Part shown: piece by piece, positions 1 through 22,674 of the stretch | Numbering within the stretch: the stretch's first letter is position 1 | How the letters are laid out: each line of letters starts with the position of its first letter | DNA from: a bacterium | GTDB lineage: Bacteria; SAR324; NAC60-12 | Assembly (NCBI GenBank): GCA_965233585.1 | Contig: CBDDTI010000476.1 | Coordinates: 1 to 22,674, forward strand | Direction: 5' to 3' | DNA: 22,674 bases | Program-made: the position numbers and the translations under genes | The notes under the pieces: generated by a model | Told to the model about the DNA's origin: nothing | The model's database searches: none | Seen by the model: the letters and a program-made list of their open reading frames with translations, nothing else

Positions 1-377
1 CTTTAATCTTTCCTCATTTAATTTAAAAAAAGAACGGGCAATGCGTATTTCCCAAACCTTTTCAACCTAACATAGAGGAAGGGGACGCCGTTGACTTATA
101 TCGGCATTTATACGACAGTATAGGCATTTCGCACGGCAATCAGTCCATTGGCTTGACGTATGATGCTTTTATAAATGGAAGATTTTTTCTGGCGGCCGAC
201 TTGACACCAGATCAATGTAATTCGTACCACACACATCCAGAAAATTATGGAAATTTAGATTTAGAGTTGGCTTTTTCCCAAATCACTCCCCATCCAATAT
301 ACGTTCTGGCCTTATCTATTTTTAACTCCGGTATTAAAATAGATCAATTTCAACAAGTCATAAAAGGAACCAATTAA
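1..377 (+). pseudogene. 3' end of Maverick major capsid protein, copy A (partial, +1 frameshift in A-run at 25-31)
   Basis: Matches 13381-13756; A7 versus A6 in copy B; C-terminal 74 aa nearly identical to the copy B capsid. Confidence 0.88.
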
Positions 378-380
378 AAT

Positions 381-881
381 ATGGAGGGTGGGTTATCAAA
401 TATCTTTTTAAACAATTACATTCAACCCAGATGTAAGAATGTCATCGGAGTATTTTCGGTCGACGACTTGCCATCTGATCCGCTTTCATTGCCTTGCTGT
501 CTGATCGCTAACTTATCCAAAAGAAATCAAGAAGGATCTCATTTCGTAGCAATGTACATTAACAAGAAAAATCAACTCTATTATTTTGATTCTTTCGGTT
601 TTTTACCACCGATATGGAACAAATGTTTGATGAAGTTTTTACGACCCTGGATAGAGAAAAACTCCTTCAAAATTATCTTATCTCACTCAATTCAGAGTTT
701 CCGTTCTTTGTTTTGTGGATGGTACACGTGCGCATTTTGTTTATCTGTGGGCAACAATTTAATGACCCCTCAACAATTTGTTAAATTATTTGTAAAAAAT
801 CCCAAATCAGAAAATGATAAAATTGTAACTCACTTTATAAAAAAATTGAAAATAAATGTTAATATATTTTTACTTTCATAA
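381..881 (+). CDS. Adenain-like cysteine protease, copy A (-1 frameshift near the C-terminus changes the last residues)
   Basis: GVFSVDDLP, GSHFVA (His), YFDSFG (Asp), IQS..S..CGWY (Gln/Cys) motifs; A7 at 839-845 versus A8 in copy B. Confidence 0.9.
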   Translation: MEGGLSNIFLNNYIQPRCKNVIGVFSVDDLPSDPLSLPCCLIANLSKRNQEGSHFVAMYINKKNQLYYFDSFGFLPPIWNKCLMKFLRPWIEKNSFKIILSHSIQSFRSLFCGWYTCAFCLSVGNNLMTPQQFVKLFVKNPKSENDKIVTHFIKKLKINVNIFLLS

Positions 882-2337
882 CTTTGGATATTTTCCTGAA
901 AAAAGTTTTTTAACAGAATCTACTTTAGCTTCTGATTTAGACATTTTTCTTGTTTTTGATCTGGTTTTTGCAGGAGACACACCAGCTTCAATAGGGTCCC
1001 TGTTTATTGGGCTTTTAGATTGTGACATTTTCATTGATTTTGATCTGGTTTTGGTTTGTGCAGGAGTCATGTTAGCATCAGTGGAATTTCTTTTTGTTGC
1101 ACCCTTCGATTTAGCTTTTCCGGCTGAAAATCGTATTTTAACAGGTGTGAGTGGAAATGAAGGAGAAGAGCTTCCAATTCCTCTTAATCTTCTTTTTCGA
1201 GGGGTAGAGGTCATTCCAAAAATTTTATCTTGATTTCTTACAGACAATTCTTTATAATGATCTTTCATCATATGTTTGGCAAATTGTGGAATGCCGACAT
1301 ATTGCTTCCCGCAATTGGGAAAGGGACAAACTATTTTGCCAGCCGCATTCTTTTCTTTCACTGCTTTTGCAATAGGTGTATTTCGCCAATTTAACACAAC
1401 TGGAGATTTTATTGTAGAAAGTGCGTATGAGTAATCCGTTTCATTTGAGCTGTTTCTTCTAGCGTAAGGGCTGGAAATCATTCCTTTAATGGTCTTTTTG
1501 TCTTTCAAAGCTATATCTTTAGGATGATCTTTTAGCAAATGTTTGCCTAATTGCCCTTCATCAACATATTGCTTCCAACAATCAGGAACTGGACAAACTA
1601 ATTTGCCTTTTGAATTTCTTTTCGTCATCGCTTCTAAAACAGGTGTTTCTCGCCATTCTTCTCGTTTGGTAGTAACAGGAGTTGAATAAGCTGATTCGTT
1701 CGGACTTTTTGTTTTTTCAGGACTAAGAGATTTTTCTGCAACAAATTCTCTTTCAATAATGGGGGTACTAGGTAAATTATTTTCTTCTTGTTGGGGAATT
1801 TCAGTGGGTGTTCTGTAAAGAGATACGTCCGTGAGATCCATATTGGTATCAATTCGAGCAGGTGTTAGTGTATTTGGTATTTCTTCTCGTTGCGTTATTT
1901 GGGTGGATGGTGATCTTAAAACCGGGTGGTAAGCGCGGTCAATACTGCTACCTTTTTGGTAACTCGTCCAGGAGACATTACATTCTGTATTTCTTCTCGT
2001 TGAGAGGATTTGAGTGGATGGTGATCTCGAAAGAGATTGGTAAGTACGACCCATGCTATCAGATTGGGCAATTGATGTGACATTCGGTAATTTATCAGAC
2101 CCAAAACGAAGTAATTTATCCCCAGTTTGGATTATTTTCTGTCTGTCTTGTAGATTTTTAAATTTAATGGCATTTTCAATATAGTTGGTTGTTTCCGGTT
2201 TTTCATTCATAGAAATAAGTTCCTTTTTTTAATTCATCGTCTTCCGTATTTTTTATTAATGAATAATATAATCTTTTAGGTACTAAAAACATGGAATACA
2301 TTTCATCATGTGGTTTTATTTTTACTCCTGAGCTCAT
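876..2337 (-). pseudogene. 2xC2H2 zinc-finger Ser/Thr/Pro-rich protein, copy A (frameshifted)
   Basis: Homologous to 14255-15715; ATG equivalent at 2337; indel at ~2224-2231 and a compensating indel pair at ~1958 and ~2005. Confidence 0.82.
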
Positions 2338-2339
2338 TT

Positions 2340-2714
2340 TTAACGACGACGTCGCGAACTCTTATTTGCAATAATTTGAGCCAAAAGAGGGATGACGGTG
2401 CTGGCGATCGCTGATAAATCTCCTAAAATTCCGCCCTTTTGTAATATTTTTCTTTTTTTTGAAATGTCGGAAGAACGACGCGGCGGTGCAGCAAGACGTC
2501 TAAATTCTGTCAAATGAGCTCTTATCTTTTTTTGAAGACGTGTTCGTACTTTGCCATGTATGGGCAAGTCACCGTTCAACACGTAATGTAATATATGACA
2601 AAGCAATTCAACTCCGCGATCGTCCAAATGACTTAAAAAATTGGCACAATCCTGATGTTTTAATTTTTTTATTACATAAAAAAGTGAACTAGCTTTTCCT
2701 AATGTTTTAGACAT
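2340..2714 (-). CDS. Small basic Maverick protein (124 aa) with QKGG motif and C-terminal amphipathic helix, copy A
   Basis: Intact ORF nearly identical to 15717-16091; ends QKGGILGDLSAIASTVIPLLAQII..RRRR. Confidence 0.8.
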   Translation of the reverse strand: MSKTLGKASSLFYVIKKLKHQDCANFLSHLDDRGVELLCHILHYVLNGDLPIHGKVRTRLQKKIRAHLTEFRRLAAPPRRSSDISKKRKILQKGGILGDLSAIASTVIPLLAQIIANKSSRRRR

Positions 2715-2762
2715 TTTGACAGTTGCAATTTTTTATTTTTCTTAAATAGATATGAAAATCCT

Positions 2763-3102
2763 TTAAACGGTAACGTAAGCTTTCATCAGTCCCTCGTACG
2801 GAAAAATGTTGCTTCGAATTCTGACTTTATCGTCTTGTTGTTGATGGAAATCTAGAAGGAGATATCCGTGACTTCGACCGTTAACAGCTTCCCTGTATGC
2901 TTTATTTAAAATTCCGACTCGTCCGGGGAAAATTTGTTTAGCCAAATGCGCAACCGCACTTCTGTCCCGAGGATTGTTAAAAAGAACCATATACTGTGTG
3001 TTTATGCTTAATGTCCGCAAATCGCCTTTTTTATCAAATAAATTTTGACACAGAAAAACGGTGAAACAATTGTAGTGATGAGTCAAAACCGTAAAAAAAA
3101 TG
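2763..3102 (-). pseudogene. 3' fragment of A32/FtsK-like packaging ATPase, copy A, truncated by the retroelement
   Basis: Translation matches the C-terminal ~110 aa of the copy B ATPase; Walker A/B part missing beyond 3102. Confidence 0.92.
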
Positions 3103-3278
3103 TCTTTGCTTTGTTATATCTGTATTGTACTTTAGAGGCCTTTAATCATACACTTTTATAAGTTCTTCCATTTTAGACTGCCTTTCATTTCATGAATCAC
3201 TGGGTGTGGTTTCTATCTCAAAACTGAGTGGGGAATCTGTTGATTCCGGACTCACGCAACCTTTCATGCAATCTCACA
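3103..3278 (-). repeat. 3' LTR (176 bp; TGTGAG...CAAAGA on minus strand)
   Basis: Identical by eye to 8516-8691; preceded by the PPT. Confidence 0.95.
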
Positions 3279-3287
3279 CCTCCCCCC
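3279..3287 (-). other. Polypurine tract GGGGGGAGG
   Basis: Purine run directly abutting the TG start of the 3' LTR. Confidence 0.88.
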
Positions 3288-3491
3288 AGTTTATAGCATC
3301 ATACCATTTAATGATGGTGTAAACTAAAGGGCCTGGATCCGGATTCAGAATGGGGTGCAGCATCGCGAGTATGTACATAACGTTAAAATACTTAATCGAA
3401 ATATGAAAGGAGGCACATAATACGTGAAGATAAAAGATAAGCGGAATATGAGAAACTGACGGTACGCGAATGGTTGGGTACGATTAAAATG

Positions 3492-3941
3492 TTAATGCTC
3501 AGTGGACTTCGGCTTCTTGGTAGGTCTTTTGGAGCTTCCTTCCTCGTGATCGTCTTCGATTTCTGCAATCCTGGATCGCTGGTGGAACGAGCGTTGGATT
3601 CGTTGATCGAGGGGTTCATATGTAAGGGCGAGCTGTTGGAACGCCCTGGCGACTGAAGGATCACACATTGGGGGTGGCCAGTGCGGCGATGGAGCGACCG
3701 TGTGGGGCGGCTCCCAGCCGCTGGTTGCCGGTCTGCCGATCTGCTGCTGCCTCCGTTTATCCCCTCGTTTCCGGCGGGCGATGCAGAAGTATAGAATCAG
3801 AGCCCCTAGGACAACCAATCCGAACCCTGCTCCAAGGGTGGGGAAATGGACTTCCAACATGTGGAAGCCTTCGGAGGACTCCATGGACGAGCTTTGGACG
3901 TTGGTGGTGCCCGAATTTGGCTTCGATGATGATCCACCCAT
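3492..3941 (-). CDS. 149-aa predicted myristoylated single-pass membrane protein, FAST-fusogen-like architecture
   Basis: ATG in strong context (ataATGG); MGGSSSK myristoylation consensus; TM LGAGFGLVVLGALILYFCIA; polybasic RRKRGDKRR; Pro-rich PSPHWPPP; occupies the env position. Confidence 0.75.
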   Translation of the reverse strand: MGGSSSKPNSGTTNVQSSSMESSEGFHMLEVHFPTLGAGFGLVVLGALILYFCIARRKRGDKRRQQQIGRPATSGWEPPHTVAPSPHWPPPMCDPSVARAFQQLALTYEPLDQRIQRSFHQRSRIAEIEDDHEEGSSKRPTKKPKSTEH

Positions 3942-4114
3942 TATTGGAGTGTGAGCACGAATGTGTGGAGTTTCCGGAGCAACTGGGTGATAGTCTCAGA
4001 TATCTCCGGATAGAATATGGTAGCTGCCAAGCACAGTGCTCCGATGATGCTGAGGATCAGTAAGAAGTCGATGACTTTGCACATCGCCGGGTTGACTGTG
4101 ACTGGCACTAACAT
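3941..4114 (-). CDS. 57-aa small hydrophobic membrane ORF (absent from the ORF track)
   Basis: MLVPVTVNPAMCKVIDFLLILSIIGALCLAATIFYPEISETITQLLRKLHTFVLTLQ*; ATG 3 nt after the pol stop; its TAA overlaps the next ATG (TAATG). Confidence 0.62.
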   Translation of the reverse strand: MLVPVTVNPAMCKVIDFLLILSIIGALCLAATIFYPEISETITQLLRKLHTFVLTLQ

Positions 4115-4117
4115 TGA

Positions 4118-7100
4118 TTACAATTTACGGAGAAATCTGCGATTGCGACGCAGAGTTGACCCGTCTGAGAATTTTACTACGTAAGATCTCTTATACGGCA
4201 GGCATTCATGAATGATGCCTCTCCGATTCCACTTGTGTGAAAGCATATCCTGACACAGCACATTGTCTCCCTCTACAAGATCTGGTTGTATGAATGCATT
4301 CCGATCAAACGACTTCTTCATGTCTCTATCGCGTTTCTCCCTGTCATTTCTCGCTCTGGCCATATCTATGGGGTCGTGAGCAACGGCCAATCTGGGTATG
4401 CATGTCCTTTGCGCCCTTCCGAACATAAGCTGGGCAGGGCTGAGGCCGCCAGGTCTTGGTACGTTCCTCCACTCCAGCAGGCTGGCCTCGAAGAGTCTCC
4501 AGTCTTCCCCACATTTCTGTAGGAGATGTTTGCAAATTTTTACACCACACTCGGCGTCGCCATTGGACTGCGGATAATGCGGCGAGCTGGTTTCATGTAT
4601 CATTCCGTGTCGAGCGCAATAGTCGTCAAATTCGCTTCGAAAGGCCGGCCCGTTGTCCGTCCTGATCGTTCTGGCAAATCCAAAGTTCATAAAGATTTTA
4701 TGCAGCTGATCGATGACCGCTTTGGCCGTCATCGATCGCAATGGCGCCGCAAACGGAAATCCGGAAAACCTGTCCATAACACAAAGGAAATGTTTGCCTC
4801 CGGAATCGAATATATCCACCCCCACTTGCTGTAAGGGGTAAGTTGCCACCGTGGGCTGCAGTTGCTGCTTCGGCAAGCTGGGCAGGTGGTACTGACAGGC
4901 TTCACAGGCCTTGACGAAGTTGTCGATTTCGTTTGCCATACCCGGCCAATGATATAGTTGCCGGAAGAGGGTCTTCATTTTTTCCGCTCCGCAGTGGCTT
5001 TTGTGGCCGTCTTGCAAGAGCCCCCTCCTTGCTTTTCTCGGCACCAAGACTTTGGTGCCATCAAGAACAATGAGTTTTCCATCCATGGTAGATAGTCTGT
5101 CCCATAGGCTTTGTAAGGACGCAGCTGGATGTTCGGCGGGTAAGTCATTGATCGACACATTTTGATTGATCGCTGCGAGCTGATGTTGGTACCCCTCATC
5201 CTCGTCAGCTGCCTCCAGAAGCTTCGTCAGGCCCGGATCCTCCACGCCAACTGCCTGGATGGAGATCCCATCTTCCTGATTTCTCGCCGCGAATACGGGT
5301 GCGCGGGATAGGGCATCCGCGATGTCGTGGATCTTCCCGGCTTGCCATGTCACATTGAAGGTGAAGTTTGCCAGCCGTTCACGCATTCTTAAAATCCGGG
5401 CATTCATTGCCTCATCCAAGGGTTTGGATAAAAGCGTAACAAGTGGCCGGTGATCGGTCACCACGGTGAATCCTGGGTGGCCGAGTAAGTAGTGCCTGCA
5501 CTTAAGAATTGCGTATTCTACGGCCTTCGCCTCTAATTCCACAGTGGACCAGTTCTCCTCCGCAGACGTCAAGGATCTGCTGCCGCATTGGATCAGGAAC
5601 CTTCGGCCAGCTTCATCCTTCTGTGTCAACGCAAACCCTAGGCCTTGTTTCTTCGAGGCATCGGTTAGCAGCTCTGTCTGTTTGCTCCTGTCAAAAAGTT
5701 TGACAACCGAGGGTGAGGTCAGCAGATCTTTCACCCTGGCAAATTCCTCCTCATGTTCAGGTAGCCAAAGGAAATTAACCCCTTGTTTCAGAAGATGCCT
5801 GAGGTTCATGGTCATATGGGAGAGATCCGGCCTGAAGTTTGCTAACTGATTGGCCAGACCAAGGAAGCTCCTCAATTCTTTCACACACGTAGGAGCTTTG
5901 AAGTCCGCTATTGCCTTCAACCTGCCAGGATCCGGCATGACTCCCTGCGCTGATATGATGTGCCCCGCAAATTTGACACTCTCGCTGATGCGAAATTTCT
6001 TCAAGGATACGATAACATTGTTCTTTTTACAGTTGGTGAGCACCGCTCTGATCCTGGCCTCGAGTGTTATAATGTCCGGAGCTGAAACAAGGACATCGTC
6101 AACAATTTTCTGGACACCTTCCAATCCCTCAATTACCTTGTCGGATCTGCAGCACCACTCATCCGATGATGCGTTGAGTCCCATCGGGGCCCGAAGGAAG
6201 CGGAACTTTCCTGACGGCAGCAAAAATGTGGTTAGTTTAGATGCACTTTCCGATAAGGCGATCTGATGATATCCTTGCACCGCATCCAGTGTAGCAAAGA
6301 CCCTACCATCGGGTGGTAGCTGTTGCAGAATATCCTTGGTGGAAGGGAAAGGGTGCACAGGCCTTTTCACATGCTGGTTCAGCCCGGTGTAGTCAACAAC
6401 CAGTCGCAAGTCCTTAACGGTCACCACCACCATTCCTTTTTTCAAAGCCTCCTTCACCTTAGGGTCTCCTTTCGGCACAAAAAAGGCGGGTGCGATCCAA
6501 TCCGTAGGGCCCTCTTCCTTGGTTATGACCTTTGATTTCAAAAGTGTGTCGATTGCGGTTGCAGCTGGGTCCTGCCAGTGCAACGGTACGGATCTGGCTG
6601 TCAAACACTTTCTTGGAATTGCGCCGGCTTTAAGGGTGATGTCCATCGGTTTACCTGCCATTGGGTTATCTGTGAGACCCTCCCCGAAGGTCCCCTCGAA
6701 TTCATCGATCAATCTACCCCTCAGCCGCTCCATGTGGTCATCGACATCGATTGCTGCCGTCTTGTTTATCCGAGCGGAGGGGAAAGACCTCGGCAAGACC
6801 TCCATCTCCTTAAGATCCCTTTCGGCGATTAGCATTTCCCTCGTCATCGATGATGTGATCAAGGCCATGATCGGAGTGACCTTTCCGTCAAAAGCTACCT
6901 TGATTGGGGAGCGTCCCTCGCATCTCATCCCCTCATTGTTAGCGGCGTAGAGCCTTTCCTTAGCCCGATACATGGGCAACCCGAACTTCTGGGCCAAGTC
7001 CAGGCTGATGATAGTCCTGGAGCTACCGGTGTCTGCACAGGCATTGAACGGAAACTTGCCATTGATGATGACCTTCACTCTAGGCGTTGCAGATTGATCG

Positions 7101-8446
7101 CAGATTTTTCTGACCGTGACTCTCTTGGCTTCCTCACCGAGCTCCTCCTCGGATTCATATTCAGGCGGCGGCACGTCCTCCATGTCCGACGCCTCCGTGA
7201 CGACAGCGCGGGCACGAGCCTGATCGTTGTTGCCTTGGCGCCCCGCCCGCTGCTTGGCTCGCTCTTTCTGACACGTCCGTTTCAGGTGTCCCACCGTCTG
7301 GCAACCGTGACAGGATGCCGTCTTGTGTTGGCAATCCTTGGCTTCATGGCTTTCACTCCCGCACCGTGTGCACCGGCCCTGCTCCCTCAACTCTTGCAGG
7401 GACGGTATGGGTCGTTTTCGTGGTTGCGGAGCGTTAGCCTGTTTTTTCTTGACGAACCTCGCAGCGGCAGATGGCTGGTCTATGGTTTTCACTGAGCTGG
7501 CCGCAACCTCATATTGATGTGCAATCTTGTCCAAGATCTCCATGGTGGGTGATTCTTCCTTGAGAAACCGCTCCCGTAGCTTCATGTCCACGGTGCCCGT
7601 GATGTACCGCATGACGTAAATGCCATCGGTGGACAGCTCCGATAGGGCGGCCTCATCGCCCAGCGCTTTCACCTTGGACGACCAGTCGCTGAAGGACTGT
7701 CCAGTTGTCTGCATAGACTCGAAAAACTCCACCCTCCTGGCAAGCAGGGGGTACTTCACAAGGAATTCCTCCTCCAAGAGACCCATGCAGGACACTTGCG
7801 TGTCAGATCCGAACACCGGCGTTGTCTCCTGGATCTTGGTTGACAGCTTCATCTCGAGGTGGATGTCGATAACCATTCGGAAATACGCCTGCTGTTCTTG
7901 GACCGACGCTGCCTCCATGTTAGAGCTCGTGAACCACGCCTTGAATTTCTTGCACCACGACTTCATTTCCACCGTATTGTGGTCTCGAGACAAGACGTGG
8001 GGCTCCAAAGCCTTGTTCGGTTTGACCCTGTCGGGCTTGGTCGCGGTCGTTGCCGGAGACGTGCCAGGCCTCTGTGACGGGCGTTCCTGGCCGGCCTCAA
8101 GCGCCCTGAGGATCCTGTTGACGGCCGCGTCCGCTCGGTCGGCCTCTGCATTCAACTCTACCTCCCTGTCGGCGTAATGCTCCTCATCCGCCGCCATGAG
8201 CTGCAAGTATTTCTCCTCTAGGGCCTCCATCTGCGAACGAATTTTCCCCAGCAGCTCTGCCAGGACCTCCATGACATGAGATGACGGCCTGCTGCCTGCC
8301 TCGTCTATTGCTTTAGTAGCTGAATTGATACGTCTCGTCAGGTGGCCTTTCATTGCCCGAATGGCATCCTTCATTGCCTTTATCTCACGGACAGGGACCC
8401 GAGGACCGAGACCGGCCTCATCAGAGGTGCCTTCGCTGTCCGACAT
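4118..8446 (-). CDS. gag-pol: Gag-Pol polyprotein (1442 aa)
   Basis: Two CCHC knuckles (CTRCGSESHEAKDC, CHGCQTVGHLKRTC), protease ADTGS, RT (LDAVQGYHQ, PMGL, IVDD), RNase H (TDAS, ELEA, TDH), integrase HHCC plus D,D(35)E (VDIF, TDNGPAF, NGDAE). Confidence 0.97.
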   Translation of the reverse strand: MSDSEGTSDEAGLGPRVPVREIKAMKDAIRAMKGHLTRRINSATKAIDEAGSRPSSHVMEVLAELLGKIRSQMEALEEKYLQLMAADEEHYADREVELNAEADRADAAVNRILRALEAGQERPSQRPGTSPATTATKPDRVKPNKALEPHVLSRDHNTVEMKSWCKKFKAWFTSSNMEAASVQEQQAYFRMVIDIHLEMKLSTKIQETTPVFGSDTQVSCMGLLEEEFLVKYPLLARRVEFFESMQTTGQSFSDWSSKVKALGDEAALSELSTDGIYVMRYITGTVDMKLRERFLKEESPTMEILDKIAHQYEVAASSVKTIDQPSAAARFVKKKQANAPQPRKRPIPSLQELREQGRCTRCGSESHEAKDCQHKTASCHGCQTVGHLKRTCQKERAKQRAGRQGNNDQARARAVVTEASDMEDVPPPEYESEEELGEEAKRVTVRKICDQSATPRVKVIINGKFPFNACADTGSSRTIISLDLAQKFGLPMYRAKERLYAANNEGMRCEGRSPIKVAFDGKVTPIMALITSSMTREMLIAERDLKEMEVLPRSFPSARINKTAAIDVDDHMERLRGRLIDEFEGTFGEGLTDNPMAGKPMDITLKAGAIPRKCLTARSVPLHWQDPAATAIDTLLKSKVITKEEGPTDWIAPAFFVPKGDPKVKEALKKGMVVVTVKDLRLVVDYTGLNQHVKRPVHPFPSTKDILQQLPPDGRVFATLDAVQGYHQIALSESASKLTTFLLPSGKFRFLRAPMGLNASSDEWCCRSDKVIEGLEGVQKIVDDVLVSAPDIITLEARIRAVLTNCKKNNVIVSLKKFRISESVKFAGHIISAQGVMPDPGRLKAIADFKAPTCVKELRSFLGLANQLANFRPDLSHMTMNLRHLLKQGVNFLWLPEHEEEFARVKDLLTSPSVVKLFDRSKQTELLTDASKKQGLGFALTQKDEAGRRFLIQCGSRSLTSAEENWSTVELEAKAVEYAILKCRHYLLGHPGFTVVTDHRPLVTLLSKPLDEAMNARILRMRERLANFTFNVTWQAGKIHDIADALSRAPVFAARNQEDGISIQAVGVEDPGLTKLLEAADEDEGYQHQLAAINQNVSINDLPAEHPAASLQSLWDRLSTMDGKLIVLDGTKVLVPRKARRGLLQDGHKSHCGAEKMKTLFRQLYHWPGMANEIDNFVKACEACQYHLPSLPKQQLQPTVATYPLQQVGVDIFDSGGKHFLCVMDRFSGFPFAAPLRSMTAKAVIDQLHKIFMNFGFARTIRTDNGPAFRSEFDDYCARHGMIHETSSPHYPQSNGDAECGVKICKHLLQKCGEDWRLFEASLLEWRNVPRPGGLSPAQLMFGRAQRTCIPRLAVAHDPIDMARARNDREKRDRDMKKSFDRNAFIQPDLVEGDNVLCQDMLSHKWNRRGIIHECLPYKRSYVVKFSDGSTLRRNRRFLRKL

Positions 8447-8497
8447 CTTTCGTCAGCTGATCTCCACAAACTGAACTGCGGCCCCTGACACAGGTTC

Positions 8498-8515
8498 ACT
8501 GCCGCAACTGCGCCA
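8498..8515 (-). other. Primer-binding site TGGCGCAGTTGCGGCAGT, probably tRNA-Ser
   Basis: TGG immediately follows the 5' LTR; TGGCGCAGT is complementary to the ...ACTGCG-CCA 3' end found in some animal tRNA-Ser; tRNA identity inferred. Confidence 0.75.
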
Positions 8516-8691
8516 TCTTTGCTTTGTTATATCTGTATTGTACTTTAGAGGCCTTTAATCATACACTTTTATAAGTTCTTCCATTTTAGACTGCCTTTCA
8601 TTTCATGAATCACTGGGTGTGGTTTCTATCTCAAAACTGAGTGGGGAATCTGTTGATTCCGGACTCACGCAACCTTTCATGCAATCTCACA
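8516..8691 (-). repeat. 5' LTR (176 bp) with TATAAAA at 8573-8567
   Basis: Identical to 3103-3278; followed by the PBS and the gag ATG at 8446. Confidence 0.95.
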
Positions 8692-9524
8692 ATTGTCTCA
8701 ATATTGGTTTGCCGCACTTGATAATATCTGACCTTTTTTACATTATGGTAAAAATAATGACCCTCCATTTGCTTAGGTAAAGTTGTTGTAAACATAATTG
8801 TGGAATAATTATCACTGTTAGGAACGTCGGAAATAATATTTGATTTTACGTGAACCAAACCGGGTTTTAAAACGGAATACACTTTATTTGCTATGGTTTG
8901 AAACCTAAAATTTTTTTGTAACGGATAATACACATATTCGTTGTCAAATACCTTAATTGTTTTTTCTCCAGAAAATAACACTCCGTCTTTATAACATCTT
9001 AACTTTATAATTTTTATTAAATGTTGATGAATTAGTAAGTATCTATTATAATTGTAATTTTCATTTTCCGACTCATTTTCAGTTTCTTTTTTAGGACCTT
9101 CTTCAATTATGTAGACTCTTTTATTTTCACCGTCTGATTTGACGTCACCACTAGTCAATTTCATTCCTTCCTTGTAAATATATTGCATCAAGTGCTGCAT
9201 TAATCTATATATTGTCAGATCCTCTTCATCTAAATCGGGCAAAACCCAAACGGATTTTGTCTGGTCTAAAATCTCGGTCTTTATCTCCTCTTCTGAAGAA
9301 TTTATAGATGTTAATTCGTTTTTTAGCATTATGACACCGGTTTGACCTTTTGTCATGGTTAATTGGTTGTAATTATAATGTAACCCCATAGATACTATTC
9401 CAATTTCCCATTCTCTATTTTTCAAATCTAAATTTTGCGGAAATAAATTGGTAAAGGAATTTAAAGTATTTTTGACGTCCGTATTGGAACCAGCGTTTGA
9501 CACGCAATAAATGTTATAATCCAT
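8692..9524 (-). pseudogene. Minor capsid (penton-like) protein, C-terminally truncated by the LTR
   Basis: N-terminus YNIYCVSN....KNTLNSFTNLFPQNLDL..EWEIGIVSM typical of Polinton minor capsids; after VRQTNIETI the ORF reads into LTR sequence. Confidence 0.8.
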
Positions 9525-9530
9525 TCCGCG

Positions 9531-10613
9531 TTATTGTGACACATCAACTACATCTTTTTCATATGTCCAACTAGGGTTTTTATACCCTTTCCATTTCACC
9601 AAAACCATTTTTTTGCCTGTTTTTTTATCTTTTTTTGTTCGTAAAATCTTTTCAATCACAAATAATTCCGGCTCATTCACGGGAGTAAGTTCACTCTCGT
9701 AAAAATTCCCTTCCAGAGTTTCATCCTGTTCTAAAGTTTCTAATTCATAAGTAGGTTTAGGCAAACGAGTAAAAATTGATTTTATTTTAAAAATTTCTTC
9801 CTTAAATTGTGGTGTAAAACCTCTGTCAAATTTTTCCTTCATTATGCTAATGCGCACGGTTTGACCAATTTTGTATTTCGGTCTTTTTCTTTTAAACTTT
9901 GAATAATGCAATTCCTGTTTTCTTCTAATGAGATAGGTCCGACCAGGGAGCTCGGCTTCAGCGGGTGACATCCCAATCATGCGATGTTTACGATTGTTGT
10001 AGGTATGAACAAGAAAGGGCAACGCATCGATGTACCTATCTGTATTTTCGTGAGTCATGTATTTAAACATCAGATTTTTTAAAGTTCGGTTAAATCTTTC
10101 CACAAAGGGGGCGTGCACAAAATTGTTGCTGTGTAATAGAAGAATGTTATTGTTTTTGCAGTAGGCTTGAAACAATTTATTCTTAATTTCTGCGCCCTTA
10201 TCAGCTAAAATTCTACGTGGAAACTTTTTTGCTCTTTTCATAATAGACTCAAATCCCTCCATAAAAGTTTTTGCTGTTTTATTTTTTAAGGGTTCTACAA
10301 ACGCGAATCGTGTAAAAATATCGATGGCTGTTAAAAGGTATCTATTTCCGTCATTTTCTTCGATCAAATTTCCTAAATCTATAAGATCAATTTGAAATTG
10401 ATATCTCTTATGATAAGCAAATGTCGGATTTCTAGGTTTAGGTAATTTTGGTTGTTTATGAAGTGTGTAAGAATCAGTTCCCTTTAACCATTCTTCAATT
10501 GTCGTCAAAGGAATTTTTTTTCCATAATAATAATAAATCAACGCAGGAGATGCAAAAGCTATTGGTGAGCCTGGTCTTGCATATTCTTTTAAAAAAATCT
10601 CTTTTGTTGTCAT
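9531..10613 (-). CDS. Maverick rve integrase with C-terminal chromodomain
   Basis: FQIDLID, IDIFTRFA, ADKGAE, VERFNRTLK, YNNRKH..IGMSP; chromodomain FVIEKIL...LVKWKGYKNPSW. Confidence 0.96.
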   Translation of the reverse strand: MTTKEIFLKEYARPGSPIAFASPALIYYYYGKKIPLTTIEEWLKGTDSYTLHKQPKLPKPRNPTFAYHKRYQFQIDLIDLGNLIEENDGNRYLLTAIDIFTRFAFVEPLKNKTAKTFMEGFESIMKRAKKFPRRILADKGAEIKNKLFQAYCKNNNILLLHSNNFVHAPFVERFNRTLKNLMFKYMTHENTDRYIDALPFLVHTYNNRKHRMIGMSPAEAELPGRTYLIRRKQELHYSKFKRKRPKYKIGQTVRISIMKEKFDRGFTPQFKEEIFKIKSIFTRLPKPTYELETLEQDETLEGNFYESELTPVNEPELFVIEKILRTKKDKKTGKKMVLVKWKGYKNPSWTYEKDVVDVSQ

Positions 10614-10619
10614 TTCTTT

Positions 10620-11021
10620 TTAAAACAGGGGTTGTTTAGTTATTCTCCGTCTTTTTTTCCTAGATTTAGCAATTGACGGGGTTTTCCTCTTTCTGCTCAA
10701 ATTTTGAGCCCGATATTCGTTGTCGGTATCTGCTTGTCTAGCAGCGTTAAGCAAAATACCGCGAGTAGCGGATTTTAAACGTTGTTTAGCTTTTCTGCCG
10801 ACCGGTTGACCCTCCAAAGCTTCTAATGCTGTTTCTACCACCGCCTTTGTCGCCTCTTTTTTTAAAGCTTTACCTGCGGATCTTATCGGCGCGCTTCTAG
10901 CCACTTTTCCAATAGTTTTTACCGCTGATCTTGCTACCGGCATTAAACCGCGAAAGATTCCGGAAAAAAGTGATCCGATTCCCGAGCCTCGTTGCCAACG
11001 TAAGCCGCTGTGGTAATTCAT
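10620..11021 (-). CDS. Basic core/precursor-like Maverick protein (133 aa)
   Basis: QRGSGIGSLFSGIFRGLMP N-terminal motif, Ala/Lys/Arg-rich body, basic tail. Confidence 0.75.
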   Translation of the reverse strand: MNYHSGLRWQRGSGIGSLFSGIFRGLMPVARSAVKTIGKVARSAPIRSAGKALKKEATKAVVETALEALEGQPVGRKAKQRLKSATRGILLNAARQADTDNEYRAQNLSRKRKTPSIAKSRKKRRRITKQPLF

Positions 11022-11029
11022 ATATTTTA

Positions 11030-11776
11030 TTAATGCTTTAGACTTTTAAGACATCTGTATAAAGACATAACACTAACGCCTAAAATACGAGCCGTATTTT
11101 TGACGCTCGGATATAGTGTTCTTGTTTCTTTTAAAAAGGCATAAGCACATGCTGCTAATAAAGTCCTAGGAGCAAAAGAACTATTTTCATTTTTATTCAG
11201 TTTTTCTTTTATAGTTGTCATCTCTTGATAATTTAACTGTAGAGGCTGTAAAAAATATTCTGCCATATCTTTTGCTTTTATAGAATTTTCTGTTTTAATT
11301 GTGTTGGTCGAATCTTGTCTGTATAATTTTATCCATCGCCATACCGTTTTTGGATTAATGCCAACTTCCTGACACAAATGACTTATTGGACGGGGAATTT
11401 TTTCCTCTATTAAACTTTGATACAATACCATAGCAATTAAGCCTTTCGGATTAATTTTAATTTTTCCATTTTTTTGATAATGCCACGCTGCTATTTCTGA
11501 CCACAAATTAAAAATAGTGTTTGTGACATCATTATTTAAATGTAATTTATTACATAAATTTTTTAAAATATTTTTTTCTTTCTTCAAATGTTCGCTGTTT
11601 TGTTCAAATTCTTCATTTAAATTTTTTATTTTTTCCCATTTTATTTCTAAATTTGGTTCACAATATATTTTATCAATAACTAAACCACACTCAGTACACA
11701 CTACGTCTCCTTGTCTGGTGTCTTCTATTATATATTGATGAATGCACATTTTAATCCAATCTAATTTTTTGAACAT
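11030..11776 (-). CDS. TFIIB-like transcription initiation factor (start at 11776 or 11749)
   Basis: Zn ribbon CIH...EDTRQGDVVCTECGLV; two cyclin-like repeats (LCNKLHL...MVLYQSLIEEKIPRPISHLC; PRTLLAACAY...ARILGVSVMSL). Confidence 0.88.
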   Translation of the reverse strand: MFKKLDWIKMCIHQYIIEDTRQGDVVCTECGLVIDKIYCEPNLEIKWEKIKNLNEEFEQNSEHLKKEKNILKNLCNKLHLNNDVTNTIFNLWSEIAAWHYQKNGKIKINPKGLIAMVLYQSLIEEKIPRPISHLCQEVGINPKTVWRWIKLYRQDSTNTIKTENSIKAKDMAEYFLQPLQLNYQEMTTIKEKLNKNENSSFAPRTLLAACAYAFLKETRTLYPSVKNTARILGVSVMSLYRCLKSLKH

Positions 11777-11856
11777 AATTCCATTGTTTATTGAATGAAG
11801 TTCAAAATTTGACTGAATTTACAAATAAACCAACGTAATCTTTTATTATATTGAAT

Positions 11857-12399
11857 TTATTCGGTTTTATATTTTTTCAGCAATTCATAAATAATTTTTA
11901 TTCCTTGTTTAGCGTCTTCTTCGCTGGAAGCTCCAATTATTACTATTTTTCCAGACGAAAATATTAAAGCAGAACACTTCTTTAATGTTAAAAACATTCC
12001 AGGAAATTTCTCAGAGTCGTATCTCTTTTGGATAATCCCAAAATCTACATTTAATTTCAAATTGTTGTAAAATGTTAATAAATTGATTCTTGATGACATT
12101 TGACACAAACAAGTCATGTTTTCTATTTTAAACTTTTCAGTAATAAATTTACTACTTATAACAAGTTTTAATTCGTCTAATGCTTTTGGTATATGCTCTG
12201 TGGAAGGGATTTTAGTGATATTTACGTGGAAATTTCGACTCTGTTTTGTTTTGGTAAACACAATAAAAGAATATTTTTTTTTAACAACAGTAAAATTATT
12301 ATAATGTTTTATTACATTATCGGTATTAAAAGAAATTTTGTCGCTGTCGATGAGACGAATTTTGCAACTGATTTTAACATTGCTGACCATCACTTCCAT
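11857..12399 (-). CDS. TATA-binding-protein-like factor (~180 aa from ATG 12399)
   Basis: Two TBP repeats: VSNVKISC / IENMTCLC, RYDSEKFPGMFL, ALIFSSGKIVIIGA. Confidence 0.88.
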   Translation of the reverse strand: MEVMVSNVKISCKIRLIDSDKISFNTDNVIKHYNNFTVVKKKYSFIVFTKTKQSRNFHVNITKIPSTEHIPKALDELKLVISSKFITEKFKIENMTCLCQMSSRINLLTFYNNLKLNVDFGIIQKRYDSEKFPGMFLTLKKCSALIFSSGKIVIIGASSEEDAKQGIKIIYELLKKYKTE

Positions 12400-12406
12400 C
12401 TTTGGT

Positions 12407-13756
12407 ATGGGCTTGCCCGATAAAAGCGGAATTGCTGGATTGGCCGTGGAACAAAACGATGGCACAGAAAGTGGTTTAGCGCTTCACGCACCCTTAGAAG
12501 TAGAAACGGGTCTATTGGAAGGGGCTCACGTTATTTACAATAGCGTGGCTTCTATCACTAACACTGGACCGGTAGAATTTCTTGTTCCTCGCGACAACGA
12601 GTGTTCTTTTATACTGAGTCAAACCAGACTTAGTGGACATTTTGTAGTGACAAATGATGACGGCGGCTTTGTCACGGACGCAAGTAAAACTGCGTTGGTA
12701 AATCATTTTGCTGCTTGTTTATTTAGTCAAGTGGAAGTATATTTGAACGGTGTTCAAGTAGCTGATTTGAGTTCGGCGGTCACCTACCCCTGGAGAATGT
12801 TTTTACAATCATATTTAAGTTACAATATTGACGTAAAAGACACTTATCTGGCTGCTGAAGGATATTATCCTGAAAATGAAGACGAAGTTACTGCTACCAA
12901 AATTACTGAAGACGTTTCCTCTCATTCTTTAAAAAAAAGAAAAAAGTTAATTTTAAACGGAAAAAAAGTATTTTTCAACTCGCGTATAGCCGTTGATCTG
13001 TTTGACACTGATCGATTTTTACCTCCAAATGTGGATATCAAGATAAAATTGGTTAGATCGGCTGAAACATTTGGTTTGCTTCAAGATCCTGCAGCAGCAA
13101 AACCTTTCAAAATTGTGTTGAAAGATGTCAAATTGCATATGAGAAAAGTGTTGCCCACGTTGATAATACGAGAAAGTTTCAAAAACAAACTTTTAAAAGA
13201 ACCGTGCTACCTACCTTTCAGCTCTACACGTTTAAGACATTACGTTATTCCTCAAGGCGTGTCGTCTTTTAACATCGCTAATATTGCTAATGGAACATTA
13301 CCCAAACAAGTGTTTTTTGTGATGGTTCACAATCAGGCTATGTCGCATGCTCCCGACAAAAATCCTTTTAATTTTCAACACTTTAATCTTTCCTCATTTA
13401 ATTTAAAAAAGAACGGGCAATGCGTATTTCCCAAACCTTTTCAACCTAACATAGGAGAGGGGGACGTTGTTGACTTGTATCGGCATTTATACGACAGTAT
13501 AGGTATTTCGCACGGCAATCAGTCCATTGGCTTGACGTATGATGCTTTTATAAATGGAAGATTTTTTCTGGCGGCCGACTTGACACCGGATCAATGTAAT
13601 TCGTACCACACACATCCGGAAAATTATGGAAATTTAGATTTAGAGTTGGCTTTTTCCCAAATCACTCCTCATCCAATATACGTTCTAGCCTTATCTATTT
13701 TTAACTCCGGTATTAAAATAGATCAATTTCAACAAGTCATGAAAGGAACCAATTAA
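12407..13756 (+). CDS. Maverick major capsid protein (double jelly-roll)
   Basis: GPVEFLVP, VNHFAACLFSQVEVYLNG, RFLPPNVDIKIKL, KNPFNFQHF, GNLDLELAF motifs; ~450 aa; likely start ATG 12407. Confidence 0.92.
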   Translation: MGLPDKSGIAGLAVEQNDGTESGLALHAPLEVETGLLEGAHVIYNSVASITNTGPVEFLVPRDNECSFILSQTRLSGHFVVTNDDGGFVTDASKTALVNHFAACLFSQVEVYLNGVQVADLSSAVTYPWRMFLQSYLSYNIDVKDTYLAAEGYYPENEDEVTATKITEDVSSHSLKKRKKLILNGKKVFFNSRIAVDLFDTDRFLPPNVDIKIKLVRSAETFGLLQDPAAAKPFKIVLKDVKLHMRKVLPTLIIRESFKNKLLKEPCYLPFSSTRLRHYVIPQGVSSFNIANIANGTLPKQVFFVMVHNQAMSHAPDKNPFNFQHFNLSSFNLKKNGQCVFPKPFQPNIGEGDVVDLYRHLYDSIGISHGNQSIGLTYDAFINGRFFLAADLTPDQCNSYHTHPENYGNLDLELAFSQITPHPIYVLALSIFNSGIKIDQFQQVMKGTN

Positions 13757-13759
13757 AAT

Positions 13760-14242
13760 ATGGAGGGCGGGTTATCAAATATCTTTTTAAACAATTACAT
13801 TCGACCCAGATGTAAGAATTTCATCGGGGTATTTTCGGTCGACGACTTGCCATCTGATCCGTTCACATTGCCTTGCTGTCTGATCGCTAACTTATCCAAA
13901 AGAAATCAAGAAGGATCTCATTTCGTAGCAATGTACATTAACAAAAAAAATCAACTCTATTATTTTGATTCTTTCGGTTTTTTACCACCGATATGGAATA
14001 AATGCCTGATGAAGTTTTTACGACCCTGGATAGAGAAGAATTCCTTCAAAATTATCTTATCTCACCCAATTCAGAGTTTCCGTTCTTTGTTTTGCGGATG
14101 GTACACGTGCGCATTTTGTTTATCTGTGGGCAACAATTTAATGACCCCTCAACAATTCGTTAAAATATTTGTAAAAAATCCCAAATCAGAAAATGATAAA
14201 ATTGTAACTCATTTTATAAAAAAAATTGAAAATAAATGTTGA
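13760..14242 (+). CDS. Adenain-like cysteine protease, copy B
   Basis: His (GSHF), Asp (YFDSFG), Gln/Cys (IQS..SLFCGWY); AATAAA at 14231. Confidence 0.94.
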   Translation: MEGGLSNIFLNNYIRPRCKNFIGVFSVDDLPSDPFTLPCCLIANLSKRNQEGSHFVAMYINKKNQLYYFDSFGFLPPIWNKCLMKFLRPWIEKNSFKIILSHPIQSFRSLFCGWYTCAFCLSVGNNLMTPQQFVKIFVKNPKSENDKIVTHFIKKIENKC

Positions 14243-14254
14243 TATATTTTACTT

Positions 14255-15715
14255 TCATAACTTTGGATATTTTCCTGAAAAAAGTTTTTTAACAGAATCT
14301 GCTTTAGCTTCTGATTTAGACATTTTTCTTGTTTTTGATCTGGTTTTTGCGGGAGACATACCAGCTTCAATAGGGTCCCTTTTTGTTGGGCTTCTAGATT
14401 GAAACATTTTCATTGATTTTGATCTGGTTTTGGTTTGTGCAGGAGTCATGTTAGCATCAGCGGAATTTCTTTTTGTTGCGCCCTTCGACTGGGCTTTTCC
14501 AGCTGAAAATCGTATTTTAACAGGTGTGAGTGGAAATGAAGGAGAAGAGCTTCCAATTCCTCTTAATCTTCTTTTTCGAGGGGTAGAGGTCATTCCAAAA
14601 ATTTTATTCTGATCTCTTACAGACAATTCTTTATAATGATCTTTCATCATGTGTTTGGCAAATTGTGGAATGCCGACATATTGCTTCCCGCAATTGGGAA
14701 AGGGACAAACTATTTTGCCAGCCGCATTCTTTTCTTTCACTGCTTTCGCAATAGGTGTATTTCGCCATTTTAACACAACGGGAGATTTTATTGCGGAAAG
14801 TGCGTATGAGTAATCCATTTCGTTTGAGCTGTTTGTTCTAGCGTAAGGACTGGAAATCATTCCTTTAATGGTCTTTTTGTCTTTCAAAGCTATATCTTTA
14901 GGATGATCTTTTAGCAAATGTTTGCCTAATTGTCCTTCGTCAACATATTGCTTCCAACAATCAGGAACTGGACAAACTAATTTGCCTCTTGAATTTCTTT
15001 TCGTCATCGCTTCTAAAACAGGTGTTTCTCGCCATTCTTCCCGTTGGGTACCAACAGGAGTTGAATAAGCTGATTCGTTCGGACTTTTTGTTTTTTCAGG
15101 ACTAAGAGATTTTTCTGCAACAGATTGTCTTTCAATAATGGGGGTACTAGGTAAATTATTTTCTTCTTGTTGGGGAATTTCAGTGGGTGTTCTGTAAAGA
15201 GATACGTCCGTGAGATCCATATTGGTATCAATTCGAGCAGGTGTTAGTGCATTTGGTATTTCTTCTCGTTGCGTAATTTGGGTGGATGGAGATCTTGAAA
15301 CAGGGTGGTAAGCGCGGTCAATACTGCTACCTTTTTGGGTAACTCGACCAGGTGACATTACATTCTGTATTTCTTCTCGTTGAGGGATTTGAGTGGATGG
15401 TGATCTTGAAAGAGATTGGTAAGTACGACCCATGCTATCAGATTGGGCGATTGATGTGACATTCGGTAATTTATCAGACCCAAAACGAAGTAATTTATCT
15501 CCAGTTTGGATTATTTTCTGTCTGTCTTGTAGATTTTTAAATTTAATGGCATTTTCAATATAGTTGGTTGTTTCCGGTTTTTCATTCATAGAAATAAGTT
15601 CCTTTTTTGATTCATCGTCTTCCGTATTTTTTATTAATGAATAATATAATCTTTTAGGTACTAAAAACATGGAATACATCTCATCATGCGGTTTTATTTT
15701 TATTCCTGAACTCAT
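14255..15715 (-). CDS. 2xC2H2 zinc-finger, S/T-P-rich basic protein (~486 aa), copy B
   Basis: CPVPDC..H..KDH and CPFPNC..H..KDH; ATG 15715 lies one base after the upstream stop; MFLVPK N-terminal motif. Confidence 0.85.
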   Translation of the reverse strand: MSSGIKIKPHDEMYSMFLVPKRLYYSLIKNTEDDESKKELISMNEKPETTNYIENAIKFKNLQDRQKIIQTGDKLLRFGSDKLPNVTSIAQSDSMGRTYQSLSRSPSTQIPQREEIQNVMSPGRVTQKGSSIDRAYHPVSRSPSTQITQREEIPNALTPARIDTNMDLTDVSLYRTPTEIPQQEENNLPSTPIIERQSVAEKSLSPEKTKSPNESAYSTPVGTQREEWRETPVLEAMTKRNSRGKLVCPVPDCWKQYVDEGQLGKHLLKDHPKDIALKDKKTIKGMISSPYARTNSSNEMDYSYALSAIKSPVVLKWRNTPIAKAVKEKNAAGKIVCPFPNCGKQYVGIPQFAKHMMKDHYKELSVRDQNKIFGMTSTPRKRRLRGIGSSSPSFPLTPVKIRFSAGKAQSKGATKRNSADANMTPAQTKTRSKSMKMFQSRSPTKRDPIEAGMSPAKTRSKTRKMSKSEAKADSVKKLFSGKYPKL

Positions 15716-15716
15716 T

Positions 15717-16091
15717 TTAACGACGACGTCGCGAACTCTTATTCGCAATAATTTGAGCCAAAAGAGGGATGACGGTGCTGGCGATCGCTGATAAAACTCC
15801 TAAAATTCCGCCCTTTTGTAATATTTTTCTTTTTTTTGAAATGTCGGAAGAACGACGCGGCGGTGCAGCAAGACGTCTAAATTCTACCAAATGAGCTCTT
15901 ATCTTTTTTTGAAGACGTGTTCGTACTTTGCCATGTATGGGCAAGTCACCGTTCAAAACGTAATGTAATATACGACAAAGTAATTCAACACCGCGATCGT
16001 CCAAATGGCTTAAAAAATTTGCACAATCCTGATGTTTTAATTTTTTTATTACATTAAAAAGCGAACTAGCTTTTCCTAATGTTTTAGACAT
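15717..16091 (-). CDS. Small basic Maverick protein (124 aa), copy B
   Basis: QKGGILGVLSAIASTVIPLLAQII amphipathic tail; intact in both copies. Confidence 0.82.
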   Translation of the reverse strand: MSKTLGKASSLFNVIKKLKHQDCANFLSHLDDRGVELLCRILHYVLNGDLPIHGKVRTRLQKKIRAHLVEFRRLAAPPRRSSDISKKRKILQKGGILGVLSAIASTVIPLLAQIIANKSSRRRR

Positions 16092-16138
16092 TTTGACAAT
16101 TGCAATTTTTTATTTCTCTTAAATAGATATGAAAATCT

Positions 16139-16834
16139 TTAAACAGTAACGTAAGCTTTCATCAGACCCTCGTACGGAAAAATGTTGCTTCGAATTCTGA
16201 CTTTATCGTCTTGTTGTTGATGGAAATCTAAAAGGAGATATCCGTGACTTCGACCGTTAACAGCTTCCCTGTATGCTTTATTTAAAATCCCGACTCGTCC
16301 GGGGAAAATTTGTTTAGCCAAATGTGCAACCGCACTTCTGTCCCGAGGATTGTTAAAAAGGACCATATACTGTGTGTTTATGCTTAATGTCCGCAAATCA
16401 CCTTTTTTATCAAATAGATTTTGACACAGAAAAACGGTGAAACAATTGTAGTGATGAGTCAAAACCGTAAAAAAATGTTTTAATATTTGTCCAACATCGT
16501 CTAAATAATCGTCAAAAACAACTAATTTGGGCATTTTTCTTGGATATGATTCCAAAATATCTTTCAATTCTTCAATCGAATTTGGAATACTTTTAAATTT
16601 ACGAAATGTTGGAAAGCGAGAGTTTGAACGTTTGTCTCGATTCATATCTTCTTCCATGTATTCATAAGCTTTTTGCGGTTCTTTGTAGAACAACAACATT
16701 GTTTCTGGCGGAGTTGCAAAATATTCGTGCCTACCAACCACTAAATGTTTAAGCCACGTTGTTTTTCCACTCGATGTTGGGCCAACAATTAACATGTTGG
16801 AAGGAATACTGAACCTTAAATCAAAACCATCCAT
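16139..16834 (-). CDS. A32/FtsK-like DNA packaging ATPase
   Basis: Walker A IVGPTSSGKT, Walker B VVFDD, LCQNLF, NPRD; likely start MDGFD at 16834. Confidence 0.95.
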   Translation of the reverse strand: MDGFDLRFSIPSNMLIVGPTSSGKTTWLKHLVVGRHEYFATPPETMLLFYKEPQKAYEYMEEDMNRDKRSNSRFPTFRKFKSIPNSIEELKDILESYPRKMPKLVVFDDYLDDVGQILKHFFTVLTHHYNCFTVFLCQNLFDKKGDLRTLSINTQYMVLFNNPRDRSAVAHLAKQIFPGRVGILNKAYREAVNGRSHGYLLLDFHQQQDDKVRIRSNIFPYEGLMKAYVTV

Positions 16835-16898
16835 TTTGCTAGTTTTTGAAAGAATATTTAAAAATTTTTTCTTAAATAAAAGTAACAATATGTTTTAT

Positions 16899-19800
16899 TT
16901 ATTTACAAATATGGCATTTAGACGATTTGTTGTTGACAATAAGACAATTTCCTAGTGATAAAGTGTGATATCCGCAATTCAAAATGTGTCTTTTGGAATC
17001 CATTGCTGATAACGCAATCTTTCTTTGAAAACATGTCCGAATTTTATGATTCTTCGATCTTAAGTTTTTGAAAGATTTGTAAATTAGAACAGTCTGTTTC
17101 AGACATTTTTTGTAATCGTTATAGGACAATTGCTTTTTTATGCTAGATTTTTTTAAACCTTTGCAAATTTTCTTTTCTTCTGTTTTGTTTTTGTCTAAAA
17201 AATCAGTAATTTTCATAGAATAACATTTTGGACGTAAGCCTATAAAGTGAGTAATAGCTGCTCTGCCTTTTAGTTCGTCTTTGAAATAAAAAAGCTGATT
17301 GGCTCTACTGTCATCGAAAAGAGGATGTTGTTTGGGGTACTTTGAAAAATCAAATATGTGCTCCAATTTTTTCATTTCCCTTTCCAAGTTGTTGCATCTT
17401 ACTTTTAAAAGAAAAGAATCCGTGTCTGAGAAACATAAAGACACATTTTCTTTACCAAAATGTTGTTGAATCGTGTCATAATACGATCTGTACATAAACA
17501 ACTTGGACAATTCCAAAATAGAAAATCCAACGGCTAAAGGCTTCTTGAGCTCTATTATTGCTGGCTTCTTGTTGACAGCCACCAAGTTCTCATTGATGAT
17601 TTGAAAACTGTTGATGTGTTGACCAAGACTGGCTTTCCTTAAGCTTTGTTCATCTCCACAAAGGACCACTTCAGAGTAATTTCGAACATTTTCTGAAATG
17701 CAGAATAAGATTTATTTTATAAATAAATATATTGTTTTAAAAGAAAATTGATTATGCGCGCAAACACCTCAGCTAACTAGCCGTCCTATATCACATTTCA
17801 TTTTCCTCTGTAATTAGCAATGTGCTATAATTTACTACAATTTGAGATCATTCCGTTTTTTAAGCCCGACATAAACGGTCATCAAAAATTCTCACAAAAT
17901 AAACACCAAGTCAAAATGGATAAAAAAGACCAGGAAAAGAGCAAGGCTTTTTGGTTAAAAGTGATAAAATCAGGTCAGGAGGAGGCAACTTCAAGTCCGA
18001 CTTCTGGCAGTAGCTTTACTGGGGCTGCGGCTGGGGGAGCATGGTCATCTACTAAAACTGGGGGAGCATGGTCATCTTCTGGGGCTGCGGGTGGAGGAGC
18101 ATGGGCATCTTCCGAGCGTCCCGTGGCTCCTGCTTGGCCATCACGGACCCCGTACAAAGTCCGTCCCACAAAAATCAGGGTCGGAGTCGTGGAAGAGCAC
18201 ATCTACTGTCGGAGCCGGGGGTGGGGGAGCATGCTCATCTACTAAAACTGGGGGAGCATGGTCATCTTCTGGGGCTGGTGTGGGGGGATCATGGGCATCT
18301 TCCGAGCGTCCCGTGGCACCTGCTTGGCCATCACGGACCCCGTACAAGTCCGTCCCACAAAAATCAGGGTCGGAGTCGTGGAAGAGCACATCTACTGCCG
18401 GAGCCGGGGGCGGGGGAGCATGGTCATCTACTAAAACTGGAGGAGCATGGTCATCTTCTGGGGCTGTGGGTGGAGGAGCATGGTCATCTACTAAAACTGA
18501 GGGGGCATGGTCATCTACTAAAACTGCGGGAGCATGGTCATCTTCTGGGGCCTTGGGTGGGGGATCATGGGCATCTTCCGAGCGTCCCGTGGCACCTGCT
18601 TGGCCATCACGGACCCCGTACAAGTCCGTCCCACAAAAATCAGGGTCGGAGTCGTGGAAGAGCACATCTACTGCCGGAGCCGGGGGCGGGGGAGCATGGT
18701 CATCTACTAAAACTGGAGGAGCATGGTCATCTTCTGGGGCTGTGGGCGGAGAAGCATGGTCATCTACTAAAACTGAGGGGGCATGGTCATCTACTAAAAC
18801 TGCGGGAGCATGGTCATCTTCTGGGGCCTTGGGTGGGGGATCATGGGCATCTTCCGAGCGTCCCGTGGCACCTGCTTGGCCATCACGAACCCCGTACAAA
18901 TCCGTCCCACAAAGGTCGGAGCCGGAGTCATGGGATGAGCAGACCTCTCATCGCGTGTCATTTGATTTGTCTTCACAATCGACATCAAAATCTAAACCAC
19001 CACCCTATCGTCACGTGGAACCTTCACCGACGCCAGAAGTGCGTCAAGTAACAGCATTTCCATCGGTGTGGTCTCCGTCTACAGCTCGAAAAGTTACCAA
19101 AAAAAATTAAATTTAAATTTTGATCATTTTTCTTTTTCCTTTTAATTACAAAATAAACTCAACATTTTATAAAAATTGATTTTTCAAAAAGTTTGCGTAC
19201 TTGACTAATTAATTTCGCGAATTCTTAATTTAATATTGATTTAATATTATGAATATTTATGAGATAATTTGCTAATTAATATGTAAAGGTTTGGAGATTC
19301 ATTTTCTAAAATTGACAAAACCATGCGGGAAAATTCAAAACAAATTTTTAGAGAAGGAAGAGGAGAAGGAGAAGGAAAAGGAAAATGGACAAAGGAAAGT
19401 TGGGGAGGATGATGAGGAGGGGGAAATACGAGGTATTAAAGGTAAAATGGACGGAAGAGGAGGAGGAGGAGAGGTTCAAGCTGTTGCCGGACCCACCATC
19501 GAGCGAGGCACCGCCGCGTCCGCCACTGATGGGAGGCGGTGGCCGTCTTAGACGGTTCGCCAGGGGCTTGATCGAGATGATCAGGACGGCCGCCGCCTCC
19601 GTTGCCGGCTCCATCACCGGACGTCCGGACGTCATCCCCGTCGACGTCATCCCCGCCAACGTCATCGGCCCCGCCAACAAAGCCGAGGCCAAAGACGACG
19701 ACGATGACGATTTTGACATCGGCCCCGCCAACGAAGCCGATGATGCCAAAGACGACGATGACGATTTTGATGAGGCTAAGTGTGTGGTTGGTGCCGGCAG

Positions 19801-22674
19801 GACGTACTGCCGCAACTGTCGCCGGTACCACCACGCACTTGTGCCTCAAATTTAAAGAAAATATAAAAAATGACCCCAAATTCATTTGAGTATTTAACAA
19901 ATTCATTTTTTACAGAATTACTATTCGCGCTGCGTCAATTTACGCTTTTGCGTCTTTTACAATTCCAACATCATTAAATTATCTTATCTCAAAACTTACC
20001 AATAAATTTTCCAAAAGTAGAGTTGGCAAAAAGTTTAAAAAGCCGGAGTTCAAAGTCATTGCGAGCATTTGATCGCAGCTTTGTAACCTTTTCGATGAAC
20101 TCCTTCAAAAAAGCTTTTTGTCGAAACTTCATGACTCTTCTTATCTTCAGCAATTTCATGCCCTTTTTCAAGTAGTACTGCAGGTTTTCCAGATGCACCA
20201 CGTACTTTTTTCGGTCATAAAAAGTGCTCAACAATTTCTTGCTCCGGTATCTTTTGTTCCTATAATCTCGAGGGCAGTGATGTTTCAGTAAACGGCGATT
20301 GTAAGGAGATAGATGTTTAAAAGAAACCGTGTCTGTATACGGAGCCAGCGGAAATTGATCGTGCGCCTGAAAATGATATCGTGTAACTTGTCAAAAACAA
20401 TAAATAACGTATCACAACAAAGATCGGATTTACCTGGTGAAGATGGGAAGGATAATGCAAATCAACTTCAAACGCATATCCAGTATCGTCTTGCGAAGGA
20501 ATGTTGATAATATCTTTAGCAGTCCATTTTTTAAATTCAGTTTTTGGAACCCATTGGAAATCAGAAACTGGTAATTTTAAAGTTTCCATACTCCCATATA
20601 AGTTGTTGGCTGAAAAATTGTACGGATCATAACAAAATGATTTTATCAGATAATACAGTATAAAATTACCATCAATGTATAACAAGTGATCGCCGCTTTT
20701 TCTAGGATTGCTATTCCCTTTGGCATAACGCTGAGCGATAAAACTTTGCCCACCTCTGATACCCTTTGTAAAAAAACGCTCCATTTCAGGATCGGAATAG
20801 ACATCTAATGATCCGAGGGGTTTGGAAGTTTCAGATTCAGATGTGAGCTTATTATCTGATTTAGCTTGTTCTGAATTTTGAAAGAACATAAGCATGACAT
20901 CAAAACTCAAGCCAGGAATTCCTAATTTAGGTAGAATGAATTTAGTATTACGATACATCCAACGGTAAAGATTAAAATTTACCTAAATAATAAACAGGAT
21001 CCAATTGAAAATGTTCCATGACCATTTTCCTGTACTGAAGAAATGCTTCACACAGCAAAACAACGTCTAAAGAACAATAGAGCATCATGTAATCCACCAC
21101 ATTCTTGCATTTGAACGATTTAAAGACTTCTTGAGCATGGGAATAATCCGCTTCCGTAATGTGTTCTTCGTTCAATTCGGAATAAAACGAATCTTTAGAC
21201 GGAAGGTTTCGACTTTTCTTCATCTCTTGTAGAGATTGGAAATGTTCGTAACAAAAAACACCTTTTCTTTTTAAAAGTTTTAAAGCTTTTGATTTTTGAC
21301 GAACAGGAATTTTTTTATATCTTTCCATTTGTTGTAAAATGGGAAAGGTAAAATTTGAGGTCTGATTCAAATCTTGAACAAGCGCATCTAGACTGCCAGA
21401 AATGTGCTCTAACGAATCTTGAATTTTAAATTTGCCCAATGTAAGAGTGCGAAACTTTTCACTGTTTTTTGCTAAGACTTTTGGATTTTGCTTAAATTTG
21501 GAAACATTTAACTCTTCCACGATTAAATGCAAATCGTATCTGAAACGCGTACATAATTTGTGTTAGTTTAATAAAATAAACCCATTTAAGATTTCTTACC
21601 CTTGAGCGTTGTGGAAAAAAATTGGTGTGTGAAAGGGACCGGATCTCGTCAAGTTACACAGTGAATGAGCCGCGCCCATTATTTTCCCTGTCACGTGATC
21701 ATGATCCAGAACTTTTCTGTAATTTCTAGAGTACTTTTTGAACTGACCACCACAAATATGACAAACTTTTGCTTTTTGATACATTTGCCATTCTTGCGGA
21801 CTAGATTGATTTTTAACAATATGTCTAAATTTTTGTTTTCTTTCTTCAACAACTATTTCATAGAAGGACATCCGATCCAAAAAATGTTTGGCTGCATCCT
21901 CCCCTACATATTCTTCTTGAAAAAATACTTCATCATTCGAATCCACAAAAAGCAAGCTATACCCCACCGGTCTATGCACGTTTATATCGTCACTGGTGGG
22001 AAAAGCACACAAACACTCGGATTTTTAAACAGAGTCGACATTTAGATCGTTCTTTGTTTCTTTGAAGTACACATTCAAAATCACAAAATCCAACAACAGG
22101 AGCATGAAATTTATGTTTGTGATTGGTAAAACTTATGGAGGAATTTTTGGTTGGGTAGAGAGCACGTTGTTTATCACAGCAAGTGTCTTCGTGTTTTTCT
22201 TTTTTAGATTTGGATCGAAAATGTAGCAGACATTTTTCACAATAGATGCGCTTCTGTTGACCTGCTTTTTTACCCGACAACAGTCCGGCCCGATTATTCA
22301 AAAAACCTTGGATTTTGGTAATTTTAAAGAAATGGTGCTGTTGATTTAAATCCTTAATTTTTTTAAACTTGGAAGAAAAACCCAATTTGACATTAGAACT
22401 ACAATTGACAATCTTTTTACGGGAAGATTTTTTCTTGCGTTGAATTGGTTTTGCAAGGCGGGAATTATATGGACACTCATTTTCAAGAGAGATTTCAGGG
22501 TCGTATTTTATCATAAGCAAATTTAAAATGTTCTTGTTTCTGTTGTTGTTTTTATTAGTAAAAAAACCCAACTTTGAAACTTGACCCTCACTCTCATAAA
22601 AAACTGAAATTGAAATTGGTAAATGGGAGTTTCTATTTAGAAATTTTTTTAAATTACAAAATTGAAGAGGGAAC
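16899..22674 (-). CDS. Protein-primed family B DNA polymerase with endonuclease VII-like insert; spliced exons >22674-21600, 21539-20983, 20921-20670, 20609-20434, 20366-20000, 17692-16899; one +1 frameshift at 22022-22026
   Basis: ExoI CDFE, ExoII HNAQGYD, ExoIII YCSLD, motif A YIDANNLYG, motif B KLFANSTFGKFIENVR, motif C SDTDS; EndoVII-like CHIC...DHDHVTG...HSLCN; several motifs are restored only by splicing; frame stays open to the window end. Confidence 0.93.
17916..19110 (+). CDS. Nested ~397-aa Gly/Ser/Ala/Trp low-complexity repeat protein (one +1 indel at ~18156)
   Basis: aaaATGG start; removing the extra A (tacaaagt versus tacaagt in the next repeat units) joins ORFs 17820-18245 and 18091-19110; AATAAA at 19152. 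Confidence 0.65.
18020..18935 (+). repeat. Hierarchical tandem repeat: units spaced 190(189+1), 276 and 276 bp, built from short GGAGCATGGTCATCT subunits
   Basis: TCCGAGCGTCCCGTGGC anchors at 18111, 18301, 18577 and 18853. Confidence 0.92.
19385..19855 (+). CDS. Nested 156-aa acidic protein with C-terminal C-x8-C-x2-C-x3-H cluster
   Basis: aaaATGG start; GC-rich ORF bounded by AT-rich flanks; duplicated IGPAN..AKDDDDD(D)FD unit. Confidence 0.62.
   Translation: MDKGKLGRMMRRGKYEVLKVKWTEEEEEERFKLLPDPPSSEAPPRPPLMGGGGRLRRFARGLIEMIRTAAASVAGSITGRPDVIPVDVIPANVIGPANKAEAKDDDDDDFDIGPANEADDAKDDDDDFDEAKCVVGAGRTYCRNCRRYHHALVPQI
20367..20433 (-). other. PolB intron (67 bp)
   Basis: CAG|GTAAAT...TTTCAG|GCG restores HLHQAHDQFPLAP. 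Confidence 0.9.
20610..20669 (-). other. PolB intron (60 bp, in-frame, stop-free)
   Basis: G|GTAATT...TTTCAG|CC restores YIDANNLYG. Confidence 0.9.
20922..20982 (-). other. PolB intron (61 bp)
   Basis: TAG|GTAAAT...ATTAG|GA restores DPVYYLGIPGLSFD. Confidence 0.88.
21540..21599 (-). other. PolB intron (60 bp)
   Basis: GG|GTAAGA...TTTCAG|A restores HNAQGYDLHLI. Confidence 0.9.

Follow-up and report, generated by a model that had tools for sequence, protein, structure and literature searches.

A predicted small membrane protein of FAST/sORF2-like architecture occupying the env position in a Ty3/gypsy-type LTR retrotransposon without env

The stretch of DNA analyzed here (22,674 nt, referred to as the window) carries an LTR retrotransposon with a small open reading frame, ORF3, between pol and the 3' LTR. 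ORF3 is a real accessory gene beyond the reach of chance, and its predicted product, a small acylated protein with one transmembrane (TM) helix, represents a conserved family that may provide its carriers with a means of passing between cells. Until 2025, env-less LTR retrotransposons were assumed to stay within the cell expressing them. Envelope-free transfer has now been shown for the MDG1 elements of Drosophila, according to the bioRxiv preprint of Voichek et al. (10.1101/2025.03.14.642691).

Judged by its sequence, the carrier of ORF3 is an env-less LTR retrotransposon of the Ty3/gypsy type. It is 5.6 kb in length, lies on the minus strand (Table 1) and is bounded by two 176-nt LTRs, and this copy is called young because the LTRs are 100% identical. 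The TATA-like word in the 5' LTR is presumably a promoter element, and the sequence that follows the LTR is read as primer-binding-site-like because its TGG start fits pairing with the 3' CCA end of a tRNA. Domains for aspartic protease, reverse transcriptase, RNase H and integrase (zinc-binding domain and core) are recognized in gag-pol, with Pfam matches to RT_RNaseH (1.4e-24), Integrase_H2C2 (6.5e-13), rve (2.2e-11), RVT_1 (2.5e-10), and Asp_protease_2 (1.2e-6) and no Pfam Chromo match. Homologues of gag-pol number 2695 at E<=1e-20, the best at 66% identity, and the ESM Atlas neighbours of pol are 'K02A2.6-like' and Ty3 gag-pol clusters, that is, generic Ty3/gypsy. The Mag lineage of Ty3/gypsy, to which a preliminary description had likened the carrier, is characterized by a single gag-pol ORF without frameshift, the domain order PR-RT-RH-IN and the lack of a chromodomain; the carrier has all of these traits, which are not exclusive to Mag. 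There is no target-site duplication at this copy, the flanks being mismatched, and no remainder of the interrupted ATPase gene was recognized in the 297-aa ORF beyond the 5' LTR, which is unlike the ORF beside the intact ATPase in copy 2 (E 1.1). A PHROGs search of nine flanking ORFs gave no match, and neither tRNA genes nor Rfam families were found in the whole window.

Table 1. Features of the element and of ORF3 (positions are those of the window)
Feature	Position	Strand	Basis
5' LTR, 176 nt, begins TGTGAG; TATA-like word TATAAAAG at 8573-8566	8516..8691	minus	identical to 3103-3278
Primer-binding-site-like TGGCGCAGTTGCGGCAGT, directly after 5' LTR	8498..8515	minus	TGG start
gag-pol, single 1442-aa ORF	4118..8446	minus	ORF and Pfam
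Two CCHC knuckles in gag-pol	7372-7271	minus	motif positions
PPPEY in Gag	7171-7157	minus	motif position
sORF-A, 57 aa, one hydrophobic helix, pol frame	3941..4114	minus	translation
ORF3 (P0001), 149-aa FAST/sORF2-like protein	3492..3941	minus	translation, relatives, AlphaFold2, simulation
MGGSSSK, codons 1-7, N-myristoylation pattern	3921..3941	minus	pattern match
GFHMLEVHFPT, codons 25-35, family signature motif at ectodomain/TM junction	3837..3869	minus	alignment, regex
Predicted TM helix TLGAGFGLVVLGALILYFCIA, codons 35-55, with G37/G39/G41, Tyr51, Cys53	3777..3839	minus	hydropathy, AlphaFold2
RRKRGDKRR, juxtamembrane polybasic patch, codons 56-64	3750..3776	minus	translation
Pro/Arg/His-rich stretch, codons 70-95, 9 Pro in 26 residues	3657..3734	minus	composition
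RIAEI, codons 124-128, then EDD; C-terminal R-[FI]-x-E-[VIL] and acidic run	3558..3572	minus	relatives versus shuffles
Polypurine tract GGGGGGAGG, abuts 3' LTR	3279..3287	minus	sequence
3' LTR, 176 nt	3103..3278	minus	100% identical to 5' LTR

The coordinates that the preliminary description had assigned to ORF3 are exact; the strand, left unstated there, is minus, with the ATG at 3941 and the TAA stop at 3494-3492. Read on the plus strand the interval contains many stops, whereas the minus strand yields 149 aa. ORF3 starts 176 nt past the gag-pol stop on the same strand, at internal position 4575 of the element, the polypurine tract and 3' LTR begin 204 nt downstream of it, and no sense-strand ORF between pol and the 3' LTR exceeds it in length. 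Pfam and the ORF layout agree with the claim that it occupies the site expected of env in an element lacking that gene. Chance was assessed by simulating the 5.6-kb element 3000 times under a first-order Markov model and counting ATG-initiated ORFs of at least 80 aa: the myristoylation pattern was present in 386 of the 22,761 simulated ORFs, pattern and TM segment together in five, and pattern, TM segment and polybasic patch in none, while among the 32 such ORFs of the real window one, ORF3, carries all three. Codon usage concurs, the ORF3 frame being the only one of six to resemble gag-pol (LLR +0.081 per codon, versus -0.06 to -0.24 in the five others), as does GC3 (0.627, versus 0.623 in pol).

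Between pol and ORF3 lies a second small frame, sORF-A, which starts one codon past the pol stop and whose own stop overlaps the start of ORF3 as TAATG. Its codon-usage LLR is +0.235 and its GC3 0.684; conservation in sister elements is borderline, and the exact sequence is absent from the protein collection searched. Expression of ORF3 would need a spliced subgenomic RNA or re-initiation, and the TAATG overlap hints at translational coupling of the two frames. No TGGGA, the termination-reinitiation word of the calicivirus type, occurs in the stretch of 260 nt upstream of TAATG.

All of the sequence features listed for ORF3 in the preliminary description are present by pattern match, hydropathy and AlphaFold2. 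The N-terminus matches a PROSITE-type myristoylation pattern, G-{EDRKHPFYW}-x(2)-[STAGCN]-{P}, and opens an ectodomain that totals 34 aa, includes FHMLEVHF and lacks a sequon. Hydropathy (Kyte-Doolittle) displays a single peak, in windows starting at residues 31-39, with the top 19-aa window at residues 36-54 (mean 2.38). In the AlphaFold2 model (overall pLDDT 68.4) a helix at 24-31 falls at the signature motif and another spans 33-68, with pLDDT 95 across 41-60; Cys53 is placed towards the cytosolic end of the TM segment. The net charge of the residues ahead of the TM helix is -2 and that of the 20 residues next following +8 (8 K/R), and the charge bias therefore predicts, as a prediction only, that the N-terminus is outside and the C-terminus cytoplasmic. 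The tail, or endodomain, comprises 94 aa, of which R, P, and H make up 31% (family median 30%). An amphipathic helix suspected in the tail is indeed modeled at 95-105, where it covers VARAFQQLA, and has the third highest hydrophobic moment in the protein (0.64), but it is not a feature of the family because conservation across the aligned relatives is lowest there.

Conservation of the ORF in sister elements had been named as a check on the original reading, and ORF3 came through it, with 69 relatives and a post-pol place in two sister clusters. The relatives stem from a full-library phmmer search in which all 1.84 billion cluster representatives (50% clustering) were read at E<=1e-3; it returned 70 matches, of which P0166 was rejected as a repeat-protein false match. 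Word-indexed protein searches recovered, besides ORF3 itself, one relative with P0001 and eight with profile A2, built on a 45-sequence alignment. A near-invariant motif, G-F-H-x-x-E-x-H-x-P-T, abuts the TM helix throughout the family and is found by regular expression in 68 of the 69 members. Among 68 aligned relatives its conservation reaches 100% for H32, 99% for H27 and P34, and 97% for G25 and E30; the start of the protein is also retained (M1 93%, G2 90%), and M1, G2, H27, H32, and P34 are invariant in A2. An MG start precedes the core motif in 58/69 relatives, with the myristoylation pattern at the MG nearest the motif in 53/69. A TM segment is present in 68/69, the exception (P0188) being unscored as the core regular expression missed it, and at least four K/R among the 20 residues where the TM helix meets the cytosol in 66/69; the boundary between membrane and cytosol is marked by Tyr (46/68) and Cys (45/68). 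The C-terminal motif R-[FI]-x-E-[VIL] occurs in 29/69 relatives, where 300 shuffles gave 0.3 on average, and R124 is retained in 88% of the 68-sequence alignment. Median pairwise identity is 0.36 over ectodomain and TM helix and 0.23 over the tail, and median lengths are 151 aa (107-194) for the protein and 34 aa (22-42) for the ectodomain.

The post-pol position is conserved as well, since the in-frame upstream extensions of two sister clusters, when read in a different frame, decode to a pol C-terminus. In the +2 frame, residues 1-47 of P0197 are compatible with the pol ending VVVQD.TS.KW...RSY...DG..RRNRRFLRK; scored against the end of pol in the window's element the extension reaches 110, where the maximum over 60 shuffles was 57, and against two pol homologues, P0003 and P0004, it reaches 101 and 104, with shuffle maxima of 61 and 63. 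The pattern RRNRR[FLI][FLI]R-x-x-stop, found in 34 of 200,000 random 60-mers, fits P0002, P0128, and P0197 alike, and in their elements ORF3 starts about 190 nt past the pol stop. The retroelement context is confined to the window and a pair of sister clusters, which in the family tree all belong to one branch of 15 rows, the other 52 rows lying outside it. Prokaryotic genome contigs searched with the patterns [LFM]E[VI]H[FT]PTLG and GFH[IV]LEIH gave 20 and 74 matches, respectively, none of them true relatives.

Searches by family and fold assigned ORF3 to no described group and detected no kinship in sequence or structure with any FAST or sORF2 protein. Pfam gave no family for P0001, and Foldseek with the AlphaFold2 model found no match in BFVD at E<=1e-3, a null result that is expected because ORF3 consists of one helix and a disordered tail. 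The best match of a sequence-profile search of the PDB was stannin (E 0.059). Pfam PF07204 (Orthoreo_P10) matched 4/45 relatives at best E 0.0045 and 17.4 bits against a cut-off of 21.4; the lead was rejected as compositional, the match involving the TM helix and basic patch only and being no better than those to unrelated TM families.

We give about an even chance to the reading of ORF3 as a genuine, selected accessory gene for a small single-pass protein of FAST/sORF2 architecture that works in the following manner. Gly2 would be N-myristoylated, and the hydrophobic segment would act as a reverse signal-anchor, so that the acylated N-terminus of 34 aa faces outwards and the basic tail inwards. 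Myristate and the G-F-H-x-x-E-x-H-x-P-T helix, set on the glycine-rich start of the TM segment, would then disturb the outer leaflet of the apposed or own membrane, while the juxtamembrane Cys/Tyr and polybasic patch would keep the tail at the inner leaflet and guide trafficking. Recruitment of a cytosolic partner, be it host adaptors/actin or the capsids of the element, may fall to the Pro-rich tail together with the C-terminal R-[FI]-x-E-[VIL]-acidic motif, and a local, short-lived fusion of cells or a close apposition of their membranes would allow capsids to enter a neighbouring cell, for instance from soma to germline, without an envelope. Membrane localization, fusion and soma-to-germline spread are what we infer from the architecture, the sole link of ORF3 to fusion. 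If the reading is true, a second, sequence-unrelated family of like architecture in the env position of another lineage would make the envelope-free strategy a general one. The conserved G2, H27, E30, H32, P34, and R124 are ready targets for mutagenesis, and the longer tail of ORF3, with its conserved linear motif, offers a route to a cytosolic partner.

A wider proposition, possible but one we lean against, is that ORF3 marks a widespread undescribed family (at least 69 clusters at 50% identity) in the env slot of non-MDG1, possibly non-insect Ty3/gypsy elements; that envelope-free transmission arose repeatedly in animal retrotransposons; that H-x2-E-x-H might constitute a pH or metal switch; and that sORF-A might supply a second subunit. 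To our knowledge, no FAST or sORF2 protein has a pH- or metal-sensitive fusion switch.

A different role at the membrane has to be weighed, in which ORF3 would be a docking, assembly or egress factor, anchoring Gag particles at a membrane or promoting vesicle-type release via ESCRT/Nedd4 drawn in through Pro-rich motifs, and possibly also an ion-channel-like oligomer of viroporin type, transfer taking another route. The tail (family median 95.5 aa) is far longer than those described for insect sORF2 proteins and bears a conserved linear motif, the words PPxY and P[ST]AP appear in 9/69 and 5/69 tails against shuffle means of 2.9 and 1.0, Gag itself has PPPEY, and the glycine-rich TM start (G37 97%, G39 85% of 68 aligned) suits helix packing. 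However, P0001 has no PPxY, the PPxY enrichment is modest (the shuffle maximum is also 9), and conservation peaks in the ectodomain motif beside the membrane, which purely cytosolic docking leaves unexplained; we consider a role of this kind unlikely, while granting it real weight.

ORF3 might also modulate the host, as small retroviral proteins that are myristoylated or carry a TM helix do, through surface down-regulation, a block to super-infection or the dampening of defence, with no movement between cells. A myristoylated MGG..SK, a polybasic patch and Pro-rich stretches of SH3/WW type are also typical of signaling adaptors, and the nearest ESM Atlas neighbours of P0001 are unnamed clusters and the small TM adaptors stannin, opalin, and LIME1 (0.86-0.91, weak). 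Shuffled proteins, however, attain scores in this range 4 to 10 times in 100, Pfam places ORF3 in no family, and its position in an env-less element parallels that of sORF2, for which co-localization with capsids is reported (10.1101/2025.03.14.642691). We hold host modulation to be rather unlikely.

It seems quite improbable that the relatives form a cellular family of small TM adaptors from which the window's element, along with a few sisters, simply acquired one copy. Genomic context is at hand for just 3/69 members, and the contigs of 29 relatives span 516 to 46,999 nt, which leaves room for such an origin. Against it, both sister clusters that allow the test have the gene after pol, ORF3 equals pol in GC3, and several relatives lie on contigs sized like one LTR element (P0196, 5407 nt; P0140, 5480 nt; P0142, 5321 nt on four contigs; P0145, 6601 nt), as do pol homologues; moreover, the sole protein annotation among the 29 relatives looked up is 'hypothetical protein' (P0140), and the profile-search matches come from metagenomes.

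That ORF3 is a chance ORF or a decayed env remnant, as its short low-complexity tail and lack of a database family might suggest, is scarcely credible and is refuted by the start codon region and motifs kept across its relatives, besides which the simulations never reproduced its feature set, neither a fused pol-ORF3 form nor the core motif occurs in any of 123 pol homologues, and the short ectodomain shows none of the retroviral or errantiviral Env traits sought (signal peptide, cleavage site, heptad region, Pfam env match). ORF3 is not an Env of this kind, which would also have a large glycosylated ectodomain and a fusion peptide.

The order of motifs in ORF3 is, as had been proposed, that which defines both the FAST proteins (PMC12945298) and the sORF2/FAST-like proteins (10.1101/2025.03.14.642691), as these sources describe them. 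The FAST set listed in the former comprises an acylation signal, a hydrophobic patch, a polybasic stretch, and R/P/H-rich and polyproline stretches, and ORF3 carries this set together with the layout of ectodomain, TM helix and endodomain and the size of about 100-200 aa in that feature list (PMC12945298). As in the reoviruses described there, the carrier is without an envelope and a small acylated ectodomain is followed by one TM helix, a polybasic patch and a Pro-rich tail. FAST proteins, non-structural class IV fusogens, are stated to need neither trigger nor receptor and to form syncytia at neutral pH (PMC12945298), and p14 to hijack actin (PMC7244324). There is no match between ORF3 and FAST proteins in sequence, Pfam or fold, and ORF3 stands outside the reoviral FAST families, however it works, because its carrier is an LTR retrotransposon and not a dsRNA virus. 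The closest FAST layout to that of ORF3 is found in the myristoylated p14 of reptilian orthoreovirus. We know of no described FAST feature that corresponds to the two invariant His and the Glu of the ectodomain.

Comparable proteins are described in other carriers that lack an envelope. The smORF2 of nackednaviruses and ORF2 of megriviruses and poeciviruses are likewise small, myristoylated and single-TM, and the fish nackednaviruses have paired small ORFs, smORF1 and smORF2, that recall sORF-A and ORF3 (10.1101/2025.03.14.642691). In the account given there, these nackednavirus and avian megrivirus/poecivirus ORFs encode 75-114 aa of other sequence, and in nackednaviruses smORF2 lies upstream of the core gene.

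The closest parallels are found among insect retrotransposons. Voichek et al. screened Gypsy-type LTR elements for proteins of 60-210 aa, encoded in the orientation of gag-pol, with one TM segment, the N-terminus out, MGxxxS/T, an ectodomain of 10-50 and a tail of <150, and list 105 'sORF2/FAST-like' candidates, from arthropods only (10.1101/2025.03.14.642691). Set beside these published limits, ORF3 has 149 aa, one TM segment, MGGSSS and 34 and 94 aa on either side, with N-out orientation predicted from charge. The carriers of sORF2 named in that report are the Drosophila MDG1-group elements 412, Mdg1, Stalker, Blood, and Tabor, and experiments placed the sORF2 of 412 at the plasma membrane and together with capsids, and showed invasive protrusions that enter the oocyte; by the same account, heterologous assays have yet to produce fusion and the requirement for sORF2 is genetically unproven (10.1101/2025.03.14.642691). 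The likeness to these elements extends to an env-less Ty3/gypsy carrier, a small sense ORF, MGxxxS/T, an ectodomain near 30 aa in length, a single TM helix, a juxtamembrane polybasic patch and a boundary Tyr. The ectodomain length of the family and its Tyr at the boundary are among the traits that Voichek et al. describe as emerging. ORF3 differs in that it is longer (149 aa, against the 63-107 aa given for sORF2), lies after pol whereas the MDG1-group sORF2 lies before gag, and possesses motifs of its own, an invariant H-x4-H in the ectodomain and a conserved one at the C-terminus. A 3' position had been thought suggestive in itself, but it is no novelty, as 7/22 lepidopteran consensus sequences have sORF2 downstream of pol (10.1101/2025.03.14.642691). 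These too resemble ORF3 in architecture and internal position (about 4.2-4.6 kb), whereas their products are about 100 aa and, as described, without G-F-H-x-x-E-x-H-x-P-T.

A word search of the whole of Table S1 of that report found SGFH, SGLH, FELH, and FEIH 0 times, and LEIH/LEVH in mosquito sequences only, in another context (10.1101/2025.03.14.642691). As far as this table goes, we regard ORF3 as a new sequence family of the kind described in 2025, and independent acquisition by its carrier is plausible because the signature motif is absent from it. Unlike the insect sORF2 proteins, which are reported not to have allowed homology searches (10.1101/2025.03.14.642691), the ORF3 family has an alignable motif that permits them.

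ORF3, the small open reading frame that follows pol in an env-less LTR retrotransposon, is a real gene, conserved among relatives and linked to pol. The interval 3492..3941 assigned to it in the preliminary description is correct and its strand is minus: the sequence from 3941 to 3492 encodes the 149-aa protein P0001, and the plus-strand reading of the interval is riddled with stops. ORF3 exceeds chance, since a myristoylation pattern, a transmembrane (TM) segment and a polybasic patch occurred together in 0 of 22,761 simulated ORFs, and pol-like codon usage was found in the ORF3 frame alone.

Features of the ORF3 product (P0001) and long terminal repeats of its carrier element
Feature	Position	Strand	Remarks
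MGGSSSK	P0001 residues 1-7
N-terminal segment	P0001 residues 1-34		Ser/Thr-rich and acidic, GFHMLEVHFPT at its end
Hydrophobic helix	P0001 residues 35-55		TLGAGFGLVVLGALILYFCIA
RRKRGDKRR	P0001 residues 56-64
Pro/His/Trp-rich stretch	P0001 residues 70-95
Short helix	P0001 residues 95-105		predicted
RIAEIEDDHE	P0001 residues 124-133
Lys-rich C-terminal end	P0001 residues 137-149
LTRs, 176 nt each	8691-8516 and 3278-3103	(-)	100% identical to each other

When phmmer was run against the complete set of 1.84 billion cluster representatives, 70 proteins reached E<=1e-3 and 13 of these E<=1e-10. P0166, a 1206-aa repeat protein matching the tail only, was dropped, and the remaining 69 proteins, query included, constitute the ORF3 family (predicted lengths 57-217 aa). 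Conservation of the ORF among relatives, proposed earlier as a check, is borne out by the motifs common to these 69 proteins. A core motif, G-[FL]-H-x-Φ-E-[ILV]-H-x-P-[TS], lies immediately ahead of the TM helix in 68/69 members; MG stands upstream of it in 58/69, with a fitting myristoylation pattern in 53/69, most of the 11 members lacking MG being gene calls that are truncated or extend too far. The TM segment is present in 68/69 (P0188, which missed the core regex, was not scored) and the polybasic patch in 66/69. Across 68 aligned sequences, H32 is invariant (100%), with H27 and P34 kept in 99%, G25, E30 and G37 in 97%, S23 and M1 in 93%, G2 in 90% and R124 in 88%. The tail is mostly poorly conserved (median pairwise identity 0.23 vs 0.36 for ectodomain plus TM), and the amphipathic helix suspected from the single sequence, corresponding to the predicted helix at residues 95-105, shows no conservation in the family alignment. 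A C-terminal R-[FI]-x-E-[VIL] motif of the tail does recur, in 29/69 members vs 0.3 expected. Three relatives (P0150, P0174, P0196) form a sub-group with a longer N-terminal region and two Cys ahead of the core motif, P0196 starting with MGHGGSK some 60 residues upstream of that motif; the ectodomain of this variant could be larger and looped by a disulfide.

The carrier is a 5.6-kb LTR retrotransposon of minus-strand sense, with a TGG-initiated primer-binding-like site directly after the 5' LTR and a polypurine tract, GGGGGGAGG, just before the 3' LTR. Its gag-pol is a single 1442-aa ORF with two CCHC knuckles, protease, RT, RNase H and an integrase lacking a chromodomain, and its GC content is 50-59% vs 24-42% in the flanks. 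Four sense-strand ORFs (57-aa, ORF3, an overlapping 75-aa and a 33-aa one) lie between pol stop and 3' LTR, and none is of env size. The 57-aa ORF (3941-4114, minus strand) encodes one hydrophobic helix. It shares the reading frame of pol, begins one codon past pol's stop, and ends in TAATG, where its own stop codon and the ORF3 start codon overlap. In codon usage it resembles pol (LLR +0.235, GC3 0.684); comparison with frame-decoded sister proteins was borderline and in inconsistent frames (scores 61/81/71 vs null maxima 64/82/69). Together with ORF3 it is reminiscent of MDG1 elements and nackednaviruses, where small ORFs also come in pairs. Gag carries a PPxY late-domain-like PPPEY between zinc knuckles and protease (gag-pol residues 426-430; 7157-7171, minus strand); the tails of ORF3 relatives show a mild enrichment of PPxY (9/69 vs 2.9 in shuffles), and P0001 itself has none.

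Two sister clusters, independent of each other and sharing 46-51% identity with P0001, have the gene after pol as well. In their members P0002, and P0128 with its cluster-mate P0197, the gene call includes a long N-terminal extension in frame, and the other frames of these extensions were read by enumerating all synonymous back-translations. The +2 frame of P0197 residues 1-47 is compatible with VVVQD.TS.KW..G.I......RSY.....DG...RRNRRFLRK, with which the pol of the window ends (score 110 vs a maximum of 57 in 60 shuffles); the pol homologues P0003 and P0004 fit it as well. RRNRR[FLI][FLI]R-x-x-stop is compatible with P0002, P0128 and P0197, as against 34/200,000 random 60-mers. The sister ORF3 therefore starts about 190 nt past the pol stop, vs 176 nt in the window. 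Genomic context covers the window and these two clusters, all in one weakly supported (71/95) 15-row branch of the family tree, the other 52 rows being without context information; for four relatives among the 52 the contig is 5.3-6.6 kb long and so matches one element in size, which is at most suggestive of a retroelement context there too. Two scans of prokaryotic genome contigs recovered no ORF3 relatives.

The flanks (1-3099, 8692-17669) resemble a Maverick/Polinton-type virus-like element. Their genes include an A32/FtsK-like ATPase and an rve integrase that has a chromodomain, plus a weak match (E 0.008) to an adenovirus-type protease; neither a polymerase nor a capsid gene was recognised among them. 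The flanking element is unusual in having TFIIB-like and TBP genes of its own. The TFIIB-like one is at 11030-11776; the TBP one, at 11857-12465, is very divergent (Pfam TBP 2.6e-19), and its best PDB matches are TATA-binding protein chains (E 6e-16), the next-ranked TBP entries being about as close. The flanking element is present in two copies (1-3099 vs 13381-16475), 96% identical over 3.1 kb, and the LTR element interrupts the ATPase gene of copy 1 (junctions 3099/3103, 8691/8692). The sequence past the other LTR is not the remainder of that gene, the two flanks taken together do not give a single empty site, and a target-site duplication is absent; the missing remainder and duplication suggest recombination of two LTR-element copies, or an assembly join. 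At 18033-19049 and 19663-19770, AT-rich sequence is interrupted by GC-rich (52-59%) tandem repeats; a 276-nt unit occurs four times, its copies being 63-96% identical, and a 54-nt unit twice, and long ORFs overlap the repeats on both strands. No tRNA or Rfam matches were found across the window.

Searches of P0001 against Pfam, by profile against PDB and by fold against BFVD were empty; the p10 Pfam model, sub-threshold in 4/45 relatives, did no better than unrelated TM families. Full-text literature searching found no such LTR-retrotransposon proteins outside the set of Voichek et al. and drosophilid follow-ups. The consulted sections of that study report that env-less MDG1-group elements of Drosophila encode sORF2, a myristoylated single-TM protein of ~70 aa found at the plasma membrane with capsids, in oocyte-invading protrusions, and that arthropod Gypsy consensus sequences contain 105 similar ORFs (63-107 aa), mostly upstream of gag, those of Lepidoptera lying downstream of pol in 7/22 (Voichek et al., bioRxiv 2025, PMC11952523). 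None of the six sheets of their Table S1 contains the ORF3 signature words, and by this word search the ORF3 family is a distinct sequence family. Mosquito sORF2 in the same table reads MG..SK..GDPQVQ.LN.LE[IV]HE..H..H and lepidopteran ..V[IV]AQN..; by eye, against P0001 residues 14-32, the motif order is loosely like the family's MG..SK..NVQ.S..E...GFH..E.H, which could reflect distant homology or coincidence.

By analogy with sORF2 and the FAST proteins, small reovirus cell-cell fusogens, the ORF3 product would be acylated at its N-terminus and inserted in the membrane with matching topology, its His-Glu-His helix might perturb the membrane, its tail might recruit a partner, and intercellular transfer could follow. 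The analogy rests on a model that is itself incomplete, because sORF2, as its authors note, has yet to fuse cells in heterologous assays (Voichek et al., PMC11952523). As described there, all screen criteria fit ORF3, with N-out topology as predicted; the ectodomain is about 30 aa in the published set and has a median of 34 aa in the ORF3 family, and the Tyr noted at the cytosolic end of the TM helix occurs in 46/68 family members (Voichek et al., PMC11952523). The FAST motif inventory, as listed in the part of PMC12945298 consulted, is likewise present. The retrotransposon has in ORF3 a genuine and conserved accessory gene, sORF2/FAST-like in kind. Such genes were first described in 2025, and ORF3 adds to them a new sequence family whose conserved residues are open to testing.

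Follow-up and report, generated by a model that had tools for sequence, protein, structure and literature searches.

Mavericks/Polintons are generally assumed to depend on their host for all transcription, and we know of no account of how their genes are switched on. Two adjacent genes at positions 11030–12399 of a 22,674-nucleotide stretch of DNA (here called the window; contig CBDDTI010000476.1 of GenBank assembly GCA_965233585.1) raise the question of whether such an element may carry promoter-recognition factors of its own, as a sequence-only reading had claimed in describing a Maverick/Polinton that encodes a TBP and a TFIIB. Profile searches, structure prediction and fold comparison confirmed that one gene belongs to the TBP family and the other to the TFIIB family, and conservation among relatives shows a long-conserved pair of element-owned homologues of both basal promoter-recognition factors. 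These findings suggest that the pair steers host RNA polymerase II (Pol II) to the element's own genes. We place the probability that it constitutes a private promoter-recognition pair, recruiting host Pol II independently of TFIID, TFIIA and TAFs, at about one half.

The gene pair and its element

The TBP-like gene (11857–12399) and the TFIIB-like gene (11030–11776) are ATG-to-stop open reading frames of 180 and 248 amino acids plus stop, both on the reverse strand. A spacer of 80 nt on the same strand (11777–11856) separates the TBP-like stop from the TFIIB-like start and contains an A/T-rich TATA-like run at 11841–11850, which was read from the sequence and carries no statistical support. 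The GC content over 11001–12500, which takes in the pair, is 0.278–0.280 compared with 0.33–0.39 in the neighbouring element genes, and the earlier description of the two genes as adjacent, co-oriented and AT-rich is thus borne out. The pair is flanked on one side by a basic 133-residue open reading frame (10620–11021, reverse strand), the putative 'core protein' of the sequence-only reading, which matched no family in Pfam or NCBIfam, and on the other by a major-capsid-like gene on the forward strand (12407–13756; 449 amino acids).

The capsid-like protein has 180 relatives, the closest of which are 446–450 residues long. Because of these lengths the start of the gene is placed at 12407 and not at 12350, and the start codons of the capsid-like and TBP-like genes therefore lie head-to-head, 7 nt apart. 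Those of its relatives that carry names come from a beetle, an octocoral and a tubeworm, share about 30% identity with it and are annotated as 'F54H12.2-like' or as hypothetical proteins. We take 'F54H12.2-like' to denote Polinton capsid proteins; the term 'F54H12.2' itself was not found in the literature searched. A retrovirus-type integrase with a C-terminal chromodomain is encoded at 9531–10613 on the reverse strand (rve, 37.7 bits with the cut-off at 32.6; Chromo, 24.7 bits, slightly short of its cut-off of 25.1). Two further genes gave weak matches below cut-off, namely an adenain-like cysteine protease (13760–14242, forward strand; Pfam Peptidase_C5, E = 0.019) and a packaging ATPase of the A32/FtsK-like type (16139–16834, reverse strand; Pox_A32, E = 9.7e-4; FtsK_SpoIIIE, E = 6e-3). 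On these features the pair lies in a Maverick/Polinton-like element, in which the integrase scores above its cut-off and the capsid module of capsid protein, ATPase and protease is a putative assignment. The chromodomain integrase implies that the element probably leads a nuclear life.

The remaining part of the element, a presumed protein-primed DNA polymerase B (16899–22673, reverse strand) whose motifs were recognized by eye only, is split between reading frames into six or more pieces (stop-to-stop open reading frames) and is interrupted by a GC-rich insert at 17712–19988; an Endonuclease_7 domain (Pfam) lies within the same region at 21596–22024. No polymerase match was obtained for these pieces in Pfam at E ≤ 0.01 (all six) or at E ≤ 10 (four), or in the PDB (two). 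Neither end of the element is intact inside the window, since an LTR retrotransposon truncates one and the other lies beyond the window's edge, and a search of the window for inverted repeats at least 60 nt long found none. The copy is decayed, with its polymerase fragmented and one end cut by the retrotransposon, and for this reason the function considered here is that of the element family and not of the locus in the window. The element is integrated in multiple copies and belongs to a multi-copy Maverick/Polinton lineage. The neighbouring genes of two element copies in the window gave dN/dS values of 0–0.46, and the family has probably been active recently. None of the 22 open reading frames and pieces scanned from the window matched an RNA polymerase family in Pfam, in agreement with the earlier statement that the window holds no RNA polymerase gene.

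Inspection by eye of the regions upstream of ten genes (11 candidate start codons) for a shared promoter motif revealed only an A-rich start context. A candidate 9-mer common to the 80-nt spacer and the capsid upstream region was not enriched (three occurrences against 1.08 expected; nine of 100 shuffles reach three).

Structure and conservation of the two proteins

The Pfam TBP family (PF00352) matched only residues 89–177 of the TBP-like protein, corresponding to one repeat, with a score of 69.4 bits where 22.9 is the cut-off (E = 2.4e-19), and it matched all 24 members of the TBP-like family. All 35 PDB sequence matches at E ≤ 0.01 were TBPs, and the NCBIfam archaeal TBP model aligned residues 4–177 with its positions 10–183 of 184 at E = 3.3e-15, a match that falls short of the curated cut-off of the model. 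The AlphaFold model (pLDDT 92.0, pTM 0.82) gave TBP chains at ranks 1–44 of a Foldseek search of the PDB (best E = 1.2e-10, TM scores of 0.55–0.70), in alignments of 190–199 columns that cover whole TBP cores at sequence identities of 19–29% to the solved TBPs. Taken together, the model and the fold matches show two tandem repeats forming one saddle. The top ranks of the fold search thus bear out the family assignment of this protein and, as described below, that of its neighbour.

The C-terminal repeat (11860–12135, reverse strand; residues 89–180) includes the stirrup Y127–G134 and the residues F132 and F147, and 18 of its 92 columns are invariant. The N-terminal repeat (12136–12399, reverse strand; residues 1–88) has 21 invariant columns out of 88 and makes up the other half of the saddle in the model; it is diverged, had no Pfam match, and an hhalign comparison of the N-terminal and C-terminal halves of the family gave a match of only five columns (E = 0.21). 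It is the predicted fold that identifies this half as a TBP repeat. Helix H1 is absent from it in the AlphaFold model, with residues 17–28 forming a loop.

The motifs on which the sequence-only reading had based its assignment are all present in the translation: VSNV (N7), IENM (N94), YNNF (F36), FIVF (F48), EKFP (F132), LIFS (F147) and YDSE (127–130). Residues N7, N94, F36, F48, F132, F147, Y127 and E130 are invariant in all 24 family members. The residues F132 and F147 align with phenylalanines of archaeal TBP repeats in the PDB alignments, and N7, N94, F36 and F48 were assigned by pattern and strand position only. The six residues are candidates for the paired asparagines and the four DNA-kinking phenylalanines of TBPs, and the N-terminal repeat is not recognizable by sequence. 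The first acidic position of the C-terminal stirrup is variable within the family, and an invariant lysine takes a position at which cellular TBPs have leucine; given these two differences, the stirrup interface may be altered.

Viral proteins also appear among the fold matches of the TBP-like protein: giant-virus TBPs, an asfarvirus B263R homologue and, at ranks 37 and 43, the herpesvirus proteins BcRF1 and UL87. The clusters nearest to the pair in the Atlas by language-model features are virus-labelled TBP and TFIIB-like clusters, the taxon labels being drawn from few members and without alignment. Such neighbours are what would be expected if the polymerase served by the pair were not host Pol II but, most interestingly, that of a large DNA virus infecting the same cell, much as virophages depend on such viruses, and poxvirus VITF-3 is described as a TBP/TFIIB-like pair acting in promoter recognition and working with the viral polymerase (PMC12917281). 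Identity to the viral TBP models is nevertheless 18% or less, below that to the cellular and archaeal TBPs, the Atlas labels are thinly founded as noted, and a chromodomain integrase with multi-copy integration fits life in the nucleus. We consider service to a polymerase of another kind improbable, and host Pol II remains the preferred partner.

In the TFIIB-like protein, the zinc-ribbon family Zn_Ribbon_TF (PF08271) scored 31.4 bits (cut-off 29) and the TFIIB repeat (PF00382) 17.7 bits, under its cut-off of 23.6; across the 19 family members the ribbon was matched in every case and the repeat, at E ≤ 0.01, in eight. A profile of the family matched human TFIIB with E = 7.8e-7 across the ribbon and both cyclin repeats. 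The AlphaFold model (pLDDT 69.9) has three short strands followed by two five-helix sets (pLDDT about 73–87), and Foldseek returned TFIIB, Brf1 or TFB chains at ranks 1–32 (best E = 3.9e-8), with cyclins from rank 33.

The zinc ribbon (11663–11746, reverse strand; residues 11–38) carries the ligands C11, H13, C27 and C30, invariant in all 19 members, and 13 of its 28 columns are invariant. The first cyclin repeat (11303–11596, reverse strand; residues 61–158), with five helices and 26 of 98 columns invariant, aligns with residues 112–206 of human TFIIB, and the profile alignment of the two repeats together spans residues 112–285. The second (11033–11275, reverse strand; residues 168–248) also has five helices, with 32 of 81 columns invariant and a strongly conserved terminal helix-turn-helix (HTH).

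The best fold matches of this protein are human TFIIB, with Brf1 and Brf2 at slightly weaker E-values, and strong HTH-type matches occur in both cyclin repeats, including HTH-type Pfam matches at residues 224–246. Both observations would suit a role outside Pol II initiation, either as a TFIIB-like factor of the kind used by Pol III or Pol I or in DNA bending and binding within replication-origin, integration or packaging complexes. The protein stops, however, at the last helix of the second cyclin repeat and has no Brf-type C-terminal extension, and its best matches by both fold and sequence are to TFIIB itself; such a role is judged quite unlikely beside recruitment of host Pol II.

Between ribbon and core lies a short linker (11597–11662, reverse strand; residues 39–60) in place of the B-reader and B-linker. 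None of its 22 columns is invariant, the model falls below a pLDDT of 50 over residues 36–60, the spacer from C30 to L71 varies from 40 to 51 residues across the family, and the whole region occupies 30 positions of the family profile compared with 66 residues in human TFIIB. A conserved B-reader and B-linker are thus absent from the 19-member alignment and from the comparison of the profile with human TFIIB. The zinc ribbon and two cyclin repeats reported from sequence are upheld, and the B-reader, then called divergent, is better described as short and unconserved.

In cellular systems the zinc ribbon of TFIIB is the part that docks on the polymerase, and the B-reader and B-linker are needed by Pol II for start-site selection and DNA opening. 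The short linker therefore speaks against a role with Pol II that is canonical in every respect. Together with an N-terminal TBP repeat that has diverged past sequence recognition and lacks helix H1 in the model, it would also be compatible with interference, in which the two proteins serve as a decoy or as a repressor, either shutting down host transcription by occupying TATA-like promoters or titrating Pol II or host factors, or silencing the element itself through unproductive complexes unable to open DNA. The most conserved region of the TFIIB-like protein is nevertheless the polymerase-docking ribbon, and a decoy that simply blocks DNA has no need of a TFIIB conserved alongside it and constrained in both cyclin repeats. 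We judge interference the least improbable of the competing functions, though still unlikely. The same two features, namely divergence of the N-terminal TBP repeat and absence of a conserved B-reader and linker, suggest that the promoter-recognition pair is a pared-down, element-specific platform rather than a copy of that of the host.

Relatives and co-occurrence

Searches yielded 36 relatives of each protein at 95–45% identity, 24 of them full length for the TBP-like protein and 21 for the TFIIB-like protein. The shortened remainder (12 of 36 and 15 of 36) and the decay of the copy in the window, with its fragmented polymerase and LTR-retrotransposon truncation, might suggest that the genes are non-functional passengers, whether recently captured from a host or drifting neutrally as relics. 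This explanation was already disfavoured and is considered very improbable: full-length reading frames persist down to 45% identity with their functional residues invariant and with conservation patterned by domain, identity to solved TBPs is only 19–29%, and the short relatives of the TFIIB-like protein form a large and old family. With an identity to solved TBPs this low, the genes are not recent host captures. The findings that would have overturned the earlier claim did not appear: the folds match, the genes are not near-identical to host genes, and there are relatives at 95–45% identity that retain the functional residues.

The large family that includes the TFIIB-like protein has no name and comprises 477 cluster representatives at E ≤ 1e-3, with a median length of 232 residues (calculated from 127 retrieved representatives of 190 residues or more). 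The C-x-H spacing of the first ligand pair is common to 100 of the 118 that bear a ribbon. In a FastTree analysis of 150 TFIIB-like rows the 19 members of the family group in a single clade with a support of 99, and the sequences around it are highly divergent; the rows include no labelled eukaryotic TFIIB or Brf sequences, and the tree is uninformative on origin.

Contig sizes suggest that other copies of the element also carry the TBP and TFIIB genes in company with the capsid gene. Between the match lists of the three proteins, four contigs per pair of lists have exactly equal sizes, compared with 0.07–0.11 expected, and one size, 8,156 nt, is common to relatives of all three (54%, 52% and 73% identity for TBP, TFIIB and capsid, respectively). 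One of the equal sizes is 1,526 nt, too short for both whole genes, and some coincidences may be spurious. A search of a bacterial and archaeal genome collection gave eight loci from 25 pattern matches, all of them archaeal TFB genes that match by their ribbon motif; none is a copy of a Maverick.

Proposed mechanism and known systems

In the mechanism that we propose for the element family, the TBP-like protein would bind the A/T-rich core promoters that the element carries and bend them. Its TFIIB-like partner would then dock on the conserved C-terminal TBP repeat and, through its cyclin repeats, on the flanking DNA, and its conserved zinc ribbon would bring in host nuclear Pol II. Genes of the element, such as the capsid gene 7 nt from the TBP-like gene, would in this way be transcribed without host TFIID, TFIIA or TAFs. 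A more far-reaching version, which we regard as tentative and distinctly less likely, is an orthogonal platform private to the element, in which the TFIIA- and TAF-facing half of TBP is remodelled and paired with a mini-TFIIB (a C-x-H ribbon and no B-reader), such that the two proteins recognize each other and the promoters of the element, not those of the host, and load host Pol II without TFIID, in archaeal style within an animal nucleus. If this version were true, the short TFIIB-like proteins, with their 477 representatives, would mark a widespread and undescribed strategy among Polinton-type viruses.

The statement that TBP and TFIIB are not canonical Polinton genes holds for the literature searched, with a qualification for TBP. 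No description of a TFIIB gene in a Polinton was found in the literature searched, in which co-mentions of Polintons and TFIIB concern giant viruses or marker sets. The text of the paper of Starrett et al. on adintoviruses and midsize eukaryotic linear dsDNA (MELD) viruses contains no occurrence of TFIIB and has TBP-like gene labels in figure legends only, in its section on non-animal datasets; a TBP-like gene had thus already been named for MELD viruses. A conserved TBP/TFIIB pair would provide a testable handle on the activation of Maverick/Polinton genes, consisting of two small proteins, their promoters and Pol II. The size of the short TFIIB-like family and its common ribbon signature suggest that the strategy reaches well beyond the element in the window, and the family may bear on the origin of the transcription factors of large DNA viruses.

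Compared with cellular TBP and TFIIB and with archaeal TBP and TFB, the element pair has the same folds and domain order, with candidate paired asparagines and phenylalanines and with four zinc ligands. It resembles the archaeal system in that both proteins are small and the TBP has no extension at its N terminus. It differs in its diverged N-terminal TBP repeat, which lacks helix H1 in the model, in a linker that is unconserved and about half the usual length, in the size of the TFIIB-like protein (248 residues compared with 316 in the human TFIIB chain) and in being encoded by a mobile element without a polymerase. The first ligand pair of the ribbon is C-x-H, whereas that of the canonical TFIIB ribbon is more widely spaced.

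The encoding of TBP- and TFIIB-type factors by a DNA virus is shared with the Nucleocytoviricota, as in poxvirus VITF-3 and asfarvirus B263R. Members of that group have a multisubunit RNA polymerase of their own, and their transcription takes place in viral factories or the cytoplasm, whereas the element has no polymerase gene among the reading frames scanned and integrates into chromatin, and its TBP is at most 18% identical to theirs. Another parallel is offered by the beta- and gammaherpesviruses, in which a TBP mimic is reported to bring host Pol II to late promoters (PMC12529657, PMC6541308). The late-gene complex of these viruses (ORF24, BcRF1, UL87) likewise places a TBP-fold protein in a nuclear DNA virus without a polymerase of its own. 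The herpesvirus mimics are large and far more diverged and work with five other viral factors, none of which, to our knowledge, is a TFIIB homologue; the element TBP, in contrast, is small and near canonical and has a true TFIIB-family partner. If the proposed mechanism is correct, the Maverick/Polinton pair would represent, alongside the herpesvirus late-gene complex, a second and simpler case of a nuclear DNA virus replacing host promoter recognition.

Fold assignment of the two proteins

The TBP-like gene (11857–12399, minus strand; 180 aa) and the TFIIB-like gene (11030–11776, minus strand; 248 aa) are two co-oriented, uninterrupted ORFs, as the sequence-only reading had described them, and are richer in A/T than any other part of the element (GC 0.278–0.280, against 0.33–0.39 in the flanks). 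Every TBP motif listed in that reading is present in the translation. A Pfam search with the TBP-like protein gave a TBP match of 69.4 bits (cut-off 22.9) involving residues 89–177 only. All 35 matches in a PDB sequence search (E ≤ 0.01) were TBPs, the best being archaeal (E of 4.3e-16 with the single sequence and 2.1e-21 with the family profile), and both repeats of every target fell on the C-terminal repeat of the query. The NCBIfam archaeal TBP model is collinear with residues 4–177 (E of 3.3e-15), yet scores under its cut-off, and hhalign gave no significant similarity between the N-terminal and C-terminal halves. An AlphaFold model built from a 24-sequence alignment (pLDDT 92.0, pTM 0.82) displays the strand–helix pattern of two TBP repeats, with residues 17–28 modelled as a loop at the site of helix H1 in repeat 1. 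A Foldseek search of the PDB with this model returned TBP chains at all of ranks 1–44 (190–199 columns, TM-scores of 0.55–0.70, 19–29% identity), and this predicted fold settles the TBP-family assignment that had been claimed from the sequence.

The ribbon of the TFIIB-like protein scores above the Pfam cut-off (Zn_Ribbon_TF, 31.4 bits versus 29) and the TFIIB repeat below it (17.7 bits versus 23.6). The family profile aligned with human TFIIB (E of 7.8e-7) twice, once over the ribbon (human residues 22–46) and once across both cyclin repeats (human residues 112–285). In the model (pLDDT 69.9) the ribbon and linker are poor and two five-helix sets are decent (about 73–87). Foldseek placed TFIIB chains from human pre-initiation complexes first (E of 3.9e-8), ahead of Brf1, archaeal TFB and Brf2, with cyclins appearing only from rank 33 on; TM-scores are low (about 0.37), which we attribute to the relative domain placement in the model. 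The ribbon match, the five-helix sets and the best fold match uphold the earlier description of a zinc ribbon with two cyclin repeats. The protein has neither a conserved B-reader/linker, the stretch between ribbon and cyclin repeats, nor a Brf-type tail; the linker region spans 30 profile positions in this family, compared with 66 residues in human TFIIB.

Layout and state of the element

Two Maverick/Polinton-like copies of one family, each partial, are found in the window, with positions 1–3107 and 13381–16481 sharing 96.3% identity. In the fuller copy, a 297-aa ORF with no assigned function (8631–9524), an integrase with rve and chromo domains (9531–10613) and a basic 133-aa ORF (10620–11021) lie on the minus strand together with the TFIIB-like and TBP-like genes. 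A capsid-like gene (12407–13756) and a weakly adenain-like protease (13760–14242) follow on the plus strand, and a C2H2 zinc-finger protein (14255–15715), a 124-aa ORF (15717–16091) and an A32/FtsK-like ATPase (16139–16834) on the minus strand. Relatives of the capsid-like protein number 180, and the few named ones are hypothetical or 'F54H12.2-like' proteins from a beetle, an octocoral and a tubeworm (∼30% identity); we take these to be Polinton capsid proteins. The zinc-finger protein (486 aa; 444 aa in the first copy, 876–2210, minus strand) contains two C2H2-type fingers and internal 94-nt repeats, and may be another DNA-binding regulator. The genes between 9524 and 16840 are tightly packed, with several stop-to-next-start gaps of 1–8 nt and most ATGs preceded by A-rich sequence, raising the question of how each ORF obtains its own mRNA.

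The fuller copy is non-autonomous. Its presumed DNA polymerase B, identified by eye only, is fragmented into at least six frame pieces (16899–22673, minus strand), in which neither Pfam nor a PDB sequence search recognized a polymerase, and is interrupted by a 2.3-kb GC-rich insert (17712–19988, GC up to 0.58) containing ∼4 tandem 276-nt units at 18033–19049. One piece (21596–22024, minus strand) matches the HNH-type Endonuclease_7 family (Pfam E of 7.2e-7, 29.5 bits, cut-off 23.6). The 297-aa ORF is cut off by a young Ty3/gypsy-type LTR retrotransposon (3103–8691, minus strand), with 176-nt LTRs that are 100% identical (3103–3278 and 8516–8691), a primer-binding-site-like run adjoining the 5′ LTR and a 1442-aa gag-pol ORF encoding protease, RT, RNase H and integrase. 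No target-site duplication was found at this retrotransposon, and its flanks derive from different element copies, being an ATPase gene at one end and the 297-aa ORF at the other; this points to either an assembly join or recombination between two insertions. Close to the window's left end, the capsid reading frame of the first copy is shifted. Despite the decay of the copy around them, both the TBP-like and the TFIIB-like frame are intact.

Conservation, linkage and origin

A word-indexed search (E ≤ 1e-3) yielded 36 relatives of each protein (from 75 TBP-like and 277 TFIIB-like candidates), whose identities run in parallel from 95% to 45%. Full-length sequences account for 24 of the 36 TBP-like relatives (177–189 aa; 12 truncated) and 21 of the 36 TFIIB-like relatives (239–258 aa; 15 truncated); 23 and 18 of these, respectively, were aligned with the window proteins, the relatives P0004, P0040, P0044 and P0046 being omitted as close variants of included sequences. 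Invariant residues include N7, N94, F36, F48, F132, F147, Y127, E130, K131 and P133 in the TBP-like family, and C11, H13, C27 and C30 in the TFIIB-like family. Invariant columns number 21 of 88 in the N-terminal and 18 of 92 in the C-terminal TBP repeat; in the TFIIB-like family they number 13 of 28 in the ribbon, 0 of 22 in the linker, 26 of 98 in cyclin repeat 1 and 32 of 81 in cyclin repeat 2. Intact frames of 180 and 250 codons at ∼50% divergence, with constraint patterned by domain, are unlike the product of neutral decay, and the pair being neutral relics is disfavoured by the conserved frames and invariant residues. Between the two copies, dN/dS in neighbouring genes is 0.22 (protease), 0.46 (zinc-finger protein) and 0.20 (124-aa ORF), and part of the ATPase has 0 non-synonymous and 8 synonymous changes; these values indicate that the element family diverged while still under selection.

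Linkage in other copies was gauged by exact coincidence of 'longest contig' sizes between relative lists, against a jittered null. Four coincidences were observed for each pair of lists, with 0.07 expected for TBP and TFIIB, 0.11 for TBP and capsid and 0.11 for TFIIB and capsid. A size of 8156 nt is common to one TBP-like (54% identity), one TFIIB-like (52%) and one capsid (73%) relative, which suggests that the three genes are linked in a divergent lineage. The measure is imperfect, since one coincidence (1526 nt) is too short to hold both whole genes.

Run with HMMER against 1.84 billion cluster representatives, the TFIIB-like profile matched 477 proteins at E ≤ 1e-3, of which 118 reach E ≤ 1e-10 and 14 reach E ≤ 1e-30. 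Among 147 representatives read, 127 have at least 190 aa (median 232 aa) and two reach 300 aa; 118 carry a ribbon-like Cys/His pattern, with C-x-H as the first pair in 100, as in the window protein. Of 30 representatives scanned with Pfam, 19 contain a recognizable TFIIB ribbon or repeat and 11 contain neither. The ribbon motif also matched short TFB-like ORFs (about 210–230 codons) in Sulfolobales genomes (36–52% ribbon identity). Among predicted viral structures, giant-virus TBPs and a B263R homologue from an asfarvirus matched the TBP-like model, with weaker matches to herpesvirus BcRF1 and UL87; identity is ≤18% throughout, below that to cellular TBPs. The nearest Atlas clusters by language-model features, which serve as leads only, are virus-labelled TBP clusters and TFIIB-like clusters. 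From the wider family and the viral structures, the pair seems to represent basal factors of an old viral lineage; recent host capture is at odds with an identity to solved TBPs of only 19–29%.

Proposed role and comparison with known systems

What is established comprises the two folds and, within the families, the conservation of the zinc ligands, of the candidate paired Asn and DNA-kinking Phe residues, of the C-terminal TBP repeat and of the ribbon. The sequence-only reading had proposed a private pair redirecting host Pol II. In such a scheme, the TBP-like protein would bind the element's A/T-rich core promoters, its C-terminal side and flanking DNA would be bound by the TFIIB-like protein, and the ribbon would then recruit host Pol II; we give this a probability of roughly one half. 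The short linker and an altered stirrup argue against a fully canonical role, and the pair acting as a decoy or repressor is an alternative, as is a non-Pol II or purely architectural role. The family's invariant Ile and Pro, aligned with human TFIIB, occupy positions that we take to be basic TBP contacts; if they are, the alignment offers a lead that the TBP–TFIIB interface may have been remodelled, in keeping with a private pairing. The upstream regions of the element genes yielded no promoter motif in common. The TBP-like (minus) and capsid (plus) start codons lie head-to-head, 7 nt apart (12399–12407), so each core promoter must fall within the other gene's coding sequence, or further off with splicing. 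The polymerase engaged might alternatively be that of a helper virus.

The proposed recruitment of host Pol II by this pair is modelled on the herpesvirus TBP mimic (PMC12529657, PMC6541308). Figure legends in the non-animal dataset section of the adintovirus/MELD-virus paper name TBP-like genes, and a search of literature outside subscription journals found no Polinton or Maverick reported to carry a TFIIB homologue. Virus-encoded basal transcription factors are a known kind; the variant here is their occurrence in a polymerase-less integrating element.

Follow-up and report, generated by a model that had tools for sequence, protein, structure and literature searches.

The window (the whole stretch of DNA analysed, 22,674 nt) carries on its minus strand a gene for a protein-primed PolB that is interrupted by five GT-AG segments of 60, 61, 60, 67 and 2307 nt. 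These segments had been proposed as introns in a sequence-only reading, and all five were found on the minus strand at the proposed positions, exact to the base. The same reading had given the gene the span 16899..21600; this is correct for the end with exon 6 and the stop codon but not for the gene start, as exon 1 runs on to the contig end at 22674. The gene is composed of the following parts:

21600..22674, minus strand: PolB exon 1, incomplete (PF02945 match of 29.5 bits and comparison with sister copies)
21599..21540, minus strand: intron 1, 60 nt, phase 2, GTAAGA..TTTCAG, inside Exo II (HNAQG/YD)
20983..21539, minus strand: PolB exon 2 (homologue alignment)
20982..20922, minus strand: intron 2, 61 nt, phase 1, GTAAAT..ATTAG
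20670..20921, minus strand: PolB exon 3 (homologue alignment)
20669..20610, minus strand: intron 3, 60 nt, phase 1, GTAATT..TTTCAG, inside polymerase motif A (YID/ANNLYG)
20434..20609, minus strand: PolB exon 4 (homologue alignment)
20433..20367, minus strand: intron 4, 67 nt, phase 0, GTAAAT..TTTCAG
20000..20366, minus strand: PolB exon 5, ending just past motif B (Pfam DNA_pol_B_2 match by itself)
19999..17693, minus strand: intron 5, 2307 nt, phase 1, GTAAGT..TTTCAG
16899..17692, minus strand: PolB exon 6, with motif C (DTDS) and thumb; TAA stop at 16899..16901, overlapped by AATAAA

Exon 1 encodes an Endonuclease VII/HNH-like domain (the PF02945 match) and the first half of Exo II. Exon 5 alone was matched by PF03175 (DNA_pol_B_2) with 25.8 bits (E 6e-6), a score equal to the cut-off, and the homologue P0091 reached 71 bits with the same model. 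Joining of the exons from 22024 to 16902 gave 2568 nt, i.e. 856 codons without a single stop, and the five junctions were gapless in a MAFFT alignment with 13 uninterrupted homologues. In this alignment the junctions fall at HNxxG/YD, DPxxY./.P, YxD/ANNLYG, LH./.H and GKxI/EN, three of the five introns lying inside catalytic motifs, and the joined PolB and the homologues can be aligned over Exo II as well as over motifs A, B and C. With P0002 as tblastn query, residue 1025 was followed by residue 1026 straight across 20001/17693. The earlier statement that removal of the introns restores the frame and the motifs is borne out by the open and collinear joined sequence, with the reservation that intron 3 of the window copy is already in frame and stop-free, owing only to its length. 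This intron was recognised by collinearity and by its length of 59–62 nt in sister copies.

The PolB copy of the window is itself defective and cannot make a polymerase, because exon 1 is both frameshifted and truncated. A one-base frameshift is located near 22021, which is missing from all 13 sister sequences, and the contigs of runs X1 and X5, when aligned to the gene, leave out one letter at 22021. Exon 1 forms an open frame of 422 codons (419 counted from the ATG) in 10 of 11 sister copies; about 61 codons of it are missing in the window, where the contig end removes the 5' part. For the frame change at 22020 an additional intron was also considered and was rejected in favour of a copy-specific frameshift. 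None of the eight sequencing runs listed is recorded as RNA, and contigs of runs X1, X5 and X7 aligned to the gene (X8 gave none) contained the introns as in the DNA, with no joint at any intron.

The other ten element genes of the window (8631..16834) each consist of one ATG-to-stop ORF, which agrees with the earlier claim that the rest of the element is intronless. For nine of them a single tblastn match spanned at least 90% of the gene in most copies of the diverged families; a fast-evolving zinc-finger gene was the exception. An alternative genetic code for these back-to-back ORFs was rejected, because the stop of each ORF precedes the next gene's ATG by a few codons only. Two of the ten genes were assigned as follows:

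9531..10613, minus strand: rve integrase (PF00665, 37.7 bits, cut-off 32.6)
12350..13756, plus strand: double jelly-roll major capsid protein (predicted structure with pLDDT 85.2)

The integrase gave in addition a chromodomain match of 24.7 bits, just below the cut-off of 25.1. The Foldseek targets of the capsid model (probability 1.0, E down to 9e-28) were capsid proteins of adomaviruses, giant viruses, an adintovirus and virophages, and the capsid homologue P0197 matches PF21738. A candidate ATPase was matched by Pox_A32 with 18.9 bits and a candidate protease by Peptidase_C5 (adenain-like) with 15.1 bits, both under their cut-offs of 22.8 and 21.3, respectively. TBP-like and TFIIB-like proteins are also encoded by the element, with which transcription by nuclear Pol II fits.

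The element is a unit of about 22 kb that occurs in many copies, 96–99% identical, on different contigs and with sharp common boundaries; homology among copies stops sharply at C523:33635 and at about 11243–11266. Neither self-BLAST of C212 nor a comparison of the C523 boundaries revealed terminal inverted repeats, the true ends of the element possibly lying elsewhere, and a complete copy showed no target-site duplications at its homology boundaries. Their absence at the C523 boundaries weakens the claim of a canonical Maverick and leaves that of a Maverick-like element unaffected. A protein-primed PolB, an rve integrase with chromodomain, a double jelly-roll capsid, a candidate A32-like ATPase, a candidate adenain-like protease and a unit of about 22 kb in many copies are in common with Maverick/Polinton elements (polintoviruses, adintovirus-like) of vertebrates and nematodes. 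The present element differs from these in its TBP-like and TFIIB-like genes and in that no terminal inverted repeats were found, and from the homologue P0002 in that the N-terminal part, fused there, is a separate upstream gene here. Graded relatives of the element are widespread in other assemblies.

Conservation of the introns was analysed within the assembly, where tblastn with the six exon peptides identified 64 PolB loci. The 41 copies with at least 59% amino acid identity (59–100%) were retained; they represent five diverged families, which may come from more than one host genome as the assembly is a metagenomic bin. A GT..AG intron was present at exactly the expected base (shift 0,0) in 187 of the 205 slots of these copies, corresponding to 187 of 191 occupied slots. 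Exact absence was observed in 12 slots, namely intron 2 in 10/10 copies of family C and intron 4 in 2/2 copies of family D, a mutated donor in 4 slots confined to two decayed copies, and 2 slots were off contig. The comparison of intron positions that the sequence-only reading had proposed thus gave identical positions and phases across the five families. Such a recurrence, with 187 GT..AG introns in 41 copies, goes far beyond what chance would produce.

The joined frame of exons 1 to 6 was open in 35 of 38 complete copies. Its dN/dS was 0.069 between families A and A' and 0.093 between A and B, and pN/pS of PolB within families amounted to 0.05–0.10. The joined frame is under strong purifying selection. 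Between families A/B and C/D/E synonymous sites are saturated (pS 0.85–0.92), yet the intron positions and phases are the same.

The short introns (n=154) measure 55–96 nt with a median of 61, and their GC content is 0.238 against 0.369 in exons. They follow the consensus G/GTAA(A/G)T ... T-rich tract ... TTT(C/T)AG, with splice sites near consensus, and 33 of the 154 have a length divisible by three. Neither a conserved read-through frame nor a conserved length class was found in any intron of the 41 copies. Between deep families the intron sequences are no more similar than shuffled controls. An introner origin was rejected: when introns from different positions within one copy were paired, 14 of the 16 pairs also resembled shuffled controls (within about two SD); two pairs, I1–I4 in C212 and I4–I5 in C593, were slightly above them. 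As to host introns in the bin, only pieces of actin-related genes were found, with introns of about 0.6–1.9 kb, too few for a comparison of sizes.

In a quick ML search, families A–E formed one clade (SH-aLRT 100) with two subclades, the branching order of C, D and E not being settled by this tree. Both subclades contain five-intron members, for which reason the missing introns of families C and D are best read as secondary, precise losses. The sister of the A–E clade is P0002, an uninterrupted ORF of 1295 aa.

None of the 76 public proteins that share at least 58% identity with exon 6 is longer than 488 aa, and their ORF starts fall at exon boundaries, with 44 in exon 6, 29 in exon 5 and 3 in exon 4. 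Each of these close public relatives is a fragment. Eleven of the 76 continue through the intron-5 site as ...GKFI-E-N(V/A)RNY..., a natural intron-less junction that is exactly the predicted one between exons 5 and 6. Scanning of viral contigs yielded no DNA of relatives, and in the metagenome contigs scanned one locus was detected, about 39% identical and collinear, without introns at the positions of introns 4 and 5 (L021).

Intron 5 stands apart by its size and is not empty. AT-rich flanks enclose a GC-rich core, and the intron contains GC-rich tandem repeats at 18031..18913 and two ORFs antisense to PolB:

19385..19855, plus strand: nested ORF 1, 156 aa, MDKGKLGR...YHHALVPQI
17916..19110, plus strand: nested ORF 2, a Gly/Ala/Trp/Ser repeat protein overlying the tandem repeats

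A C-terminal Cys/His motif of the first ORF is common to the nested ORFs of families A' and B. Of all intron-5 DNA, nothing but the 110 nt preceding the ATG of this first ORF can still be aligned between family A and family B. The second ORF is frame-broken in the window copy and reaches 389–396 aa in 8 of 12 family A copies. The nested ORFs obtained no meaningful score against Pfam and no usable match in the ESM Atlas, and no such antisense ORFs were found elsewhere in the assembly. With a pN/pS of 0.55–0.61, their coding status is putative, and they may be expressed. Families C, D and E have an intron of 55–74 nt at the same position. The ancestral intron 5 would have measured about 55–75 nt and would have swelled to 0.9–2.3 kb in one subclade (families A, A' and B) by uptake of GC-rich DNA with one or two fast-evolving antisense ORFs. 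This is similar to the cargo regions of nematode Mavericks, GC-high and poorly conserved stretches with non-core ORFs in an AT-rich conserved element, as described by Widen et al. (bioRxiv 10.1101/2022.07.12.499685), with the difference that the cargo-like stretch lies here inside an intron of the polymerase gene and on the antisense strand. An intron of 2.3 kb amid introns of about 60 nt might splice poorly.

It is very likely that PolB is split by five U2-type (GT-AG) spliceosomal introns which are ancestral to at least five families and are spliced most likely in a constitutive manner. From their sequence features we infer that splicing takes place at the five junctions, and we regard the introns as real and ancient and as probably constitutive. 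All five would go back to an ancestor shared by five or more diverged element families, and copying of the element as DNA would have kept them in place. In the assembly, two lineages would each have lost one intron precisely, and intron 5 is missing from some public relatives. Production of the polymerase would require a nuclear transcript spliced by the host spliceosome; the elements are thus predicted to be transcribed and processed in the nucleus and to depend on the host splicing machinery.

The sequence-only reading had suggested that splicing gates replication by tissue, stage or state, as in the P element; a switch of this kind might also involve the antisense gene of intron 5. This is quite unlikely, although several features speak for it: of 11 genes only the replicase has introns, random placement by coding length would put all five in PolB with a probability of about 0.002 (3402 vs 8061 coding nt), any retention of the three introns in catalytic motifs abolishes activity, and the antisense ORFs of intron 5 are preceded by a conserved stretch. 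However, donors and acceptors are near consensus, no truncated regulator like that of the P element is evident with neither read-through frame nor length class being conserved, and precise intron loss without loss of the element in some lineages implies that no single intron is indispensable. Overall, nothing in the sequence features points to regulated over constitutive splicing, which leaves regulated splicing a small probability. A wider form of the idea, rated as rather unlikely, is that the replicase alone is spliceosome-dependent and intron 5 docks an antisense cargo gene, so that splicing and antisense transcription would set replication under the element's own TBP-like and TFIIB-like factors.

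Intron mimics arisen as junk insertions in a decaying pseudogene copy could be suspected from the frameshift near 22021 and the repeats in intron 5. The five positions recur across five families in 41 copies, the joined frames being open and dN/dS staying below 0.1, and 76 proteins from other assemblies have the same ORF boundaries; this refutes the idea and leaves it a negligible probability; inserts unique to a decayed copy, which would have overturned the earlier reading, are excluded. It is also very improbable that a domesticated and amplified host gene cluster is at hand, in which PolB gained introns like host genes. The lack of terminal inverted repeats and target-site duplications at the homology boundaries of a complete copy and the strong selection even within families would suit such a cluster, but the units of about 22 kb share a full virus-like gene set (capsid, candidate protease and ATPase, integrase and PolB), the many nearly identical copies have sharp common boundaries on different contigs, and the occurrence of graded relatives in other assemblies is widespread. 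To our knowledge, there would be no precedent for dozens of copies of an entire capsid-plus-replication module being domesticated.

The PolB introns have partial counterparts in other systems. In adenoviruses, which are relatives of Mavericks in the same virus kingdom, the E2B mRNAs for the polymerase and the pre-terminal protein are spliced, and the terminal protein is a separate product. A protein-primed polymerase from a spliced nuclear transcript is the common trait, splicing being predicted here; in adenoviruses a short upstream leader or exon is joined to one long ORF, whereas here the catalytic core is cut at five places. In the P element of Drosophila, the third intron is removed in a germline-specific manner, retention of the intron yields a defined repressor, and the splice site under regulation is a weak one to which somatic factors bind. 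Both are DNA-copied mobile elements with a key enzyme that needs host splicing (here predicted), but no weak regulated site or repressor product is visible in the PolB introns. According to PMC2836005, DNA transposase genes with introns are found in Ginger1 and the like. Introner-bearing polinton-like proviruses of dinoflagellates have spliceosomal-type introns in virus-like genes; those introners are recent, repetitive and spread over elements (PMC11957031), while the PolB introns are ancient, dissimilar and restricted to one gene.

Five conserved introns in PolB are unusual for Mavericks, which are treated as compact, intronless virus-like elements. Their genes are usually described as mostly intronless, as the earlier reading had stated; passages of PMC8097293, bioRxiv 10.1101/2022.07.12.499685 and PMC10120064 describe the core genes of Mavericks or of endogenous viruses as intronless. 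A literature search for Maverick/Polinton introns retrieved no report of conserved introns in a Maverick PolB. One survey required PolB ORFs of at least 900 aa (PMC10748475), and another used a prokaryotic gene finder (PMC10120064). Maverick surveys would miss or misjudge the present clade because the tools are intron-blind and the PolB ORFs short: a widespread marine clade with PolB in ORFs of at most 422 codons would be invisible or judged degraded under such rules. The introns offer a rare, datable series of retention, precise loss and expansion within a virus-like genome, and intron 5 points to an intron as a cargo site. If splicing and antisense transcription did set replication, the element would possess a built-in latency or activation switch of a kind undescribed for polinton-like viruses. 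The PolB introns provide a concrete route to testing splicing control of the replication of a DNA element.

Read from stop to stop, positions 16899 to 22673 of the minus strand display a chain of ORF fragments. All GT..AG intervals joining successive fragments without a stop codon were enumerated as intron candidates, which gave five introns with strong ends in the Maverick PolB gene:

21599..21540, minus strand, intron 1 (I1), 60 nt
20982..20922, minus strand, intron 2 (I2), 61 nt
20669..20610, minus strand, intron 3 (I3), 60 nt
20433..20367, minus strand, intron 4 (I4), 67 nt
19999..17693, minus strand, intron 5 (I5), 2307 nt

The joined exons (22024..16902) make up 2568 nt with no stop, and the GC content of the short introns is 23–30%. 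When exon 6 was used to look for longer proteins, 117 relatives were recovered, many of which are single ORFs of 1,200–1,300 aa with 36–41% identity. In tblastn, the matches of twelve uninterrupted relatives to the window break at the predicted junctions; residues 1025 and 1026 of P0002, an uninterrupted PolB ORF, adjoin at window positions 20001 and 17693. The translation of the joined exons, in which X marks split codons, was aligned with 13 uninterrupted proteins and showed no gap at any of the five junctions. These are located in Exo II (HNxxG|YD), after DPxxY, in motif A (YxD|ANNLYG), in LH.|.H and just past motif B (GKxI|EN). The gapless collinearity bears out the five GT-AG introns of the sequence-only reading, in place and in size. 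The same reading held that their removal restores the frame; this is true for the joined 2568 nt but not for I3, which is already in frame and stop-free in the window copy and is thus identified by collinearity, not by frame repair. Exon 5 by itself scored at the Pfam cut-off for DNA_pol_B_2, and the homologous protein P0091 at 71 bits. An Endonuclease VII/HNH-like domain was detected in exon 1, just before Exo II (21596..22024, minus strand; PF02945, 29.5 bits). The domain was also seen in several PolB homologues, and PMC10748475 describes an HNH insertion as a marker of one pPolB class from nematodes and oomycetes.

The source assembly is a metagenomic bin of 12 Mb in 747 contigs, of which the window is one whole contig. 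Using the six exon peptides in tblastn, 64 PolB loci were identified, 41 of them with at least 59% protein identity to the window copy:

Family A, 96–100% identity, 13 copies including the window
Family A', 93% identity, 2 copies
Family B, 87% identity, 11 copies
Unlettered copy, 82% identity, 1 copy
Family C, 61% identity, 10 copies
Family D, 60% identity, 2 copies
Family E, 59% identity, 2 copies

With positions projected from the window, a GT..AG intron was present with zero shift in 187 of the 205 slots of these 41 copies. The remainder consisted of 12 exact absences (I2 in all ten C copies, I4 in both D copies), four mutated donors confined to two visibly decayed copies, and two slots falling off a contig. 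The inserts are therefore not peculiar to one decayed copy; they occupy the same bases across families A to E. Family F of the same assembly (33–38% amino acid identity; contigs C657, C322, C581, C493, C315, C606, C492 and C154) is intronless at the positions testable. Its copy on C657 is collinear with P0002 along 874 residues, and its PolBs group with other uninterrupted database homologues.

In a quick maximum-likelihood search, families A to E formed one clade (SH-aLRT 100) divided into (A, A', B) and (C, D, E), with the uninterrupted P0002 as sister and family F placed elsewhere. Since members with five introns occur in both subclades, all five introns were present in the ancestor of A to E, and the missing I2 of family C and I4 of family D are secondary, exact losses.

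Of 38 complete copies, 35 keep the joined frame of exons 1 to 6 open; two more are each interrupted by a single stop, and the last runs off a contig end. By the Nei-Gojobori method, dN/dS of the joined frames is 0.069 for A versus A' and 0.093 for A versus B. Synonymous sites have reached saturation between A/B and C/D/E (pS 0.85–0.92, pN around 0.25), and inside families pN/pS is 0.05–0.10. The low ratios show that the copies diverged under strong purifying selection on the joined product. The 154 short introns (55–96 nt, median 61) act like neutral spacers: their GC content is 0.238 versus 0.369 in exons, 33 have a length divisible by three, and across deep families their similarity is no higher than that of shuffled controls. 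Their ends are conserved, with a G|GTAA(A/G)T donor and a T-rich stretch before the TTT(C/T)AG acceptor. An introner origin was also considered and showed no sign, as 14 of 16 pairs of introns from different positions within one copy were no more alike than shuffled controls.

Exon 6 was also searched among public proteins of similar length, which brought in independent assemblies. This yielded 75 proteins with 58–94% identity (76 counting the homologue P0001), none longer than 488 aa. The called ORFs of the 76 start at exon boundaries, with 44 starts within exon 6, 29 within exon 5 (18 at most six residues from the I4 junction) and three where exon 4 begins. Eleven of the 76 read through the I5 position as ...STFGKFI-E-N(V/A)RNY..., exactly the junction predicted from the split codon of the window after splicing. 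At the DNA level, these naturally intron-less relatives supply the joined form that would be expected of spliced RNA. In contrast to the fragmented PolB, the capsid gene of these elements is represented among the public proteins by single, full-length ORFs of about 445–470 aa at every identity level.

Ten further genes, each an ATG-to-stop ORF, lie in 8631..16834, with gaps ranging from a few bases to some tens:

297-aa protein
rve integrase with chromodomain
133-aa basic protein
11030..11776, minus strand, TFIIB-like protein (zinc ribbon PF08271, 31.2 bits, above cut-off)
11857..12399, minus strand, TBP-like protein (PF00352, 69.4 bits, E 2.4e-19)
468-aa double jelly-roll capsid protein
Putative adenain-like protease
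14255..15715, minus strand, Ser/Thr/Pro-rich C2H2 zinc-finger protein (second copy of the gene at 876..2228, minus strand)
124-aa protein
Putative A32-like ATPase

For nine of the ten, a single tblastn match spans at least 90% of the gene in most copies of the diverged families, the exception being the zinc-finger gene. The TBP-like and TFIIB-like genes are single ORFs in all families. The earlier claim that the other genes are intronless thus stands for these ten, in an element of about 22 kb lying partly outside the window. Among its eleven element genes in the window, introns are confined to PolB. From the coding lengths (3402 nt in PolB versus 8061 nt elsewhere), the probability that five random introns all fall in PolB is about 0.002, assuming independent insertions. 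The zinc-finger gene evolves far faster than its neighbours, with few full-length matches in diverged families. No paper combining a Polinton with TBP or TFIIB was among the top literature matches.

I5 measures 55–74 nt in C, D and E, 945–1351 nt in B and the 82% copy, and 1583–2322 nt in A and A'. The insert of the window matches I5 of other copies only (21 of 21 matching contigs are PolB loci), with 88–92% identity between copies, below that of exons. It harbours GC-rich nested ORFs:

19385..19855, plus strand (antisense to PolB), small ORF, 116–171 aa, in 10 of 12 A copies
17916..19110, plus strand, Gly/Ala/Trp/Ser-repeat ORF, 389–396 aa, in 8 of 12 A copies, frame-broken in the window
Family B, strand opposite to PolB, ORF of 197–373 aa, in 9 of 11 copies

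A C-terminal Cys/His motif is common to the small ORF of A, its equivalent in A' and the ORF of B (pairwise BLASTP E 1e-14 and ~1e-5), and the I5 DNA of A and B is alignable only over about 110 nt directly upstream of the ATG of the small ORF. The nested ORFs have a pN/pS of 0.55–0.61; no family or atlas match was obtained, and none of them was found elsewhere in the assembly. These ORFs are candidates for fast-evolving cargo genes housed by the intron, with putative expression. The insert resembles the cargo regions of nematode Mavericks, which are described as GC-rich and poorly conserved (bioRxiv 10.1101/2022.07.12.499685).

Exon 1 of the window copy is cut by the contig end and has its frame shifted by one base near 22021; this frameshift is missing from 13 of 13 sister sequences and from contigs of two public runs. 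Of the 11 other A copies, 10 have an open exon 1 (422 codons, 419 from the ATG). What forms the N-terminal region of the fused homologue P0002, C2H2 fingers included, is encoded in these families by a gene of its own upstream of PolB (in the source assembly, C212:32069-32833 and C193:2945-3600). In family A roughly 55 nt, an AATAAA among them, separate the end of this gene from the PolB ATG. In family C its ORF and that of PolB share TTTTTTAAAAATG in a -1 relation, an overlap that could also permit frameshifting. The left part of the window contains:

1..3107, part of a second Maverick copy, oriented like 13381..16481 and 96% identical to it, cut short in the ATPase gene by a retrotransposon
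3103..8691, Ty3/Gypsy LTR retrotransposon with identical 176-nt LTRs
4118..8452, gag-protease-RT-RNase H-integrase ORF of the retrotransposon, GC 0.50–0.56

The retrotransposon is flanked by non-contiguous Maverick positions (left the ATPase gene, right the end at 8695), which indicates either that insertions have recombined with each other or that the assembly made a join here. The bacterial bin also holds eukaryotic tandem histone clusters and actin-related gene pieces (contigs C7, C488, C577 and C64), the latter with GTAAGT..TTTAG introns of about 0.6–1.9 kb. The bin thus contains high-copy DNA of some eukaryote, and the Maverick contigs, histone clusters and actin-related pieces must be eukaryotic passengers.

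Nuclear transcription with host splicing of PolB at five sites is the most likely scenario. The element would be transcribed in the nucleus, possibly aided by the TBP- and TFIIB-like proteins that it encodes. The major spliceosome of the host would splice the PolB pre-mRNA at five strong sites, and the mRNA would yield a polymerase of about 1,130 aa. As the element multiplies through DNA, every copy would keep the introns, which would change in sequence and length over time and now and then be lost exactly. The data establish the anatomy, its conservation, the selection and the natural junctions that lack an intron. A look for RNA among public sequencing runs found none, and contigs from such runs aligned to PolB behave as DNA; RNA splicing and its constitutive nature are inferred, as would be any regulatory use. 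The P-element-like gating proposed earlier gained no support from splice-site strength or from a search for a conserved retention product.

The usual description of Maverick genes as mostly intronless agrees with two sources, one on intact vertebrate Mavericks, whose ORFs are intronless in line with Kapitonov and Jurka 2006 (PMC8097293), and one on nematode Mavericks, where core genes are intronless and introns occur in cargo only (bioRxiv 10.1101/2022.07.12.499685). Protist endogenous viruses are described as without introns (PMC10120064), dinoflagellate polinton-like proviruses are populated by introners (PMC11957031), and introns are ordinary in transposase genes of DNA transposons (PMC2836005). 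In the literature searched, the two founding Maverick papers aside, no study was found to describe conserved introns in the PolB of a Maverick. The conserved introns of PolB are a solid observation, moderately surprising to a specialist, and an intron-split PolB matters practically for surveys that are blind to introns.

Follow-up and report, generated by a model that had tools for sequence, protein, structure and literature searches.

Mavericks/Polintons carry cargo and move genes between species, and the cargo described in the account of Widen et al. (10.1101/2022.07.12.499685) is intergenic and located near one end of the element. In the nematode Mavericks of that account, cargo encoding proteases and kinases lies between the left terminal repeat and the integrase gene, and the core genes are described as intronless. 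Here, a window of 22,674 nt (positions 1 to 22,674 of contig CBDDTI010000476.1) was analyzed, in which two genes lie inside an intron of the family B polymerase gene (PolB) of such an element. The locus resembles the nematode cargo in that accessory genes of high GC content and poor conservation travel with an element that has an AT-rich core. It differs from the elements reported there in its site, i.e., a PolB intron in which the accessory genes are antisense, in having five introns in PolB, and in encoding products that are predicted to be disordered orphan proteins. Complete genes in the intron of a host gene, possibly subject to transcriptional interference, are also known among eukaryotic nested genes, as described in PMC11694760 and PMC3192792. 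Unlike in those cases, the pair is nested here in the gene by which a mobile virus-like element replicates, and it would therefore be copied and moved along with the element. A literature search found no report of a gene pair nested in the replication-gene intron of such a mobile element. A further parallel is offered by the Maverick-Polinton-like proviruses of dinoflagellates, which bear introners, namely short non-coding transposons that occur genome-wide (PMC11957031); there, as possibly here, a virus-like element gains spliceosomal introns via inserted DNA. In contrast to introners, the PolB intron lacks both terminal repeats and a target duplication, and it carries two protein-coding genes. 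The reading that is considered likely is that this is a genuine spliceosomal-type intron of a multicopy Maverick/Polinton PolB, housing a fixed, lineage-restricted antisense gene pair. Such a nested pair may represent a second route by which compact elements gain genes with none being broken.

Two features by which Mavericks/Polintons are recognized were found in the window, namely a protein-primed family B polymerase (111 homologs at E<=0.001) and a retrovirus-like integrase encoded by the ORF at 9531-10613 (rve, E=2.6e-09, above the cut-off). The integrase ORF also matches Chromo with 24.7 bits, just under the cut-off of 25.1, and the matches to Pox_A32, FtsK and Peptidase_C5 (packaging ATPase, adenovirus-type protease) were all under the Pfam cut-offs. 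The full-length relatives of PolB (1200-1400 aa) align over all exons, with motifs A, B, and C present, and a Pfam match places an Endonuclease VII/HNH-type domain ahead of the polymerase core. In the latter respect, PolB is like the pPolB2 of nematode and oomycete Polintons as described in PMC10748475, a likeness by domain and not by phylogeny. The pPolB survey reported there required ORFs of at least 900 aa, a minimum that the five-intron PolB would not pass, so that intron-bearing multicopy families would be missed. When terminal inverted repeats of the element were sought with a seed of 12, no inverted pair was found in the window; as the contig terminates within PolB or just beside it, the ends of the element may fall outside the contig. 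The spacers between the genes are 3-8 nt at four junctions and at most ~64 nt at the others that were read, and this tight packing makes an intron a plausible insertion-tolerant site.

PolB lies on the minus strand and is interrupted between motifs B and C by positions 17693-19999. The exon upstream of this interruption ends in motif B (KLFANSTFGKFI) and spans 20000..20366 (tblastn with P0002 residues 909-1025); its match to Pfam DNA_pol_B_2 (E=4e-05, 23.1 bits) is under the cut-off of 25.8. The exon downstream carries motif C (SDTDS) and spans 16899..17692 (tblastn with P0002 residues 1026-1294, 41% identity). It continues to the PolB stop codon, which makes the 2307-nt segment the last PolB intron. 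The segment is of phase 1 (codon G|AA split) and reads GTAAGTTT...ATTTCAG on the minus strand, with G|GTAAGTTT at 19999 and ATTTCAG| at 17693. The same signals delimit the four short introns of PolB (60-67 nt), which were found at 21540..21599 (60 nt, GTAAGAAA...GTTTCAG), 20922..20982 (61 nt, GTAAATTT...AAATTAG, with a change of HSP frame at 20981/20925), 20610..20669 (60 nt, GTAATTTT...TTTTCAG), and 20367..20433 (67 nt, GTAAATCC...TTTTCAG), all on the minus strand. Excision of the intron at 20610..20669 restores the motif A region YID|ANNLYG, and excision of the 2307-nt segment, which has GT...AG ends with consensus extensions, likewise restores an uninterrupted, homologous PolB frame. Intronless homologs align across the gap with no residue lost: three of six are exactly contiguous (P0002 at 1025|1026, P0018 at 1035|1036, and P0015 at 960|961), two (P0020 and P0023) are consistent with contiguity, and P0001, from a cousin lineage whose PolB is ~63% identical, spans the 3' exon only. 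In addition, the sibling protein P0158 reads out of the 3' end of the intron into the exon (..ILILFCIS|ENVRNY). These features support the view that 17693-19999 would act as a genuine spliceosomal-type intron of PolB, and the coordinates and canonical splice sites given for it in a preliminary description of this DNA proved exact.

Alternatively, the 2.3-kb segment might stay unspliced and inactivate PolB, with such copies multiplying via the help of intact elements. The copy in the window is indeed degenerate in other ways: it has a PolB frame discontinuity near 22018-22035 and a neighboring gene that is cut by a retrotransposon, which together with the broken frame of the first nested gene (see below) indicates that it is decaying. 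However, the segment sits exactly between two codon positions, and its GTAAGT and TTTCAG signals are strong and resemble those of the four short introns. The ORF of the last exon belongs to a cluster of 104 members at 90% identity in which the identical PolB split recurs (among the 15 members listed, 8 have a 3'-exon ORF of exactly 256 aa), and a disabling insertion is considered extremely improbable.

As to the origin of the intron, no terminal repeats or target-site duplication were found at its ends, where only weak AT-rich pairs occur, none of them terminal. The best inverted pair in 17600-20100 has 26 nt at 73% identity and is not convincing, in agreement with the preliminary description. 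An introner or transposon-derived intron was considered as well and rejected for the lack of terminal repeats and target duplication. Rfam and tRNA scans of the window gave 0 matches, which argues against a SINE-like or RNA-gene origin of the insert, and when the whole window was searched for repeats, no sequence common to the intron and the GC-rich LTR retrotransposon was found. A possible course of events is that GC-rich foreign DNA was inserted into a short PolB intron that already existed, which would have been one of the few insertion sites not destroying a gene, as the spacers are mostly very short. Splicing would then take the insert out of the PolB message, the nested genes would each be transcribed from their own AT-rich upstream region, and the nested arrangement would afterwards have spread with the Maverick family.

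Both coding regions lie on the plus strand, wholly inside the single intron 17693-19999, and each is preceded by an AT-rich region, as had been described, namely 17693..17915 before ORF1 (30% GC, with TATAAT at ~17823, a putative promoter) and 19111..19384 before ORF2 (23% GC). The nested genes are compositionally foreign to the element: their GC content is 0.54-0.59 (ORF1, 0.54-0.56) vs 0.28-0.38 for the core genes, and the GC3 of ORF2 is 0.71 vs 0.21-0.37. The start context aaaATGGAYAAA, to which attention had been drawn, is present in both ORFs. When 15 gene starts were compared upstream, an A-rich context before the ATG was the sole common feature; this context is general in the element, and aaaATG is thus not peculiar to the nested pair.

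ORF1 was initially taken as one GC-rich ORF at 17916-19110. These 1195 nt are not a single ORF in the window, since the frame from 17916 stops at 18245 and the reading conserved in the family runs one frame over, from ~18160 to 19110. The first part, in the ATG frame (17916..18158), begins with MDKKDQEKSKAFWLKVIKSGQ... and continues into GAW repeats, and is 92.6% identical to P0141 and 88.9% to P0133. The second part (18160..19110) contains GAWSS repeats, PAWPSRTPYKSVPQ, and a conserved C-terminus ending in ...AFPSVWSPSTARKVTKKN before the stop, and is 94% identical to P0133, an intact relative of 425 aa. The frame change was located at ~18155-18158, where the first repeat unit has one base more than units 2-4. 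Tandem repeats with periods of 189 and 276 nt and 27-nt sub-repeats occupy 18033..18913 on the plus strand, the 276-nt repeat (2.5 copies, 97% identity) making up most of ORF1. The AATAAA reported downstream of ORF1 is at 19152..19157 on the same strand, 42 nt past the stop, and is a putative poly(A) signal. Among 8000 sequences scored, 17 relatives of ORF1 were found, of which seven, including P0133, read in a single frame from the N- to the C-terminal motif and nine contain frame changes; with varying repeat number, they measure 173-425 aa. When 1.84 billion representatives were searched with a profile, 22 matches were obtained, all of 64-269 aa, at least 11 of which were already known as ORF1 relatives. 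The gene 1 product is predicted to be a disordered protein (AlphaFold2 mean pLDDT 54, low confidence) that is rich in Ser, Gly, Ala, and Trp and variable in repeat number.

In contrast to ORF1, ORF2 (19385..19855, plus strand) is intact in the window, with 156 codons, as had been proposed. The spacer upstream of it contains a purine-rich tract and an ATG at 19323, which is out of frame with ORF2 in the window and in frame in four of 19 siblings (P0120, P0125, P0127, and P0132). From the ORF2 stop codon to the 5' splice site of PolB, the AT-rich tail of the intron (19856..19999, 28% GC) has no AATAAA close 3' of ORF2, the next one being at 20002-20007, within the PolB exon. In the protein, residues 54-74 are predicted to form a helix; it further has an acidic tract, whose coding sequence contains a 54-nt repeat, and a Cys/His motif at the C-terminus, C-x8-C-x2-C-x3-H. 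The region around this motif (residues 129-156, encoded at 19769..19852 on the plus strand, D.AKCVVG..RTYCRNCRRYHHALVPQI) is nearly invariant, 14 alignment columns being invariant and 11 nearly so across 17 sequences. In these, the candidate ligands at fixed spacing C142, C145, H149, and H150 are invariant and C133 is nearly so. A hairpin is predicted at 139-150, and only the block 141-150 reaches a mean pLDDT near 79, the AlphaFold2 model overall being of low confidence (mean pLDDT 51). No Pfam family matched the C-terminus at E<=0.01 when a curated zinc-finger model was sought, and solved structures gave no meaningful match for it. Based on these predictions, the gene 2 product is probably small and has a basic N-terminus, a single helix, an acidic stretch, and a zinc knuckle at its C-terminus. 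Relatives of ORF2 numbered 19 at E<=0.01 among 295 candidates.

Whether such ORFs are genes is not evident from their length: ORFs of 156 codons arose in 53 of 2000 block shuffles, the antisense strand likewise contains one of 156 codons, and the GC-rich insert has several further open frames on both strands. ORF length is weak evidence in GC-rich DNA; it is the conservation of the families that speaks for real genes. The insert might be passenger DNA, i.e., a decaying piece of a host gene or some other element, in which frames are open since stops are few, and from which no protein is made or needed. The open frames and the shuffles fit such an origin, as do the broken frame of ORF1 in the window and in nine of 17 relatives, the low-complexity, predicted disordered proteins without known domains, and a divergence far quicker than that of the core genes (35-99% identity for the ORF1/ORF2 proteins vs 92-99% for the core proteins). 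Passenger DNA is nevertheless regarded as unlikely, given that starts, stops, and terminal motifs persist down to 35% identity while the middle varies, that the invariant C-terminal motif closes 16 of the 19 ORF2 relatives with the frame kept to the last residue, and that the repeat periods of ORF1 are all multiples of three. The other three ORF2 relatives are frame-shifted and have identical alternative-frame peptides over the C-terminal motif, which hints at conservation of this motif at the DNA level that could have a non-coding cause. With starts, ends, and internal motifs conserved in both families across the 35-99% identity range, both ORFs can be assigned to real, lineage-restricted protein families. 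The earlier proposal that accessory genes are carried without breaking the polymerase thus stands as regards a true intron with a foreign antisense pair, and falls short as regards ORF1, which is broken in the window copy.

Similarity searches left both families as orphans. A Pfam search of 25 ORFs gave no family for ORF1 or ORF2, the ESM Atlas gave no usable match with P0136 and ORF2, and a sequence search of solved structures with both profiles gave weak low-complexity matches only, the best of which (E=6.7e-4) was to a fusion construct. Bacterial and archaeal contigs, scanned with the profile of ORF2 as well as with the 3' exon of PolB, yielded no relatives, a result that is uninformative on a eukaryotic host. 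The products are taken here to be host-interaction or regulatory factors, and not enzymes or virion parts, and the two orphan families may be regarded as candidate factors of element-host interaction. ORF1 has 27 tryptophans, which are spaced 9-18 residues apart amid Gly, Ala, and Ser and in 17 cases have a [GAS]W[GAS] context. Being Trp-rich and predicted to be disordered, it resembles the GW/WG 'Ago-hook' proteins and their viral mimics as described in PMC2965232 and PMC2904775, a likeness by resemblance only; unlike those proteins, it has 0 strict GW/WG dipeptides among its 27 tryptophans in the window, and its siblings have 0-8 WG dipeptides. By analogy, ORF1 might be a Trp-repeat decoy of host Argonaute/small-RNA silencing and ORF2 its zinc-knuckle partner, the antisense placement coupling replication with anti-silencing transcription. 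Such a role is highly improbable at present; if it were true, the quick divergence and changing repeat number would reflect an arms race with host silencing. A regulatory switch is another scenario, in which convergent transcription would make expression of the nested genes and PolB mutually exclusive, or dsRNA would tune the activity of the element. The geometry, with a 2.3-kb intron holding two antisense genes that each have an upstream region of their own, is compatible with it, and for mammals, interference between the transcription of a nested gene and that of its host gene is on record, according to PMC3192792 and PMC13309782. The same geometry is expected for simple co-residence, from which sequence cannot separate a switch, and this scenario is judged very unlikely.

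Linkage of the pair to the Maverick family was assessed from equal lengths of contigs, not from the DNA of sibling copies, and a long contig may contain two or more copies. ORF1/ORF2 relatives occur on contigs equal in length to contigs that bear core genes of the family: 14 of the 39 distinct lengths of ORF1/ORF2-bearing contigs recur among the core-gene cluster members listed (15 for each of seven clusters, and all 7 of the cluster of the 5'-flanking exon), and 25 are unmatched. The PolB exons on either side of the intron are both among the length-matched core genes. For 10 of the 11 lengths matched, the ORF1/ORF2 relative is less similar to its counterpart in the window than every core protein is. 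In P0148, the N-terminus of ORF1 is fused to the C-terminus of ORF2, which shows that even in a divergent subfamily the two apparently lie side by side in the same orientation.

These relatives also bear on the preliminary description's idea of the intron as a cargo bay, i.e., a hotspot at which different accessory genes are swapped among family members. Some variability is present, e.g., in the repeat number of ORF1, and nematode Mavericks have GC-rich variable cargo in the account of Widen et al. (10.1101/2022.07.12.499685). However, all 36 ORF1/ORF2 relatives belong to the same two families, the P0148 fusion represents the same pair, and no other gene type was seen in searches that were seeded from ORF1/ORF2 and hence blind to different cargo. 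Exchangeable content was thus not borne out, and a hotspot is deemed quite unlikely; the same two families throughout, together with the fusion, look like one acquisition that was fixed and then evolved fast. Replacement is hinted at by one case alone, on a contig of length 11257, where the PolB 3' exon is 93.8% identical to that of the window vs only 35% for the ORF2 relative, with the C-terminal motif alone being kept.

The window, a complete contig of 22,674 nt, is AT-rich (GC ~35%) and carries a Maverick/Polinton-type element, whose genes for an integrase (rve and chromo-like matches), a TFIIB-like and a TBP-like protein, an ATPase (weak A32/FtsK matches), and a protein-primed DNA polymerase divided into exons (PolB, 16899 to about 22514) lie on the minus strand, with two ORFs (12350-14242) on the plus strand. 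The best-supported reading of the last PolB intron is that it is a true intron in which a fixed pair of accessory genes, ORF1 and ORF2, is nested antisense to the polymerase.

The placement of a PolB intron with canonical splice sites at 17693-19999 in the preliminary description was upheld. On the minus strand, the intron opens after an exonic G with GTAAGTTT at 19999 and closes with ATTTCAG at 17693, i.e., with GT...AG-type ends, and its junction splits a Glu codon (G, then AA) between motif B (KLFANSTFGKFI) and the motif C (SDTDS) exon. When six PolB relatives were aligned with the window by tblastn, intronless proteins were contiguous over the gap: residues 909-1025 of P0002 align with 20363-20001 and residues 1026-1294 with 17693-16902, P0018 joins at 1035/1036, and P0015 at 960/961; the alignments of P0020 and P0023 agree with such contiguity, and P0001 covers the 3' exon only. 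Four further PolB interruptions (60, 61, 60, and 67 nt) share these GTAA...(T)TCAG/TTAG signals and appear as alignment gaps or in-frame stop-bearing stretches relative to homologs. The split is common to siblings (other copies of the family): the 3'-exon ORF belongs to a cluster of 104 members at 90% identity, is exactly 256 aa in 8 of the 15 members listed, and in one member, P0158, reads through the 3' end of the intron into the exon. In structure, 17693-19999 is a real PolB intron, predicted to be spliced.

ORF2 (19385-19855), which had been described as an ORF, is indeed intact and open for 156 codons. Its antisense strand is open for 156 codons as well and its length was attained in 53 of 2000 block shuffles, so that length is weak evidence for a gene. 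Among 295 candidates, 19 relatives were found at E<=0.01, with identities from 99% down to 35%, and the same C-terminal motif, D.AKCVVG..RTYCRNCRRYHHALVPQI (spacing C-x8-C-x2-C-x3-H), closes 16 of them. Across 17 aligned sequences, the C-terminal 28 residues contain 14 invariant and 11 nearly invariant columns, and the middle part is free to vary in sequence and length; three copies (P0122, P0123, and P0127) are frame-shifted. At 19769-19889, one and the same alternative-frame peptide (SVWLVPAGRTAATVAGTTTHLCLK) is obtained from P0123, from P0127, and from an alternative frame of the window itself. The DNA beneath the motif is therefore almost unchanged between copies whose proteins otherwise differ by ~20%, which could reflect gene conversion or a constraint at the DNA or RNA level. 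Just 5' of ORF2 (19323-19384), an upstream ATG precedes a purine-rich (GAR)n tract. In the window this ATG is off the ORF2 frame by one base; in 4 of 19 siblings it is in frame and adds an N-terminal extension of 20-21 residues (M-R/W-E/K-NSK.IF...). It could serve as an alternative start or belong to an upstream ORF.

The claim that ORF1 (17916-19110, 1195 nt) is likewise an ORF fails for this copy, which lacks a single open frame: the ATG frame closes at 18245, and the reading that matches the family occupies about 18160-19110 (stop at 19108-19110) in a frame shifted by one. When the four repeat units are aligned, unit 1 exceeds the others by one base at about 18155-18158. Most of ORF1 consists of tandemly repeated 276-nt units (2.5 copies, 97% identity) with sub-periods of 189 and 27 nt, all multiples of three. 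Of the 17 relatives found among 8000 scored candidates, nine show frame changes and seven are in a single frame from N- to C-terminus, including the intact counterpart P0133 (425 aa, 94% identical). In these seven, the conserved N-terminus (M-E/D-KK...W.QV.KSGQ) leads into G-A-W-(G/A/S)-S repeats, which differ in number, and then into a conserved PAWPSRTPYKSVPQ and a conserved C-terminus, ...AFPSVWSPSTARKVTKKN. A search of 1.84 billion representatives with a profile of the ORF1 family returned only 22 proteins, all of 64-269 aa, at least 11 of which were among the relatives found before. In P0148, the N-terminal part of ORF1 is fused to the C-terminal part of ORF2, which implies that ORF1 and ORF2 lie side by side in the same orientation in a divergent subfamily too. 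Of 398 residues in the window's ORF1, 27 are tryptophans, 17 of them flanked by Gly, Ala, or Ser. The likeness to the Argonaute-binding tryptophan repeats treated in PMC2965232 and PMC2904775 is only a lead, because strict GW or WG dipeptides are absent from the window's ORF1 (0-8 WG in siblings).

Judged by these alignments, ORF1 and ORF2 are conserved genes. Neither matched a Pfam family, an Atlas cluster, or, meaningfully, a solved structure, and AlphaFold2 confidence was low for both, i.e., a mean pLDDT of 51 for ORF2 (helix 54-74, hairpin 139-150 over the Cys/His motif) and of 54 for an ORF1 sibling, with no secondary structure within the true protein part.

Linkage to the element was assessed by matching contigs bearing ORF1/ORF2 relatives by size to contigs bearing core genes, with 15 members listed for each of seven core-gene clusters of 38-107 members. 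At least 14 of 39 distinct contig sizes recur among the listed members and the remaining 25 are unmatched there. The matches include contigs of 28431, 13833, and 27761 nt for the exon directly 5' of the intron, of 10543, 11573, 19756, 28431, 56613, 53536, and 71221 nt for the next PolB exon upstream, and of 11257 nt for the 3' exon. ORF1 and ORF2 travel with the element in the sense of linkage, not proof of position, as long contigs may bear several copies.

Both ORFs are foreign in composition and fast-evolving. They are GC-rich, as first described: GC is 0.59 (GC3 0.71) for ORF2 and 0.54-0.56 for ORF1, where it is driven by amino-acid make-up, versus 0.28-0.38 (GC3 0.21-0.37) for core genes; GC3 of a retrotransposon pol in the window is 0.62. 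At 10 of 11 matched contig sizes, every core protein of the contig was closer to the window than the ORF1/2 relative was, e.g., 97-98% versus 77% (56613 nt) and 98.8% versus 65% (11573 nt), the sole exception being the 44827-nt contig (97.3% versus 99.4%). On the 11257-nt contig, an ORF2 only 35% identical lies beside a PolB exon of 93.8% (~94%) identity, which is compatible with replacement or with very rapid change. An exchangeable cargo bay, as initially proposed, is not borne out, because only the ORF1 and ORF2 families were seen in searches that, seeded with these ORFs, were blind to other cargo. The fixed gene pair probably goes back to a single acquisition, in which foreign GC-rich DNA inserted into a short intron, and would then have been carried along through family expansion. 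Stop-to-start spacers, read from gene coordinates, are 3-8 nt at four junctions and at most about 64 nt at the others read, which makes the intron a plausible safe site for insertion, and the earlier idea that it can carry genes without breaking the polymerase remains plausible.

Among the papers listed by full-text literature searches, none was on genes nested in a Maverick intron. Relevant passages of the preprint by Widen et al. (10.1101/2022.07.12.499685) describe nematode Mavericks in which the core genes are intronless and GC-rich cargo sits between left terminal repeat and integrase, and passages of PMC11957031 describe introners in Maverick-like proviruses. The N-terminal region of the window's PolB contains an Endonuclease VII/HNH-type domain (21596-22012, minus strand, E=6.9e-07, DHDH...N motif), as do many homologs. 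By domain, it recalls the HNH-bearing pPolB2 class that passages of PMC10748475 report, with a 900-aa ORF filter, from nematode and oomycete Polintons.

The window's copy is damaged. Besides the broken ORF1 frame, PolB has a reading-frame discontinuity between 22035 and 22018 (minus strand), 17 nt and thus too short for an intron, where a homolog has 16 residues; it is an apparent frameshift or sequencing error. A minus-strand ORF of 297 aa (8631-9524; no Pfam match) is what is left, on the C-terminal side, of a longer gene (583 aa in 8 of 15 siblings listed) that was truncated by an LTR retrotransposon. In this GC-rich Ty3/gypsy-type element (3101-8691, minus strand), protease, RT, RNase H, and integrase matches fall within one gag-pol ORF of 1442 aa (4118-8446). 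The element's LTRs (176 nt) are 100% identical, which suggests a very recent insertion, and are adjoined by a TGG... primer-binding site and a polypurine tract. It lacks a target-site duplication (flanks aaaaa versus attgt), and its two flanks come from different Maverick genes, to the left an ATPase and to the right the 583-aa gene, so the contig is either recombinant or a chimera assembled from two element copies. At the left contig end, 1-3100 is a second, truncated Maverick copy, 95-99% identical to 13381-16480, with capsid-end, 160-aa, zinc-finger, 124-aa, and partial ATPase genes.

The element also encodes, on the minus strand, a TFIIB-like protein and a protein with one TBP repeat (11030-11776 and 11857-12465). 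The former has a zinc ribbon above the Pfam cut-off, a weak cyclin-repeat match, and several HTH matches; the latter has a single TBP repeat (E=2.6e-19). Basal transcription factors of its own would be unusual for so small an element, and a literature search listed no title or abstract pairing Polinton/Maverick with TBP or TFIIB. Lastly, both Maverick copies of the window encode a C2H2 zinc-finger protein with internal repeats of 94-111 nt (14255-15748 and 876-2210, minus strand), its gene lying between that of the ATPase and those on the capsid side.
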